Origin: Malacoraja senta | Taxonomy: Eukaryota | NCBI GenBank assembly: GCA_038087875.1 | Contig: CM075995.1 | Location: 5,830,001 to 5,894,000, forward strand | Length of the DNA: 64,000 nucleotides | Direction: 5' to 3' | In this document: piece by piece, positions 1-64,000 of the stretch | How positions within the stretch are numbered: the first letter of the stretch is position 1 | Layout: every line of letters starts with the position of its first letter | Translations under genes and position numbers: made by a program | Notes under the pieces: model-generated | Seen by the model: the letters and a program-made list of their open reading frames with translations, nothing else | The model's database searches: none | Told to the model about the DNA's origin: nothing

Positions 1-380
1 GACAGAGTTGACGTGGATAAGCTTTTTCCATTGAGAGTAGGGAAGATTCAAACAAGGGGACATGACTTGAGAATTAAGGGACAGAAGTTTAGGGGTAACA
101 TTAGGGGGAACTTCTTTACTCAGAGAGTGGTAGCTGTGTGGAATGAGCTTCCAGTGGAAGTGGTGGAGACTGGTTCGATTTTATCCTTTAAAAATAGATT
201 GGATGGGTATATGGACGGGAAAGGAATGGAGGGTTATGGCCTGAGTGCAGGTAGATGGGACTAGGGGGGGGGTATTTTTTTTTTTTTTTAAATAAAAAAA
301 AATGTTCGGCACGGACTTGAAGGGCCGAGATGGCCTGTTTCCGTGCTGTAATGGTTATATGGTTATATGGTTATATGGTT
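1..380 (+). mobile_element. CR1 LINE 3' end with (TATATGGT)n tail
   Basis: ORF2 C-terminus TRGHDLRI...FFTQRVVAVWNELP; 8-bp microsatellite tail. Confidence 0.9.
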
Positions 381-1029
381 AATATGGATTAAGCTCAATT
401 TAAAGTGCAAGTGTTTCATTATATTTGATAAAAAGAAAGGAAATCAATTTTAAACAATTGTCTATAGATCAATGGAAGGAAATATTTAACGTCTTCAACG
501 TTTTTCATCAATTAAATCATGTATTTTAACTATTCACTTGCTTTAGTTTTATTGGCCTAAGAGTGACCTATAAATTACTTTTGAAATAACCTCTCAAAAA
601 CCTTATTTTGTGGGAGGGAGGGTGGTGGGTAAAAAGGGATGAAGAGAACAACAAATATCTACTACCTTTGCTTTCTAACATTCCACCAGAATGGTGGTAC
701 CAAAATTTAAATTCTTATATGGCCATGGTTAGGACTCTTTGTGGAAATCATTACAATGTATCCTCTTAATTAATCATTTTAAGGCACTTAAGTGTGATGA
801 GTGATGAGCATTTACTGATCCCTTAATATTTTATATACACTGGAATATAAACCCAATTTTCAATCAGCCGTCATAATTTTTAATCCTTCCAGCAAGTCTC
901 CCCCCTTTTTTAAAAAAAGATTGCAAAAGCAACCACACAGTGAACAGTAAGGCATTATACAAACAGGTACTGGAGTGAATTGTGCGATGAAATCCAAGCT
1001 GCAAGTGACTGTGGAAACCTTTGTGCTGT

Positions 1030-1960
1030 GCACAATGGCATAAACTGAGCAATTGGTCCAACCGTCTCCAAGATTGCTCCTTTGAAATCTGCAGATGGCA
1101 CTGTCTTCACTGACAAAAGGAAGCAGATAGAAAGCTGGGTGGAACACGACTCGCAGTTATGTTCATGCAAGGTTGACTTCTCCCCTGCAGCTCCTGATGC
1201 CCTCCCTCAGGTGCCAGTGATGAGTGAGTTCGAAGATGAACCACCCCTGCATGAACTGGATAAAGCCTGTCAACCAGGAAGGCTCCGGAACAGGATGGCA
1301 TATCTGCGAAACTCTTTTAAGTATGGAAACTATCAACTCTTGCTATATCTGCACTCCCTTCTCCTGCTCTGCTGGCACGAGGGTGGTGTCCCTCAAGACG
1401 TGTAATACCATCATCGTTACAGTGTGTAAGAACAAGAGAGATCGCAGCGATAGCAACAACTGCAACTGCAAGGGCGTATCTCTTCTAAGTGGTACAGGAA
1501 AGGGCTTGTGATCCTCAAGCAGAAATGTCTACGGCTTGGATGTGTACACAGGACAGGAAATGGACGCATCACCAAAGATGTGCTATATGTGGTGGAAGCA
1601 AAGGGGAAGACTAAAGCTTCGCCACAAGGATACGATTAAAAGAGATACGAAAAATGCTAACATTGGCATTGACAATTGGGAAGTGGCTGTCGAGGACCCA
1701 TGGAGGTGGAGGAAGGACCTCGAGGCAATTATGAAGCATCACATTAGCATAAGGTTCAAGAACCTGGAAGCCAGGCGCACACGCACAAATTGATCAACAG
1801 CAACGTACTCTCCTGTCTAACGGTCAGAGACAACTTCACATGTAGAAGCTGTGGGAGTGTCAGCAATAACAGGAATTAGAACCACGGATGACATTCCCTG
1901 CTCCAAACAAGATAACATCAAAGCCACACTGTCATCTCTCGCAGATGGACGGATGCTAAC
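1030..1960 (+). mobile_element. Degenerate RTE-clade LINE fragment
   Basis: Broken ORF pieces KSADGTVFTDKRKQIESWVEH, IIVTVCKNKRDRSD..KGVSLLS, RGRLKLRHKDTIKRD resemble RTE ORF2. Confidence 0.65.
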
Positions 1961-2769
1961 TTAAAAGTCCCCTTCAATACTGTGTGGGCCCAAACAGGAT
2001 GCAATACTGCAGATGGGATCTAACCAGAGCTCAATATACTAACACAATTTTCAGCTTTTAATATTTTAATTTCAAGACAAAAGCTTTCATCTCGTTAGCC
2101 TTTAAACTGTATCATTTGTTGTATTTATCTATGAGGCTTGATTTCTGTACTTATAATCTTAATGACACTAATATCCATTGTCCTGGTTTCATATCACTTA
2201 TTTTCTTCTTCATTTTCCTAAGCTCCGTAGGCAATGATCTTAATTTTTCCATCACTGAACACCACCTGCCTGTAATTTCCATACTGTAAGCATGACCTAA
2301 TTTAAATTGTTGTCAACATGTTTAGATACATGGATCCTTTCGCTATTCATTGCTGTTCATACAATGAAAAGCTAAGTTTCCATATGGACCCTGGTGACAT
2401 CACTAGAAGTCACAGCCTGCCTATATGACTGTATACCCGATCTGCTTCATAGCTTCTGATAAGCTTCATAGCTAAGCTAATAGGTTGCTACCAAATATGT
2501 GTACTCTCAATTTTGTATCTTAAAGGAGGCCATTCTGACACAAGATGGCATTCAGCTCATGTGTATGGCAGCTCTCTAAAGACCAATACAATCAGTCCTA
2601 TTGCCCTGACTCCCATAACTCTACACGTATATTTTCATCACGTACCTATCAAATTTCTCACACAGAACTTTGCCTTTGGAATATTAAATACAACCAAGAA
2701 CTGCAGATTCATGAAGATATATATAAATTTCATGATTCTATAAACTGGTGTTTTTCTATATGTTCATAA

Positions 2770-3225
2770 TAAGAACATAAGACATAGGAGCAGAATGAGG
2801 TCATTTGGCCCATTGAGTCTATTCTGCCATTCGATCATGGCTGATCTATTTTTCCCTCTCTATCCCATTCTCCTGTCTTCTCCCTGTAACCTTTGGCGCC
2901 CATGCTAATCAAAAAACCTATTCATCTATGCTTTAAAAATACCTAATGTCTTAATTTTGCCTTCTGTGGCCATGAATTCCACAGATTCACCACCCTCTGC
3001 TCTGGCTAAAGAAATTCCTCCTCATCTCCTTTCTAAAGGTGCGCCTATTTATTCAGAGGCTGTGCCCTCTGGTTCAAGAGTCTCTCATTACTGGAAACGT
3101 CCTCTCCACGTCCACTCTAACTCGGCCTTTCATTAACTGGTTCCCCTTCAATGAGAACCCCCCACTCATCCTTCTAAACCCCAGTGAGTACAGGCCCAGA
3201 GCCATCAAACATTCCTCATACATTA
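2770..3225 (-). mobile_element. CR1 LINE 3' fragment
   Basis: Diverged copy of the CR1 3' end seen at 4523 (ccattcgatcatggctgatc; gaattccacagattcaccaccctctg). Confidence 0.8.
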
Positions 3226-4348
3226 ACTTAATTAAAATGTTCAGGGACATGGTGTCTGCCAAAGCTGGTTTATGAAAAATTAAAAATGAATTCTAATTGT
3301 TTTCTTCCTGAAATAAGCTTCTTTCATGTTGGTGTTTGTGTGTCCTGTTACTTTATCTTCAATATCAGATTTGTAAAGATCATCAAAATGTTACTGTACC
3401 TTAATTGGTACACGTGACAATAAACTGACCCTTGAACCTTTGAAGATAACATATCAGAAATGGGAAATAAAACAAAAATTACTGGAAAAACTCAGTGGAA
3501 AGAGAAACATTTAAGTTTTGGGTCCCTTTGTAAGAGGGAAAAGGAGAAAACATGTGAGGTTTCAGTAGCAGGGATGGTAGGGGTGAGAAGGATGGAATAA
3601 AGCTATTGTCCCCAAGAAACTATTTACACAACAGAATCAGGCAACTGAACCATCCTCATTGGAGACCCTAGGACTATCTTTAATCAGACTTCACTGGACT
3701 TTGTCTTGCATTAGGCTTTATCATGTATCTTTACACTGTGGATGTCTCGATTGTAATCGCGTATTTTGCTGACAGGTTAGCACACAACAAAAAGTTTTTG
3801 ACTGTACCTCGGTACACATGACAATAAACTAAACTAAACACATCATGCAAAGCCATGCATCCTCATCCATTACTAAAGTCAACATCTCAACTACCTGTTC
3901 CCCCTCACCGATATTATCTCCTTATAATGCTGCAACTGTTTTGTTGCCAATATTGTTACATCTGCCCCTCTTCCAATTTCCCTGTCACTTCTTGGGGAAT
4001 TACCTGCAATATTGATCTCTCAATCGTGCTCAGGTTTCAATGATGCTTGATGTGTCATCAAGTTGTACGTGCTTTCACTTTCCCCATCCACTCATATGCT
4101 CTTCAGTTGCATTTTTATCAATTATATTCTTTGATTTTAAAAAACCCTTAAGACTACCCTTAACATTACCGTGATCCTGCACACTAATCTCATTCCTTTT
4201 TCAAATTCTTCAGTCTATTTTGTCTTTTATCCGTCTTCTTTCTCCAAGATACCCTCCAACTTCATTATATGTTAAAAAGCAATCGTTCAACACTTAATGC
4301 ATCGTGTGCTGTATTGGATCCCGCAAGTAATATGCTATCCATTCTTAC

Positions 4349-4410
4349 CTTGTTTCTTTCTCATGACGCTTGTTTTCACGGATTACATCATACATGGGAT
4401 CCTCATGAGC
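4349..4410 (-). CDS. RP9: RP9 internal exon (equivalent to exon 5)
   Basis: TGTTAG| acceptor, AG|GTAAGA donor; AHEDPMYDVIRENKRHEKET(R), close to RP9 AHEDPMYDIIRDNKRHEKDVR; 62 nt, in phase with preceding exon. Confidence 0.95.
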
Positions 4411-4522
4411 CTAACAAAAAGGTAAAACCATGTTGAAAATTGTTAAAGTGAAAACAAATTAGAAAGTTTCAAATAAATTAAGTAACTGTCATTAAGTGCC
4501 AAATTGTCAAAATATTGTCAAT

Positions 4523-5575
4523 ATAGAAACATAGAAAATAGGTGCAGGAGTAGGCCATTCGGCCCTTCGAGCCTGCACCGCCATTCAATATGATCATGGC
4601 TGATCATCCAACTCAGTATCCTGTACCTGCCTTCTCTCCATACCCCCTGATCCCTTTAGCCACAAGGGCCACATCTAACTCCCTCTTAAATATAGCCAAT
4701 GAACTGGCCTCAACTACCTTCTGTGGCAGAGAGTTCCAGAGATTCACCATTCTCTGTGTGAAAAATGTTTTTCTCATCTTGGTCCTAAAGGATTTCCCCT
4801 TAATCCTTAAACTGTGACCCCTTGTCCTGGACTTCCCCAACACCGGGAACAATCTTCCTGCATCTAGCCTGTCCAACCCCTTAAGAATTTTGTACGTTTA
4901 TATAAGATCCCCCCTCAATCTTCTAAATTCTAGCGAGTACAAGCCGAGTCTATCCAGTCTTTCTTCATATGAAAGTCCTGACATCCCAGGAATCAATCTG
5001 GTGAACCTTCTCTGTACTCCCTCTATGGCAAGAATGTCTTTCCTCAGATTTGGAGACCAAAACTGTACGCAATACTCCAGGTGTGGTCTCACCAAGACCC
5101 TGTACAACTGCAGTAGAACCTCCCTGCTCCTATACTCAAATCCTTTTGCTATGAATGCTAACATACCATTCGCTTTCTTCACTGCCTGCTGCACCTGCAT
5201 GCCTACTTTCAATGACTGGTGTACCATGACACCCAGGTCTCGTTGCATCTCCCCTTTTCCTAATCGGCCACCATTTAGATAATAGTCTACTTTCCTGTTT
5301 TTGCCACCAAAGTGGATAACCTCACATTTATCCACATTATACTGCATCTGCCATGCATTTGCCCACTCACCCAGCCTATCCAAGTCACCTTGCAGCCTCC
5401 TAGCATCCTCCTCACAGCTAACACTGCCCCCCAGCTTCGTGTCATCCGCAAACTTGGAGATGTTGCATTCAATTCCCTCGTCCAAATCATTTATATTGTA
5501 AATAGCTGGGGTCCCAGCACTGAGCCTTGTGGTACCCCACTAGTCACTGCCTGCCATTCAGAAAAGGACCCGTTT
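4523..5575 (-). mobile_element. CR1 LINE 3' portion (young)
   Basis: RT motif FADDTKLGG through the C-terminus; TAGAAACA-type tail. Confidence 0.95.
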
Positions 5576-5764
5576 AACTTTGTTTTTATATAAACTTTGT
5601 TTTTTAGAAAAATAAAATGTTACTTTAAAATAGACATTTCCAATCAACATTCATCCAGTTATACACGTAGTCAAACTGCAGCAGCTGAATACCATCTTAT
5701 TAAAGGCAATAAATTCTCGTCTAAATCTAAAGTTCATAATGTAAATGAAAAAAAGTTGATTTAC

Positions 5765-5889
5765 TCATTGACCCACTTAGTCACAGGCAGAATATGCAAA
5801 CTTCACACCGACAATGCCAGAGATTAGAATTAAACCGGGTGAGGGAACTTGTATGCAGCAGCACTGCCTGATGCGCCACCGTGCTGCCC
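5765..5889 (-). mobile_element. tRNA-derived SINE (V-SINE/HE1-like) 5' fragment
   Basis: Reverse complement begins GGGCAGCACGGTGGCGCA (A-box-like), followed by V-domain-like gtttgcatattct. Confidence 0.55.
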
Positions 5890-5919
5890 TAGCCTGCAGG
5901 CTGTCATTTAATGTCAGAG

Positions 5920-6396
5920 ACTATGGGTGCAAGCACCGAGCCGTGCTGTACCCCACTAGTCACTACCTGCCATTCTGAAAGGGACCCGTTAATCCCTACT
6001 CTTTGTTTCCCGTCTGCCAACCAATTTTCTAACCATGTCAGCACTCTACCCCCAATACCATGTGCCCTAATTTTGCCCACTAATCTCCTATGTGGGACCT
6101 TATCAAATGCTTACTGAAAGTCCAGGTACACCTCATCCACTGGCTCTCCCTTGTCCATTACATCCTCAAAAAATTCCAGAAGATTAGTCAAGCATGATTT
6201 CCCCTTCGTAAATCCATGCTGACTCAGACCAATCCTGTTACAGCAATCCAAATGTGCCGCTATTTCATCTTTTATGATTGACTCCAGCATCTTCCCCACC
6301 AGCGATGTCATGCTAACTGGTCTATATTTCCCTGTTTTCTCTCTCCCGCCTTTCTTAAAAAGTGGGATAACATTAGCTCCCTCCAATCCACAGGAA
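5920..6396 (-). mobile_element. CR1 LINE RT fragment
   Basis: ANVIPLFKKG...YRPVS...[19 protein letters not shown]. Confidence 0.9.
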
Positions 6397-6991
6397 ATAC
6401 ATACAATGGGGACAATAGAGAGAAAAAAAACATTGGGTCAAAATGATTTGGATTCAGTCTGCCATTTGCCCATACTTATAGTTCCACAGACACTGGAATA
6501 CATGACACCCCTTTAATAAGTGTCATGCCATTGGGTGTGGGAGTGGGGGAAGGGGAAGTACAGAACTTTGTTAAATGTCCTAAAAGGATGAACCTCCTTT
6601 CGCAGGGAAATCATAAATCAGGTGACAGAGTTGAAGTAATTAGCACGATTAGAGAAGATGAGGAATTTTGTTTTTGTTTACTTAGAATAAGCTGGGGGGG
6701 GGGTGGGGGGGGCTAGCTTATTCTAAGTAAAGGAGTTAAGGTAATGGGAAGATGGCTAGATTTTCACTTTAAAAGCTGTAATCTGCAGATCCATAGACCC
6801 ACCCCTTAAAAGTATTAGGCTGGGTAGCGAATTTTTGACTGGAAGCCACAATGTACTAACCTGTAAATACTTCCACGTTATAACTTTTCTATGATTTTAT
6901 GTTTTCAAGAAAAGTTATTTCTATGGTTTAATTTGAAAATCAGTAATTCTCACAGCCAAAAATAGGTATTATGAAATGTGTTCTGACTTAC

Positions 6992-7083
6992 TACTCTGAA
7001 CTGTTCCAATTTCTGATTTCCGCTAATGAAGTAGGGACATTCTCTATCCCCAGTTCTGTGTCCAAAATTTTTGCATCTCCAAC
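6992..7083 (-). CDS. RP9: RP9 internal exon (zinc-knuckle exon, equivalent to exon 4)
   Basis: TTTCAG| acceptor, GTA|GTAAGT donor; (C)WRCKNFGHRTGDRECPYFISGNQKLEQFRV, close to RP9 CWRCKRYGHRTGDKECPFFIKGNQKLEQFRV; 92 nt. Confidence 0.95.
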
Positions 7084-7139
7084 CTGAAACAAGTCCAAGG
7101 TAATAAAAATTATAATTAATTTAAATTTTCTTTGGCTAA

Positions 7140-9347
7140 CCATTGAAGTTAATGGGGTACTTTAAGTCTGATGGGCAAAACTGCGAAGCCAAAATTTCAC
7201 TAATTGGGTTCCATGCTGGGTTCAAAATGGGGTCACCGTGCTGCTCACGCATGCTATGTTTGAGACAAAATATCACCAATAAAGACTAAAGCTGGAGTTT
7301 TAGAGTAACTGAAAAGTTTATAGAACATGATCAGGACTCCCAAATAGTGAAATCAGATTTCACCCCAAAATATGCAATGTTATGCAAATGAACTAATTAG
7401 CATATTTGTGTATACAAAAAGTTATTTTTGATAAAAAATACATGCAAATTCAATTAAAAAAAAAAAACAGGTTTTAGAAAGTGAATAATTTGTGAATACA
7501 GTTCTTTGAACATGTCGTGGGTGATTATATCCCAGATAATTCTTAGAAATTGAAATATCAAATGCACGAAAGCATGAGTCAAACCATAATGTCAGTTTCA
7601 AATTCACTCAATGTACCATGGTGTAATAAAGTCATAACTTTCTAGCATAGTTTGTTTGTAGTCTATTCATATTCAATTTTATATTTATACACTGTATGGT
7701 ACCATTTGAAACATTTAGGGAAAGACATTGGACGTTCACAGTCCTCACAGTAGGTTCTTGTCTAGTGGCGCTGAGCAGAGGCACGATCCGAGCACACAAT
7801 ACATTCAGGCCTGTACCTTTTATTCTCATATTCTGTACAAAAATGCTGTTCTACTAGCCGCCTTTTCCTTCGCTGATCAACAGTGTCTGCTTTAGTTTTT
7901 ACATTGGTACAAATGTTCTCTGGAATGAGAGAGTGAATAACTTTCTGGCCGAAACTAATCTGATCAATGTTCTCATCAGGATGTGAAAGTTTATGTGATA
8001 AAACCATTGACAAGTGCAGTTTCCTTCACAAAGTGGAAAATAACTTGATATCATTTCTGGATTTCTGGATAACAGTAGTAAGCTGATAATTGGTCAAATC
8101 AGTCGACGACGCCCATACATTTGTTGTAGTCCTGCATTAGGGCTGGCTTCTTCACAGTCCGCTTTCACATAGGTTCTTTCTTTGACCAAATTTCCATGTA
8201 TAGATGAGAAACAACTGACATGTGCTGTGTCCTGCCATGTGGTAAAAGTAAGGCCATCAGTAGAATTCCAAAACAGAGGTTGATCCCCGTTTCAGCTTTA
8301 TGTCTGCTTTACCAACTTTTATGGACAAACCTTTTCGGTTTGATCTTACGGTACCACAAGCACCAGTCCCCTTTTGTTTCAAGCTAAGAAATAATCAGGG
8401 GAGGAGAAAAAGCTGTCAATATATACCTTATGACCATTGGAATCAATACCATTCACAAGAGTTTTCACCACACTAGACCCGAAGGTCATCTTGCGATCAT
8501 TGTTCTCACTTTTACCTGTGTAAACTTTCCATCATAGATTATATCCATTCACTGAATCACACAAAGCCCAGATTTTATACCCATTTACTAGGCTTATTGG
8601 GGATATATTGCTTGAAACTCAAGCGGCCTTTGAATCCTTTCATTATTTCATCTACCTATTGGTATTTCTTGGTGTGGCTGATAGAAATTCAAATACGTAT
8701 CTTTCACAAGATTTATCACCGGACGTATTTTGTACAGTGGGTCACAATCGACATGACCCTTCACCTTTTGATTGTCATTGTCATTGAAATGCAGGAAGGA
8801 ACGCAGAAGTATGTGTCGGTCCCTACCATCACTGGACTGAACCCCTGGGGATGCATTGTCACTGTCCACATCACCCCATTGGTCTGATTTTTGGTAGCTT
8901 TCAGAGGCGTTGTCATCAGAAATTTCACTTTCAATATCATCGTTATTACCCAGTTCATTGTCGGAATCACTTGAAAGTTCCTCGCTTTCAGAGTCACTGT
9001 CTGCAAAGATCTCGCACAGAATGGACTCACCAGTTCGTCTCCTACAATAATCCGCCATGGTGGTTTTGGAAACAAAAGGTTCACGTAAAATTCTCGCGAT
9101 TTTTGAATGAAAAGTTCACACGCAAAATTCTCGCGATTTTTGAATGAAAACACCCATTTCTCCAGTGTTATCTCAAGAGCGCCAGTCTGAAACGGCATGG
9201 CAGCGACGTCTATTAGCGACTCCTAACACTATGGTTATTGTAAAATACGTCTCACCTTGGTTGGAACGAAGTCACCAATTAGCGTACTCCCGCAAAAAGA
9301 AGTAAATTACTTCAGTCGCCAATTGCTGTACATGCGCATCGAAAGGG
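7140..9347 (-). mobile_element. piggyBac DNA transposon with decayed transposase (~7670-9058)
   Basis: Right end AGGG|TTAA; frameshifted motifs LHFNDN..DPLYKIRP, FKGRLSFKQYIPNKPSKWG and C-terminal Cys-rich CIVC..YCEDC; left boundary approximate. Confidence 0.85.
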
Positions 9348-9595
9348 TTAAGCCTGGTGGGCAAAACTTGAGCTATGGCTTGAATAAAGGAGAAGGAAAG
9401 AAGCTGGTAATAAAATAACTGTAGGAATTTCACTTGTTTGGATTTCTTAAAATCTCCGCTCTGGTGCCTGTTTGATCCATTTTCATATAGACTGGTTAAC
9501 TCAGAAGAGGCAGAATTCCAAAGCGTCATCCTCAAAACCAGCTGTTGCAATGTTTTAAAAATCAGTTAGGACTTATATGTTGCTTGATTGCAAAC

Positions 9596-10949
9596 CATGA
9601 GTACTTAAGGAAGTAGCCCCAGAAATAGTGGATGCATTAGTGATAATTTTTCAAAACTCCTTAGATTCTGGAGTAGTTCCTGAGGATTGGAGGGTAGCTA
9701 ATGTAACCCCACTTTTTAAAAAGAGAGGCAGAGAGAAAACGGGGAATTACAGACCAGTTAGTCTAACATCGGTAGTGGGGAAACTGCTAGACTCAGTTAT
9801 TAAAGATGGGATAGCAGCACATTTGGAAAGTGGTGAAATCATTGGACAAAGTCAGCATGGATTTACGAAAGGTAAATCATGTCTGACGAATCTTATAGAA
9901 TTTTTCGAGGATGTAACTAGTAGAGTGGATAAGGGAGAACCAGTGGATGTGTTATATCTGGACTTTCAGAAGGCTTTCGACAAGGTCCCACATAAGAGAT
10001 TAGTATACAAACTTAAAGCACACGGTATTGGGGGTTCAGTATTGATGTGGATAGAGAACTGGCTGGCAAACAGGAAGCAAAGAGTAGGAGTAAACGGGTC
10101 CTTTTCTGAATGGCAGGCAGTGACTAGTGGGGTACCGCAAGGCTCAGTGCTGGGACCCCAGCTATTTACAATATATATTAATGATTTGGACGAGGGAATT
10201 GAATGCAACATCTCCAGGTTTGCGGATGACACGAAGCTGGGGGGCAGTGTTAGCTGTGAAGAGGATGCTAGGAGGCTGCAAGGTGACTTGGATAGGTTGG
10301 GTGAGTGGGCAAATGCACGGCAGATGCAGTATAATGTGGATAAATGTGAGGTTATCCACTTTGGTGGCAAAAACAGGAAAGTAGACTATTATCTAAATGG
10401 TGGCCGATTAGGAAAAGGGGAGATGCAACGAGACCTGGGTGTCATGGTACACCAGTCATTGAAAGTAGGCATCCAGGTGCAGCAGGCAGTGAAGAAAGCG
10501 AATGGTATGTTAGCATTCATAGCAAAAGGATTTGAGTATAGGAGCAGGGAGGTTCTACTGCAGTTGTACAGGGTCTTGGTGAGACCACACCTGGAGTATT
10601 GCGTGCAGTTTTGGTCTCCAAATCTGAGGAAAGACATTCTTGCCATAGAGGGAGTACAGAGAAGGTTCACCAGATTGATTCCTGGGATGTCAGGACTTTC
10701 ATATGAAGAAAGACTGGATAGACTCGGCTTGTACTCGCTAGAATTTAGAAGATTGAGGGGGGATCTTATAGAAACTTACAAAATTCTTAAGGGGTTGGAC
10801 AGGCTAGATGCATGAAGATTGTTCCCGATGTTGGGGAAGTCCAGGACAAGGGGTCACAGTTTAAGGATAAAGGGGAAATCCTTTAGGACCGAGATGAGAA
10901 AAACATTTTTCACACAGAGAGTGGTGAATCTCTGGAACTCTCTGCCACA
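9596..10949 (+). mobile_element. CR1 LINE ORF2 RT region (young; cut by the gap)
   Basis: 395-aa ORF with [23 protein letters not shown]; one premature stop near the C-terminus. Confidence 0.95.
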
Positions 10950-11149
10950 NNNNNNNNNNNNNNNNNNNNNNNNNNNNNNNNNNNNNNNNNNNNNNNNNNN
11001 NNNNNNNNNNNNNNNNNNNNNNNNNNNNNNNNNNNNNNNNNNNNNNNNNNNNNNNNNNNNNNNNNNNNNNNNNNNNNNNNNNNNNNNNNNNNNNNNNNNN
11101 NNNNNNNNNNNNNNNNNNNNNNNNNNNNNNNNNNNNNNNNNNNNNNNNN
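10950..11149. other. Assembly gap (200 N)
   Basis: Run of exactly 200 N; the sequences on either side belong to unrelated repeats. Confidence 1.
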
Positions 11150-11280
11150 TGTCAAAGCATGTGCAGAATGCATTGAGCATGTCTGGGAGTGTCACTTGAG
11201 CTTCCTCCTCGTTGCACCTTGTAGAATGTGATGGCGTGCAAGCCCTGCCACAGCTGCCGAACGTCCATCTCATCCTTCAG
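11150..11280 (-). mobile_element. Rex1/Babar LINE fragment
   Basis: DVRQLWQGLHAITFYK is homologous to the element at 46400-49640. Confidence 0.65.
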
Positions 11281-11478
11281 TTCACAGGGCTTCCCCGAGT
11301 GCAAACGCAGAGGTAAATAATGCTGGAAAATGAAATGAAGATTAGGAAATAAAGGTGGAAAAGAAAAAATGCAATCATTGGAGGGGTAGAGAAAACACTG
11401 ATTTACTGAGGTCATGAGAGTTAAATATTTGTGGCCAAAGAGATTGTTTGGTAATTACTGCTTATCTATATCTATACA

Positions 11479-12208
11479 CTAGAGTTGGGTCCCAGCATCA
11501 CACTGGAGGGCTGGTCCCCCAACACAATATTCCACCTCTCTACCAATTCCAATATTGGTGGCCAGTTGGGGGGGGGGACTTTCTGGAGCGCTAGTATGGG
11601 TGTTGTGGTCTGAAGGGACTGGTTTCCAGAGGGCTAGTATGGACATTGTGGGCCGAATGGATTCTTGGCAGGCAGCTTAGCTATTCAAGCCTGTTGAGCT
11701 GACAGCTCACTCACGGCTGGTGGGCTGGCAGTTGACTCACGGCTATACCTTGAAATTCCATTTCAAGCAGGGTGCAAGGCCACCAAATTCAAGTGCAGTT
11801 TCTTACCACTTGAAGCAGGGTGCAAGGCCACCAAATTCAAGTGCAGTTTCATACCATTTCAAGCAGGGGTGCAAGGCCACTAAAGACAGCGAGTCGTGAC
11901 CTCTCCCTCCTCCATCTTGTAGAAACTGAACCACGCCCACACTTCTGGGTTTGATAGTCCCTCCCCCTCCCACCAGAAGGGGCGTGGCCTTCATGGCGTG
12001 ACTGACAGGAGAGAGAATCTCAACATATTTTAAACACTAATAACTCTTTTATTTTTCATCGATGGGAAAAGTCCTCGGCACCAGATGAGCGGAGGGGGAG
12101 TCTGAGTAAGATGGCCAAAATTTGCAGCCATACGTGGTAGCATTTTTTCAAAAATCAATATAAAGCGCAAACAGGAAGTGGTCAAGAGTAGACTTTTAAT
12201 TATATAGA
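11479..12208 (-). mobile_element. Non-autonomous Helitron-like element (3' module) with 48-bp internal repeats
   Basis: Minus strand starts TCTATATAATTAAAAGTCT and ends CTAG|T; homologous to 21350-23294; 48-bp repeats at ~11760-11880. Confidence 0.7.
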
Positions 12209-12834
12209 CGGAAGTGGCGGCGCTGCCTGGCAGCTGCGGCTCGCCTGCAGTCCGTCTGTGTTTTCTTTTTGTTGTTGTTTTCTTTTGTCTTTTAGTTAAA
12301 GTTAGTTAAATTTAGTTTATTAGGTTGTGTATGTGTGGGGAGGTGGGAGAAACATGGTTTTAGTCTCTTCCTTCGGGGGGATGCGACTTTTTCTTGTTGT
12401 GTCCCTCGTCTCCGTCTCCGCTGAGGCCTAATGGCGGAGCTGGCGGCCTTGGGCTGTGGCGGCGTTCCGGCGGCGGCCCGACCTGGAGCTGTGGCGGCGG
12501 CCCAACTTGGATCTGTGGCGCCGTTCCGGTGGCGGCCCGACTTGGAACTGTGGCGGCGTTCTGGCAGCGGCCCCGACTTGGAGCTGTGGCGGCGTTCTGG
12601 CGGCGGCCCGACTTGGGGCTGTGGCGGCGTTCCGGCGGCGGCCTGACTTGGAGCTGTGGCAGCGGACCCGACTTCGGAGGCTCGGCCGCGGGCCCAGTGG
12701 ATGACATCGTCGGGAGCTCGCAGGTCACAGATTGGTGACCTGTTTTTCCGGAGCTCCCGCAACAACAGCTGCGTCCGCTGGACTGGAGGGCAGCAGCTTC
12801 GACCACCCCGGGCCACGGAGTTTGAACCGGCCCG
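12209..12834 (+). mobile_element. 5' part of a GC-rich non-autonomous retroelement with a 35-bp tandem repeat (probable 3' part at 14954-15230)
   Basis: Unit GGAGCTGTGGCGGCGTTCTGGCGGCGGCCCGACTT at ~12450-12680; the presumed 3' part ends in AATAAA and a (ACTTTG)n LINE-like tail. Confidence 0.45.
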
Positions 12835-14935
12835 TTCAGCATTTCCAAACCAAAGGCAACGCAGCTTTAGCATTTCCAACCAAAGTCAACGCAGCTTTAG
12901 CATTTCCAAACCAAAGGCACCACCGCTTTAGCATTTCCAAACCAAAGGGAACACAGCTTTAGCATTTCCAAACCAAAGGCAACACGGCTTTAGCATTTCC
13001 AAACCAAAGGCAACACAGCTTTAGCATTTCCAACCTATATTTTCAAACCACATTAAGGGCACTGACAGGTCAGTAAAACCACTGTTTAGTAGACATGTGT
13101 TCAGTGTTATTCACAGCTCAGACTGAGAGACGTGACCCTCTCGCTCCCCCATCTTGCAGAGACTGACTGAGGCACTCAACACTTCCGGGTTTTATAGTCC
13201 CTCCTGAAGGAGTGTGGCCTTCAGGAGTGAGAATCTCAACATTTTTTAAACACTAATAACTCTTTTATTTTTCATCGATGGGAAAAATCATCTTGTCCTG
13301 CGTAGCGGAGGGGGATGGCCAAAAATAACAGCCGTAAGTGGCAGCATTTTTTCTAAAATCAATATACAGAACAACAGGAAGTGGTCAAGATCAGACTTTT
13401 AGTAATATAGATAATAACTAAAGCTCTGATCTTGTGCTCTTCCAATTTGCGCGGTTTTTCTATTTGCGTCAAAACGGTACTACAATAGCCCTACCAGCTC
13501 ACTCGCCGTTCTCCTGTGTTGCGACTGCAACAAGTTTCGTTCCGATCGGTGTAATTTTTGAATAGTTAGCGCGGTTTAAAAAGCATAAAAAACGCGCATG
13601 CTCCTCTCCTGCCAGTCAGCGCCGCGCGGATTGGTCTCTTCTCCTGTCACTCCCCAGGACGGTCCGCCCCTTCTGCGCCATCGTGTCTTTACTGGAGCTG
13701 AGGGACGCTGTGGGTGGCCAGCGGAGGTATCCAACCGGACACAACTTTCGGAGGGACCCAAGCGGCGCAGCATCGGAGATGTCGCCAAACGGAAAGTGGA
13801 GAATCTGATCCCGGTGGGGGGAGCCACCAGCCACATTGTGAGTCTCCACCGCACCGCCATCGCAATGCCCCGCAGCTCCAGGCCCTCCCCCTCTGGTCCC
13901 TCGCTGGCTCCTGACCCCCACTCTCCTGTGATATCCCAATAGCTCTTCCCCCGTCTTTTCTTCAAGCTCTCCCCCCCTCCCCCCCCGCCCACACGCTGGC
14001 GCGGCCTTAGCTGCTGGTGCTTCCGGGCCGAGGATCCGCGCCGACGGCTGATGCTCCTCCGGGGAGAGGAGCGGCAACTTCGAGATCCTGGGGAGGTGAG
14101 GAGGGAGAGGAGAGGGGATAGAGGGAGAGGAGGGAAGTAGGGAGGGGGGATGAGTTATGGAGGGAGGGAGTCGTGAGTTATGGAGGGAGGGAGGGTAGGG
14201 GAAAGGAGAGGTGAGGGAGGGATTGGGGGAGGGTAGGACAGGGAAAAGAAGAGGGAGGAGGTGAGGAGGGAGAGTGGGGAGGGGTGGGAATAGAGGGGAG
14301 AGGAGGGAGAGGAGGGGAGTGGGGCTGTTGATGTGTGGAGACTGAACACATTGATGGAATCATAAAGAAAGCCTATCAACGCCTCTATTTGCTTAGAAGA
14401 CTGAGGAAATACAGTATGTCAACAAATCTATTCTTGAGAGCATATTGACTGGCTGCATCACGGCCTAGTTCAACAACTCAAATGACAGGGAAACAACGGA
14501 GATTGCAAAAAGTGGTGAACACTGCCCAGTCCATCACAGGTACTGACCTCCCCACCATAGAAAGGATCTACAGGAGTTAGAATGGAATACTTTATTGTCA
14601 CATGTGACAAGGCACAGTGAAATTCTTTACTTGCATAACCAAGATATACAAATAGCGGCCACCTACGGTGCTGACAGAGTTACAAAGTATGGTGGATCCT
14701 CAAAAAGACAAATTTGAAAAAGGCAAATGTCGGCTCCTCAAAAAGGCAGCCAGCATCATAAGGGACCCACACCACCCTGGCCACGCACTCACTTCACTCC
14801 TGTCACCGGGAAGAAGGTATGGGAGCCTGGAAACTGTAATATCCTAGTTCAGCAGCAGCCTCTTCCTAACAACCACATTATAACTTCCAACAGAACTCCA
14901 AACTACATGGAGCATTGTTTTTAATGTTTGCACTT
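12835..14935. repeat. Copy 1 of a ~2.1-kb near-identical direct duplication
   Basis: Aligns by eye to 15377-17472; differences are mostly homopolymer indels. Confidence 0.95.
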
Positions 14936-15228
14936 GTGTTGGGGAACGGGTTGAGCCGCGGGACTTACTTACCATCACCCGGTGGGGTCACTACATCGGA
15001 GGCCTGGATCGCCTCAGCGCAGAGGGAGAACAAGGAGGGAAGAGACAAAGACTTTAAGACTTTTGCCTTCCATCACAGTGAGGAGGTGCCTGGTGAACTA
15101 ACTGTGGTGGATGTTAAATTTGTGTTTATTGTGTGTTTTTGTTATTTTTATTATATGTATGACTGCAAGGCAACGAAATTTCGTTCAGACCGAAAGGTCT
15201 GAATGACAATAAAGGATACTTTGACTTT

Positions 15229-15952
15229 GGCAAGGCAACTTTAATTAGGCAAGGCAACTTTAATTAGGCAAGGCAACTTTAATTAGGCAAGGCAACTTTA
15301 ATTAGGCAACACAGCTTCAGCAATACCAAACCAAAAGGAACACAGCTTTAGCATTTCCAACCAAAGGCAACACAGCTTCAGCATTTCCAAACCAAAGGCA
15401 ACGCAGCTTTAGCATTTCCAAACCAAAGTCAACGCAGCTTTAGCATTTCCAAACCAAAGGCACCACCGCTTTAGCATTTCCAAACCAAAGGGAACACAGA
15501 TTTAGCATTTCCAAACCAAAGGCAACACGGCTTTAGCATTTCCAAACCAAAGGCAACACAGCTTTAGCATTTCCAACCTATATTTTCAAACCACATTAAG
15601 GGCACTGACAGGTCAGTAAAACCACTGTTTAGTAGACATGTGTTCAGTGTTATTCACAGCTCAGACTGAGAGACGTGACCCTCTCGCTCCCCCATCTTGC
15701 AGAGACTGACTGAGGCACTCAACACTTCCGGGTTTTATAGTCCCTCCTGAAGGAGTGTGGCCTTCAGGAGTGAGAATCTCAACATTTTTAAACACTAATA
15801 ACTCTTTTATTTTTCATCGATGGGAAAAATCATCTTGTCCTGCGTAGCGGAGGGGGATGGCCAAAAATAACAGCCGTAAGTGGCAGCATTTTTTCTAAAA
15901 TCAATATACAGAACAACAGGAAGTGGTCAAGATCAGACTTTTAGTAATATAG
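15229..15952 (-). mobile_element. Helitron-like 5' module with 31-bp and 19-bp minisatellites (partly duplicated at 12835-13411)
   Basis: Minus strand starts TCTATATTACTAAAAGTCTGATCTTGACC as at 20350; arrays AGCATTTCCAAACCAAAGGCAACACAGCTTT and GGCAAGGCAACTTTAATTA. Confidence 0.7.
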
Positions 15953-17472
15953 ATAATAACTAAAGCTCTGATCTTGTGCTCTTCCAATTTGCGCGGTTTT
16001 TCTATTTGCGTCAAAACGGTACTACAATAGCCCTACCAGCTCACTCGCCGTTCTCCTGTGTTGCGACTGCAACAAGTTTCGTTCCGATCGGTGTAATTTT
16101 TGAATAGTTAGCGCGGTTTAAAAAGCATAAAAAACGCGCATGCTCCTCTCCTGCCAGTCAGCGCCGCGCGGATTGGTCTCTTCTCCTGTCACTCCCCAGG
16201 ACGGTCCCGCCCCCTTCCTGCGCCATCGTGTCTTTACTGGAGCTGAGGGACGCTGTGGGTGGCCAGCGGAGGTATCCAACCGGACACAACTTTCGGAGGA
16301 CCCAAGCGGCGCAGCATCGGAGATGTCGCCAAACGGAAAGTGGAGAATCTGATCCCGGTGGGGGAGCCACAGCCACATTGTGAGTCTCCACCGCACCGCC
16401 ATCGCAATGCCCCGCAGCTCCAGGCCCTCCCCCTCTGGTCCCTCGCTGGCTCCTGACCCCACTCTCCTGTGATATCCCAATAGCTCTTCCCCCGTCTTTC
16501 TTCAAGCTCTCCCCCCCTCCCCCCCGCCCACACGCTGGCGCGGCCTTAGCTGCTGGTGCTTCCGGGCCGAGGATCCGCGCCGACGGCTGATGCTCCTCCG
16601 GGAGAGGAGCGGCAACTTCGAGATCCTGGGGAGGTGAGGAGGGAGAGGAGAGGGGATAGAGGGAGAGGAGGGAAGTAGGGAGGGGGATGAGTTATGGAGG
16701 GAGGGAGTCGTGAGTTATGGAGGGAGGGGAGGGTAGGGGAAAGGAGAGGTGAGGGAGGGATTGGGGGGAGGGTAGGACAGGGAAAAGAAGAGGGAGGAGG
16801 TGAGGAGGGAGAGTGGGGAGGGGTGGGGAATAGAGGGAGAGGAGGGAGAGGAGGGGAGTGGGGCTGTTGATGTGTGGAGACTGAACACATTGATGGAATC
16901 ATAAAGAAAGCCTATCAACGCCTCTATTTGCTTAGAAGACTGAGGAAATACAGTATGTCAACAAATCTATTCTTGAGAGCATATTGACTGGCTGCATCAC
17001 GGCTAGTTCAACAACTCAAATGACAGGGAAACAACGGAGATTGCAAAAAGTGGTGAACACTGCCCAGTCCATCACAGGTACTGACCTCCCCACCATAGAA
17101 AGGATCTACAGGAGTTAGAATGGAATACTTTATTGTCACATGTGACAAGGCACAGTGAAATTCTTTACTTGCATAACCAAGATATACAAATAGCGGCCAC
17201 CTACGGTGCTGACAGAGTTACAAAGTATGGTGGATCCTCAAAAAGACAAATTTGAAAAGGCAAATGTCGGCTCCTCAAAAAGGCAGCCAGCATCATAAGG
17301 GACCCACACCACCCTGGCCACGCACTCACTTCACTCCTGTCACCGGGAAGAAGGTATGGGAGCCTGGAAACTGTAATATCCTAGTTCAGCAGCAGCCTCT
17401 TCCTAACAACCACATTATAACTTCCAACAGAACTCCAAACTACATGGAGCATTGTTTTTAATGTTTGCACTT
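15377..17472. repeat. Copy 2 of the ~2.1-kb direct duplication
   Basis: Same content as 12835-14935: 31-bp minisatellite, two back-to-back Helitron-like 5' modules, purine-rich tract, Rex1-like fragment. Confidence 0.95.
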
Positions 17473-17499
17473 AAAACATGTTTTTAAAATGTCATCGCT

Positions 17500-19940
17500 A
17501 GTTTATTTTTATATACTACTTTTTTTCTCTCTCGTTTGTTTGCCAGCTTTTTATGATCTGAACTATGCCAAAACAGTACACAATAGCGCTACCACCTTAC
17601 TCACAATTGCCTTGTTGTGTAGTGTATCAAGTTACGTTCAGATTTATGTTATATTTTACGTTATTAAAAATTTTAATTTACAAAACCCGACAAAAATGTC
17701 TTCCCAGTGCTTACAGCCATGACGTCACAATGGGATTGTAGCCCTGCTCGCAACATTGTTGCTATCCAAGTACACTCCGTCCTGCTAGCCCTAGCATGTA
17801 TAATTGCATTTTTTAATTTAAAATGAGGGAGGGTGAATAAGGCGAAATGAGCAGCCCCTGCGCAGTATGGGTGAGTGGTGGCATTTTGCATTCGGGGAAC
17901 GGCTTGCGTTGGGGAAACGGGTGAGTGGTGGAATATTGCCTTGAGGAACGGGTTGCGTTGGGGAAACGGTGAGTGGTGGAATATTGCCTTGGGGAACGGG
18001 TTGTTGGGGACCAGGCCTCTCGTGGGGGCTATGGGTGAGTGGTGGAATATTGCGTTGGGGGACCAGGCCTCTCTTGTGACAGGGGGGTCCAGTTGGTCTA
18101 GTATATATTACTCTCATCATGTCTGTGAGTGAGCGTGCATGTTTCTTTGTTTGCGTGCTTGTTTGCCATTCAGATTCATGACCTGAACTATGCCAAAACG
18201 ATACACGATAGAGCTACAAAATTTGCACCACCTTACTCACCATTGTCCTGTGGTGTGGTGTATCGTTTAGTTCAGATTGATGTTAAATTTTACAAGTTAA
18301 CACATTTAAAGTTTACAAAACCTCAATAGACAATAGGTGCAGGAGTAGGCCATTCGGCCCTTCGAGCCAGCACCGCCATTCAATGTGATCATGGCTGATC
18401 ATCCCAATCAGTACCCCGTTCCTGCCTTCTCCCCATATCCCCGACTTTAAGAAAGATTTTTTCCAATCTACACTGGCAGCTACCAGCTATGTCACAATGG
18501 GATTCGTAGCCCTGCCCGCTACAATGTTGCTATCCCAGTACACCGAGTCCTTTAGCAAGTGCAATTTCATTTTTTAAAGGTTACAATGAGGGAGGTTGAA
18601 TAAGGGGAAATGAGCCGGCCGGCCTGCACAGTTGGGGGCTATGGCTGAGTGGTGGAATATTGCATTGGGGGAACGGGTTGCGTTGGGGGAATGGGTGAGT
18701 GGTGGAATATTGTGTTGGGGAACGGGTTGTGTTGGGGGACCAGGCCTCCTGTGTGACAGGGACCCAAAGGGTCCCACTTGGTCTAGTTTATATATATATT
18801 ACTAAAACTCTCATCTTGTTTGTTTCTATGTGTGCGTGTCTGTGATCTCTGATTCGGTTGATGTCCTCAAATTACGCCAAAACGGTACACAATAGCGCTA
18901 CAATTTTAGGACCACCTTACACACAATTGTCATGTGGTAGTTTGTATCAAGATTTGTTGAGATTGATGTTATATTTACAGGTTATTGACATTTAAAACAA
19001 CAAAAATTAAACAGCGCCCCCACTTGCCCTTAGCAGCGTTTGCCGTCACATTGGGATCTCATTGACATAATAAAAAGTCGCTGTCCCTGATAAAAGCACA
19101 CTGGACACAGACAGGGCCCAGAGCCATGCTCAAGTCGGCAGTCTCAAAAACTCACTGACTGACTGTTATTTTCAAATGCCGCATGTGCGGAGCCGTGGGA
19201 GGGGGAGGGAGAGGCAACCAGCCACGGGAGGGGGGGAGGGAGAAGCCTCCCCGCGGGCCTGCCCGCACCGGCTCAAACCACAGCCCAGGGCCCTGAGCGC
19301 GGCTTGACAGACAGGGCCCGGAGCCGCGCTCCTCCCTCCCTCCCCCTCCCGCGGCTCCATATCTCGAACCACAGCCCAGGGCCCCGAGCGCGGCTGGACA
19401 AAGACAGGGACCAGGACTGGGCCTGGAGCCGCACTCCTCCCTCCCCCTCCCGCCGCTCCAGACGCAATGGGGAACGAGGGGGAACGCATATTGCAATGGG
19501 GGAACGAGGCCCAACGGGTCCCACTTGGGGTAGGGAGGGGAGAGGGGTTATGGACAATGTTAACAAAGACAGGACTCTCAATCCAATGAGAGATTTGTAG
19601 CATTGTTGTAAGGAGAGGGAGGGAGTGGGGAAGGGGACAAGGAGAGGATTGTTCTTTAATGTTATTTAAACAGATAGAGGGAGAGGAGGGGGGTAGGGAG
19701 GGGAGAGAGGTTATGTAGGTAGGGTGTAACTGAGGGTAGGGGAAAGGAGAGGGAGGGTGAAGAGGAGGGGGAGGGAGTGCTGGGGATGAGGGGAAATGAG
19801 CCCCAGAACCGCCTGCGCAGTTGGGGGCAATGGGTGAGTTGTTGAATATTGCGTGGGGGAACGGGTTGCGTTGGGGGAACGGGTGAGTGGTGGAATATTG
19901 CGTTGGGGGAACGGGGCCCGACGGTTCCTACTTGGTCTAC
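17500..19940 (+). mobile_element. Head-to-tail array of three Helitron-like elements (3' ends at 18101, 18786, 19940)
   Basis: Ends CTAG|T, CTAG|T and CTAC|T; hairpin GGGACCC-AAA-GGGTCCC at 18759-18775; shared 5' module GCCAAAACGGTACACAATAGCGCTAC; G-rich subterminal repeats; short CR1 tail nested at ~18327-18445. Confidence 0.75.
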
Positions 19941-19949
19941 TCTGTAATA

Positions 19950-20290
19950 AAAAGGAACTGTAGACGTTGGCTTGTACCAAAGTGCTGGAGTAACTCAATG
20001 GATCAGGCAACATCTCTGGAGAACATAGGTGATGTTTCAGATTGGGACACTTCAGAAGGGTCCTGACCCGAAACGTCACCTATCCATGTTTGAAGAAGGG
20101 GACCGACCCAAAATGTCACCTATCCATGATCTCCAGAGATACTACCTGACCCGCTGAGTTACCCAGCATTGTGTAGTTATCGTAAGAATTTCATTGGTAG
20201 ACAAAAATGCTGGAGAAACTCAGCGGGTGAGACAGCATCTATGGAGCGAAAGAAATAGGCAACGTTTCAGGTCGAAACCCTCTTCAAAAT
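19950..20290. repeat. Penelope pLTR-derived palindromic repeats
   Basis: Inverted copies of gtgctggagtaactcagcggg...cccgaaacgtcacct, the family flanking the GIY-YIG remnant at 32595-33336. Confidence 0.65.
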
Positions 20291-20737
20291 TTCATTGTTC
20301 CGTTCCAGGACATATGGCAATAAAACACACTCTTGAATCTTGGGTGATATCTATATCTACATTATAGTACTAAAAGTCTGATCTTGACCGCTTTTGGCTC
20401 ACTGTGCTGTGATTTCCGAGAGAACGCCGCCACCTACGGCCGTGATTTTTGGCCACCTCGCTCAGAGCCCCCCCTCCGCCTTGCTGGGCCAGAGGATTTT
20501 TCCCATCGATGAAGAATCAGAGAGATATTAATGTTTTAAACATTTTTTACCATTCTCTCGGCTGCCCCTGCTGGAGGGAGGGACTATAAAACCAGGAAGT
20601 GGTGTGCCTCACTCAGTCTCTGCAAGATGGAGGAAGCCAGAGGGTCATGTCTCTCTGAGCTCTGAATAACACTGAACACATGTCTACTCAACTGTGAGTG
20701 CCCTTAATGTGGTTTGAAAATGAAAATATGGTTAGTT

Positions 20738-21345
20738 TGAAGTAAAAAGGCACTGCCTGCAAATGGTTGTTTGGGGGGTTTGGGGTTGAAGAGAAAAGGC
20801 ACTGCCTGCAAATGGTTGTTTGGGAGGTTTGGGGTTGAAGTGAAAAGGCACTGCCTGGAAATGGTTGTTTGGGGGGTTTGGGGTTGAAGTGAAAAGGCAC
20901 TGCCTGCAAATGGTTGTTTGGGGGTTTGGGTTGAAGTGAAAAGGCACTGCCTGCAAATGGTTGTGTGGGGGGGTTTGGGTTGAAGTGAAAAGGCACTGCC
21001 TGCAAATGGTTGTTCGGGGGGTTTGGGTTGAAGTGAAAAGGCACTGCCTGCAAATGGTTGTTTGGGGGGGTTTGGGTTGAAGTTAAAAGGGCGCTGCCTG
21101 CAAATGGTTGTTTGGGGGTTTGGGTTGAAGTGAAAAGGCACTGCCTGCAAATGGTTGTTTGGGGGGGTTTGGTTTGAAGTGAAAAGGCACTGCCTGCAAA
21201 TGGTTGTTTGGGGGGTTTGGGTTGAAGTGAAAAGGCACTGCCTGCAAATGGTTGTTTGGGTTGAAGTGAAAAGGCACTGCCTGAAAATGGTTGTTTGGGG
21301 AGTTTGGGTTGAAGTGAAAAGGCACTGCCTGCAAATGGTTGTTTG
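20738..21345. repeat. Minisatellite, ~13 copies of a ~47-50-bp unit
   Basis: TGAAGTGAAAAGGCACTGCCTGCAAATGGTTGTTTG(G)nTTTGGGT repeated. Confidence 0.95.
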
Positions 21346-21907
21346 GCTAAACTTGACAACTTCCTGTTTGCACTATATTGATTTTGGATAAAACGCTACC
21401 ACTTACGGCTGTGATTTTTGGCCATCTTACTCAGTCCCCCTCCGTTCATCAGGTGCAGAGGATTATTCCATCAATGAAAAACAAAAGTGTTATTAGTGTT
21501 TAAAAAATGTTGAGAATCTCTCCTGTCAATCACGCCATGAAGGCCACACTTTTTCTGGTGGGAGGGGTGGGATAATAAAACCCGGAAGTGTGGGTATGGC
21601 TCAGTCTCTGCATGATGGGGGAGGGAGAGGTCACGACTCTGTCTGAGCTGTGAATCAACTGAACACACTGAATGTCTACTGAACTGTGAGTGTGGTGTTT
21701 TGTGTGGTTTTATGGTGGTTTCACCCTGCTTGAAATAGTATGAAACTGCATTTGAATGTGGTGGCCTTGCACCCTGCATGAAATGGTATGAAACTGCATT
21801 TGAATGTGGTGTCGTTGCACCTGCATGAAATGGTCTGAAACTGCACTTGAATTCGGTGACCTTGCACCCTGCTCGAAGAGGTAAGAAACTGAAATGGTAG
21901 GATAATG

Positions 21908-22949
21908 TAGGTATGTTACAAAACTTACCTTCAGTCGCGCTGTAATTCTGCCACTGGCCGTGTGCGCGATTTTGGCGCCTTTAAGGGGGGGGCGGGGTTA
22001 AAACGCGGTTTCTCCTCCCTTGTCCTGGAAATATTTTGTTGGAGTACAAAACTTCGCTGACAAAATCGTTCCTACCGGCGATTTGTGAATTTTTTTTTTT
22101 AAATTAAATCGTCAATGTCAGCGCTACAGTCATTTTAAAAGCAGCTCCTGAAGCGTCAACGCCAATAACGGGGACGGATTTCACACAATGGACAGGTAAA
22201 CGAAAGTGCTTTCTTTAAATGTATAAAAGTGCTTCTTAAGAAGCCTTTAATTCACATTTTGTCATGCGACACGGTGATTTTATTCCCCGAATTAACGGCA
22301 GTATTTTTCATGCCAATACGGGGTTAAATTCACCGCAAATGAACGTTCCAAAAGATCGCGTTCCAGAAATTCTCACTCGCAAGATGAATTAAATGCCCAT
22401 TAATTTACAGGTATTAAACATTCAATTCCTTCCATTTGGCCTGTAAATTCATGAAAATTAGATTTAAAAATTATGTTATATTGTGAATTATTGTGTGAAT
22501 GTTATTTGGACACTTAGGCTATTTAAAAATGTTAATCTATTCTTAAGAAATTGATAGATGTTTAGATCTAGTAATTGAATTTTGTAATTAGCTACAATTA
22601 GGTAACTAACTAATTATATGCTTTACTTTCATGTCTTCGAAGTAAGATTGTTTCATATTTGTTTCAGAATGCTTCAATCTATAATACCTGAAAATTTCTT
22701 TCAGTTACCATAATTTTTAAGAAAGTTATGGGCTTTTAACTGTCCTCGATCACAGCTTTTGTGTTAAGTCAATGGAAAAGCAATAGGGAACTAGATGCTA
22801 ATTTCTGAGTATGATAATGGCCATAACTTTTTTAATACTGAAGATATGAAAGTGAATTAAGTGTCAAATTAAACTTCTTTTTATGCTTTATCTGATGGGA
22901 TAAATTGCAGACTTTATTTTTTAAATCTCAAAATTTTGTAACATTGCTA
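21908..22949. mobile_element. Non-autonomous TIR transposon with TAG...CTA termini and 7-bp TSD
   Basis: TAGGTATGTTACAAAA / TTTTGTAACATTGCTA; GATAATG on both flanks; removing it restores the host 48-bp repeat. Confidence 0.8.
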
Positions 22950-23801
22950 GATAATGTATTTGAATTTGGTGGCCTTGCACTCTGCTTGAAATGGAATTTC
23001 AAGGAATAGCCGTGAGTCAACTGCCAGCCCACCAGCCGTGAGTGAGCTGACAGCACATCAGGCTTGAGGGACTGAGCTGCCACCCCAAGAATCCATTTGG
23101 CTCACAATGTCCATACTAGCCCTCTGGAGACGAGTAGTCCCTGCAGCCAACAACACCCATACCTGCGCTCCAGAAAGCCCCCCCCCCCCCCCCCCACTGG
23201 CCACCAATATTGGAATTGGTGGAAAGGTGGAATATTGCCCTCCCGTGTGAACATGGGACCCAACATGGGACCCAACGGGTCCCACTTAGTCTAATAGTTC
23301 TTGTTTACTCCCTAACACCAGTGATGCCCAGGAGAGAGGGGAAACCACCGGCAGGCCCATGGAAGGCAGTAGCAACCCACTGTGGCCGCCAGCCCTTCAA
23401 CGGGAATTCTTGGGAGCTGCAGGGGGAGGAGGACGGAGTTCTTGCACTTTGGGGATTGACCAGATCAGACAGCATCCCGCCGGGGAGTTCACCCCGGTCC
23501 AGGGCTGGGCTGCAGACATGAGGCGAGTGTACGAGAGAATGCAGCTACAGGAATCTGCAGCAATAATCAAAACAAAGCTGCTGCAGGAACCTGACGGGTA
23601 AATCTGCATCTCAGAAGGATGCTCAACGTCTCGTCCGTTTGTCTCCTCAGATGCTGATCGGCCCGGTTGGGCAGTTTCAGCTTGTGGGCGGCCGATTGAC
23701 AAACACCCCGAGGTGTGTGCACGGTCCCGTGTTCGCTGGACACCCTCTTAACCGCCCCCCCTCCCCCCCTCCCCCCCTCCTTTCTCCCCTTTCGTCCTTA
23801 C

Positions 23802-23935
23802 AAGGTCTCGACGTGTTTGATTTTCTTCACTTCTTGGTGCAGCCGCTTCTTCTTCTTCCTCTCCGGCTCCCTGTCTTCGGCCGAACGACGGCGGTGCCGG
23901 CGCTCTTTTCCACTCGCTCGGCTGCCCTCCGCCAT
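23802..23935 (-). CDS. RP9: RP9 (PAP-1, pre-mRNA splicing factor) coding exon 1
   Basis: GAGATGGCGG start context; MAEGSRASGKERRHRRRSAEDREPERKKKKRLHQEVKKIKHVET+TT|GTAAGG; resembles the RP9 N-terminal exon ending ...LKHLESF; downstream RP9 exons are on the same strand. Confidence 0.85.
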
Positions 23936-24113
23936 CTCGCCGCCGAGCGGGAAGCACGACCAGATTGCTGGAGGCGGAGGGGAGAGAGGGACAGCGGTTC
24001 TAGGATTCACCGCCGCCCGGCTCGGGCGACCCGAGGTAGAGCCGCAGGATTTGCTCCGTCCGCCATCGCGGCGCCGAAGAGCCGCCTATCTATTCCAGCA
24101 CCTTCCATGGGGG

Positions 24114-24125
24114 CGCGCATGCGCA
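24114..24125. promoter_or_regulatory. NRF1 binding motif
   Basis: CGCGCATGCGCA matches the consensus YGCGCAYGCGCR. Confidence 0.7.
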
Positions 24126-24164
24126 CTGGCTATCGACGCTCGGGAAGGAAGGAGGGAGAGAGAG

Positions 24165-24392
24165 ATGACAGGGCTGGCGTCGTACGTTGCCCCGCTAACT
24201 CTGGCCCTCGTCCCGCTACTCTGGCACTCGTCCCACTACCTTGCCATGACCGCGACCGGAGGCCCGGGCCACAGCCGTGGTCTCGTCAGCCGAGATGACT
24301 TCAACTACTTTGCCTACGGCAGCAACATGCTGCGGGGGCGGCTGCTGCTCAACAACCCGACGGCGGTGCAAGTGTCCGTGGGCTGCTTGAAG
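24165..24392 (+). CDS. GGCT: GGCT-like gamma-glutamylcyclotransferase, coding exon 1 (ATG 24165; second in-frame ATG 24246)
   Basis: Translates MTGLASYVAPLTLALVPLLW...DDFNYFAYGSNMLRGRLLLNNPTAVQVSVGCLK; YFAYGSN is the GGCT-family motif; ends at AAG|GTGAGA donor, phase 0; 228 nt. Choice of start codon is uncertain. Confidence 0.9.
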
Positions 24393-24689
24393 GTGAGAGA
24401 GCGCGGATGGTGGGAGTCCTCCGACTAGTTTCACTGTCCTTCTGATTAATCGTACTGATTGTATGCCTCCTTGTCACCTTCCGGCTAATAATTAACCACT
24501 CTAGATAGACACAAAAAAGTGGAGTAACTCAGCGGGACAGGCAGCATCTCTGGTTTCTGCTACTGCTTGCTACTGCACAACCGAACGTAAAAACAACAGA
24601 ACGCAGGACACGACTGCACAACAGCCAACAGCTGGGCTATCTCGTGCAGGTTACGCTCGCATGGGCACTGGTTGCAAAAGGGTTATTTA

Positions 24690-25150
24690 GATTTTTATAT
24701 GGGCAAGTTTGGTGAGATGATCCATGTCCAAGTTGTCGAACTGTGACTTGAAGAGTGACAAGGTTGGTGCACGTCTGGTGGTGTCGGGAAGGATGTTCCA
24801 CTCTGGGATAGTCCATGGATATAGTGATTGTATTTAGCTATATTTGCTCTAATTCTAGTGTAAATAAAGTGACCTGAGGACTGTCTTGTAGATTTCTGGG
24901 TATTGGATTGAATGAGGTGAGATATGTTACTGGGGATGATGCCAGTCCTTGTAGACAGTACATAAGCAGGCTTTGTTGCGTCTTGACTCCAGGCACTGTG
25001 ATTTAACATTTGACTGTCTTGAATAGTCGTTATAGACAAACCGGCTGCACGCCTCTGAACCTTGTCAAGGGTGTCAATGTTATTTTTCTGGTGAGGGTCC
25101 CATATTGTTTGGCAATATTCCAACAGTGGGCGGACAAGTGCTTTGTAATA
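24690..25150 (-). mobile_element. Non-LTR retrotransposon 3' fragment (not the dominant CR1 family)
   Basis: YKALVRPLLEYCQTIWDPHQKNNIDTLDKVQRRAA. Confidence 0.7.
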
Positions 25151-25191
25151 TAATATATACACAAAACAAAACAGTGCAAAATTGTTAATAC

Positions 25192-25413
25192 TGTGGCGGC
25201 ACCTGGTGGCAACCCAAGGGCACAACGAGAGGACGGTGTCTTGGTGTGGGAGGCGCTAGTCACGGGGTCGGTACCTGATTTGGTATTTAATGCCGGGCAA
25301 CACCCGTGTCCGGGGAGGAGTAGGGAGCTGCATTGGAGAGAATAAACACGTCTAGTGCACACAACTCATGTCCAACTCGTTTTTTAGCTGGGCTCCTGCG
25401 AGTCCCTGCCACA
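25192..25413 (+). mobile_element. Solo LTR
   Basis: TGTGGC...GCCACA termini, ATAC 4-bp TSD, internal AATAAA. Confidence 0.75.
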
Positions 25414-25509
25414 ATACATTCTTAATGTATTCATCCATGCATTACCGCTAGTGTTGCACCTCTCTTTTTCCCTTAAACATAGGACCATTGCCATGTTGTC
25501 CTGAACTAT

Positions 25510-25990
25510 TAAATCTGAAGAAGGGTCTCGACCTGAAACATCTCCTATTCTTTTTCTCCAGAGATATTTTCTGACCCGCTGAGTTACTCCAGCTTTTTGT
25601 TTCAGAAGGAACTGCAGATGCTGGAAAATTGAAGGTAGACAAAAATTCTGGAGAAACTCAGCAGGTGAGGCAGCATCTATGGAGCAAAGGAAATAGGCGA
25701 CATTTCGGGTCGAGACCCTTCTTCAGACTGATGGGGGGGGGGGGGGGGGCGGGAAGAAGAAAGGAAGAGGCGGAGACAGTGGACTGTGGGAGAGCTGGGA
25801 AGAGGTTAAGATGTGGTCATAGAGTTGGAGGGAAGGGGGAATCACAGAGGGGGGGGCAGTGAGAGAGGATGTTGTTAAACTCTTTGGAGAGAGGAGGAGA
25901 ACTTCAAAGTAGGCATGCCTTGAGGATGTCAGTTGATAGTCTATCTCCTGTGATGGAGACGGTGAGATCAAGAAACCGTTGGGAGATGTT
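25510..25990. repeat. Penelope-derived fragments with hammerhead-like cores
   Basis: CTGAAGAAGGGTCTCGACC(C/T)GAAA on both strands. Confidence 0.65.
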
Positions 25991-27519
25991 GGCATTCAGC
26001 TACATCTGTGCAGAATTCCGTAAGAGGTTGTTAGTTTCATTGAGTAATTATAGTTAATGCTGATGGTTTTTGCTATAAATATATTTGTAAAATCCAGATG
26101 GATGCATTTGTCCTTGTTCCATTCGAATGCTAACATGACAATTTGTTTGAATTGTTCCAAGATACAGTAATTATTGAGAAATTCAGCTAGCATTAATGTG
26201 ATAATATTTTGGAACTGAAGACAAATGTTCAATCAGGGTCGGCAATCAAACCTACTTCTGACTCCAAAATTGCACATCAGGCTGGTAAAAGCCGACAGAA
26301 ATAAGCAAAACTTTTGTGAAATCTAGTTGGTCTTCTGTTCAGAAACATAATTATACATTTGAATCAATAAACAAGATGTTTAAAGTGAGTAAAAGTATCT
26401 TAGTTTAATTATATAGTCACGAGCATCGAGGTACCGTGAAAAGCTTTCGTTTGTGTGCGATCCAGTCAAAGAAAAGACTACACATAATTTCAATGTGTGT
26501 AAGAAGAATTCAATTTTTTCTAAGCTAGGCACCGAAGCAGCAGCCAACTTAGCACTGTATGACATATTATGACATATAGTCCTGAAAAGCGCTATATAAA
26601 TAAAATCTATTATTATTATTATTATATTATTTACTTTAATAAGTTTTAGAGGAAATTTATGATGGATAGAAAAATGCATTCAGCTCTCATATGCTGTGGA
26701 TATTGGTGGAATGTAACCAGTGCCTACTAGTTTTCTGACCAGGATCAGCCAATTGTGATACTTGACATGAAAGAATCTCATGGATAAGTGTCCACTTTTT
26801 ATTGGTAAGCATAAATGTGCTGGAGTACTTTTGGGTATAGGAATTGTTTCTGAGGGTTGCCATTGTTCCTACTTCAAATTTTAGTTTGCCTTCACTGAGC
26901 TACCTCACTTGAATAGATGGCGTTTACATCTGTTGCCCGTTATTTACCTAGCAGGTGCAGTGACGTGCCCTTCTGATGCTGATCAATATTTCAAATCATG
27001 TTGTGTTCATTGTCATACGGACAAGTATGGTGGGGTCCACGTACAATGAAAATCTTGCTCGTATCAACATCACAGGAACATAGACTCAGACAGCACGTTA
27101 AATATATGAATATAAATAAGACCATGCTAAACATAATTAGAAAAAAAGTTTGTAGTGTTTTGTTGCTGAGGTAGGATTTGAATTGTGCAGGTGTATTCTT
27201 TTATCAAGAATATTTAAAGAAAGCATTGGTTAACATTGACTAGTTGTTAGTGTTTTTGTGGAGTGAGCAATTTCTTGATTTCCAGGTTCTGAGGAAGGAA
27301 TCCTGCCTTGAACTTGAATGTGGAAAGATTTCCATCCTGTCATGTAATGGGCTTCTACATCTTTTCCATGTAAACAGTCTAGATCTTGAATAGATTAGTT
27401 CAAATTTACAGTAGACCCTCGCTTTAATGGACCGCTTTGTAATGGATTTTGGTTGTAGCAGATGGACCTGCCGACACTACCCCCTGCTCACAAGGTGCAT
27501 CAGCGAGCCCTTCTTCACC

Positions 27520-28285
27520 CACTTTATATACTTTCAGGTCTCCCCTCAACCACTGGCATTCCAGAGAAAGCATCTCTTGCACCCTCTCGAAAGCATCCAC
27601 ATCCTTCTTGTAGTGGGGCGACCAGAACTACACACAACATTCCAAATCCCCGACCTATGTAAGCAAGCATACCACATACCCTCTTTACCACTATCTAATT
27701 GATTTAGATTTTCAAAGAATTATGGGAGTTATGGACTTTCAGGGAGTTATGGACTTCAACCCCATGATATCTCTGTACATCAATGCAGTTAAGGTTCATG
27801 CCATTAAATGTATATTTACCCTTTACATTTGACCTCCCCAAAACAGTAGATGTCACAGAACAAATCCCTGCAGAACTACACTGGTCACAGATTTCCAGCC
27901 TGAATATTGCCATAACCCACAGTCTTCTATCAATAAACCAGTTCAGAATCCATTTCGACCAAGTCACTGTTAATCCCACGCATCTTAATCCTCTGGATCA
28001 GCCTACCATGGGGGACTTTATCAAATTCCTTACTAAAATCCATGTAGACAACATACACAACCCTATCTTTTTGGTCACCTTAAAAAAACTAACATTAATA
28101 AGTCTACACCTGCCATGCTGATGGTCCATAATTAACCCATTTTCTTCCAAATGAAAATCGATGAATCCTTTCCAATAGTTTCGCTGCCACTGATGTGAAG
28201 CTCACCGGCCTATAATTCTATGGAATTCATTCCACTTCCCTTCTTAAATAAAGAAACAATGTCAGCTACTCTAGTCATCCAGGAT
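27520..28285 (-). mobile_element. Old, degraded CR1 LINE fragments
   Basis: Residual similarity to CR1 RT (ggggactttatcaaa..tactaaaatccatgtagacaac; ccactgatgtgaagctcaccggcctataatt). Confidence 0.6.
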
Positions 28286-28296
28286 GTAACTTGTGA

Positions 28297-28598
28297 GGGT
28301 AGCACAGAGCTGCAGCGGAAGAGTTGTTGCCTTACAATGCCAGAGACCCCGGGTTCAATCCTAACTATGGATTCTGTCTGTACGGGGTTTACACGTTTTC
28401 CCTGTGACCATGTTGTTTTTTTACTAATGCTCCGGTTTCCTCCCACATTCCAAAAACGTGCAGGATTGTAAGTTAATTGGCTCTGCAAATTGTCCCTAGT
28501 GTGTGGGATTAGAAATAGTGTATGGGTGATCGTTGGTTGGTGCGCTCTCGGTGGGCTGAAGGGCCTGTTTCCACGCTGTATCTCTAAAACTAAAAACT
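28297..28598 (+). mobile_element. V-SINE (tRNA-derived)
   Basis: B-box-like GGTTCAATCC, V-domain ccggtttcctcccaca, CR1-like 3' end gggcctgtttccacgctgtatctctaaaactaaa. Confidence 0.75.
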
Positions 28599-29051
28599 GG
28601 CTAGAGAATTGTTGCATATTATGAACGCATATTATTTGCATATTATGCATGTTGCATTCTACTCACTGATCTCACTGTCCTCCACACATTCGTCCGACTT
28701 CTACTGGACCATCTAACATTGACACCAGCCATCAGGAGCCAGCCAGGTCCTGCGCCTTCACGATCCTCCTGTCCTAAATGGATTCTAAGTAGGCTACGTT
28801 GTTCATTTTAGGATTGTATTGGAAACAGATAGTCTTTGAGCCTCAGGGAACACCTATGTAAAAATTCACTCTTAGATTACCTTTTTATCTCTTTTATGTT
28901 TGCCTCCAAAGCTTTATAAAACCTATTTGATTTATAAACTTATATTTAGCTTGTTTAATGACTATATTTTACAATCTTGATAACTAGAAATAGATTTCAT
29001 AATTTTTAAGAGGGGTATTCTGTTTGTGAAACCAATACTTTTCTTCTTTAG

Positions 29052-29188
29052 GGCTATAGGCTTGCATTTGGCCAAGTAAATTCAAGCGGATGGGGAGGAG
29101 CTGTGGCCACTATTATACCAAGTCCTAATGAAGAAGTATGGGGAGTTATATGGTGCTTGAAAGCCGACAATCGACAGTCTTTGGATGA
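29052..29188 (+). CDS. GGCT: GGCT-like coding exon 2
   Basis: TTTAG| acceptor, GA|GTAAGT donor; GYRLAFGQVNSSGWGGAVATIIPSPNEEVWGVIWCLKADNRQSLD matches the GGCT W-x-GG-x-AT...EVWGV-x-W block; 137 nt, phase 0 to 2. Confidence 0.95.
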
Positions 29189-30113
29189 GTAAGTATTTTG
29201 TTTAATACTCTTTAATATTTTGTAGCAAAACTTCAATTTTAAACTGATGTGTTGCTCCAAAGGGATAGTAAAGATGATGGCAATCAGGTAGGATTTATTA
29301 TTTTTAAACGTGTGTTTCAGATATATTGAATGGTATACAGGTATGTGCATAAAATCATTTAAATCTTTATCTAGGATAACCTTAACGCATTTGTAATAAG
29401 AAAACAGCAACATTGATTATCAGTATACCAAACACGTTATTCTGGGTCACTTTTCACTTGCACAATAGTGGTTATATAGTCGGAGCTCCACAACTCTGCC
29501 ACCATCTATTGAAAAATCCAGACGGATAACTAGACAGCAAACTAGAGGAGGTGATTCCAAGAGCATCCCAATGCTTGGCGTTGTGGCCAAGCTCTTGAGT
29601 GCCAAAGACTGATGCATGTGTAATTGCATTCATAATGCAATGCAGAGTAGCTGTTCTATTTCAATATCTTCCCTCCTTGTCACTGTACAAAGGTGTGCGA
29701 ACGAACAGCACTTACCGATGCCCGACTTGGGTTTAGTCAGAGGCATAATAGGTGAGCAGAATCCAGGCAGCGGATCTAGTGATCCCATCCAAGAAATGCT
29801 TGGGACTATCAAAGGCTTGCAGGCTATCTTTTGATGGAAGCAATTACAAATGATGCAAATAATTAAAAAGATACACAAATGAAAATATAGTTTAAAAAAT
29901 ATGAATCGGATAAAATAAGGGAGATGCTATTCTTCAGGGTCAATAACCACAGGCACCAACTTCCTGTTCAAAATATTTATATCAATACATGTACAAATAT
30001 TTTCAATAAATGTACATAAAATCCAACAGGTATTTAACAAAATACTTGTCATTTGGTTCATATTGCAGCTCTTATTTGTTTCTGACCACAAGTGTATTTT
30101 CTCTCTGCAACAG

Positions 30114-30252
30114 TCAAGAAGGTGTTGAGAAAGGAATCTACAGTCCAATGGAAGTTCAAGTTGAGCAGAAAGATAGAGGAGGAGAAATTATTTGTCTGAC
30201 CTATCAGATGAATCATTTTAATGCCTCCCTCACATCACCACTTTACAAAGAG
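30114..30252 (+). CDS. GGCT: GGCT-like coding exon 3 (catalytic Glu in QEG)
   Basis: AACAG| acceptor, GAG|GTAGGT donor; (D)QEGVEKGIYSPMEVQVEQKDRGGEIICLTYQMNHFNASLTSPLYKE; 139 nt, phase compatible with exons 2 and 4. Confidence 0.95.
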
Positions 30253-30467
30253 GTAGGTAAATAAAAGTAAATTGATTTATTTGAAAATAAAATCAAAGTA
30301 AAAAGAGATTTGTTGATCCAGGATTAGACCACAAAGGCCTTAATTATCCTCCTTTAGGAATTCAATTTGTGCTGCACATCCATTAGCATTAAACTGTGTT
30401 CTATTTTGAAAGTCCGAACCTGCTTTGATTATTAATCAAAGGAGGAAATATTTCTATTTACTATCAC

Positions 30468-30912
30468 TTCTCCATCATGGTCTGGTTTGGCTCAGCCACC
30501 AAGCACGACATCCGGAGGCTGCAATGAATCGTCCGATCAGCTCAGAAGGTTATTGGCTGCAACCTTCCCTCCATTGACGAACTGTACACTGCAAGGGCCA
30601 GGAAGCGAACGGGTAAGATCATCTCTGACCCCTCTCACCCTGCCACAAACTCTTTGAATCACTTCCCTCTGGAAGACGAATAGTAGCACTACTCAATCAA
30701 TAACGAAAAATCTGTAGCCTCCTTTTGCTCTGATATTTTATTTAATTCACATGTTTAATCAATAATGTTTTATTATTGATGTTTAATGTTTTATGTGTCA
30801 TTCCTATGTGTCATTCCTAACTGTCACTGTATGTCATGTTGTCACTTGCGGGCGGAGCACCAAGGCAAATCCCTTGTATGTGAATACTTGGCCAAATAAA
30901 CTTATTCATTCA
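30468..30912 (+). mobile_element. Rex1/Babar LINE 3' fragment
   Basis: FSIMVWFGSATKHDIRRLQ; AATAAA and (ATTC)n tail. Confidence 0.8.
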
Positions 30913-31272
30913 TTCTCCATTCCATACAACAAAATTGTTTCCTTTTTTTTGGTGCTTTGGGATACTTGCAAGGAAAGAGAAACTTAAAAGAGGTTCATCT
31001 TTGGCTCTTCTAGGGGAAGAGTTAGAACAAAACTATTTTCCTGTAGATTTGCCTTTTTTTATAGGGCTAACATTTTGTTTTTTCTAATTATAAGTTTAAA
31101 CTTTCTATTAATATATAGAATCATAAAAGGGACTTTATTTCATACAACTTTGCTCACATGTTGAGACTGGACTAGGGAACTACTTTTGGAGCAGGGCCTC
31201 AACTTTGGTGATCTTTTAAAGTTATCAGGAGCACAATAACGAGGATTTGTTTCCTTGTGCATATAGTGAATA

Positions 31273-33530
31273 CACTTTATTAGCCAATTATGTATACATA
31301 CAAGGTATTTGCCTTGGTGTTTTGCTCGCAAGGATAATAACACGATATACAGTAGACAATTAAATATAAAACATTATAATTAAAAAATGTGAAGAATAAA
31401 TTACCAGTGCAAAAGGACGCTACAGACTTTTGGCTGTTGAGTAGAGCTACCGCTCGTGGAAAAAAGCTGTTTTTACATCTGGCTGTGGCAGCTTTCACAG
31501 TCTGGAGTCGCCTCCCAGAGGGAAGTACTTCAAAGAGTTTGTGGCCAAGGTGAGAGGGATCAGAGATGATCTTACCCGCTCGCTTCCTGGCCTTGCAGTA
31601 TACTGTTCGTCAATGGGGCGAAGGTTGCAGCCAACAACCTTCTCGGCGGATCGAACAATGCGCTGCAGCCTCCGGATGTCATGCTTAGTGGCTGAGCCAA
31701 ACCAGACCATGATGGAGAAGGTGAGGACTGACTCTATGATGGCAGTACAAAACTGGACCATCATTGCCTGTGGCAGATTGTGTTTTCTCAACTACCGCAG
31801 GAAGTACAACCTCTGTTGGATCTTTTTGACTGTGGAGTCGATGTGGCCTCCCATTTTAGGTTCTTGGAGATGATGGTTCCGAGAAACTTAAATGACTCCA
31901 CAGATGTGACTGTGGTGTTGTTGATAGTAAGTGGGGGGAGGGGGAGCTCTCCTAAAGTCTACAGTCAATTCCACTGTCTTAAGTGCAATTAGATCCAGGT
32001 TGTTGCGATGGCACCAGGACGCCAGCTGTGTCATTTCCTGTCTGTAGGCAGATTCCTCCCCATCCTGGATCAGTCCAATCAGGGTTGTGCCATCTTAAAA
32101 CTTGAGAAGCTTGACAGAGTAGTCTGTGGAGGTGCAGTCGTTGGTGTAGAAAGAGTAAAGGAGAGGGGAGAGTACGCAGCCTTTCGGTGCTCCTTTGCTG
32201 AGGGTCAGCGAATCTGAGATGTGCTTTCCCAGCCGAAAGTTGGTGATCCACTGACAGAGGGTTTTCAGGCACAGTCAACTAGAGGAGTTTTGAATATAGT
32301 AGGTCTGGCACAATGGTGTTGAAAGCAGAGCTAAAATCCACAAACAAAATCCTTGCATAGGTCTGGCAGCATAGGTGCTGGAGGATGAAGTGCAGGCCTA
32401 GGTTGACTGCATCATCCACTGATCTATTGGCATGGTATGCAAACTGCAAGGGGTCTAGCAGGGGGTTTGTGATATTTTCCAGGTGCGCCAGCACATTTTT
32501 AAAGGGTTTTCATTATTACAGAGGTCAGTGCAACAGGTCTGTAGTCATTAAAACCAGTAATCCTTGGCTTTTTGGGCACAGGAACAATAGTGGAAGTAGA
32601 CAAAAGTGCTGGAGAAACTCAGCGGGTGCAGCAGCATCTATGGAGCGAAGGAAATAGGCAACGTTTCGGGCCAAAACCCTTCTTCAGACTGATGTAGGGT
32701 GGAGAGAAGAAAGGATAAAGGAAGAGGAGGAGCCAGAGGGCTGAGGTAGAGCTGAGAAGGGGAGGAGACAGCAAGGGTTACCGGAAATTGGAGAAGTCAA
32801 TGTTTATGCTGCTAGGGTGCAAACTGCCCAAGCGGAATATGAGTTGCTGCTCCTCCAAGTTCTGGTGGTGCTCACTCTGGCCATGGAGGAGGCCCAGGAC
32901 AGAAAGGTCAGATTCGGAATGGGAGGGGAGTTGAAGTGCTGAGCCACAGGGAGATCAGGTTGGAGCGGAGGTGTTCGGCGAAACGATCGCTAAGCCTACG
33001 CTTGGTCTCACCGATGTAGATCAGCTGACATCTAGAGCTGCGGTGCTGAAGAAAGGTTTCGGCCCGAAACGTTGCCTATTTCCTTCGCTCCATAGATGCT
33101 GCTGCACCCGCTGAGTTTCTCCAGCACTGTTGTCACTCCCTGTGGCTCTCCCTCAGCCCTCTGGCTCCTCCTCTTCCTTTCTCCTTTCTTCTCCCCCCCC
33201 CCCCCCCCCCCCACCCTACATCAGTTTGAAGAAGGGTTTTGGCCCGAAACGTTCGCTCCATAGATGCTACTGCACCCGCTGAGTTTCTTCAGCACTTTTG
33301 TCTACCTTTGATTTTCCAGCATCTGCAGTTCCTTCTGGAACAATAGTGGAGTCTTTGAAGCATGCAGGGACAGTGCAGGTTTGCAGGAACTGATTGAAAT
33401 GTCTGTGTCGACTGGTGCCAGTTGTTCGGCACAGAGGTTGAGGGTAGAGGGGGAGACATTGTCCGGTCCTGGAGATTTCCGGCTTTTCTGTCTCCTCAAT
33501 AGCTTTTCCACCTCCTCAATTTCTATTGTA
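31273..33530 (-). mobile_element. Rex1/Babar LINE, 5'-truncated, interrupted by a Penelope element
   Basis: KSPGPDNVSP, LDPLQFAY..RSVDDAV, FVDFSSAFNTI, VWFGSATKHD. Confidence 0.85.
32595..33336 (-). mobile_element. Truncated Penelope-like element with GIY-YIG remnant and inverted pLTRs
   Basis: Minus strand ~32960-33035 encodes CQLIYIGETKRRLSDRFAEHLRS; 14-bp TSD GGAACAATAGTGGA (32581-32594, 33337-33350). Confidence 0.85.
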
Positions 33531-34759
33531 ATGGGCCTGTCCCACTTAGGCGATTTTTCAGGCGACTGCCGGCGACTGTCAAGTCGTAGCAGGTCGCTGA
33601 AAAAACGGCGACTGGAACGGCAACTGGCAGAGTGGAACACACACACACACATATACACATCGCTTCCTTCACCAGTTATGCAGGCGGGGGACAGGGCAAG
33701 CCAGGTGAGCGCTCTCTGAGTGAAATTCATGCGGTGCAAAGCCAATGCGATTGACATGTATCCCAAAACAATTTAAAATAATACACAGCCATCATTTTGT
33801 TAGACAGAGTCACAAGGCACAAAACAGGCCCTCACTCTGACTATGCAACAGCACCCATCTATCTTGTTTAGCATAAAAGCTAGAGAAAATAAGACACTTC
33901 ATACACTTGGTTTACTCCAAACCTCATTTATTTAATGTTTTTAAACAAATTATTCGTCTTTCACCAGTGTGTTAAGGGTTAGGCTGGCTGGGCTCTGTAC
34001 CACTGAGATTCCAACTGTTGCTCATGACCCAGATCAGAGATTCCTCTTCTTTATTGTTGACTGTTGGTCTGCTGGGTTGTTGCTGCCGAGATGCTCTATT
34101 TCTGATAAATGTATTTACACCAATTTTTTAGAATGTTGGGGCTCCTCGAACCCTAATTGAACCATTAAGGCACAGGGAAGCATGGAATTGATTGTTCCTC
34201 ACAGTTTTCCCCCTGTAGATATCATGGTCAATTTTTCCCACATAGCTATTTCATTGTCTTAATCTGGGCCTCTACTTATTTATTATCACCATAACAGGAG
34301 CTAGCTATTCTGTTTGCTGTTGCCACTCATATTTCCGTCCCCATCTTTGCCTTATTAATTTTTAATGTGCTTCATATATTCCAAGTAGGGCTTCCCCGAT
34401 TTCAGTTCTATATGCCTGCTAAATGCTTCATTTTTCTTATCCTATCCCTTGATTTATCCCTTGATATAACGTCCTTATCTTCCACCCTATGGGAACACTT
34501 CAGCTCTGAGATCTAACTATTTCAGCTAGGATTGGCTCGTCACATATCAGCTTGGCTGCAGGTGGTTGCTGCCAGTCTCCTTTTGCCAGGTCGTTTCTTG
34601 TGGAATTGAAATTGGCTTTCTCGCAACTCAGGACTTTAATATAAGTCCGTCCTGATCCTTTTAAATATTTTGAAATTATGAGGTGTCTCGCTGACACATA
34701 AGCAACTTGTCTGGCTACATTCCCTAGAAATACACCCAATATTGCTCCTCTCTGGTCAG

Positions 34760-36560
34760 ACTAACCACTCTAAGCCTTTCACAGTAATATGATCATAGTT
34801 AATACGGGCACATAATACATTGTTAATACCAAGCAGTCTTGAGCCACTACAGTTCGCCCACAGCCACAACAGGTCCATGGCTGATGCCATCTCTATGACT
34901 CTGTATGCATCCCTGGAACACTTGGATAAGTCATATTCATAGACTCCAACTATGCTTTTAATACCATTATCCCATCCAAGTTCATCGCCATACTCGTGGA
35001 ACTTGAAGTCAGCACTCATCTCTGCAACGGGATCCTCAACTTCCTGATCAATGGACCACAATCGGAGATAATAGAGGACAAATTATACTCTACGACAGGG
35101 GTCAGCAACCTACGTCTCCCGGGCCGAATGTGGCCCGTAATCCAAAATCATCCGGCCCGCAGGCTTATTTTTTTTCCCGTATTTATCCGGCCTGCAGACT
35201 TCCGTCATCTCCGTTACCTGCAGGCCCGAGGCCGCAGCGCCCAGGCGCGGTGACACATTGCGCGCTGGCAGCAGCAATGGCGGAGCTGCCGAGCAGCGCC
35301 AAGCGCCGAGCTCTGGCTGCACTGCATCCTGCGCAAAGCCGCCGACACCTTCTGTGTCTGGGCTTCACTGTCGGGATCGGGGTTGTCAATAGGCGGGGGA
35401 CGAGTGAGTGTGAGTATTTGAGCCACCACCTTCAGGACAGAGCCAAGGCAATGGGCCATGTTCGTTAGCGCCCGTAACTTGTAACTAGGGGCCAGTGCTC
35501 CGGGTGGCGTCCTCGAAGGGGCGGGATCTATGTGAACACGTGATTTGATTCCTGCCATCCGGGGCGGGATCAAGTGCACACGTGATAGATGTGGCCTGCC
35601 ATCCGCTCACAGACATGCATCCAGCCCCTAGGCAGAATAAGGTTGCCGATCCCTGCTCTATGTTAATCCTCAACACTGGTGCTCCATATGGATGTGTTCT
35701 CCGCTCCCTTCACTACTCCTTATGCACCCACGATTGTGCAGCCAAGTATAAATTTACAAATTTGTGGATGACATCGTAGCGGGCCGATATCAAATAATGA
35801 TGAGACGGAGTACAGGAAAGAGATTGGGAACCTAGTGACCTGGTGTCAAAACAACCTTTCTCTGAAGACAAAGTAGAAAGTGATCGACTTCAGGAAGCGA
35901 AGCGGTATACATTGACGTTGCTGAAATAGAGATGGTTGAAAATTCCTAGGAGTAAATATCAATGGCAACTTGTCCTGGACTAGCCATATCGAAGCAATGG
36001 CCAATGCCTCAACTTCCTTAGAAGGCTATAGGAAGTTTGGCATGTCCCCAACAACTCTTACCACCTTCTATGGATGCGCCGTAGAAAGTATTTTATCGGG
36101 ATGCATGGTTTGGGAACAGCTCCATCCAAGACCGCAAGAAATTGCAGAGAATTGTGGACACAGCCCAAACCATCACACAAACCAAACTCCCTTCCATTGA
36201 CTCAGTTTATACCTCATGCTGCCTTGGCAAGGTTACCAGCATAATCAAGGAAGAGTCACACCCTGGCCACTCCCTCTTCTCCCTCTCCCATCAGGCAAGA
36301 GGTGCAGAAGTGTGAAAATGCATATCTCTAGATTCAGGGACAGTTTCTTCCCAGCTGTTGTCATATAACTGAACCATCCTATCAACAACAAGAGAGCAGT
36401 CCTGAGCTACTATCTATCTCATTGGTGACCCTCTGGCTATCTTTAATCATACTTTACTGGACTTTATCTTGCACTAAACATTATTCCCTTTATCATGCAT
36501 CTGTACACTATGGATGACTCGATTGTAATCATGTATACTCTTTTCGCTAACTGGTTAGCA
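34760..36560 (+). mobile_element. Degenerate Rex1/Babar LINE
   Basis: EPLQFAH.HNRS, TGAPYGCVL..LHYSL, KFGMSPTTLTTFY pieces. Confidence 0.75.
35096..35655. mobile_element. hAT-type non-autonomous element
   Basis: TIRs CAGGGGTCAGCAACCT / AGGTTGCCGATCCCTG; 8-bp TSD CTCTACGA / CTCTATGT (6 of 8 match). Confidence 0.85.
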
Positions 36561-36574
36561 CTCAACATGTGTCT

Positions 36575-37500
36575 CGGACATGGTAGTGAGCAAAACAGGG
36601 GCCCCACAGTGGGCAGTCATCTCTCTCTTCCTGTTCACCATCTACACCTCGGACTTCAGATACAACTCAGACTCCTACCACCTGCAGAACATTTTGGATG
36701 ACTTTGCAATTGTGGGCTGCATCAGTGAGGGGAGGAAGCTGAATACAGAGGTGTAGTCGATTACTTTGTTGAGTGATGTGGGCTGAGTCACCTGCAACTC
36801 AACACCGACAAGACTGAGGAGTTAGTAGTGGAATTTAGGAGAAGAGGAACACCCCTGCCTCCATCAGGGGTGTGGATGTGCACTTTACCAAGGAGTACAA
36901 GTACCTTGGAGTTTACCTGGACAGTAAACTGGGCTGGTCCAGGAACGCTGAGGCACTGTATAAGAAGGGACAGAGCCATCTGTACTTTCTAAGAAAGCTC
37001 CGCTCTTTGAACGTCTGCAGTAAGATGCTGCAGATGTTCTACCAATCGGTGGTGGCCAGTGCCATCTTCTTCGCTGTCGTGTGCTTGGGAGCAGGGCGAG
37101 GGCCGCGGACGGCAGCAGAATTAACAAGCTCATCAGGAAGGCTGGCTCCGTCCTGGTGGTGAACTTGGATTCACTGGAGATGGTCTTGGAGGGGAGGATG
37201 CTCCTCAAACTGCAGAGCATCTTGGACAATACAGCTCACCCCCTCCATGACACACTGGTCAACCTGAGGAGCACCTTCAGCAACAGATTGGTTCCACCAA
37301 GCTGCAGCACAGAATGACACTGTGGCTATTAAACTGTACAACTCCTTCCCCTTCTGTCATGTGGTAGACTGACCCCCCCCCCCCCCCCCCATAATCTTTG
37401 CACATCTCTAATCCTGGACTTTCCACTCGTCACTTTAATGTATTTTGTTGTGTTTTTATGACTTGGCAGACCAATTTCCCTCCTGATCCCTTTATTCTTA
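36575..37500 (+). mobile_element. Rex1/Babar-type LINE 3' fragment (second subfamily)
   Basis: YKYLGVYLDSKLGWSRNAEALYKKGQSHLYFLRKLRS; HPLHDTL. Confidence 0.8.
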
Positions 37501-37622
37501 CACCTTTCTGAGGATTGTCTACATGTCTGCTCTCCAGCTCCCGCTTTTGCCAAGCCTGTACAACATCCACTGGAAAATTGTTGCTCCCTTTTTTTGTTTT
37601 ATGCTCTACCCATGAATGAATG

Positions 37623-40600
37623 TGTAAAGAAGTTAAGTCTGACTCGCTTGTAGCTTTACTTAACGTTTAATGATAACTCGGGTTAAACACGTTCCAGCAC
37701 TGACTGCACCCAGTCTGTCATCATGCTGGAACCAGGGAGGAGCAAGAGAGAGAGAGAGTTCTTATACTTGATAAGTAAAGCGTGGTTAGTAGTAGTGAGG
37801 TAGCTATATTATTGGTTGCATGCATAAACCATCTACATCCTTCCCCTAAGAAATCAAATAGAATTGGAGCCGAGGTGGTGTCATTACACACAGCATGCTA
37901 GTTTAAACAAAGTCGCCGTAGCGAACAGGCGGCTTAACAATGCGACCCGAACGCGTGCGTACACCGCCTCCCCCCCCACCCCATCGGAAAGAAAAGAAGG
38001 CGTAGCAGAAGCAGGCAAGAATGTTAAAGGAGGAGGAGACGCAGTCGGAGCTGGAGAAACGGGGAGGAGGCGAACGTGCAGGAGGTGAAGCAACCCGACC
38101 AAAACCTGGCGGCAACGGAGGAGGAGAACGCAACAAGCGAGGGGACTGGGGCATGCAGGGAGCAGCAGGGTGATTGGTAGCAGCAGGCGGGAACCGCAAC
38201 GGAGGAGCATAAGGAGCCGCAGGTGGAGGCTTCGGCTCGTTCACAGCCAATAGGTGTTGACGGCTCCGCCGATAGACAGTCCCATCGTAATCTACCAGGT
38301 AGGATCTTGGAGAGTCGTCCACATCAACCACGGTCGTGAGGCGGGAATAGCCGGTGGTGGTCCGCATCCAAACGACCTGGCCGGGTAGTGGAGGCAGCAG
38401 AGGTCGGCAGGACTTGTCGTGGGAACGTCGTTGAACCTCATGCTTCTGTTCGATCCGCTGTTGGACAGTGGCAGGATCGAGCACTTTGGGTAGCAGGGAC
38501 TGCTGGGCGATTGGCATAGGTGGTCTTGTCATCCTTGACATCAGATGCTGGGCAGGGGAACCCACGTAGGTTAAGTAAGCCCAGGTAGAAATCGCAGTTA
38601 GACAGGCGGGACTGCTCCAGCAGACCCTTAGCACTCCGCATGGCCCGTTCGGCCAGGCCGTTACTCTGAGGGTACTCAGGGCTGCTGGTGTAGTGATGGA
38701 AGTTCCACCTGGCAGCGAAAGCCTTGAACTCAGCACTTGTAAATTGCCGGCCATTGTCGGTCTGCAAGCGGACAGGGGCACCGAAGGTGGCGAAGTGCTT
38801 ACGCAGTTTGCTGATGACCATCTCGGAGGTGATGGAAGGAAGGAGGTCAACCTCGAACCAGTTGGAGTACGAGTCCACCAGGACGAGAAACTGCTTGCCC
38901 CGCCATTCGAATATGTCGGCAGCCAGCGATGTCCAGGGCATGGTAGGCGCCGGCTGCTGCAAAAGAGGCTGACGCTGCTGGTGTGGGGTAAGGTTGTTGC
39001 AGGAGGAACAAGAGGACACTCGGTCCCTGATGTATTTGGCCATACCAGGCCAGTAGAACTGTCCCTGAGCATGCGAAACAGTGGCCTCGACCCCAGGAGG
39101 GCTGCGTTGTAGTGTAGATCATACAGAGAGGCTGGGACCACGACCTTGTGGCCTTTGACGATAAACCCATCTTGGATCACTAGCTCATCGCGGACCAGGA
39201 AGAACGGTTGGGCACCCGATGGCAAAGTGGTGCGTCTGTCAGGCCACCCACGCCTGATGACGGCTGCAAGCTGCTGCAAAGCAGGGTCAGCAGCGGTGTG
39301 CTCGGTCAGGCACTGCACCTGCTTGGTTGGGACAAAGTTGACGTTCAGTACCACAAGGTCTTCCTGCTCGTAGGGGTGACGGTCACACGATTCTCGTGGG
39401 GCACGAGAAAGTGTATCAGCCACATGCATCTCCACGCCCTTCTTGTATATGATTTTGAAATCAAAACGCTGGAGCTGCAGCATCATGCGCTGGAGTCTGG
39501 CAGGGGCAACATGTATGGGCTTGTTAAGAATAGTCACCAGTGGCTGGTGGTCGGTTTCGACTGTGAATCGGCAGCCGAAGAGGAAGTCTTTGAATTTTGA
39601 ACAAGCAAACACCACCGCCAGGAGCTCCTCGATCTGAGCATACCGTTGCTCCATGGTCCGCGAGGCATACGAGACCTGTCGTTGTAGAGCTGCAGGCAAG
39701 CCGTCGTTGTAGAGCTGCAGGCAAGCAGCACCCAGTCCGAAAGCAGCATCACAGGTCACAACAATGGGATGGCGCAGGTCGAAGAATTTGAGTGTCGGGG
39801 TGCTGGTCAGCTTAGACTTCAGACATTCGAAAGCCTGCTGGTGTTGTGGAAACCAGGACCAGGCAGTGTCTTTTTTAGTTAGCTGCCTCGGGGATGAGCT
39901 CAGCTCGCTGAGATTCGGTATAAACTTCCCGAGGTAATTGACCATGCCCAGGAATCGTTGCAGACTGAGGACGTCGGTTGGGGCTGGCATCTCGGAGATT
40001 GCAATGGTCTTTTGCGGGTCGGGCTTCAGTCCATTAGAAGTGAAGATGTGCCCAACGTATGGCACTTCGGAGACGCGGAATCGGCATTTTTTTCCGTTCA
40101 GTTTTAAATTGATCTGCCATGCCCGGTCCAGGACTCGGCGGAGGTTCTGGTCATGTTCGGCGGCATTCTTCCTGTAGACTAGGATATCATCCACGATGAT
40201 GGCGCACGGCATGCCAGCGAACAGCTGTTCCATGGATCGCTGAAACACCTCGCTGGCAGAGTTAATTCTGAATGGCATCCGTAGGAACTTGAATCTTCCG
40301 TAAGGAGTGGCGAATGTTGTCAGGTCGGAGGAGCGTCTATCGGTCTATCGAGTGGTATTTGCCAGAAGGAACTTTTTGCATCCAGGACAGAGAATACCGT
40401 GGCCTGGCCGACTTGAGCTGCAACATCTTCCACGGTTCTCATGGGGTAGTGTGGTCGCCTGATCGCGAGGTTCAGGTCCTTGGGATTAATGCACACCCGT
40501 ATCTCGTTCTTGTCCTTTTTCAGGGTTGCAACCATGGTGGAGACCCACTCGGTGGGCTCGCTAACTGCTTCCAGCACCCCCATTGCGACCATGCTCTTCA

Positions 40601-42336
40601 GCATCGATTCCACTTTATCCTTTAAAGCGAGGGATACTCTGTGTGGTGCACGGACCACTGGCACCACCTTGGGGTCGGTGGCGATCTTGTAGACGAGAGG
40701 CAGTTTGCCCAGCTCATTATCGAACAGGTCCGGGTGCTCAGATATCGGATCCATCAGCACCTGTATTTCATGGACAGTACGGTCGAAGGACACTATTCCC
40801 AAGTCGTGGCATGCCTGGTTGCCCAACAGGGTCACACAATCAGAGTCGAGAACATAGAACATGAGAGGACGTGATGATTTCTTCAACACGCAATTAAAAG
40901 TGGCCTTTCCCACAGGTTTTAGCACCTCGCCCCCATAAGCACGTAAAGTCGAACGGTCTGCAGTCAGTAGCTCAATATGCCTAATCTTTCTGAACAGGCT
41001 TGTTGACATAACATTGACCTTTGCCCCCGTGTCGAGCTTAGCTGAGAAAGAACAGTTGTTGACAGTAACGAGGACCGATGGATCGGGGAGGCGAGCAGGT
41101 GCGTGTAGGAGTGTAAATACACTAGCATCTCCTTGAGGACTAATTGGCTCGGAGTCGTGGGCAGTGTCGAGAGAGGTCTGGGAACCAAAATCGCTATCAA
41201 CTTGTGCCAGGTTGTTTAATACTTGTCTTGAAGCTGGGGGTACGTTCCCAAGGGAGCGGCAAACCGCCGAGAAATTATTCAATTTCTTACAGACATTGCA
41301 GGATTTCCCGTAAGCAGGGCACTGTGACTGCATCGAATGTACATAATTGCAATTAGGGCACCTTTTAACGACATGTCGTCCGGGGACGTAGCCTGCCCGC
41401 AGCGCGGGTCTAGAGTTGTCAATTTTAGGACGCGGTCTGTTGAGACCAGTTAAATTGATCGAACGACCAACAGACTCCCGCTGTCCAAACAGCGGGTGAA
41501 CGACTTCAGCCAACCTGCACGCGTGCATTGCGTCAGTCAGAGTAAGATCTGGCCTTCTCAATAGCTCCGATCGCAGTTTCTGATCCAGCATACCTGTCAC
41601 TAGAATGTCCCTGGTAAGCTGGTCAGTCATGTTTTCAAATCGGCACCTCTGGGCGAGATATCGCAGGTCAGCAATAGAACATTCAACAGGTTCATCAGGC
41701 TGTTGTTTCCTCGTGAAAAACTTGGCTCGCTCTAAAATGCGGTTAGAGGGCAAGTCGCAAATCTCGGCAAACTTTCGCAGTAGACATACCGGATCGTTGG
41801 CAGACTCCTCGGGTAATTGAACCTGATCGTTTTCATCCCGGACCGCGGGATCATAGGCGAAGGTTCGTGCTCTCCTCGTAGCATCCGGACCAGCCAGGTT
41901 CAGTAGGAGAGAAGCTTTAACGATGTCGGGATCGTTGCGATGAACGATATTAATGTAATGTGTGAAGTCCATTTCAAAAGTCGCCCAGTCGGCATCAAAG
42001 ACTAGGGGCGAGGGTTTACGGCACGAGGATGCCATAGTGAAAAAGGTACAAAACTCCGATAAAGCAACACTTTCAAAGAAATAAAACCCGATAAACAGGA
42101 GGCGCGCGTTTTAACTTGCTGACACCATGTAAAGAAGTTCAGTCTGACTCACTTGTAGCTTTACTTAACGTTTAATGATAACTCAGGTTAAACACGTTCC
42201 AGCACTGACTGCACCCAGTCTGTTATCATGCTGGAACCAGGGAGGAGAGAGAGAGAGTTCTTATACTTGATAAGTAAGGCGTGGTTAGTAGTAGTGAGGT
42301 AGCTATATTATTGGTTGCATGCAGAAACCATCTACA
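37623..42336 (-). mobile_element. Full-length Gypsy/Ty3 LTR retrotransposon with frameshifted gag-pol, antisense in GGCT intron 3
   Basis: LTRs 42128-42336 and 37623-37837 (TG...CA), GAATG 5-bp TSD, PBS TGGTGTCAG, PPT AGGGGAAGGA; gag Cys motifs, protease LDTGA, RT IVDDIL, RNase H, integrase TDNG/ERA in Gypsy order. Confidence 0.97.
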
Positions 42337-43405
42337 GAATGATTCAATGATACTTTATTGTCACATTCTTTGTTTTGGATACTTAAGGTATGCAAAGAGT
42401 CACCACATAAAGTGCACCGATAAAGTTACTAAGTATCCTGCGGCAGGTCCTCCCTCCCAGCGGTTCCCCCATGTCGGGTCCTCCTTTGCTCTGCCGGGTC
42501 CTCCCTTGTTCTTCTCCCCACCCCCCATGGCAGTCCCCTATCCCGGGTCCTTTGTTCCCGGCGCTCCGACCACCAGCTCTCACGTGGCCTGTCCTCGACC
42601 GCCGGTGCCCTCAACAACGACCACCAACCTCGACAAACGCCGCACCGTCCTCCTTGTCGATCACCGACCCAACCTCCTCGACGACCCTCCACTCCTTACA
42701 CCTCCGTGGCACCATCCCAAGCTCCAGCCACGGGGGCACCGCCGACCCAGATTCTGGCCAAGGGCTCGGTCGCCGCAGGCTCCATCAACGCAATATCCGT
42801 GCGCGGGGTCCGTCGTCCCAGGCCCCGTCATCCCTGGTCACGGGCTCCATCACCCCCGGCACCGGCCATGGGCTCCATTGCCCAGGTGGCTTCATGTGAA
42901 GAGGCTTATAGAATATGGTCCTTCATCACCGCAATGATAGATTCCTTAATTAATATTGCATTGCCACCTGTTTTTTAACATCCACCCATCACATCTGTAG
43001 ATTCTATACCCTGGAAGATTGTTACCAATCCTGCCCTTTTTACCACATCTCCATGTTAACAACAATATTTTTCCATACGCTAATCAACACTCTCAGTTCA
43101 TTTGCCTTCTCGTCAGATCCCTTGCATTGAAACAAATGGAATTTAGCCATACATTTCTCTATATTGCCTTTTCCCACCCATGTCTAGTCTGCCGACTGGA
43201 CTGATTCAGTTTTCTTCTATATTTGACTATACCTCTCCTCCAAATAGTACTTATACTCTGTGCCTCATTCCCTATATACATGAGGAGCAAGTGTCCTGCC
43301 ATCTGCAAACTTAACCCATTCAAATGTATTGTATTTTGCAATTGCTATCTTTCATTTTTATTAATTCCATAATATGTAATTAATTTATGTGAATTATGTT
43401 TACAG

Positions 43406-43558
43406 GTGATCATCAGAGGGGCAAGAGAAAGTGGGTTGTCTTCTGAATATATAAAGAAGTTGGATACCATATTGACCAATAATTTCAATGAAACCACGCC
43501 ATTTATGATGCAAATTAGTGAGCTTTTGCTTCAACAACAAAACAGTACAGCCACATAA
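43406..43558 (+). CDS. GGCT: GGCT-like coding exon 4 (terminal, TAA)
   Basis: TTACAG| acceptor; VIIRGARESGLSSEYIKKLDTILTNNFNETTPFMMQISELLLQQQNSTAT* matches the GGCT C-terminal GA-x-E-x-GL-xx-EY motif; joined CDS 657 nt = 218 aa + stop. Confidence 0.93.
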   Translation: MIIRGARESGLSSEYIKKLDTILTNNFNETTPFMMQISELLLQQQNSTAT

Positions 43559-44072
43559 AACGTTTTTTTTCCTTTTCTGAAAGGATACATGTGTGTCTTA
43601 AATTTGGTCATCAGAGGATTATGTTGAAGTGAATTTGGAGACCAACATTTTAGAAATTTAAAAACTGGACTGATATTTGAGATTTACCTCAATAATTTTC
43701 CACGTTTTTGCACATTTTAATTTTCATTGAGGTAGGGGAGGCTTCGAAATCACCTTTTCTCTGACTAATATTTTAAATTAGTATCTAATGATTTTGTGCT
43801 TCATATATATTTTAACATGTTGTTCTTAGAAAATTGCTTGGAAACTGTGATTCCTTAGCCTTTAATTGTAAAACACTTTTTGCCATTGTCCAATCATCTT
43901 CTAATAACATAACCACAGAGGGATCAAAAGACTATTCAATGAACTGGGCTGAGGAAGTGACAGAGAGCCAGTCTTCCCTATAATTGCACAGGCACATTTC
44001 AAGATGGACTTGGATCACACACTGCCCAAAGAGACTTCTGGGTATATTACTTTTACTACCATTGTGCCATAT

Positions 44073-46253
44073 CAGGGCTCGAAATTAGAGGTTGCCCGGG
44101 TGCCACTGACCACTCAAAGCGCCGCCGGACAACCTAAACACCGAGTCATTTTGCCCGGCTTGGCAACCAGATACTGGTTTGTACCGAAGATAGACACAAA
44201 AAATTGGAGTAACTCCGCGGGCCAGGCAGCATCTCTGGAGAAGAGGAACGTGACATCTTGTGTTGGCGGCGGCTGTCGTGCGGGGCAAAATTACTAGGTG
44301 CGGGGTGAGGAAGGGTCGGAGCGAATGACGGGCCCCGCACAGCGGCAGCCACCTCCTTCTCCTCCTCCCGGCCCCCACCCGCCCTGATAAGGGCCGCTGC
44401 TTGCAAATCCGCTAACTGCGCTTTCAAAACAAACCGGAGGGAGGGAGGGGGAGGCCTCGGAGTGCGGGAGGGTTTGTTTTGCGCCGTTACCGGATTTACA
44501 AGCAGAGGCCCTTATCAGGGCGGGAGGAGGAGGAGATGGAGCCGCTGTCGCAGCCGCTGCTGCAGCTGTGCGAAGCCTGTCATTCGCTCTGACTCGTGTG
44601 AAGTAACTGCACCAAAGATCTTATAGCTATAGGATCTCTGAGCTGCACTGCCCGGCCCCGCACCTTGCTGTTGGCTGGCGGAGGAGGGAGGCGGTGGCGA
44701 GGAGTTCCCAACGGCCAAGGAGCTCTGACCTTCCTTCCTCCCCACCTCGCCCCCCTCTCCCTCTTTCGCTCTCTTGTATGCCACCCCCTTATCCTGGGAC
44801 CCCTCCACTCCATCCCGCACTGTTCCCCATTCGCGCCCCTATTCAGTCCTCACTGACATCCCCTGTGCTCCCCTCCACATCTACCCCCCCATCTATTCAT
44901 CCTGCGCTGATCACCCTATCCACCTCGCATTGGTTCTCCTGACACCCACCCCCCCATCCATCCTACACTGGTTCTCCAATTCACCCTATACTTACCCCTT
45001 TCCCATCCATCCTGCACTTCTCCATCCATCCTGTACTGATCCCCCATCCATCCTGTACTAATCCACGCATTCATCCCATACTGGCCCACCCTCCATTTAC
45101 CCTGCACCTTCCCCCCTTCCCCTCATTCATCCTGAAGTGATCACCCATTCATCCTGCACAGACCCTCCGATCCACGCTGTACTGACCCCCCCCCATTCAT
45201 CCTGCGCTGATCTCCCCCCCCCCCATCCATCCTGTACTGATCCTCCCATTCAAGAAGAATGGGGGGAACAGTCTGAAGAAGTGTCTCGACCCGAAACGTT
45301 GCCTATTTCCTTCGCTCTATAGATGCTGCCTCACCCGCTGAGTTTCTCCAGCACTTTTGTCTACCCCCATCCATCCCGTACTGAACCCCCCCATTCAACA
45401 CCACTGACATCCCCGGTGCTCTCCCCTCACAATTTTACCTACTCCAACCAACACGTACTAATTCACCTGCCTCAATCCATCCTTTCTGCACCGACTACCT
45501 TCTAACCCCCACCCCCGCCATCTATCCACCCCGCACTGATTCACACACACCCCCCTCCCTGACCCTATTGTGCTGGAAATGTCTTCAGAGCGAACATTGA
45601 CTATGTTTGATAACGGAATGCATTCAAATGTGTTTTAATTCGCAATGTTATTATTTGTTTTAATCCATAAAGATGGATGAATTAAATTGTGAACACGTGA
45701 AACATTAAAACCACAGTGTTCGATTGTCACTGCTGCCGTTGACACGTTATTACAGAATTCATTTTTAACGGCAAATCAATGCTCTTCATATGGAGTATCA
45801 GTACTGTAGTTATTTAATGAGCAACATTCACAACCATACGTACGCATATATGTTACCATGGTCCAGGATTTATTGACACAGGTTGATCATACGCTGAATA
45901 ATCCAACCACATTTTTGTTTGGAAGTGGAAAGAACTAATAGAAATTGCATTAATTGCAATGTGTAAAAAGAGTTGAGATACTGTCTTATAATTTTGCTGC
46001 ATGTCATTGTGGGATATATCATGTCTTGATTGGTGAATATGTTTAGTTTGTGACTTTATTTGAAACAGAAATAATATGTGAATCCTTCATTGAGTATAAT
46101 TCCGACTGGTAACTATGCACTTCGTCCGAGCACATTATCGCACGCGTCATGCAAGCCATCTTAAGTGACCACCTAAACTGTCATTTGGCAACCTAAAAAG
46201 CTACCAAGGTTGCCGGGCTGGCAACAGGGAAAAAAAGTTAAGCGAGAGCCCTG
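44073..46253. mobile_element. Non-autonomous hAT5-like element (5-bp TSD)
   Basis: CAGGGCTC...GAGCCCTG termini, CATAT on both flanks; internal palindrome, C-rich low-complexity tract and Penelope-derived inserts. Confidence 0.75.
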
Positions 46254-46399
46254 CATATAGCAAACAGTGGTCATGTTATAAGAAAATATTGGCACTCATC
46301 ATTGTTATGATCTATGATTTTGTGCTATCACTGATGGATTGGGGTCCTTTGTATTAGTTTCATTATTTATTATATTATTTAAGTTCTTGAGCACTTATT

Positions 46400-49300
46400 C
46401 AAGATTCAAGAGAGTTTACTGTCATGTGTCTCAGATAGGACAATGAAATTCTTACTTTGCTTCAGCACAACAGAATATAGTAGGCATGAATACAGAACAG
46501 ATCAGTGTGTCAATATACCATTATATAAATATATATACACATGAATAAATAAGCAGATAAAGTGCAAATAAACAGATAATGGTCTATTAATCTTTAGAGT
46601 TTTTGTTTCAGTTGAGTTTAATAGCCTGATGGCTGTTGGGAAGTAGCTATGCCTGAACCTGGACGTTGCAGTCCTCAGACTCATGTACCTTCTACCTGAA
46701 GGTAGCAGGGAGATGAGTGTGTGGCCAGGATGGTGTGGGTCCTTGATGCTGCCATCCTTTTTGAGGCAGCGACTGCGATAGATCCCCTCGATGCTAGGGA
46801 GGTCAGAGCCGATGATGGACTGGACAGTGTTTACTACTTTTTGTAGTCTTTTCCGCTCCTGGGCGCTCAAGTTGCCGAACCAAGCCACGATGTAACTGGT
46901 CAGCATGCTCTCTACTGTGCACCTGTAGAAGTTAGAGAGAGTCCTCCTTGACATACCGACTCTCCGTAATCTTCTCAGGAAGTAGAGGCGCCGATGTGCT
47001 TTCTTTATAATTGCATCAGTGTTCACGGAGCAGGAGAGATCTTCAGAAATATGCATGCCCAAGAATTTGAAGCTCTTGACCCTCTCCACCATCGACCCGT
47101 TGATATAAACGGAACTGTTGGTCCCCATCCTACCCCTTCCACAGTCCACCATCAGTTCCTTGGTTTTGTTGGTGTTGAGGGCCAGGTTATTGTGCTGGCA
47201 CCATTTGGTCAGTCGGTCGATCTTTCTTCTATACTCTGACTCGTCCCCATCAGTGATACGTCCCACAACAGTGGTGTCGTCAGCGAACTTGATGATGGAG
47301 TTCGCACTATGACCGGCTACGCAGTCATGGGTATAGAGTGAGTACAGCACGCAGCCTTGAGGTGCTCCCGTGATGATTGTTATCGAAGCTGACACATTTC
47401 CACCAATACAAACAGTCTGTGGATAAGAAAGTCGAGGATCCAATTGCAGAGGGATGCGCAGAGACCCAGATCTGAGAGCTTGGTAACCAGCTTGGAGGGG
47501 ATGATTGTATTAAATGCCGAGCTGTAATCATTGAATAACAGCCTGACATATGAGTTTTTGTTGTCCAAGTGGTCCAGAGAGTAGTGGAGAGCCAGCGAGA
47601 TCGCATCTACCGTTGATCTGTTGTGGCAGTAGGCAAGCTGCAGTGGGTCCAGGTTATTGTCGAGGTAGGAGTTGATTTGCGCCACGATCAATCTCTCAAA
47701 GTACTTCATCACCACCGACGTTAGTGCCGACTGGTCGATAGTCGTTGAGGCACGTCACCTTGCTCTTCTTGGGCACCGGTATAATTGATGCCCTTTTAAA
47801 GCAGGTGGGAACCTCAGACCTCAGAAGTGAGAGGTTGAAAATGTCCATAAAAACTCCAGCCAGTTGGTCCGCACAGGTTTTTAGAACACGACCGGGTATG
47901 CCATCAGGTCCAGGCGCTTTTCGAGGGTTCACCACTCTGAAGGATTTTCTGACGTCGGCCTCTGTGACTGAGACTGAAATACCATCTCAGCGAATGGGGA
48001 TCGAGAAGGCACATCAGTGTTCACCCTATTAAAGCGTGCGTTAAACGCATTGAGCTCGTCAGGGAGTGATGTTTTACTGACATTCGAGCTACCTCCTGAT
48101 TTCGCCTTGTAGGAGGTGATTGCATTCAGGCCCCGCCACAGCTGCCGAACATCTCTCATCCTCCAGCTTGGAGCAGAAGTCCCTTTTGGCCTTTTTGATG
48201 GCCTCACCAAGGTCGTATCTGGAATTCTTGTAGACCACTGTATCATCAGACATGAATGCCCAGTATCTGGTCTTCAGAAGAGTGCGGATCTCAGAGTTAA
48301 TCCAAGGCTTCTGATTGGGAAACACTCGGAAGGTTTTTGTAGGGATGCAGTCCTCCACACATATCTTTATGAAGTCTAACGACTGTGGCTTTTTCGTTCA
48401 GGTCCGTTGCCGAGTCCCTGAACATTGCCCAGTCTACAGATTCCAAACAGTCCTGGAGTTGTTCCTCTGCCCCCTCGACCAGCTCTGTACAGTCCTCACC
48501 TCTGGGGGTGCGCTCTTCAATTGCTGCCTGAAGGCAGGAAGAAGCAGCACCGTGGTATGGTCGGATTTACCGAAGTGAGGGCGAGGGATAGAGCGATAGG
48601 TATCCTTGATGGTGGTGTAGCAGTGGTCGAGGGTATTTGGTCCTCTGGTGCAGCAGGAGACATGTTGGTGGAAGTTAGGGAGCGATTTCTTGAGGTTTGC
48701 TTCATTGAAGTCCCCGGCTACGGTGGTAAATGCCTCGGGGTAAGACGTCTGGTGTTTATTGACCACGGCGTGCAGCTCCTCCAGTGCCAGGTGGACATCT
48801 GCTTGGGGTGGGATGTAGACCGCCAGATGATGGAGGTGAATTCCCTTGGAAGGTAGAAGGGGCGGCACTTCACCGCCAGATGTTCGAAGTGTGGAGAGCA
48901 GGAGTTGGACAGGACTGCCACGTCTGAGCACCATGCAGAGTTGACCATGAGGCCTCTCCCTTTCCCAAATGCCTGCGTATGGTCCATACGATGGATGGAG
49001 AACCCTTCAGGCTGGACCGCTGAGTCTGGGGAGCTGGGGGTGTGCCATGTCTCTGTGAAACAGAACACAGAGCATTCCCTCAGATCCCTTTGATAAAGCA
49101 GCCTTGCCCTTAAGTCCTCCACTTTATTTTCTAGTGACTGTACGTTGGTCAGTAGGATAGTAGGGAGAGTGGGCCGAAGTCCCCTCCGCTTCAGTCTGAC
49201 CTGTAGTCCTGCCCGACGGCCACGTTTCCGTACTCCATGGAGCCCTCCTTGCTGTTTACAGGTACAGTACTTACGGGTCTCCACGAGGTCGGGGAATCCC

Positions 49301-49640
49301 CTGAGATCGGGAATTCCCATACAGTCGGCACCTCCAGCTCCGTTGCTGCTGGGGGATCCTGCCCAACGGCCTCGATTCCGGACTCCCTGAAGGCCTCCCC
49401 GATGTTTGCAGGTAAGGTTCTTTCTGTGCCTGCGCTCCTCTGCGAGGTTGGGGAATGCCCTCTGCCAGGGGATACCCTTACCGGCGCTACCAAAGGGAGT
49501 TCTCAGTAGCGCTAATGCATTTAAATGCATTAGCAGCTCGCTACTTACGCCGTTGATTCCAGTGGATTTCCTGATGCAGGTGAGTTCATAAATGCTGTAT
49601 CTTACTGTTTTCCTTTGTGCCGTTCGCAAAATGTCGCCGC
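46400..49640 (-). mobile_element. Near full-length degenerate Rex1/Babar LINE
   Basis: ILLTNVQSLENK..CFTETW (APE), [33 protein letters not shown], and 3' tail. Confidence 0.92.
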
Positions 49641-50099
49641 ATTATAGGCAAACCAATATGCAAAGAGGGGTCTCGACCCGAAAGGTCACCTATTCCTTTT
49701 CTCCAGAGTTGCTGTCTGACCAGCTGAGTTATTCCAGCTGTTTGTTTCTATCTTTGGACTAAAGCAAGAGCAACTGGAGTGTGAGCAAAATTCAGTTTCG
49801 CTGTGTAATTGATAGCAAGTTTCAGAGTTGACTAGTTTCAGGTGCTGGTCAGTCTCTTATCCAAATTATTTCTGTGGTTTAAATAATCTTGGTCAAGAGA
49901 TTAATTTGCTTGGAAATTGGGGAGCTGAGTGTAATATCAGTGCTAATTTGGAATATCCTGCAACATGTTGGGGAGTGTTTCCCAACATCACTACCTCCAC
50001 CCCCTCCCCTACCACCACCTCCACCCTCCACAGTATCTATCTGGCAAATAGTGGTTCATGGAAACAACCAGAGTAATTTCTCGCAGTTGCCAACATTTT

Positions 50100-50642
50100 T
50101 CAATGAGTTTTAGTTTGTGGCTCCAACTCATAAAGGAAAATGGCACAAAACTGCTGGTTTAACACTTCGGCCTTGTCTGCTGCCAAAGATACTGTCCGCC
50201 CCATCGATGTGAGGCTTGAGATTCCAAATACTTCCTGGCTCATTTTCTTGATGTAATTCCAGAAAGGCTTTGTGTCTTCTGATTTTAAACTTTCCCCTAT
50301 CACGTCATGGATGTATTCTTGATGCGCTTTCCTGATTTGTCTGTCAATTCTACGCCGACATTTCTTGAAATCTTTCCAATGCGGAAGTTGACCCAGATTT
50401 TCTAGCCCTGTTATAAAGCCTTTGTTTTTTTCCTAATTGCAAGCCTAATTGATGAATTTACCCAGGGTAAATTATATCTGGTGGAACACATTTTTGATGG
50501 AATAACACAGTCCATGGCCTGACAAGAACTTGTTTAAAATCTAACCACAGCGTGTTTATGTCTGTTTCTGCCAGATAATCTGTTAATTTCTCTTTAAATT
50601 CTGTTGTGTTGCGGCTGTCCAAATAACTGAAGCCTTACACCA
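50100..50642 (-). mobile_element. Non-LTR retrotransposon fragment
   Basis: DTKPFWNYIK..KAEVLNQQF linker region between APE and RT. Confidence 0.65.
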
Positions 50643-51335
50643 TGATAAAGGTCCAAAGACTTTATTAACGACATAGCATAGGTAACTTCATGCTAGCACG
50701 TTTTTCTAATAATGCGGGAACCAGGCAGGGAGGGTTACTGTAAAGCTAGTGGGCGTAACTACAAAAGCATGACTCATAACATGAGTGACACTGATCTACA
50801 TCCTCCCTCTTAAAAAAATCAACAACAGTACAAACCCATTAACAAAGTAAGGCATGCATAGCAATTGATAATAAACTGGAGGAGAGTCAAACATAGTCAG
50901 GGTACTTCACAACCGGCTTATTAAAACACGACCAGCACAAGTACGATAGAGACCATCTCCGTTCTTTCTCCCCGGGGACAGAGCAGGTAGCTGCACAGGT
51001 GAAGGAGACTGAACCAGCATTCCTGGAGACGAAGCAGGAGACTGTGGCACAGGCAAAGTCGTCACTGGCAGAGGAGCCGTTGCAGACGCGGGTTGTTGTG
51101 CTGGTAGAGGCGGAAGAGTGCCACTAGACACAGACGGAAGTGCACTAGTACGGTCTGGATAATACGGAGGAGGAACTGGCTCGTTCACAGGCAGGATATG
51201 TTGTCTGTTACGCCTGTAGGTGCCGCCATCATCACTGACAATATACGAGAGTGGCTCAGAAGCAATTCCAGAAATCACACCAATAAGGTCACGGGCTTTC
51301 TCAGTCTGTAAACGGACCACCTGCCCCTTGGTCAA
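50643..51335 (-). mobile_element. Gypsy element 2: 3' LTR (50643-50800), PPT and pol C-terminus
   Basis: TG...TCTACA LTR, AGAGGGAGGA PPT; GQVVRLQT..SYIV..TYRRNRQHIL. Confidence 0.85.
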
Positions 51336-54300
51336 TAGACAATAGAAATAGACAATAGATGCAGGAGTAGGCCATTCGGCCCTTCGAGCCAGAACCACCA
51401 TTCAATGTGATCATGGCTGATCATCCCCAATCAGTACCCCGTTCTTGCCTTCTCCCCATATCCCCTGACTACGCTATCTTTAAGAGCCCTATCTAGCTCT
51501 GTCTTGAAATTATCCAGAGAACCGGCCTCCACCGCCCTCTGAGAATTCCACAGACTCACAACTGTGAGAAAAAGTGTTTCCTCGTCTCCGTTATAAATGG
51601 CTTACCCTTAATCTTAAACTGTGGCCCCTGGTTCTGGACTCCCCCAACATCACCATATAACCATTACAGCACGGAAACAGGCCATCTCGGCCCTTCAAGT
51701 CACTTTTTTTTTCCCCCCTTCCCTTCTTTCTTCTTACTTCCCCCTAGTCCCATCTACCTGCACTCAGACCATATCCCTCCATTCCTTTCCCGTCCATATA
51801 CCCGTCCAATCTATTTTTAAAGGATAAAATCGAACCTGCCTCACCACTTCCACTGGAATCTCATTCCACACAGCTACCATCTCTGAGTAAAGAAGTTCCC
51901 CCTAATGTTCCCCCTAAACTTCTGTCCCTTAATTCTCAAGTCATGTTTGAATTTTCCCTACTCTCAATGGGAAAAGCTTATCCACGTCAACTCTGTTTAA
52001 CCCGCTCATCATTTTAAAGACCTCTATCAAGTCCCCCCTTAACCTTCTGCGCTCCAAAGAATAAAGACCTAACTTGTTCAACCTTTCTCTGTAACTTAGT
52101 TGCTGAAACCCAGGCAACATTCTACTAAATCTCCTCTGTACTCTCTCTATTTTGTTGACCTTCCTATAATTAGGCGACCAAAATTGTACTCCATACTCCA
52201 GAATTGGCCTCACCAATGCCTTGTACAATTTTAACATTACATCCCAACTTCTATATTCAATGCTCTGATTTATAAAGGCCAGCACACCAAAAGCTTTCTT
52301 TACCACCCTATGTACATGAAATTCCACCTTCAGGGAACTATGCACAGTTATTCCTAGATCCCTCTGTTCAACTGCATTCCTCAATTCGCTACCATTTACC
52401 ATGTACGTCCTATTTTGATTTATCCTGCCGAGATGTAGCACCTCACATTTATCAGCATTAAACTCCATCTGCCATCTTTCAGCCCACTCTTTCAAATGGC
52501 CTATATCTCTCTGTAGACTTTGAAAATCTACTTAATTATCCACAACACTACCTATCTTAGTATCATCTGCATACTTACTAATCCAATTTTCCACACCATC
52601 ATCCAGATCATTGATGTACATGACAAACAACAGTGGACCCAACACAGACCCCTGAGGCACCCCACTAGTCACCGGCCTCCAACCTGACAAACAGCCATCC
52701 ACCATTACTCTCTGGCATCTCCCATTCAGCCGCTGTTGAATCCATCTTGCTACTCCACCATTAATACCCAACAATTGAATCTTCTTAACCAACCTTCCAT
52801 GAGGAACCTTGTCAAAGGCCTTACTGAATTCCATATAGACAACATCCACTGCTTTACCCTGATCAATTTCCCTAGTAACCTCTTCGAAAAATTCAAGAAG
52901 ATTAGTCAAACATGACCTTCCAGGCACAAATCCATGTTGACTGTTCCTAATCAGACCCTGCTTATCCAGATGCTTATATATATTATCTCTAAGTATCCTT
53001 TCCATTACTTTGCCCACCACTGACGTCAAACTAACAGGTCTATAATTGCTAGGTTTACTCTTAGAAGCCTTTTTAAACAACGGAACAACATCCGCAGTAC
53101 GCCAATCCTCCGGCACTATTCCCGTTTCTAATGACATTCGAAATATTTCTGTCATAGCCCCTGCTATTTCTACATTAACTTCCCTCAATGTCCTAGGGAA
53201 TATCCTGTCAGGACCTGGAGACTTATCCGTTTTCATATTTTTCACCTCCTCTTCTTTGAATCTCATAGTTTCCATTGCTACTCTGCTTGTTTCCCTTACC
53301 TCACATAATTCCATCGGGTGCGTTTCCTGCCTCTAGCGTGTCCAAACCCTTAACAATCTTATATGTTTCAATAAGATCCCCTCTCAGCCTTCTAAACTCC
53401 AGAGTGTACAAGCCCAGCCGCTCCATTCTCTCAGCATATGACAGTCCCACCATCCCGGGAATTAACCTCGTAAACCTACGCTGCACTCCCTCAATAGCAA
53501 GAATGTCCTTCCTCAAATTAGGGGACCAAAACTGCACAACATACTCCAGGATAGGTCTCACTTGGGCCCCGTACCACTGCAGAAGTGCCTCTATGCTCCT
53601 ATACTCGACTCCACTTGTTATAAAGGCCAACATGCCATTCACTTTCTTCACTGCCTGCAGTACATGCATGCTTACTTTCATAGACTGATGAACAAGGACC
53701 CCCAGATCACGTTGTACTTCCCCTTTTCCCAACTTGACGCCATTTAGATAGTAATCTGCCTTCCTGTTTTTGATACCAAAGTTGTTAACCTCACATTTAT
53801 CCACATTAAACTTCATCTGCCATGCATCTGCCCACTCCCCCAACCTGTCCAAGTCTCCCTGCATTCTCATAGCATCCGCCTCACAGTTCACACTGCCACC
53901 TAGCTTTGTGTCATCTGCAAATTTGCTAATGTTGCTTTGAATCCCTTCATCCAAATCATTGATGTATATTGTAAATAGCTGCGGTCCCAGCAGCGAGCCT
54001 TGCGGTACCCCACTAGTCACTGCCTGCCATTCTGAAAGGGACCCGTTAATCCCTGCTCTTTGTTTCCTGTCTGCCAACCAATTTTCTATCCATGTCAGCA
54101 CTCTACCACCAATACCATGTGCCCTAATTTTGCCCACTAATCTCCTATGTGGGACCTTATCAAATGCTTTCTGAAAGTCCAGGTACACTACATCCACTGA
54201 CTCTCCCTTGTCCATTTTCCTAGTTACATCCTCAAGAAATTCCAGACGATTAGTCAAGCATGATTTCCCCTTCGTAAATCCATGCTGACTCGGACCGATC

Positions 54301-56023
54301 CTGTTACTGCTATCCAAATGTGCGGCTATTTCATTTTTTATAATTGACTCCAGCATCTTCCCCACCACCGATGTCAGGCTAACTGGTCTATAATTCCCTG
54401 TTTTCTCTTTCCCGCCTTTCTTAAAAAGTGGGATAACATTATCTACCTTCCAATCCACAGGAACTGATCCTGAGTCTATAGAACATTGGAAAATTATCAC
54501 CAATGCATCCATGATTTCTAGAGCCACTTCCTTAAGTACCCTGCGATACAGACCATCAGGCCCTGGGGATTTGTCGGCCTTCCTTCCCATCAGTCTACCC
54601 AACACCATTTCATGCCTAATGTGGATTTCCTTCAGTTCCTCTGTTACCCCAGATCCTCTGGCCACTACTATATCAGGAAGATTGTTTGTGTCCTCCTTAG
54701 TGAAGACGGATCCAAAGTACCTGTTCAACTCATCTGCCATTTCCTTGTTCCCCATAATAAATTCACCTTTTTCGGTCTTCAAGGGTCCAACTTTAGTCTT
54801 ATCTAATTTTTTCCTCTTCACATACCGAAAGAAGCTTTTACATTCTCCTTTATATTCTTGGCTAGCTTTTCTCCCCGTATTGTCTTTTTAGTTATCTTCT
54901 GTTGCTCATTAAACATTACCCAATCCTCTTGCTTCCCGCTCATCTTTGCTACATTGTACTTCTCTTTTATTTTTATACTGTCCCTGCCGTCCCTTGTCAG
55001 CCACGGTCGCCCCTTACTCCCCTTGTCCCGCCCCCCGGCAACGTCATGTCCGTTATTGGACTTTTCTGTTGAGCGGCAGTCGGTCCTCTGGCTTGTAGGC
55101 GACGCCGCCTTTCGGGTAGGTGGCGTTTCGACAGAGCGGCCATTCGGTAAGTTTGCTTTTAGGCGACGCAACTTTACGGTTCATTGGCTTTTAGGCGTCC
55201 CGCCCTTTCGGTTAGTTTGCATACAGGAGTCCCATCCTTTAGGTTAGTAGGCGTTTCGTCTTCGGACTCTTTCGGTTTATTGGCGTTTCGGCCACATTTC
55301 CATTCCGTTCTTTGGCTTCGACTTCTTTGCTTCGGCTTCTTGTCTGTCGGCGCCACGTCCGGGTACCGCTAGGGTATCTTTCCAGTCAACTTTGGCCAGC
55401 TCCTCACTCATGGCCCCATAGTCCCCTTTATTTAACTGTAACACTGACACCTGCAATTTACCCTTCACCCTCTCCAATTGTAGGTTAAACCTGACTGTAT
55501 TATGGTCACTACCTCCTAATGGCTCATTAACCTCAAGTTCCTTTATCAAATCTGGTTCATTACATAACACTAAATCCAGAATTGCCTTCTCCCTGGTAGC
55601 CTCCAATACAAGCCATCACGAAAGCACTCACAAAGTCTCGTTCTTGGGGTCCAGTACCAACGTGATTTTCCCAGTCTACCTGCGTGTTGAAATCTCCCAT
55701 AACAACCACAGCATTACCTTTGCTACATGCCAATTTTAACTCCTGATTCAACTTGCACCCTATGTCCAGGCTACTGTTAGGGGGCCAGTAGATAAGTCCC
55801 ATTAGGGTCTTTTTACCCTTACAATTCCTTAGTTCTATCCATACTGACTGCACATCTCCTGTTTCAATGTCACCCCTTGCAAGGGACTGAATTTAATTCC
55901 TCACCAACAGAGCTACCCCACCCCCTCTGCCCACCTGTCTGTCTTTTCGATAGGAGGTATACCCTTGGATATTCAGTTCCCAACCCTGGCCCTCTTGCAG
56001 CCATGTCTCTGTAATTCCCATAA
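51336..56023 (-). mobile_element. CR1 LINE A, 5'-truncated within APE; interrupted at 51652-53311 and 55026-55367
   Basis: (CAATAGA)n tail, 506-aa RT ORF 53301-54821, APE pieces. Confidence 0.92.
51652..53311 (-). mobile_element. CR1 LINE B nested in CR1 A
   Basis: ACCATATA-type tail as at 1-380; [12 protein letters not shown]1 A resumes on the other side. Confidence 0.9.
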
Positions 56024-57605
56024 CCTAGAAACATAGAAAATAGGTGCAGGAGGAGGCCATTCGGCCCTTCGAGCCAGCACCGCCATTCATTATGATCATG
56101 GCTGATCGTCCCCTATCAATAACCCGTGCCTGCCTTCTCCCCATATCCCTTGACTCCACTAGCCCCTAGAGCTCTATCTAACTCTCTCTTAAATCCATCC
56201 AGTGATTTGGCCTCCACTGCCCTCTGTGGCAGGGAATTCCATAAATTCACAACTCTCTGGGTGAAAAAGTTTTTTCTCACCTCAGTCTTAAATGATCTCC
56301 CTTTTATTCTAAGACTGTGGCCCCTGGTTCTGGACTCGCCCAACATTGGGAACATTTTTCCTGCATCTAGCTTGTCCAGTCCTTTTATAATTTTATATGT
56401 TTCTATAAGATCCCCCTCATCCTTCTAAACTCCAATCTTTCCTCATATGACAGTCCCGCCATCCCAGGGATCAATCTCGTGAACCTATGCTGCACTGCCT
56501 CAATCACAAGGATGTCCTTCCTCAAATAAAAGACCAAAACTGTACACAATACTCCAGATGTGGTCTCACCAGAGCCCTATACAACTGCAGAAGAACCTCT
56601 TCACTCCTATACTGAAATCCTCTTGTTATGAAGGCCAACATTCCATTAGCTTTCTTCACTGCCTGCTGTACCTGTAAGCCAACTGTCAGTGACCGGTGTA
56701 CAAGGACGCCCAGGTCTCGCTGCACCTCCACCTTACCTAACCTAACCCCATTGAGATAATAATCTGCCCCCTTGTTTTTGCCGCCAAAGTGGATAACCTC
56801 ACATTTATCTACATTATACTGCATCTGCCACGCATCTGCCCACTCACTCAACCTATCCAGGTCACACTGCAACCTCCTAACATCCTCTTCACAGTTCACA
56901 CTGCCACCCAGCTTTGTGTCATCCACAAACTTGCTAGTGTTGCTCCTAATTCCCTCTTCCAAATCATTAATATATATGGTAAACAGTTGCCCCCCCAACA
57001 CCGAGCCTTTTGGCACTCCACTCGCCACTGCCTGCCATTCTGAAAAGGACCCGTTCACTCCTACTCTTTGCTTCCGGTCTGCCAACCAATTTTCTATCCA
57101 TGTCAACACCCTACCCTCAATACTATGTGCTCTGATTTTAGTCACCAGCACTCCCGTGCGGGACCTTATCAAAGGCTTTCTGAAAGTCTAGATACACTAC
57201 ATCCACTGGCACCCATTCATCCATTTTACTTGTCACATCCTCAAAAAATTCCAGTTGATTAGTCAAGCATGATTTCCCTTTCATAAATCCATGTTGACGG
57301 ACTAATCCTTTTACTGCTATCCAAATGCCCCATTATTACCTCTTTAATAATTGACTGCAGCACCTTTCCCACCACCAAAGTCAGGCTAACTGTTCTGTAA
57401 TTCCCCGTTTTCTCTATCGCTCCTTTCTTGAAAAGTGGGATAACATTAGCTATCCTCCAATCCACAGGAACTGATCCTGAATCTATTGAACATTGGAAAA
57501 TGATCACCAATGCGTCCACTATTTCTAGAGCCACCTCCCTGAGGACCCTGGGATGCAGACTATCAGGCCCAGGGGATTTATCATCCTTCAGTACCATTAG
57601 CCTAC

Positions 57606-58187
57606 TGTTAGGCGCTTCCCCCCCTGGTGAATGCTATGTACTTACCTTTCTCTGTTTCTTTCCCGAGTGCAGGCCTTGTGGCTGTGAGTCTGGAATCAAA
57701 GGGTTAAAAGGCTCCTGTACCCGATTGGCCAAGCTGCGTCAGGTGACGGTGACTCATCTGAAGCTTAAATACCAGAGTCGCCCAGGATTCTCTCTCTTCT
57801 TCGTCGACCGTGACTTGTGAGCTGACTGCTGGAGTGAGCTGCGGAAGGCCTGGCCACCTGGCATAGAACTTCGTGTACTTTCACCATTACTTATTAACAA
57901 ATATTGAATTGGGACGGATAAGGGCTGACCTTAGTGTTTTTGTGTATTTTGTTTCAGGGTTATATCTCTTTAGGCAGGTTTTAGAGTCTCCGGTTCGACG
58001 GTCCATCACGTGGCTGGCTGGAGCACTGTTAAATTGTTTGTCAGACCATCCATATCCCTGACTAGGTTGTTTGAATCAGGTTTGGGTTTTGTGTTCCATT
58101 GAATAATTAAAACAATTTTTGAACTTGAACCTGGTTTTTGAATTATGTTACGCGGCTCTGAAGTACCTGCATTCGGGAGTCGTAATA
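57606..58187 (+). mobile_element. Solo LTR inserted in CR1 C
   Basis: TGTTA...TAATA termini, CCTAC 5-bp TSD; removing it restores the CR1 sequence. Confidence 0.8.
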
Positions 58188-58937
58188 CCTACCCAATACT
58201 ATTTCTCGCCTAATGAAAATTTCTTTCAGTTCCTCTTCCCCCTTAGATCCTCTGTTCTCCAGTGCATCTGGGAGATTGTTTGTGTCTTCCTTAGTGAAGA
58301 CAGATCCAAAGTACCTATTCAACTCTTCTGCCATTTCCTTGTTGCCCATAATAATTTCACCCGTGTCTGCCTTCAAGGGACCCACTTTTGACTTTGCTAC
58401 TCTTTTTCCCTTAACTTATCTAAAGAAGCTTTTACTGTCCTTCTTTATATTCCTGGCCAGCTTCCCTTCGTACTTCATCTTTTCAGCCCATATCGTCCGT
58501 TTTGTTTCCTTCTGTTGTCCTATGAAAGTTTCCCAATCCTCTGGCTTCCGTCTACTCTTTGCTGTGTTATGCATCTTTTCTTTTCATTTTATTCTATCCC
58601 TAACTTCTTTTGTCAGCCACGGTTGCCTCCCTCTCCCCTTAGAATCTTTCTTCCTTTTTGGAATGAAATGATCCTGCATCTTCCAGATTATTCCCAGAAA
58701 TTCCTGCCATTGCTGTTCCACCATCATTCCTGCTAGGATCGCTTTCCAGTCTACTTTGGCCAGCTCCCCTCTCATGCCATCATAGTCCCCTTTGTTCAAC
58801 TGCATCACTGCCACTCCCGATTTAACGTTCTCCTTCTCAAATTACAGATTAAAACTAATCATATTATGATCACTACCTCCAAGCGGTTCCTTTACCTCGA
58901 GTTCTCTTATCATTTCTGGTTCATTGGACAACACTAA

Positions 58938-61423
58938 ATCCAGAATTGCCTTTTCTCTGGTCGGCTCCATTACAAGCTGCTCTAAGAATCCATCTCGGAG
59001 GCATTCTACAAACTCTCTTTCTTGGGGTCCTGAACCAACCTGATTTTCCCAGTCTACCTGCGTATTGAAATCCCCCATCACCACAGTGGCATTACCTTTG
59101 TTACATGCCAGTTTTAACTCCTGCTGCAACTTACACCCTACATCCCGGCTACTATTTGGGGGTCTGTAAATAACACCAATTAGTGTCTTCTTGCCTTTAC
59201 AATTCCTCAACTCAATCCACAGTGACTCTACCTCGTCAGTCCCTATGTCTTCCCTCACAAGGGACTGAATTCCATCCCTCACCAGCAGAGCTACCCCCCC
59301 TCCTCTGCCCACCTGCCTGTCCTTTCTATAGGATGTATAACCCTGAATATTAAGTTCCCAGGCCCGATCCTCCTGCAGCCACGTCTCAGTAATCGCCACA
59401 ATGTCATATCTACCAAACTCTAACTGAGCCTCAAGCTCATCCACTTTATTTCTTATACTTCGCGCATTCATATACAACACTTTGACCTCCGTATTCAGGT
59501 CCCCCCTCACACCGTTCGCAATTGGCCCTGACCTTACTCTTTTATCCCTTCTCTAACTTTCCTTCCCATTAATTCGAGAATCGTTTGTAGTTTTTCCTGT
59601 ACGCACTTCCCCTTCAACTCCATCTTTATACTCCCAATTTGTCAATCCCTCCCCCCTACTATTTAGTTTAAACCCACACGTGTAGCCCTAGCAAACCTGC
59701 CTGCCAGAATGTTGGTCTGCCTCTAGATAAGGTGTAACTTTTGTGCAGGTCACCCCTACCCCAGAAGAAATCCCAGTGGTCTATAAATCGAAATCCTTGC
59801 TCCCTGCACCAGCCCCTCAGCCACACATTCAGATCCCCTGTTCCTGTCCTCACTAGCACGAGGTACTGGAAGCAATCCAGAGATAACCACCCTAGAAGTC
59901 CTGCTTTTCAGTCTTCTTCCTAACTCTCTGAACTCACGTTGGAGAACCTCCTTCCTCTTCTGCCCGATGTCGTTTGTGCCTACGTGCACAACTACTGCCG
60001 GCTGTTCACCTCTCTCGAGGATGTTCTGAATTCGGCTTGTGACATCCTGAACCCTGGCACCAGGGAGGCAACAGACCATCCTCGCATCTCGTCTGCCGCC
60101 ACAGAATCTCCTGTCTGCTCCTCGGACAATGGAGTCACCCACCACTATGGCTCTGCCCGACGCTGGTTGAGTCCCATCTCATCCAGAATTGCCTTTTCTC
60201 TGGTCGGCTCCATTACAAGCTGCTCTAAGAATCCATCTCGGAGGCATTCTACAAACTCTCTTTCTTGGGGTCCTGAACCAACCTGATTTTCCCAGTCTAC
60301 CTGCGTATTGAAATCCCCCATCACCACAGTGGCATTACCTTTGTTACATGCCAGTTTTAACTCCTGCTGCAACTTACACCCTACATCCCGGCTACTATTT
60401 GGGGGTCTGTAAATAACACCAATTAGTGTCTTCTTGCCTTTACAATTCCTCAACTCAATCCACAGTGACTCTACCTCGTCAGTCCCTATGTCTTCCCTCA
60501 CAAGGGACTGAATTCCATCCCTCACCAGCAGAGCTACCCCCCCTCCTCTGCCCACCTGCCTGTCCTTTCTATAGGATGTATAACCCTGAATATTAAGTTC
60601 CCAGGCCCGATCCTCCTGCAGCCACGTCTCAGTAATCGCCACAATGTCATATCTACCAAACTCTAACTGAGCCTCAAGCTCATCCACTTTATTTCTTATA
60701 CTTCGCGCATTCATATACAACACTTTGACCTCCGTATTCAGGTCCCCCCTCACACCGTTCGCAATTGGCCCTGACCTTACTCTTTTATCCCTTCTCTAAC
60801 TTTCCTTCCCATTAATTCGAGAATCTTTTGTAGTTTTTCCTGTACGCACTTCCCCTTCAACTCCATCTTTATACTCCCAATTTGTCAATCCCTCCCCCCT
60901 ACTATTTAGTTTAAACCCACACGTGTAGCCCTAGCAAACCTGCCTGCCAGAATGTTGGTCTGCCTCTAGATAAGGTGTAACTTTTGTGCAGGTCACCCCT
61001 ACCCCAGAAGAAATCCCAGTGGTCTATAAATCGAAATCCTTGCTCCCTGCACCAGCCCCTCAGCCACACATTCAGATCCCCTGTTCCTGTCCTCACTAGC
61101 ACGAGGTACTGGAAGCAATCCAGAGATAACCACCCTAGAAGTCCTGCTTTTCAGTCTTCTTCCTAACTCTCTGAACTCACGTTGGAGAACCTCCTTCCTC
61201 TTCTGCCCGATGTCGTTTGTGCCTACGTGCACAACTACTGCCGGCTGTTCACCTCTCTCGAGGATGTTCTGAATTCGGCTTGTGACATCCTGAACCCTGG
61301 CACCAGGGAGGCAACAGACCATCCTCGCATCTCGTCTGCCGCCACAGAATCTCCTGTCTGCTCCTCGGACAATGGAGTCACCCACCACTATGGCTCTGCC
61401 CGACGCTGGTTGAGTCCCATCTC
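58938..61423. repeat. Tandem duplication, 2 x 1243 bp, within CR1 C
   Basis: 58938-60180 repeated at 60181-61423; only one substitution noticed. Confidence 0.95.
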
Positions 61424-61636
61424 TAGGATTGGAGCCACCGACGTGTCCGCCACTCGGACTGGAAGCATCGTCTCCCCCGACAGTTCCCAAGAGGGCGTAC
61501 CTGTTTTCATTAGGCACAGCCACCTGGGTCTCCTGCACTCCATGGTTACCACCCTTTCTCTCAGTCACACACCTTCGTTCTTCCCGTATCCTCGGTGTGA
61601 CAACCTCACTGTAGGTCCTGTCAAGGAAACTCGTTT

Positions 61637-64000
61637 TCGTGGCAGTGGCCTACTTATTTTGTCAAACCATTGTTTTTCGATGTCACGCTTCTGTTGTAAC
61701 CTGGATTGAACCTCCTCAGGTGGAATCACCTGTGGGATCAATGCCTGATCCGCCACAGGCACTGTAGCACGGGTCTGCCTCGACAATAAACGTTGAGCGG
61801 GTGAACCCAAAATGGGGTCACGGGAGATGTTGCGTAAGTTGAACAGATCCAGGAATACATCGGATTTAGCTCTATGTGAACGTTCCATGAGCTGTTTGGC
61901 ACTTTTGACAGCTCGTTCAGCCAGCCCATTAGACTGTGGATATTCAGGGCTGCTGGTAATGTGGCGAAAATTCCAGCGTCTAGTAAACTCCCTGAAGTGT
62001 TGGCTGGTGAATTGACTGCCGTTGTCAGTTAGCAGTCTGCCCTGAGATCCGTGGACTGAAAAATGGCGAGATAACCGAAATCACTCCGCTGGAAGTGGGG
62101 CTGCTAAGAAAATCAATGTCAAACCATCCTGAATACGAATCGATGAGTACCAGGTACTGCTTGCCATGCCAAACAAATATGTCATCTGCCACTGTAGACC
62201 ACGGGAGTGCAGGTACCAGATGTGAAAGTAATGGTTGCTTTTGTTGATGAGGTATCAAGCTGTTGCACACTGCACAGGATGCCACATTCTCGGTGATGTA
62301 GTCGACCATGCCAGGCCAGTAAAACACGCTTTTTGCCCGTAGGACAGTAGCATCAGCGCCTGTGTGCATGGACAGTGTTAAAATACTGGTTGTGCAGCCA
62401 GTGTTAAAATACTGGTTGAAACACCGCAGCCTTGTGTTCTTTTAAAACAATGCCATCCTGCAGCACTAGCTCATCACGGACGGCAAAGAAAGGCCGGACT
62501 GGCAGCGGAACGTTGTAGTGTTTGTCTGGCCAGCCGCAATGACAGAGGTAAGCGATCGTAGGGTACTGTCCGCAGCAGTGGGCCACCAAATCCACCATAC
62601 AGGACAAGGGGATAAAAGACACGGCCATTACGATAAAGTCGTCATTATCCAGCGAGGGCAGATTCTCGCAGGTCTTCCGGGGTGCGTACGAGAGAGTGTC
62701 AGCCAGATGCATATACTTACCACGTTTGTGGATCAAAACAATGTCATATTTTTGGAATTGCAACAACATCCGCTGTAGGCGCGCTGGAGAGGCATGGATC
62801 GGTTTGTTGAAAATGCTGATCAGAGGTTGGTAGTCAGTTTCAATCATGACCATGTGACCAAAGATGAAATCGTTGAATTTCTTGCAGGTGAAAACAATTG
62901 CCAACAGGTCTTTCTCAATTTGGGCATATCGTTGTTCTGTGTCAGTCATGGTGCGCGAGGCATAGGCTTATTGCCGTTGCCATCATTTTGAAGACATGCT
63001 GCGCCTAGTCCGTGTTGTGAGGCATCACAAGTCAGTGTAACCGGTAGTTTAGGATCAAAGTAAGCCAGAGTAGGAGCACTAGACATCTGCTGCTTAAGAA
63101 TGTCGAACGCTTTCTGTTGTTGCTCGTGCCAAGTCCAAGCAGTGTCTTGGCGCAATGGGGCTGATATTTTGCTGAAACACAGAATGAATTTGCTCAAATA
63201 GTTAACCATGCCAAGGAATCTCTGCAAACTTAGCACGTCTGTGGGTGCTGGGAGCTCATTGATAGCACTAGTTTTCGCTGGATCCGTTTTTAGGCCGTCT
63301 TTGGTAAATATATGGCCTATGTATCTCACCTCATTCACTCTGAATTTGCATTTTTGAGGGTTCAGCTTGAGATGGATGGCCTTGGCACGATCCAAGACCT
63401 TTGTCAGATTGGCATCGTGTTCTTGGACCGTTCTTCCAGCAATGAGGATATCATTCACTATGATGGAGCATGGGTAGCCTGCAAACAATTGCTCCATAGC
63501 TTGTTGAAATACTTCACTAGCAGAACTTATTCCAAAGGGCATGCGAAGAAATTTATAACGACCGAACGGAGTGCTGAAAGTGGTCAACTTGGAGGAGTTA
63601 TGTTCCAGCGAAATCTGCCAGAATGAACTCTTGGCAACTAGCACCATGAATACAGTTGCCTCAGCCATCTGTGCAGCAATCTCGTCCACAGTGCGCATGG
63701 GATAGCGGGGTCGTTTAATTGCTGTGTTTAAGTCCTTGGGGTTGATACAAATCCGCATCTCGTCTTTGTTCTTCTTGGTAGCCACGACCATGGTGGAGAG
63801 CCAGTCCGAGGGGTCAATTACAGGAGTAATCACACTTAAAGACACCATTCTGTTAAGTTCACTTTGAACACGGTCCCGCATAGCGTGGGGAATTTTATGA
63901 GCCGGACGAACAACTGGAATTGCCTCAGGGTCAATGGTAATCGTGTACCTGACAGGCAACCTGCCCAGCTTACCGTCAAACAAAACCTTGTATTGTGTTA
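61637..64000 (-). mobile_element. Gypsy element 2: RT/RNase H/integrase, continues beyond the window
   Basis: RT, RNase H and integrase ORF pieces; DKISRPLPR joins LTKGQVV at 51335 once the CR1 stack is removed. Confidence 0.92.

Follow-up and report, generated by a model that had tools for sequence, protein, structure and literature searches.

A gamma-glutamylcyclotransferase gene of Malacoraja senta with a probable secretory leader and a second, probably cytosolic start

The gamma-glutamylcyclotransferase (GGCT) locus of the skate Malacoraja senta raises the question of where its product works. In the textbook gamma-glutamyl cycle, which is based on mammals, GGT acts outside the cell and GGCT within it. 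An initial annotation of the window (64,000 nt, contig CM075995.1 of assembly GCA_038087875.1, positions 5,830,001–5,894,000) had proposed that this gene encodes an extracellular or luminal GGCT. The analysis below leads to a reading that we consider probable on sequence grounds: an intact four-exon GGCT gene with two products, a form from Met1 that is likely secreted and N-glycosylated, and a form from Met28 that is likely the usual cytosolic enzyme.

The four exons have AG/GT ends with phases 0/2/0 and join to 657 nt, stop codon in exon 4 included, which encode 218 aa (Table 1). The spliced product, the YFAYGSN motif, E124 in QEG, the sequons at residues 86, 158, 196 and 214 and the cysteines at 74, 111 and 149 were all re-derived as first described. 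The product of exon 1 has 80% identity to a skate transcript-type protein with the same Met1.

Table 1. Features of the GGCT locus, in positions of the window
Feature	Position	Strand	Remarks
Gap between two head-to-head start codons, 229 bp	23936..24164	.	In CpG island; putative bidirectional promoter
GGCT exon 1	24165..24392	+	Codons 1–76: Met1, leader, Met28, YFAYGSN loop; GT donor, phase 0
27-aa uncharged leader, predicted signal peptide	24165..24245	+	h-region ~residues 5–20, two prolines, no basic n-region
Met28, second in-frame ATG, putative start of 191-aa cytosolic form	24246..24248	+	Context gccATGa
YFAYGSN substrate-binding loop, GGCT fold	24306..24326	+	Residues 48–54
GGCT exon 2	29052..29188	+	Codons 77–122: sequon N86 at 29079–29087, C111; tblastn of nine vertebrate GGCTs
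GGCT exon 3	30114..30252	+	Codons 122–168: catalytic E124 at 30118–30120, C149, sequon N158 at 30220–30228
GGCT exon 4	43406..43558	+	Codons 169–218 and TAA: sequons N196 at 43487–43495, N214 at 43541–43549

The protein is a GGCT (EC 4.3.2.9; Pfam AIG2_2 PF13772 / GGACT PF06094) by domain, by loop and catalytic Glu, and by fold. The Amblyraja orthologue (P0001) scores 90.2 bits with PF13772 (cut-off 27) and 36 bits with PF06094 (cut-off 22.8), and exon 3 of the window alone reaches 34.4 bits in a Pfam domain search. An Atlas search with the whole protein returned GGCT clusters only; the leader alone gave no usable match there. An AlphaFold model of the Amblyraja orthologue (pLDDT 74), with residues 1–44 disordered, matches GGCT in Foldseek with E 8e-21, ChaC2 with 1.5e-8 and GGACT with 3.8e-5. 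The similarity to human GGCT (C7orf24; PDB 2PN7, 2RBH, 3CRY) in this comparison is 42% identity with an rmsd of 1.8 Å, and the YFAYGSN loop and the catalytic Glu are shared. The account in PMC7022552 describes the YGS motif of GGCT and gives E98 as the acid/base residue of the human enzyme. E124 of the window aligns with E98 and is invariant in 34 of 34 rows. The window protein is predicted to be an active enzyme that converts gamma-glutamyl amino acids to 5-oxoproline.

The first ATG adds a 27-residue leader that is likely a signal peptide and would direct the product to the ER. Its best 9-residue hydropathy is 2.52; when the leader nucleotides were shuffled 5,000 times without creating stops, 1.2% of the shuffles reached this level, and a value of 2.5 is attained in 5.2% of 2,450 open-frame 27-aa segments from the window. 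With a hydrophobic leader defined as a 9-mer hydropathy of at least 2.0, a level reached by chance in 13.8% of the 2,450 window segments, leaders are present in 16/19 elasmobranch rows (16/16 among rows with an extension of at least 22 aa), 48/98 ray-finned rows (48/59 among extended rows) and 0/17 amniote rows (0/11 among extended rows); these counts are not independent, because the rows represent related species and are mostly gene predictions, in samples without identified amphibian, holocephalan or cyclostome sequences. Three of the 19 elasmobranch rows and 50 of the 98 ray-finned rows are without such a leader, and the electric ray model has neither a leader nor any sequon. Conservation of the extension in relatives, a point that the initial annotation had marked for checking, is thus seen in 16 of 19 elasmobranch proteins. 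Across relatives the leaders vary in length and sequence, yet they are in frame and hydrophobic. Skate Logan contigs of 1.35–1.44 kb encode the entire 223–230-aa protein from Met1, and since the gene spans 19 kb in the window, these contigs are probably spliced transcripts.

Several other observations on the 5' end were set aside. The leader is without Arg or Lys, which mitochondrial presequences need, and a mitochondrial presequence was not considered further. The 22-aa additional N-terminus of the Rhinoraja model starts at an ATG that corresponds to the one at 24119, and in the window this ATG is out of frame. Two sequencing runs over the locus contain introns and behave as DNA, and were rejected as RNA evidence.

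The window leader has His21 and Tyr25 where other skates have Pro and Cys, and is weaker than the leaders of its relatives. Compared by eye, the residues before the second Met are Tyr-Leu-Ala in the window and Cys-Leu-Ala in other skates. Signal peptidase disfavours an aromatic residue at -3, and this bears on the site after Ala27. Other possible cleavage sites are found near residues 30–32. The poor site in the window protein is consistent with an enzyme that is targeted to the ER but retained, either in the membrane as a type II ectoenzyme with an uncleaved signal anchor, as GGT is, or within the lumen or the lysosome. The leaders of other skates, with up to 30–37 uncharged residues formed through a 7-aa repeat, fit a membrane anchor as well, and sequons are compatible with any luminal location. 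However, the uncharged stretch of the window is 20 residues long, contains two prolines and is without flanking basic residues, and those of rays have 9–15 residues only. The translation of exon 4 is without a C-terminal KDEL-type signal, and homologues from a wasp and a moth occur among venom and accessory-gland secretions. Retention is in our judgement unlikely.

The four sequons are unremarkable by count. The probability of at least four is 0.095 (20,000 shuffles of residues 29–218), cytosolic amniote GGCTs have 0–3 each, and the count alone was rejected as evidence. The mean number in elasmobranch cores (n = 18) is 3.17, against 1.42 in shuffled sequences; in amniote cores (n = 13) it is 1.46 against 1.13. 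Sites at positions 155–160, 196 and 214/215 are kept in 14/18, 15/18 and 15/18 elasmobranchs, respectively, and each in 1/16 bony-vertebrate rows, and the elasmobranch positions shift locally while conserved. The expectation that sequons would be conserved in relatives is therefore borne out for N158, N196 and N214 but not for N86 (85/86), which is kept in only 7/18. Since sharks and rays conserve the leader together with three of the four sequon positions, a form in the secretory pathway is likely. Cleavage of the long product would fall near Met28, N-glycans would be attached at N158, N196 and perhaps N214, and the enzyme, predicted to be active, would be secreted. N214 is four residues from the C-terminus, and sequons close to the C-terminus are often skipped. 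The disulfide between C74 and C111 that had been suggested is rejected on conservation, as C74 is present in 14/18 elasmobranchs and C111 in 5/18.

The second in-frame ATG went unmentioned in the initial annotation, although Met28 is the last residue of the extension described there. Its context is good and looks better than that of Met1. There are 20 residues from Met28 ahead of the YFAYGSN motif, compared with 18 in human GGCT. A second Met, 6–22 aa ahead of the motif, occurs in 14/16 elasmobranch and 47/48 ray-finned leader-bearers (chance about 0.28). This conserved second Met points to a dual gene with a secreted and a cytosolic product. The earlier proposal stands as far as a secretory-pathway form is concerned, but a purely extracellular enzyme is not favoured. 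From Met28 the gene would likely produce the usual cytosolic enzyme as well, and the start would be chosen either by leaky scanning past a Met1 that follows a very short 5' UTR, or through dispersed transcription starts in a CpG-island promoter. On long transcripts, the upstream out-of-frame ATGs at 24107 and 24119 would mask Met1.

The same Met28 is the main feature of a simpler explanation, an ordinary cytosolic GGCT that starts there and whose leader in M. senta is either not translated or decaying as a relic. The position is that of the mammalian start, three elasmobranch models begin at it, the four sequons are within chance by number, and the Pro and Cys near the likely cleavage site of other skates are lost. 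Yet every extended elasmobranch row has an in-frame hydrophobic leader, compared with none of the extended amniote rows, the sequon positions are conserved while sliding locally, and Met1 is present in the skate transcript-type contigs. We consider a solely cytosolic product quite unlikely. It is very unlikely that the protein is secreted with a changed job, acting on another substrate or binding gamma-glutamyl peptides or 5-oxoproline: the elasmobranch clade is on a long branch (0.52–0.63 changes per column) and the N86-bearing loop before W90 is highly variable, but YGSN, W90, W106, G107, W110, E124, C149 and Y152 are retained in 18/18 elasmobranch rows, and the Amblyraja model keeps the human GGCT fold.

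The start codons of the gene and its head-to-head neighbour are in a CpG island over 23780–24400 with a GC content of 64% and a CpG o/e of 1.0. The gap between them may serve as a bidirectional promoter, and it contains a palindrome at 24115 that we take to be NRF1-like. The neighbour gene has no Pfam or PDB match. No second GGCT locus was found within 250 kb of flanks (200 kb downstream, 50 kb upstream), nor in the genome with the P0010, PF13772, snake and coelacanth queries, in a loose search in which the glycyl-tRNA synthetase control family was also unmatched. The sole off-locus match (L013) aligns with one query only outside its GGCT part, and was discarded. With a single GGCT locus found, both compartments are likely supplied by one gene.

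A comparison with known GGCTs shows the same layout in part. Human GGCT has 188 aa and no leader, starts at about the Met28 position, and differs in the three conserved elasmobranch sequon sites, which are missing in nearly all bony-vertebrate rows. The direct orthologues are RefSeq elasmobranch models named gamma-glutamylcyclotransferase or gamma-glutamylcyclotransferase-like (XP_032869229.1, XP_055511092.1 and others), which already include the leader but are not called precursors. The Amblyraja RefSeq model is 95% identical to the window protein over 173 core columns. Relative to these models, one copy of the 7-aa repeat is missing from the window leader, and a 5-aa insert precedes the motif. 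Zebrafish Ggctb (NP_998170.1) has a hydrophobic leader and a second Met ahead of the catalytic domain, and its RefSeq isoforms of 220, 202 and 191 aa are with and without the leader, the 191-aa one beginning at the second Met. Its sequons are at other positions, and its 202-aa model has a different 5' end in place of the leader; in the window gene, exon 1 contains both ATGs. The RefSeq title of NP_998170.1, "gamma-glutamylcyclotransferase precursor", confirms an earlier caveat that such proteins might already be annotated in fish.

Teleosts have two paralogues, ggcta and ggctb. Trees place the window gene with ggcta at support of 93/76 and 75/87, neither starred, and alternative trees are not rejected (p-AU 0.36); by these trees the gene may be an orthologue of ggcta or a pro-orthologue of both. 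Zebrafish ggctb, a paralogue whose relation to the skate gene depends on which of these trees holds, marks ependymin-positive leptomeningeal cells with c4, cp and vtnb.

Insect GGCTs also combine a leader, a second Met and the GGCT domain, with ~38% identity and in an insect gland context. Among non-vertebrate rows, 12/21 have a hydrophobic leader and 9 of these 12 a second Met. Stick-insect RefSeq isoforms of 203, 189 and 180 aa include forms that have the leader and forms that lack it. RefSeq already contains a GGCT precursor from wasp venom, and insect GGCTs are listed as venom components or secreted accessory-gland proteins; the function of the venom GGCT is stated to be unknown (PMC7930282).

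The finding is not new in kind, as databases already contain the gene and GGCTs of the precursor type, and secreted insect GGCTs have been reported; the gain is therefore one of interpretation and experiment and not of a new kind of system. A literature search found no paper testing a secreted vertebrate GGCT, and the main text of a zebrafish CSF proteome paper has no mention of GGCT (PMC4644717). A wider proposal can be offered only tentatively, and we hold it to be possible rather than probable: the two-start gene, with Met1 for a secreted and the second Met for a cytosolic form, would be ancestral for animal GGCT. Sharks, rays, bony fishes and insects would have retained it, and amniotes would have been left with the cytosolic form. 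In fishes, a soluble extracellular enzyme would then remove gamma-glutamyl peptides from plasma and cerebrospinal fluid and complete the cycle outside the cell, a step for which the mammalian scheme has no counterpart. The secreted enzyme may act on products of surface GGT, namely gamma-glutamyl amino acids and gamma-Glu-Cys, and release 5-oxoproline and a free amino acid that cells can take up again. If GGCT is secreted in fishes, gamma-glutamyl amino acids would be degraded at their place of formation, and the view of the recovery of cysteine and other amino acids from body fluids would change. It would also provide a testable biochemical role for ggctb, so far used only as a zebrafish leptomeningeal marker. 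The layout of leader and second Met would represent a clean case of dual targeting from one gene, with an apparent loss in amniotes.

The GGCT gene in the window is real and intact. Its four exons (see table) join to encode a 218-aa protein with the motif YFAYGSN at positions 48–54, a glutamate at E124, sequons at 86, 158, 196 and 214, and cysteines at 74, 111 and 149; splice sites and translation bear out the gene description of the initial annotation. The window is part of contig C19 in a 1.94 Gb genome. Skate proteins are the nearest relatives of the GGCT protein, whose core is 95% identical to the Amblyraja model. Two unlabelled runs, both DNA-like in behaviour, confirm exon 1. These runs differ from the window by T24211C, which by our reading changes Val16 to Ala, and by a 4-nt insertion upstream of Met1. 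Over the first 1.9 kb past the stop codon (43559–45500), the plus strand has neither AATAAA nor ATTAAA. An assembly gap of 200 N bases (10950–11149) is outside the gene.

In the Amblyraja orthologue (P0001), AIG2_2 and GGACT both score above their Pfam cut-offs. Its sequence (E 3e-40) and its structural model (pLDDT 74; Foldseek E 8e-21, rmsd 1.8 Å) both match human GGCT. The acid/base residue of human GGCT, E98 (PMC7022552), aligns to E124 of the window protein, a position unchanged in 34 of 34 aligned proteins. GGCT activity is predicted for the window protein.

Coordinates of the GGCT gene and neighbouring features in the window
Feature	Position	Strand	Basis
GGCT exon 1	24165–24392	+	canonical splice sites
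GGCT exon 2	29052–29188	+	canonical splice sites
GGCT exon 3	30114–30252	+	canonical splice sites
GGCT exon 4	43406–43558	+	canonical splice sites
Head-to-head gene, basic Lys/Arg-rich first exon	23935–23801	-	
Head-to-head gene, other pieces: middle exon, Lys-rich last exon	4407–4345 and locus L040	-	
Long open frames within GGCT intron 3	37906–42110	-	
Further long open frames	9601–10812	+	
Further long open frames	46505–64000		

The pieces tried of the head-to-head gene have no Pfam or PDB match; we take this gene to resemble RP9 (PAP-1). The long open frames are, judging by motifs, presumably LTR-retrotransposon and LINE reverse-transcriptase remnants.

The window protein is probably glycosylated and secreted, and initiation at Met28 likely gives a cytosolic twin. 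The leader before Met28 was judged by hydropathy with controls, a sequence passing if its best 9 residues scored at least 2.0; 13.8% of open frames in the window pass by chance. Besides the window protein, the elasmobranch set has 18 proteins from databases; it excludes two alternative isoforms and five near-copies or fragments from skates. Among these related and mostly predicted proteins, 16 of 19 elasmobranch sequences pass, i.e., every one whose extension reaches 22 residues; no such extension is annotated for the GGCTs of Narcine, Heptranchias and Stegostoma. In the 98 ray-finned sequences taken from the best 120 of 554 matches, 48 pass (26/43 resembling ggctb, b-type, and 22/55 resembling ggcta, a-type) and 50 lack a hydrophobic leader. 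None of 17 amniote sequences, some of them isoforms of a single turtle gene, passes, although an extension is present in 11. The leaders differ from each other in sequence and length, so that a property is conserved and not the letters. The full protein from Met1 is encoded on 1.35–1.44 kb Logan contigs of related skates, which we read as spliced transcripts. Counting against secretion, His and Tyr in the window leader replace Pro and Cys of other skates, which weakens an obvious cleavage site. The skate leader has a 7-residue unit that occurs once to three times and never breaks the frame (window 24189–24209 and database proteins P0001, P0004, P0007 and P0009).

Four sequons alone fall within chance (P 0.095); as many as three are present in the cytosolic GGCTs of amniotes. 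Elasmobranchs average 3.17 sequons vs 1.42 when shuffled, and amniotes 1.46 vs 1.13. Sequon position is more telling than number. Conservation of the proposed sites holds for three of the four: in the 18 full-length elasmobranch sequences, sequons are found at 155–160 (14), 196 (15) and 214/215 (15), with shifts of a few residues from one lineage to another, and N86 is kept in only 7. Each of the three sites occurs in only 1 of 16 bony-vertebrate sequences. The electric ray model has neither leader nor sequons, a single case dependent on annotation. C111 is present in 5/18 elasmobranch sequences, which leaves the suggested C74-C111 disulfide without support as a conserved bond.

Met28 is 20 residues before the motif, where human GGCT begins (18 residues before it). 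A Met 6–22 residues before the motif is found in 14/16 elasmobranch and 47/48 ray-finned leader-bearers (the latter from the best 120 of 554 matches; chance about 0.28), and one at 4–22 residues in 9/12 non-vertebrate leader-bearers; it is less regular in a wider set of representatives (9/21). RefSeq isoforms with and without the leader are present in zebrafish (220, 202 and 191 aa) and a stick insect (203, 189 and 180 aa). Four genome searches and 250 kb of flanks revealed no other GGCT locus, though the genome search is loose, a control family (glycyl-tRNA synthetase) being likewise without a match. A CpG island contains Met1 and, 230 bp away, the ATG of the head-to-head gene; an NRF1-like palindrome is 50 bp upstream of Met1. 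This arrangement makes a short 5' UTR and scattered starts plausible, as ways in which both the Met1 and Met28 forms could be produced. From out-of-frame ATGs at 24107 and 24119 (+), a frame of 63 or 59 codons runs across Met1 and Met28 to a stop at 24296; position 24119 corresponds to the start of the RefSeq model of Rhinoraja.

In trees, an elasmobranch GGCT clade (100/100) is placed weakly beside teleost ggcta, other placements not being rejected. Two teleost models (among database proteins P0051, P0313, P0206 and P0047) join a b-type to an a-type GGCT domain. Together with a-like and b-type GGCTs of mormyrids, whose longest contigs are equal in length, they suggest that ggcta and ggctb can lie side by side in tandem. 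A tandem pair of GGCT domains is present in echinoderm and some other proteins (P0207, P0208, P0049 and P0057).

The possibility, raised initially, that precursor-type GGCTs are already annotated in fish is confirmed by zebrafish Ggctb (NP_998170.1), which is named a precursor; a Nasonia venom GGCT precursor is also among the database matches. GGCT-like transcripts are listed in wasp venom glands (PMC4776022; PMC7930282, where function is called unknown), and GGCT is tabulated among secreted proteins of moth accessory glands (PMC9960318). The gene ggctb is a marker of ependymin-positive leptomeningeal cells (bioRxiv 10.64898/2026.02.14.703877; bioRxiv 10.1101/2025.04.09.646894; PMC11220022), secretion not being discussed in the passages that name it, and appears elsewhere as a table entry (PMC5752677). 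GGCT is described as an intracellular source of cysteine from gamma-Glu-Cys (PMC13201756). Secretion of a vertebrate GGCT was the subject of no paper in the literature searched, which excludes most subscription papers. The window gene is a further member of the annotated precursor-type GGCTs and not a new system. What makes it worthwhile is the prospect of GGCT secretion in vertebrates, to which amniotes would apparently be the exception.
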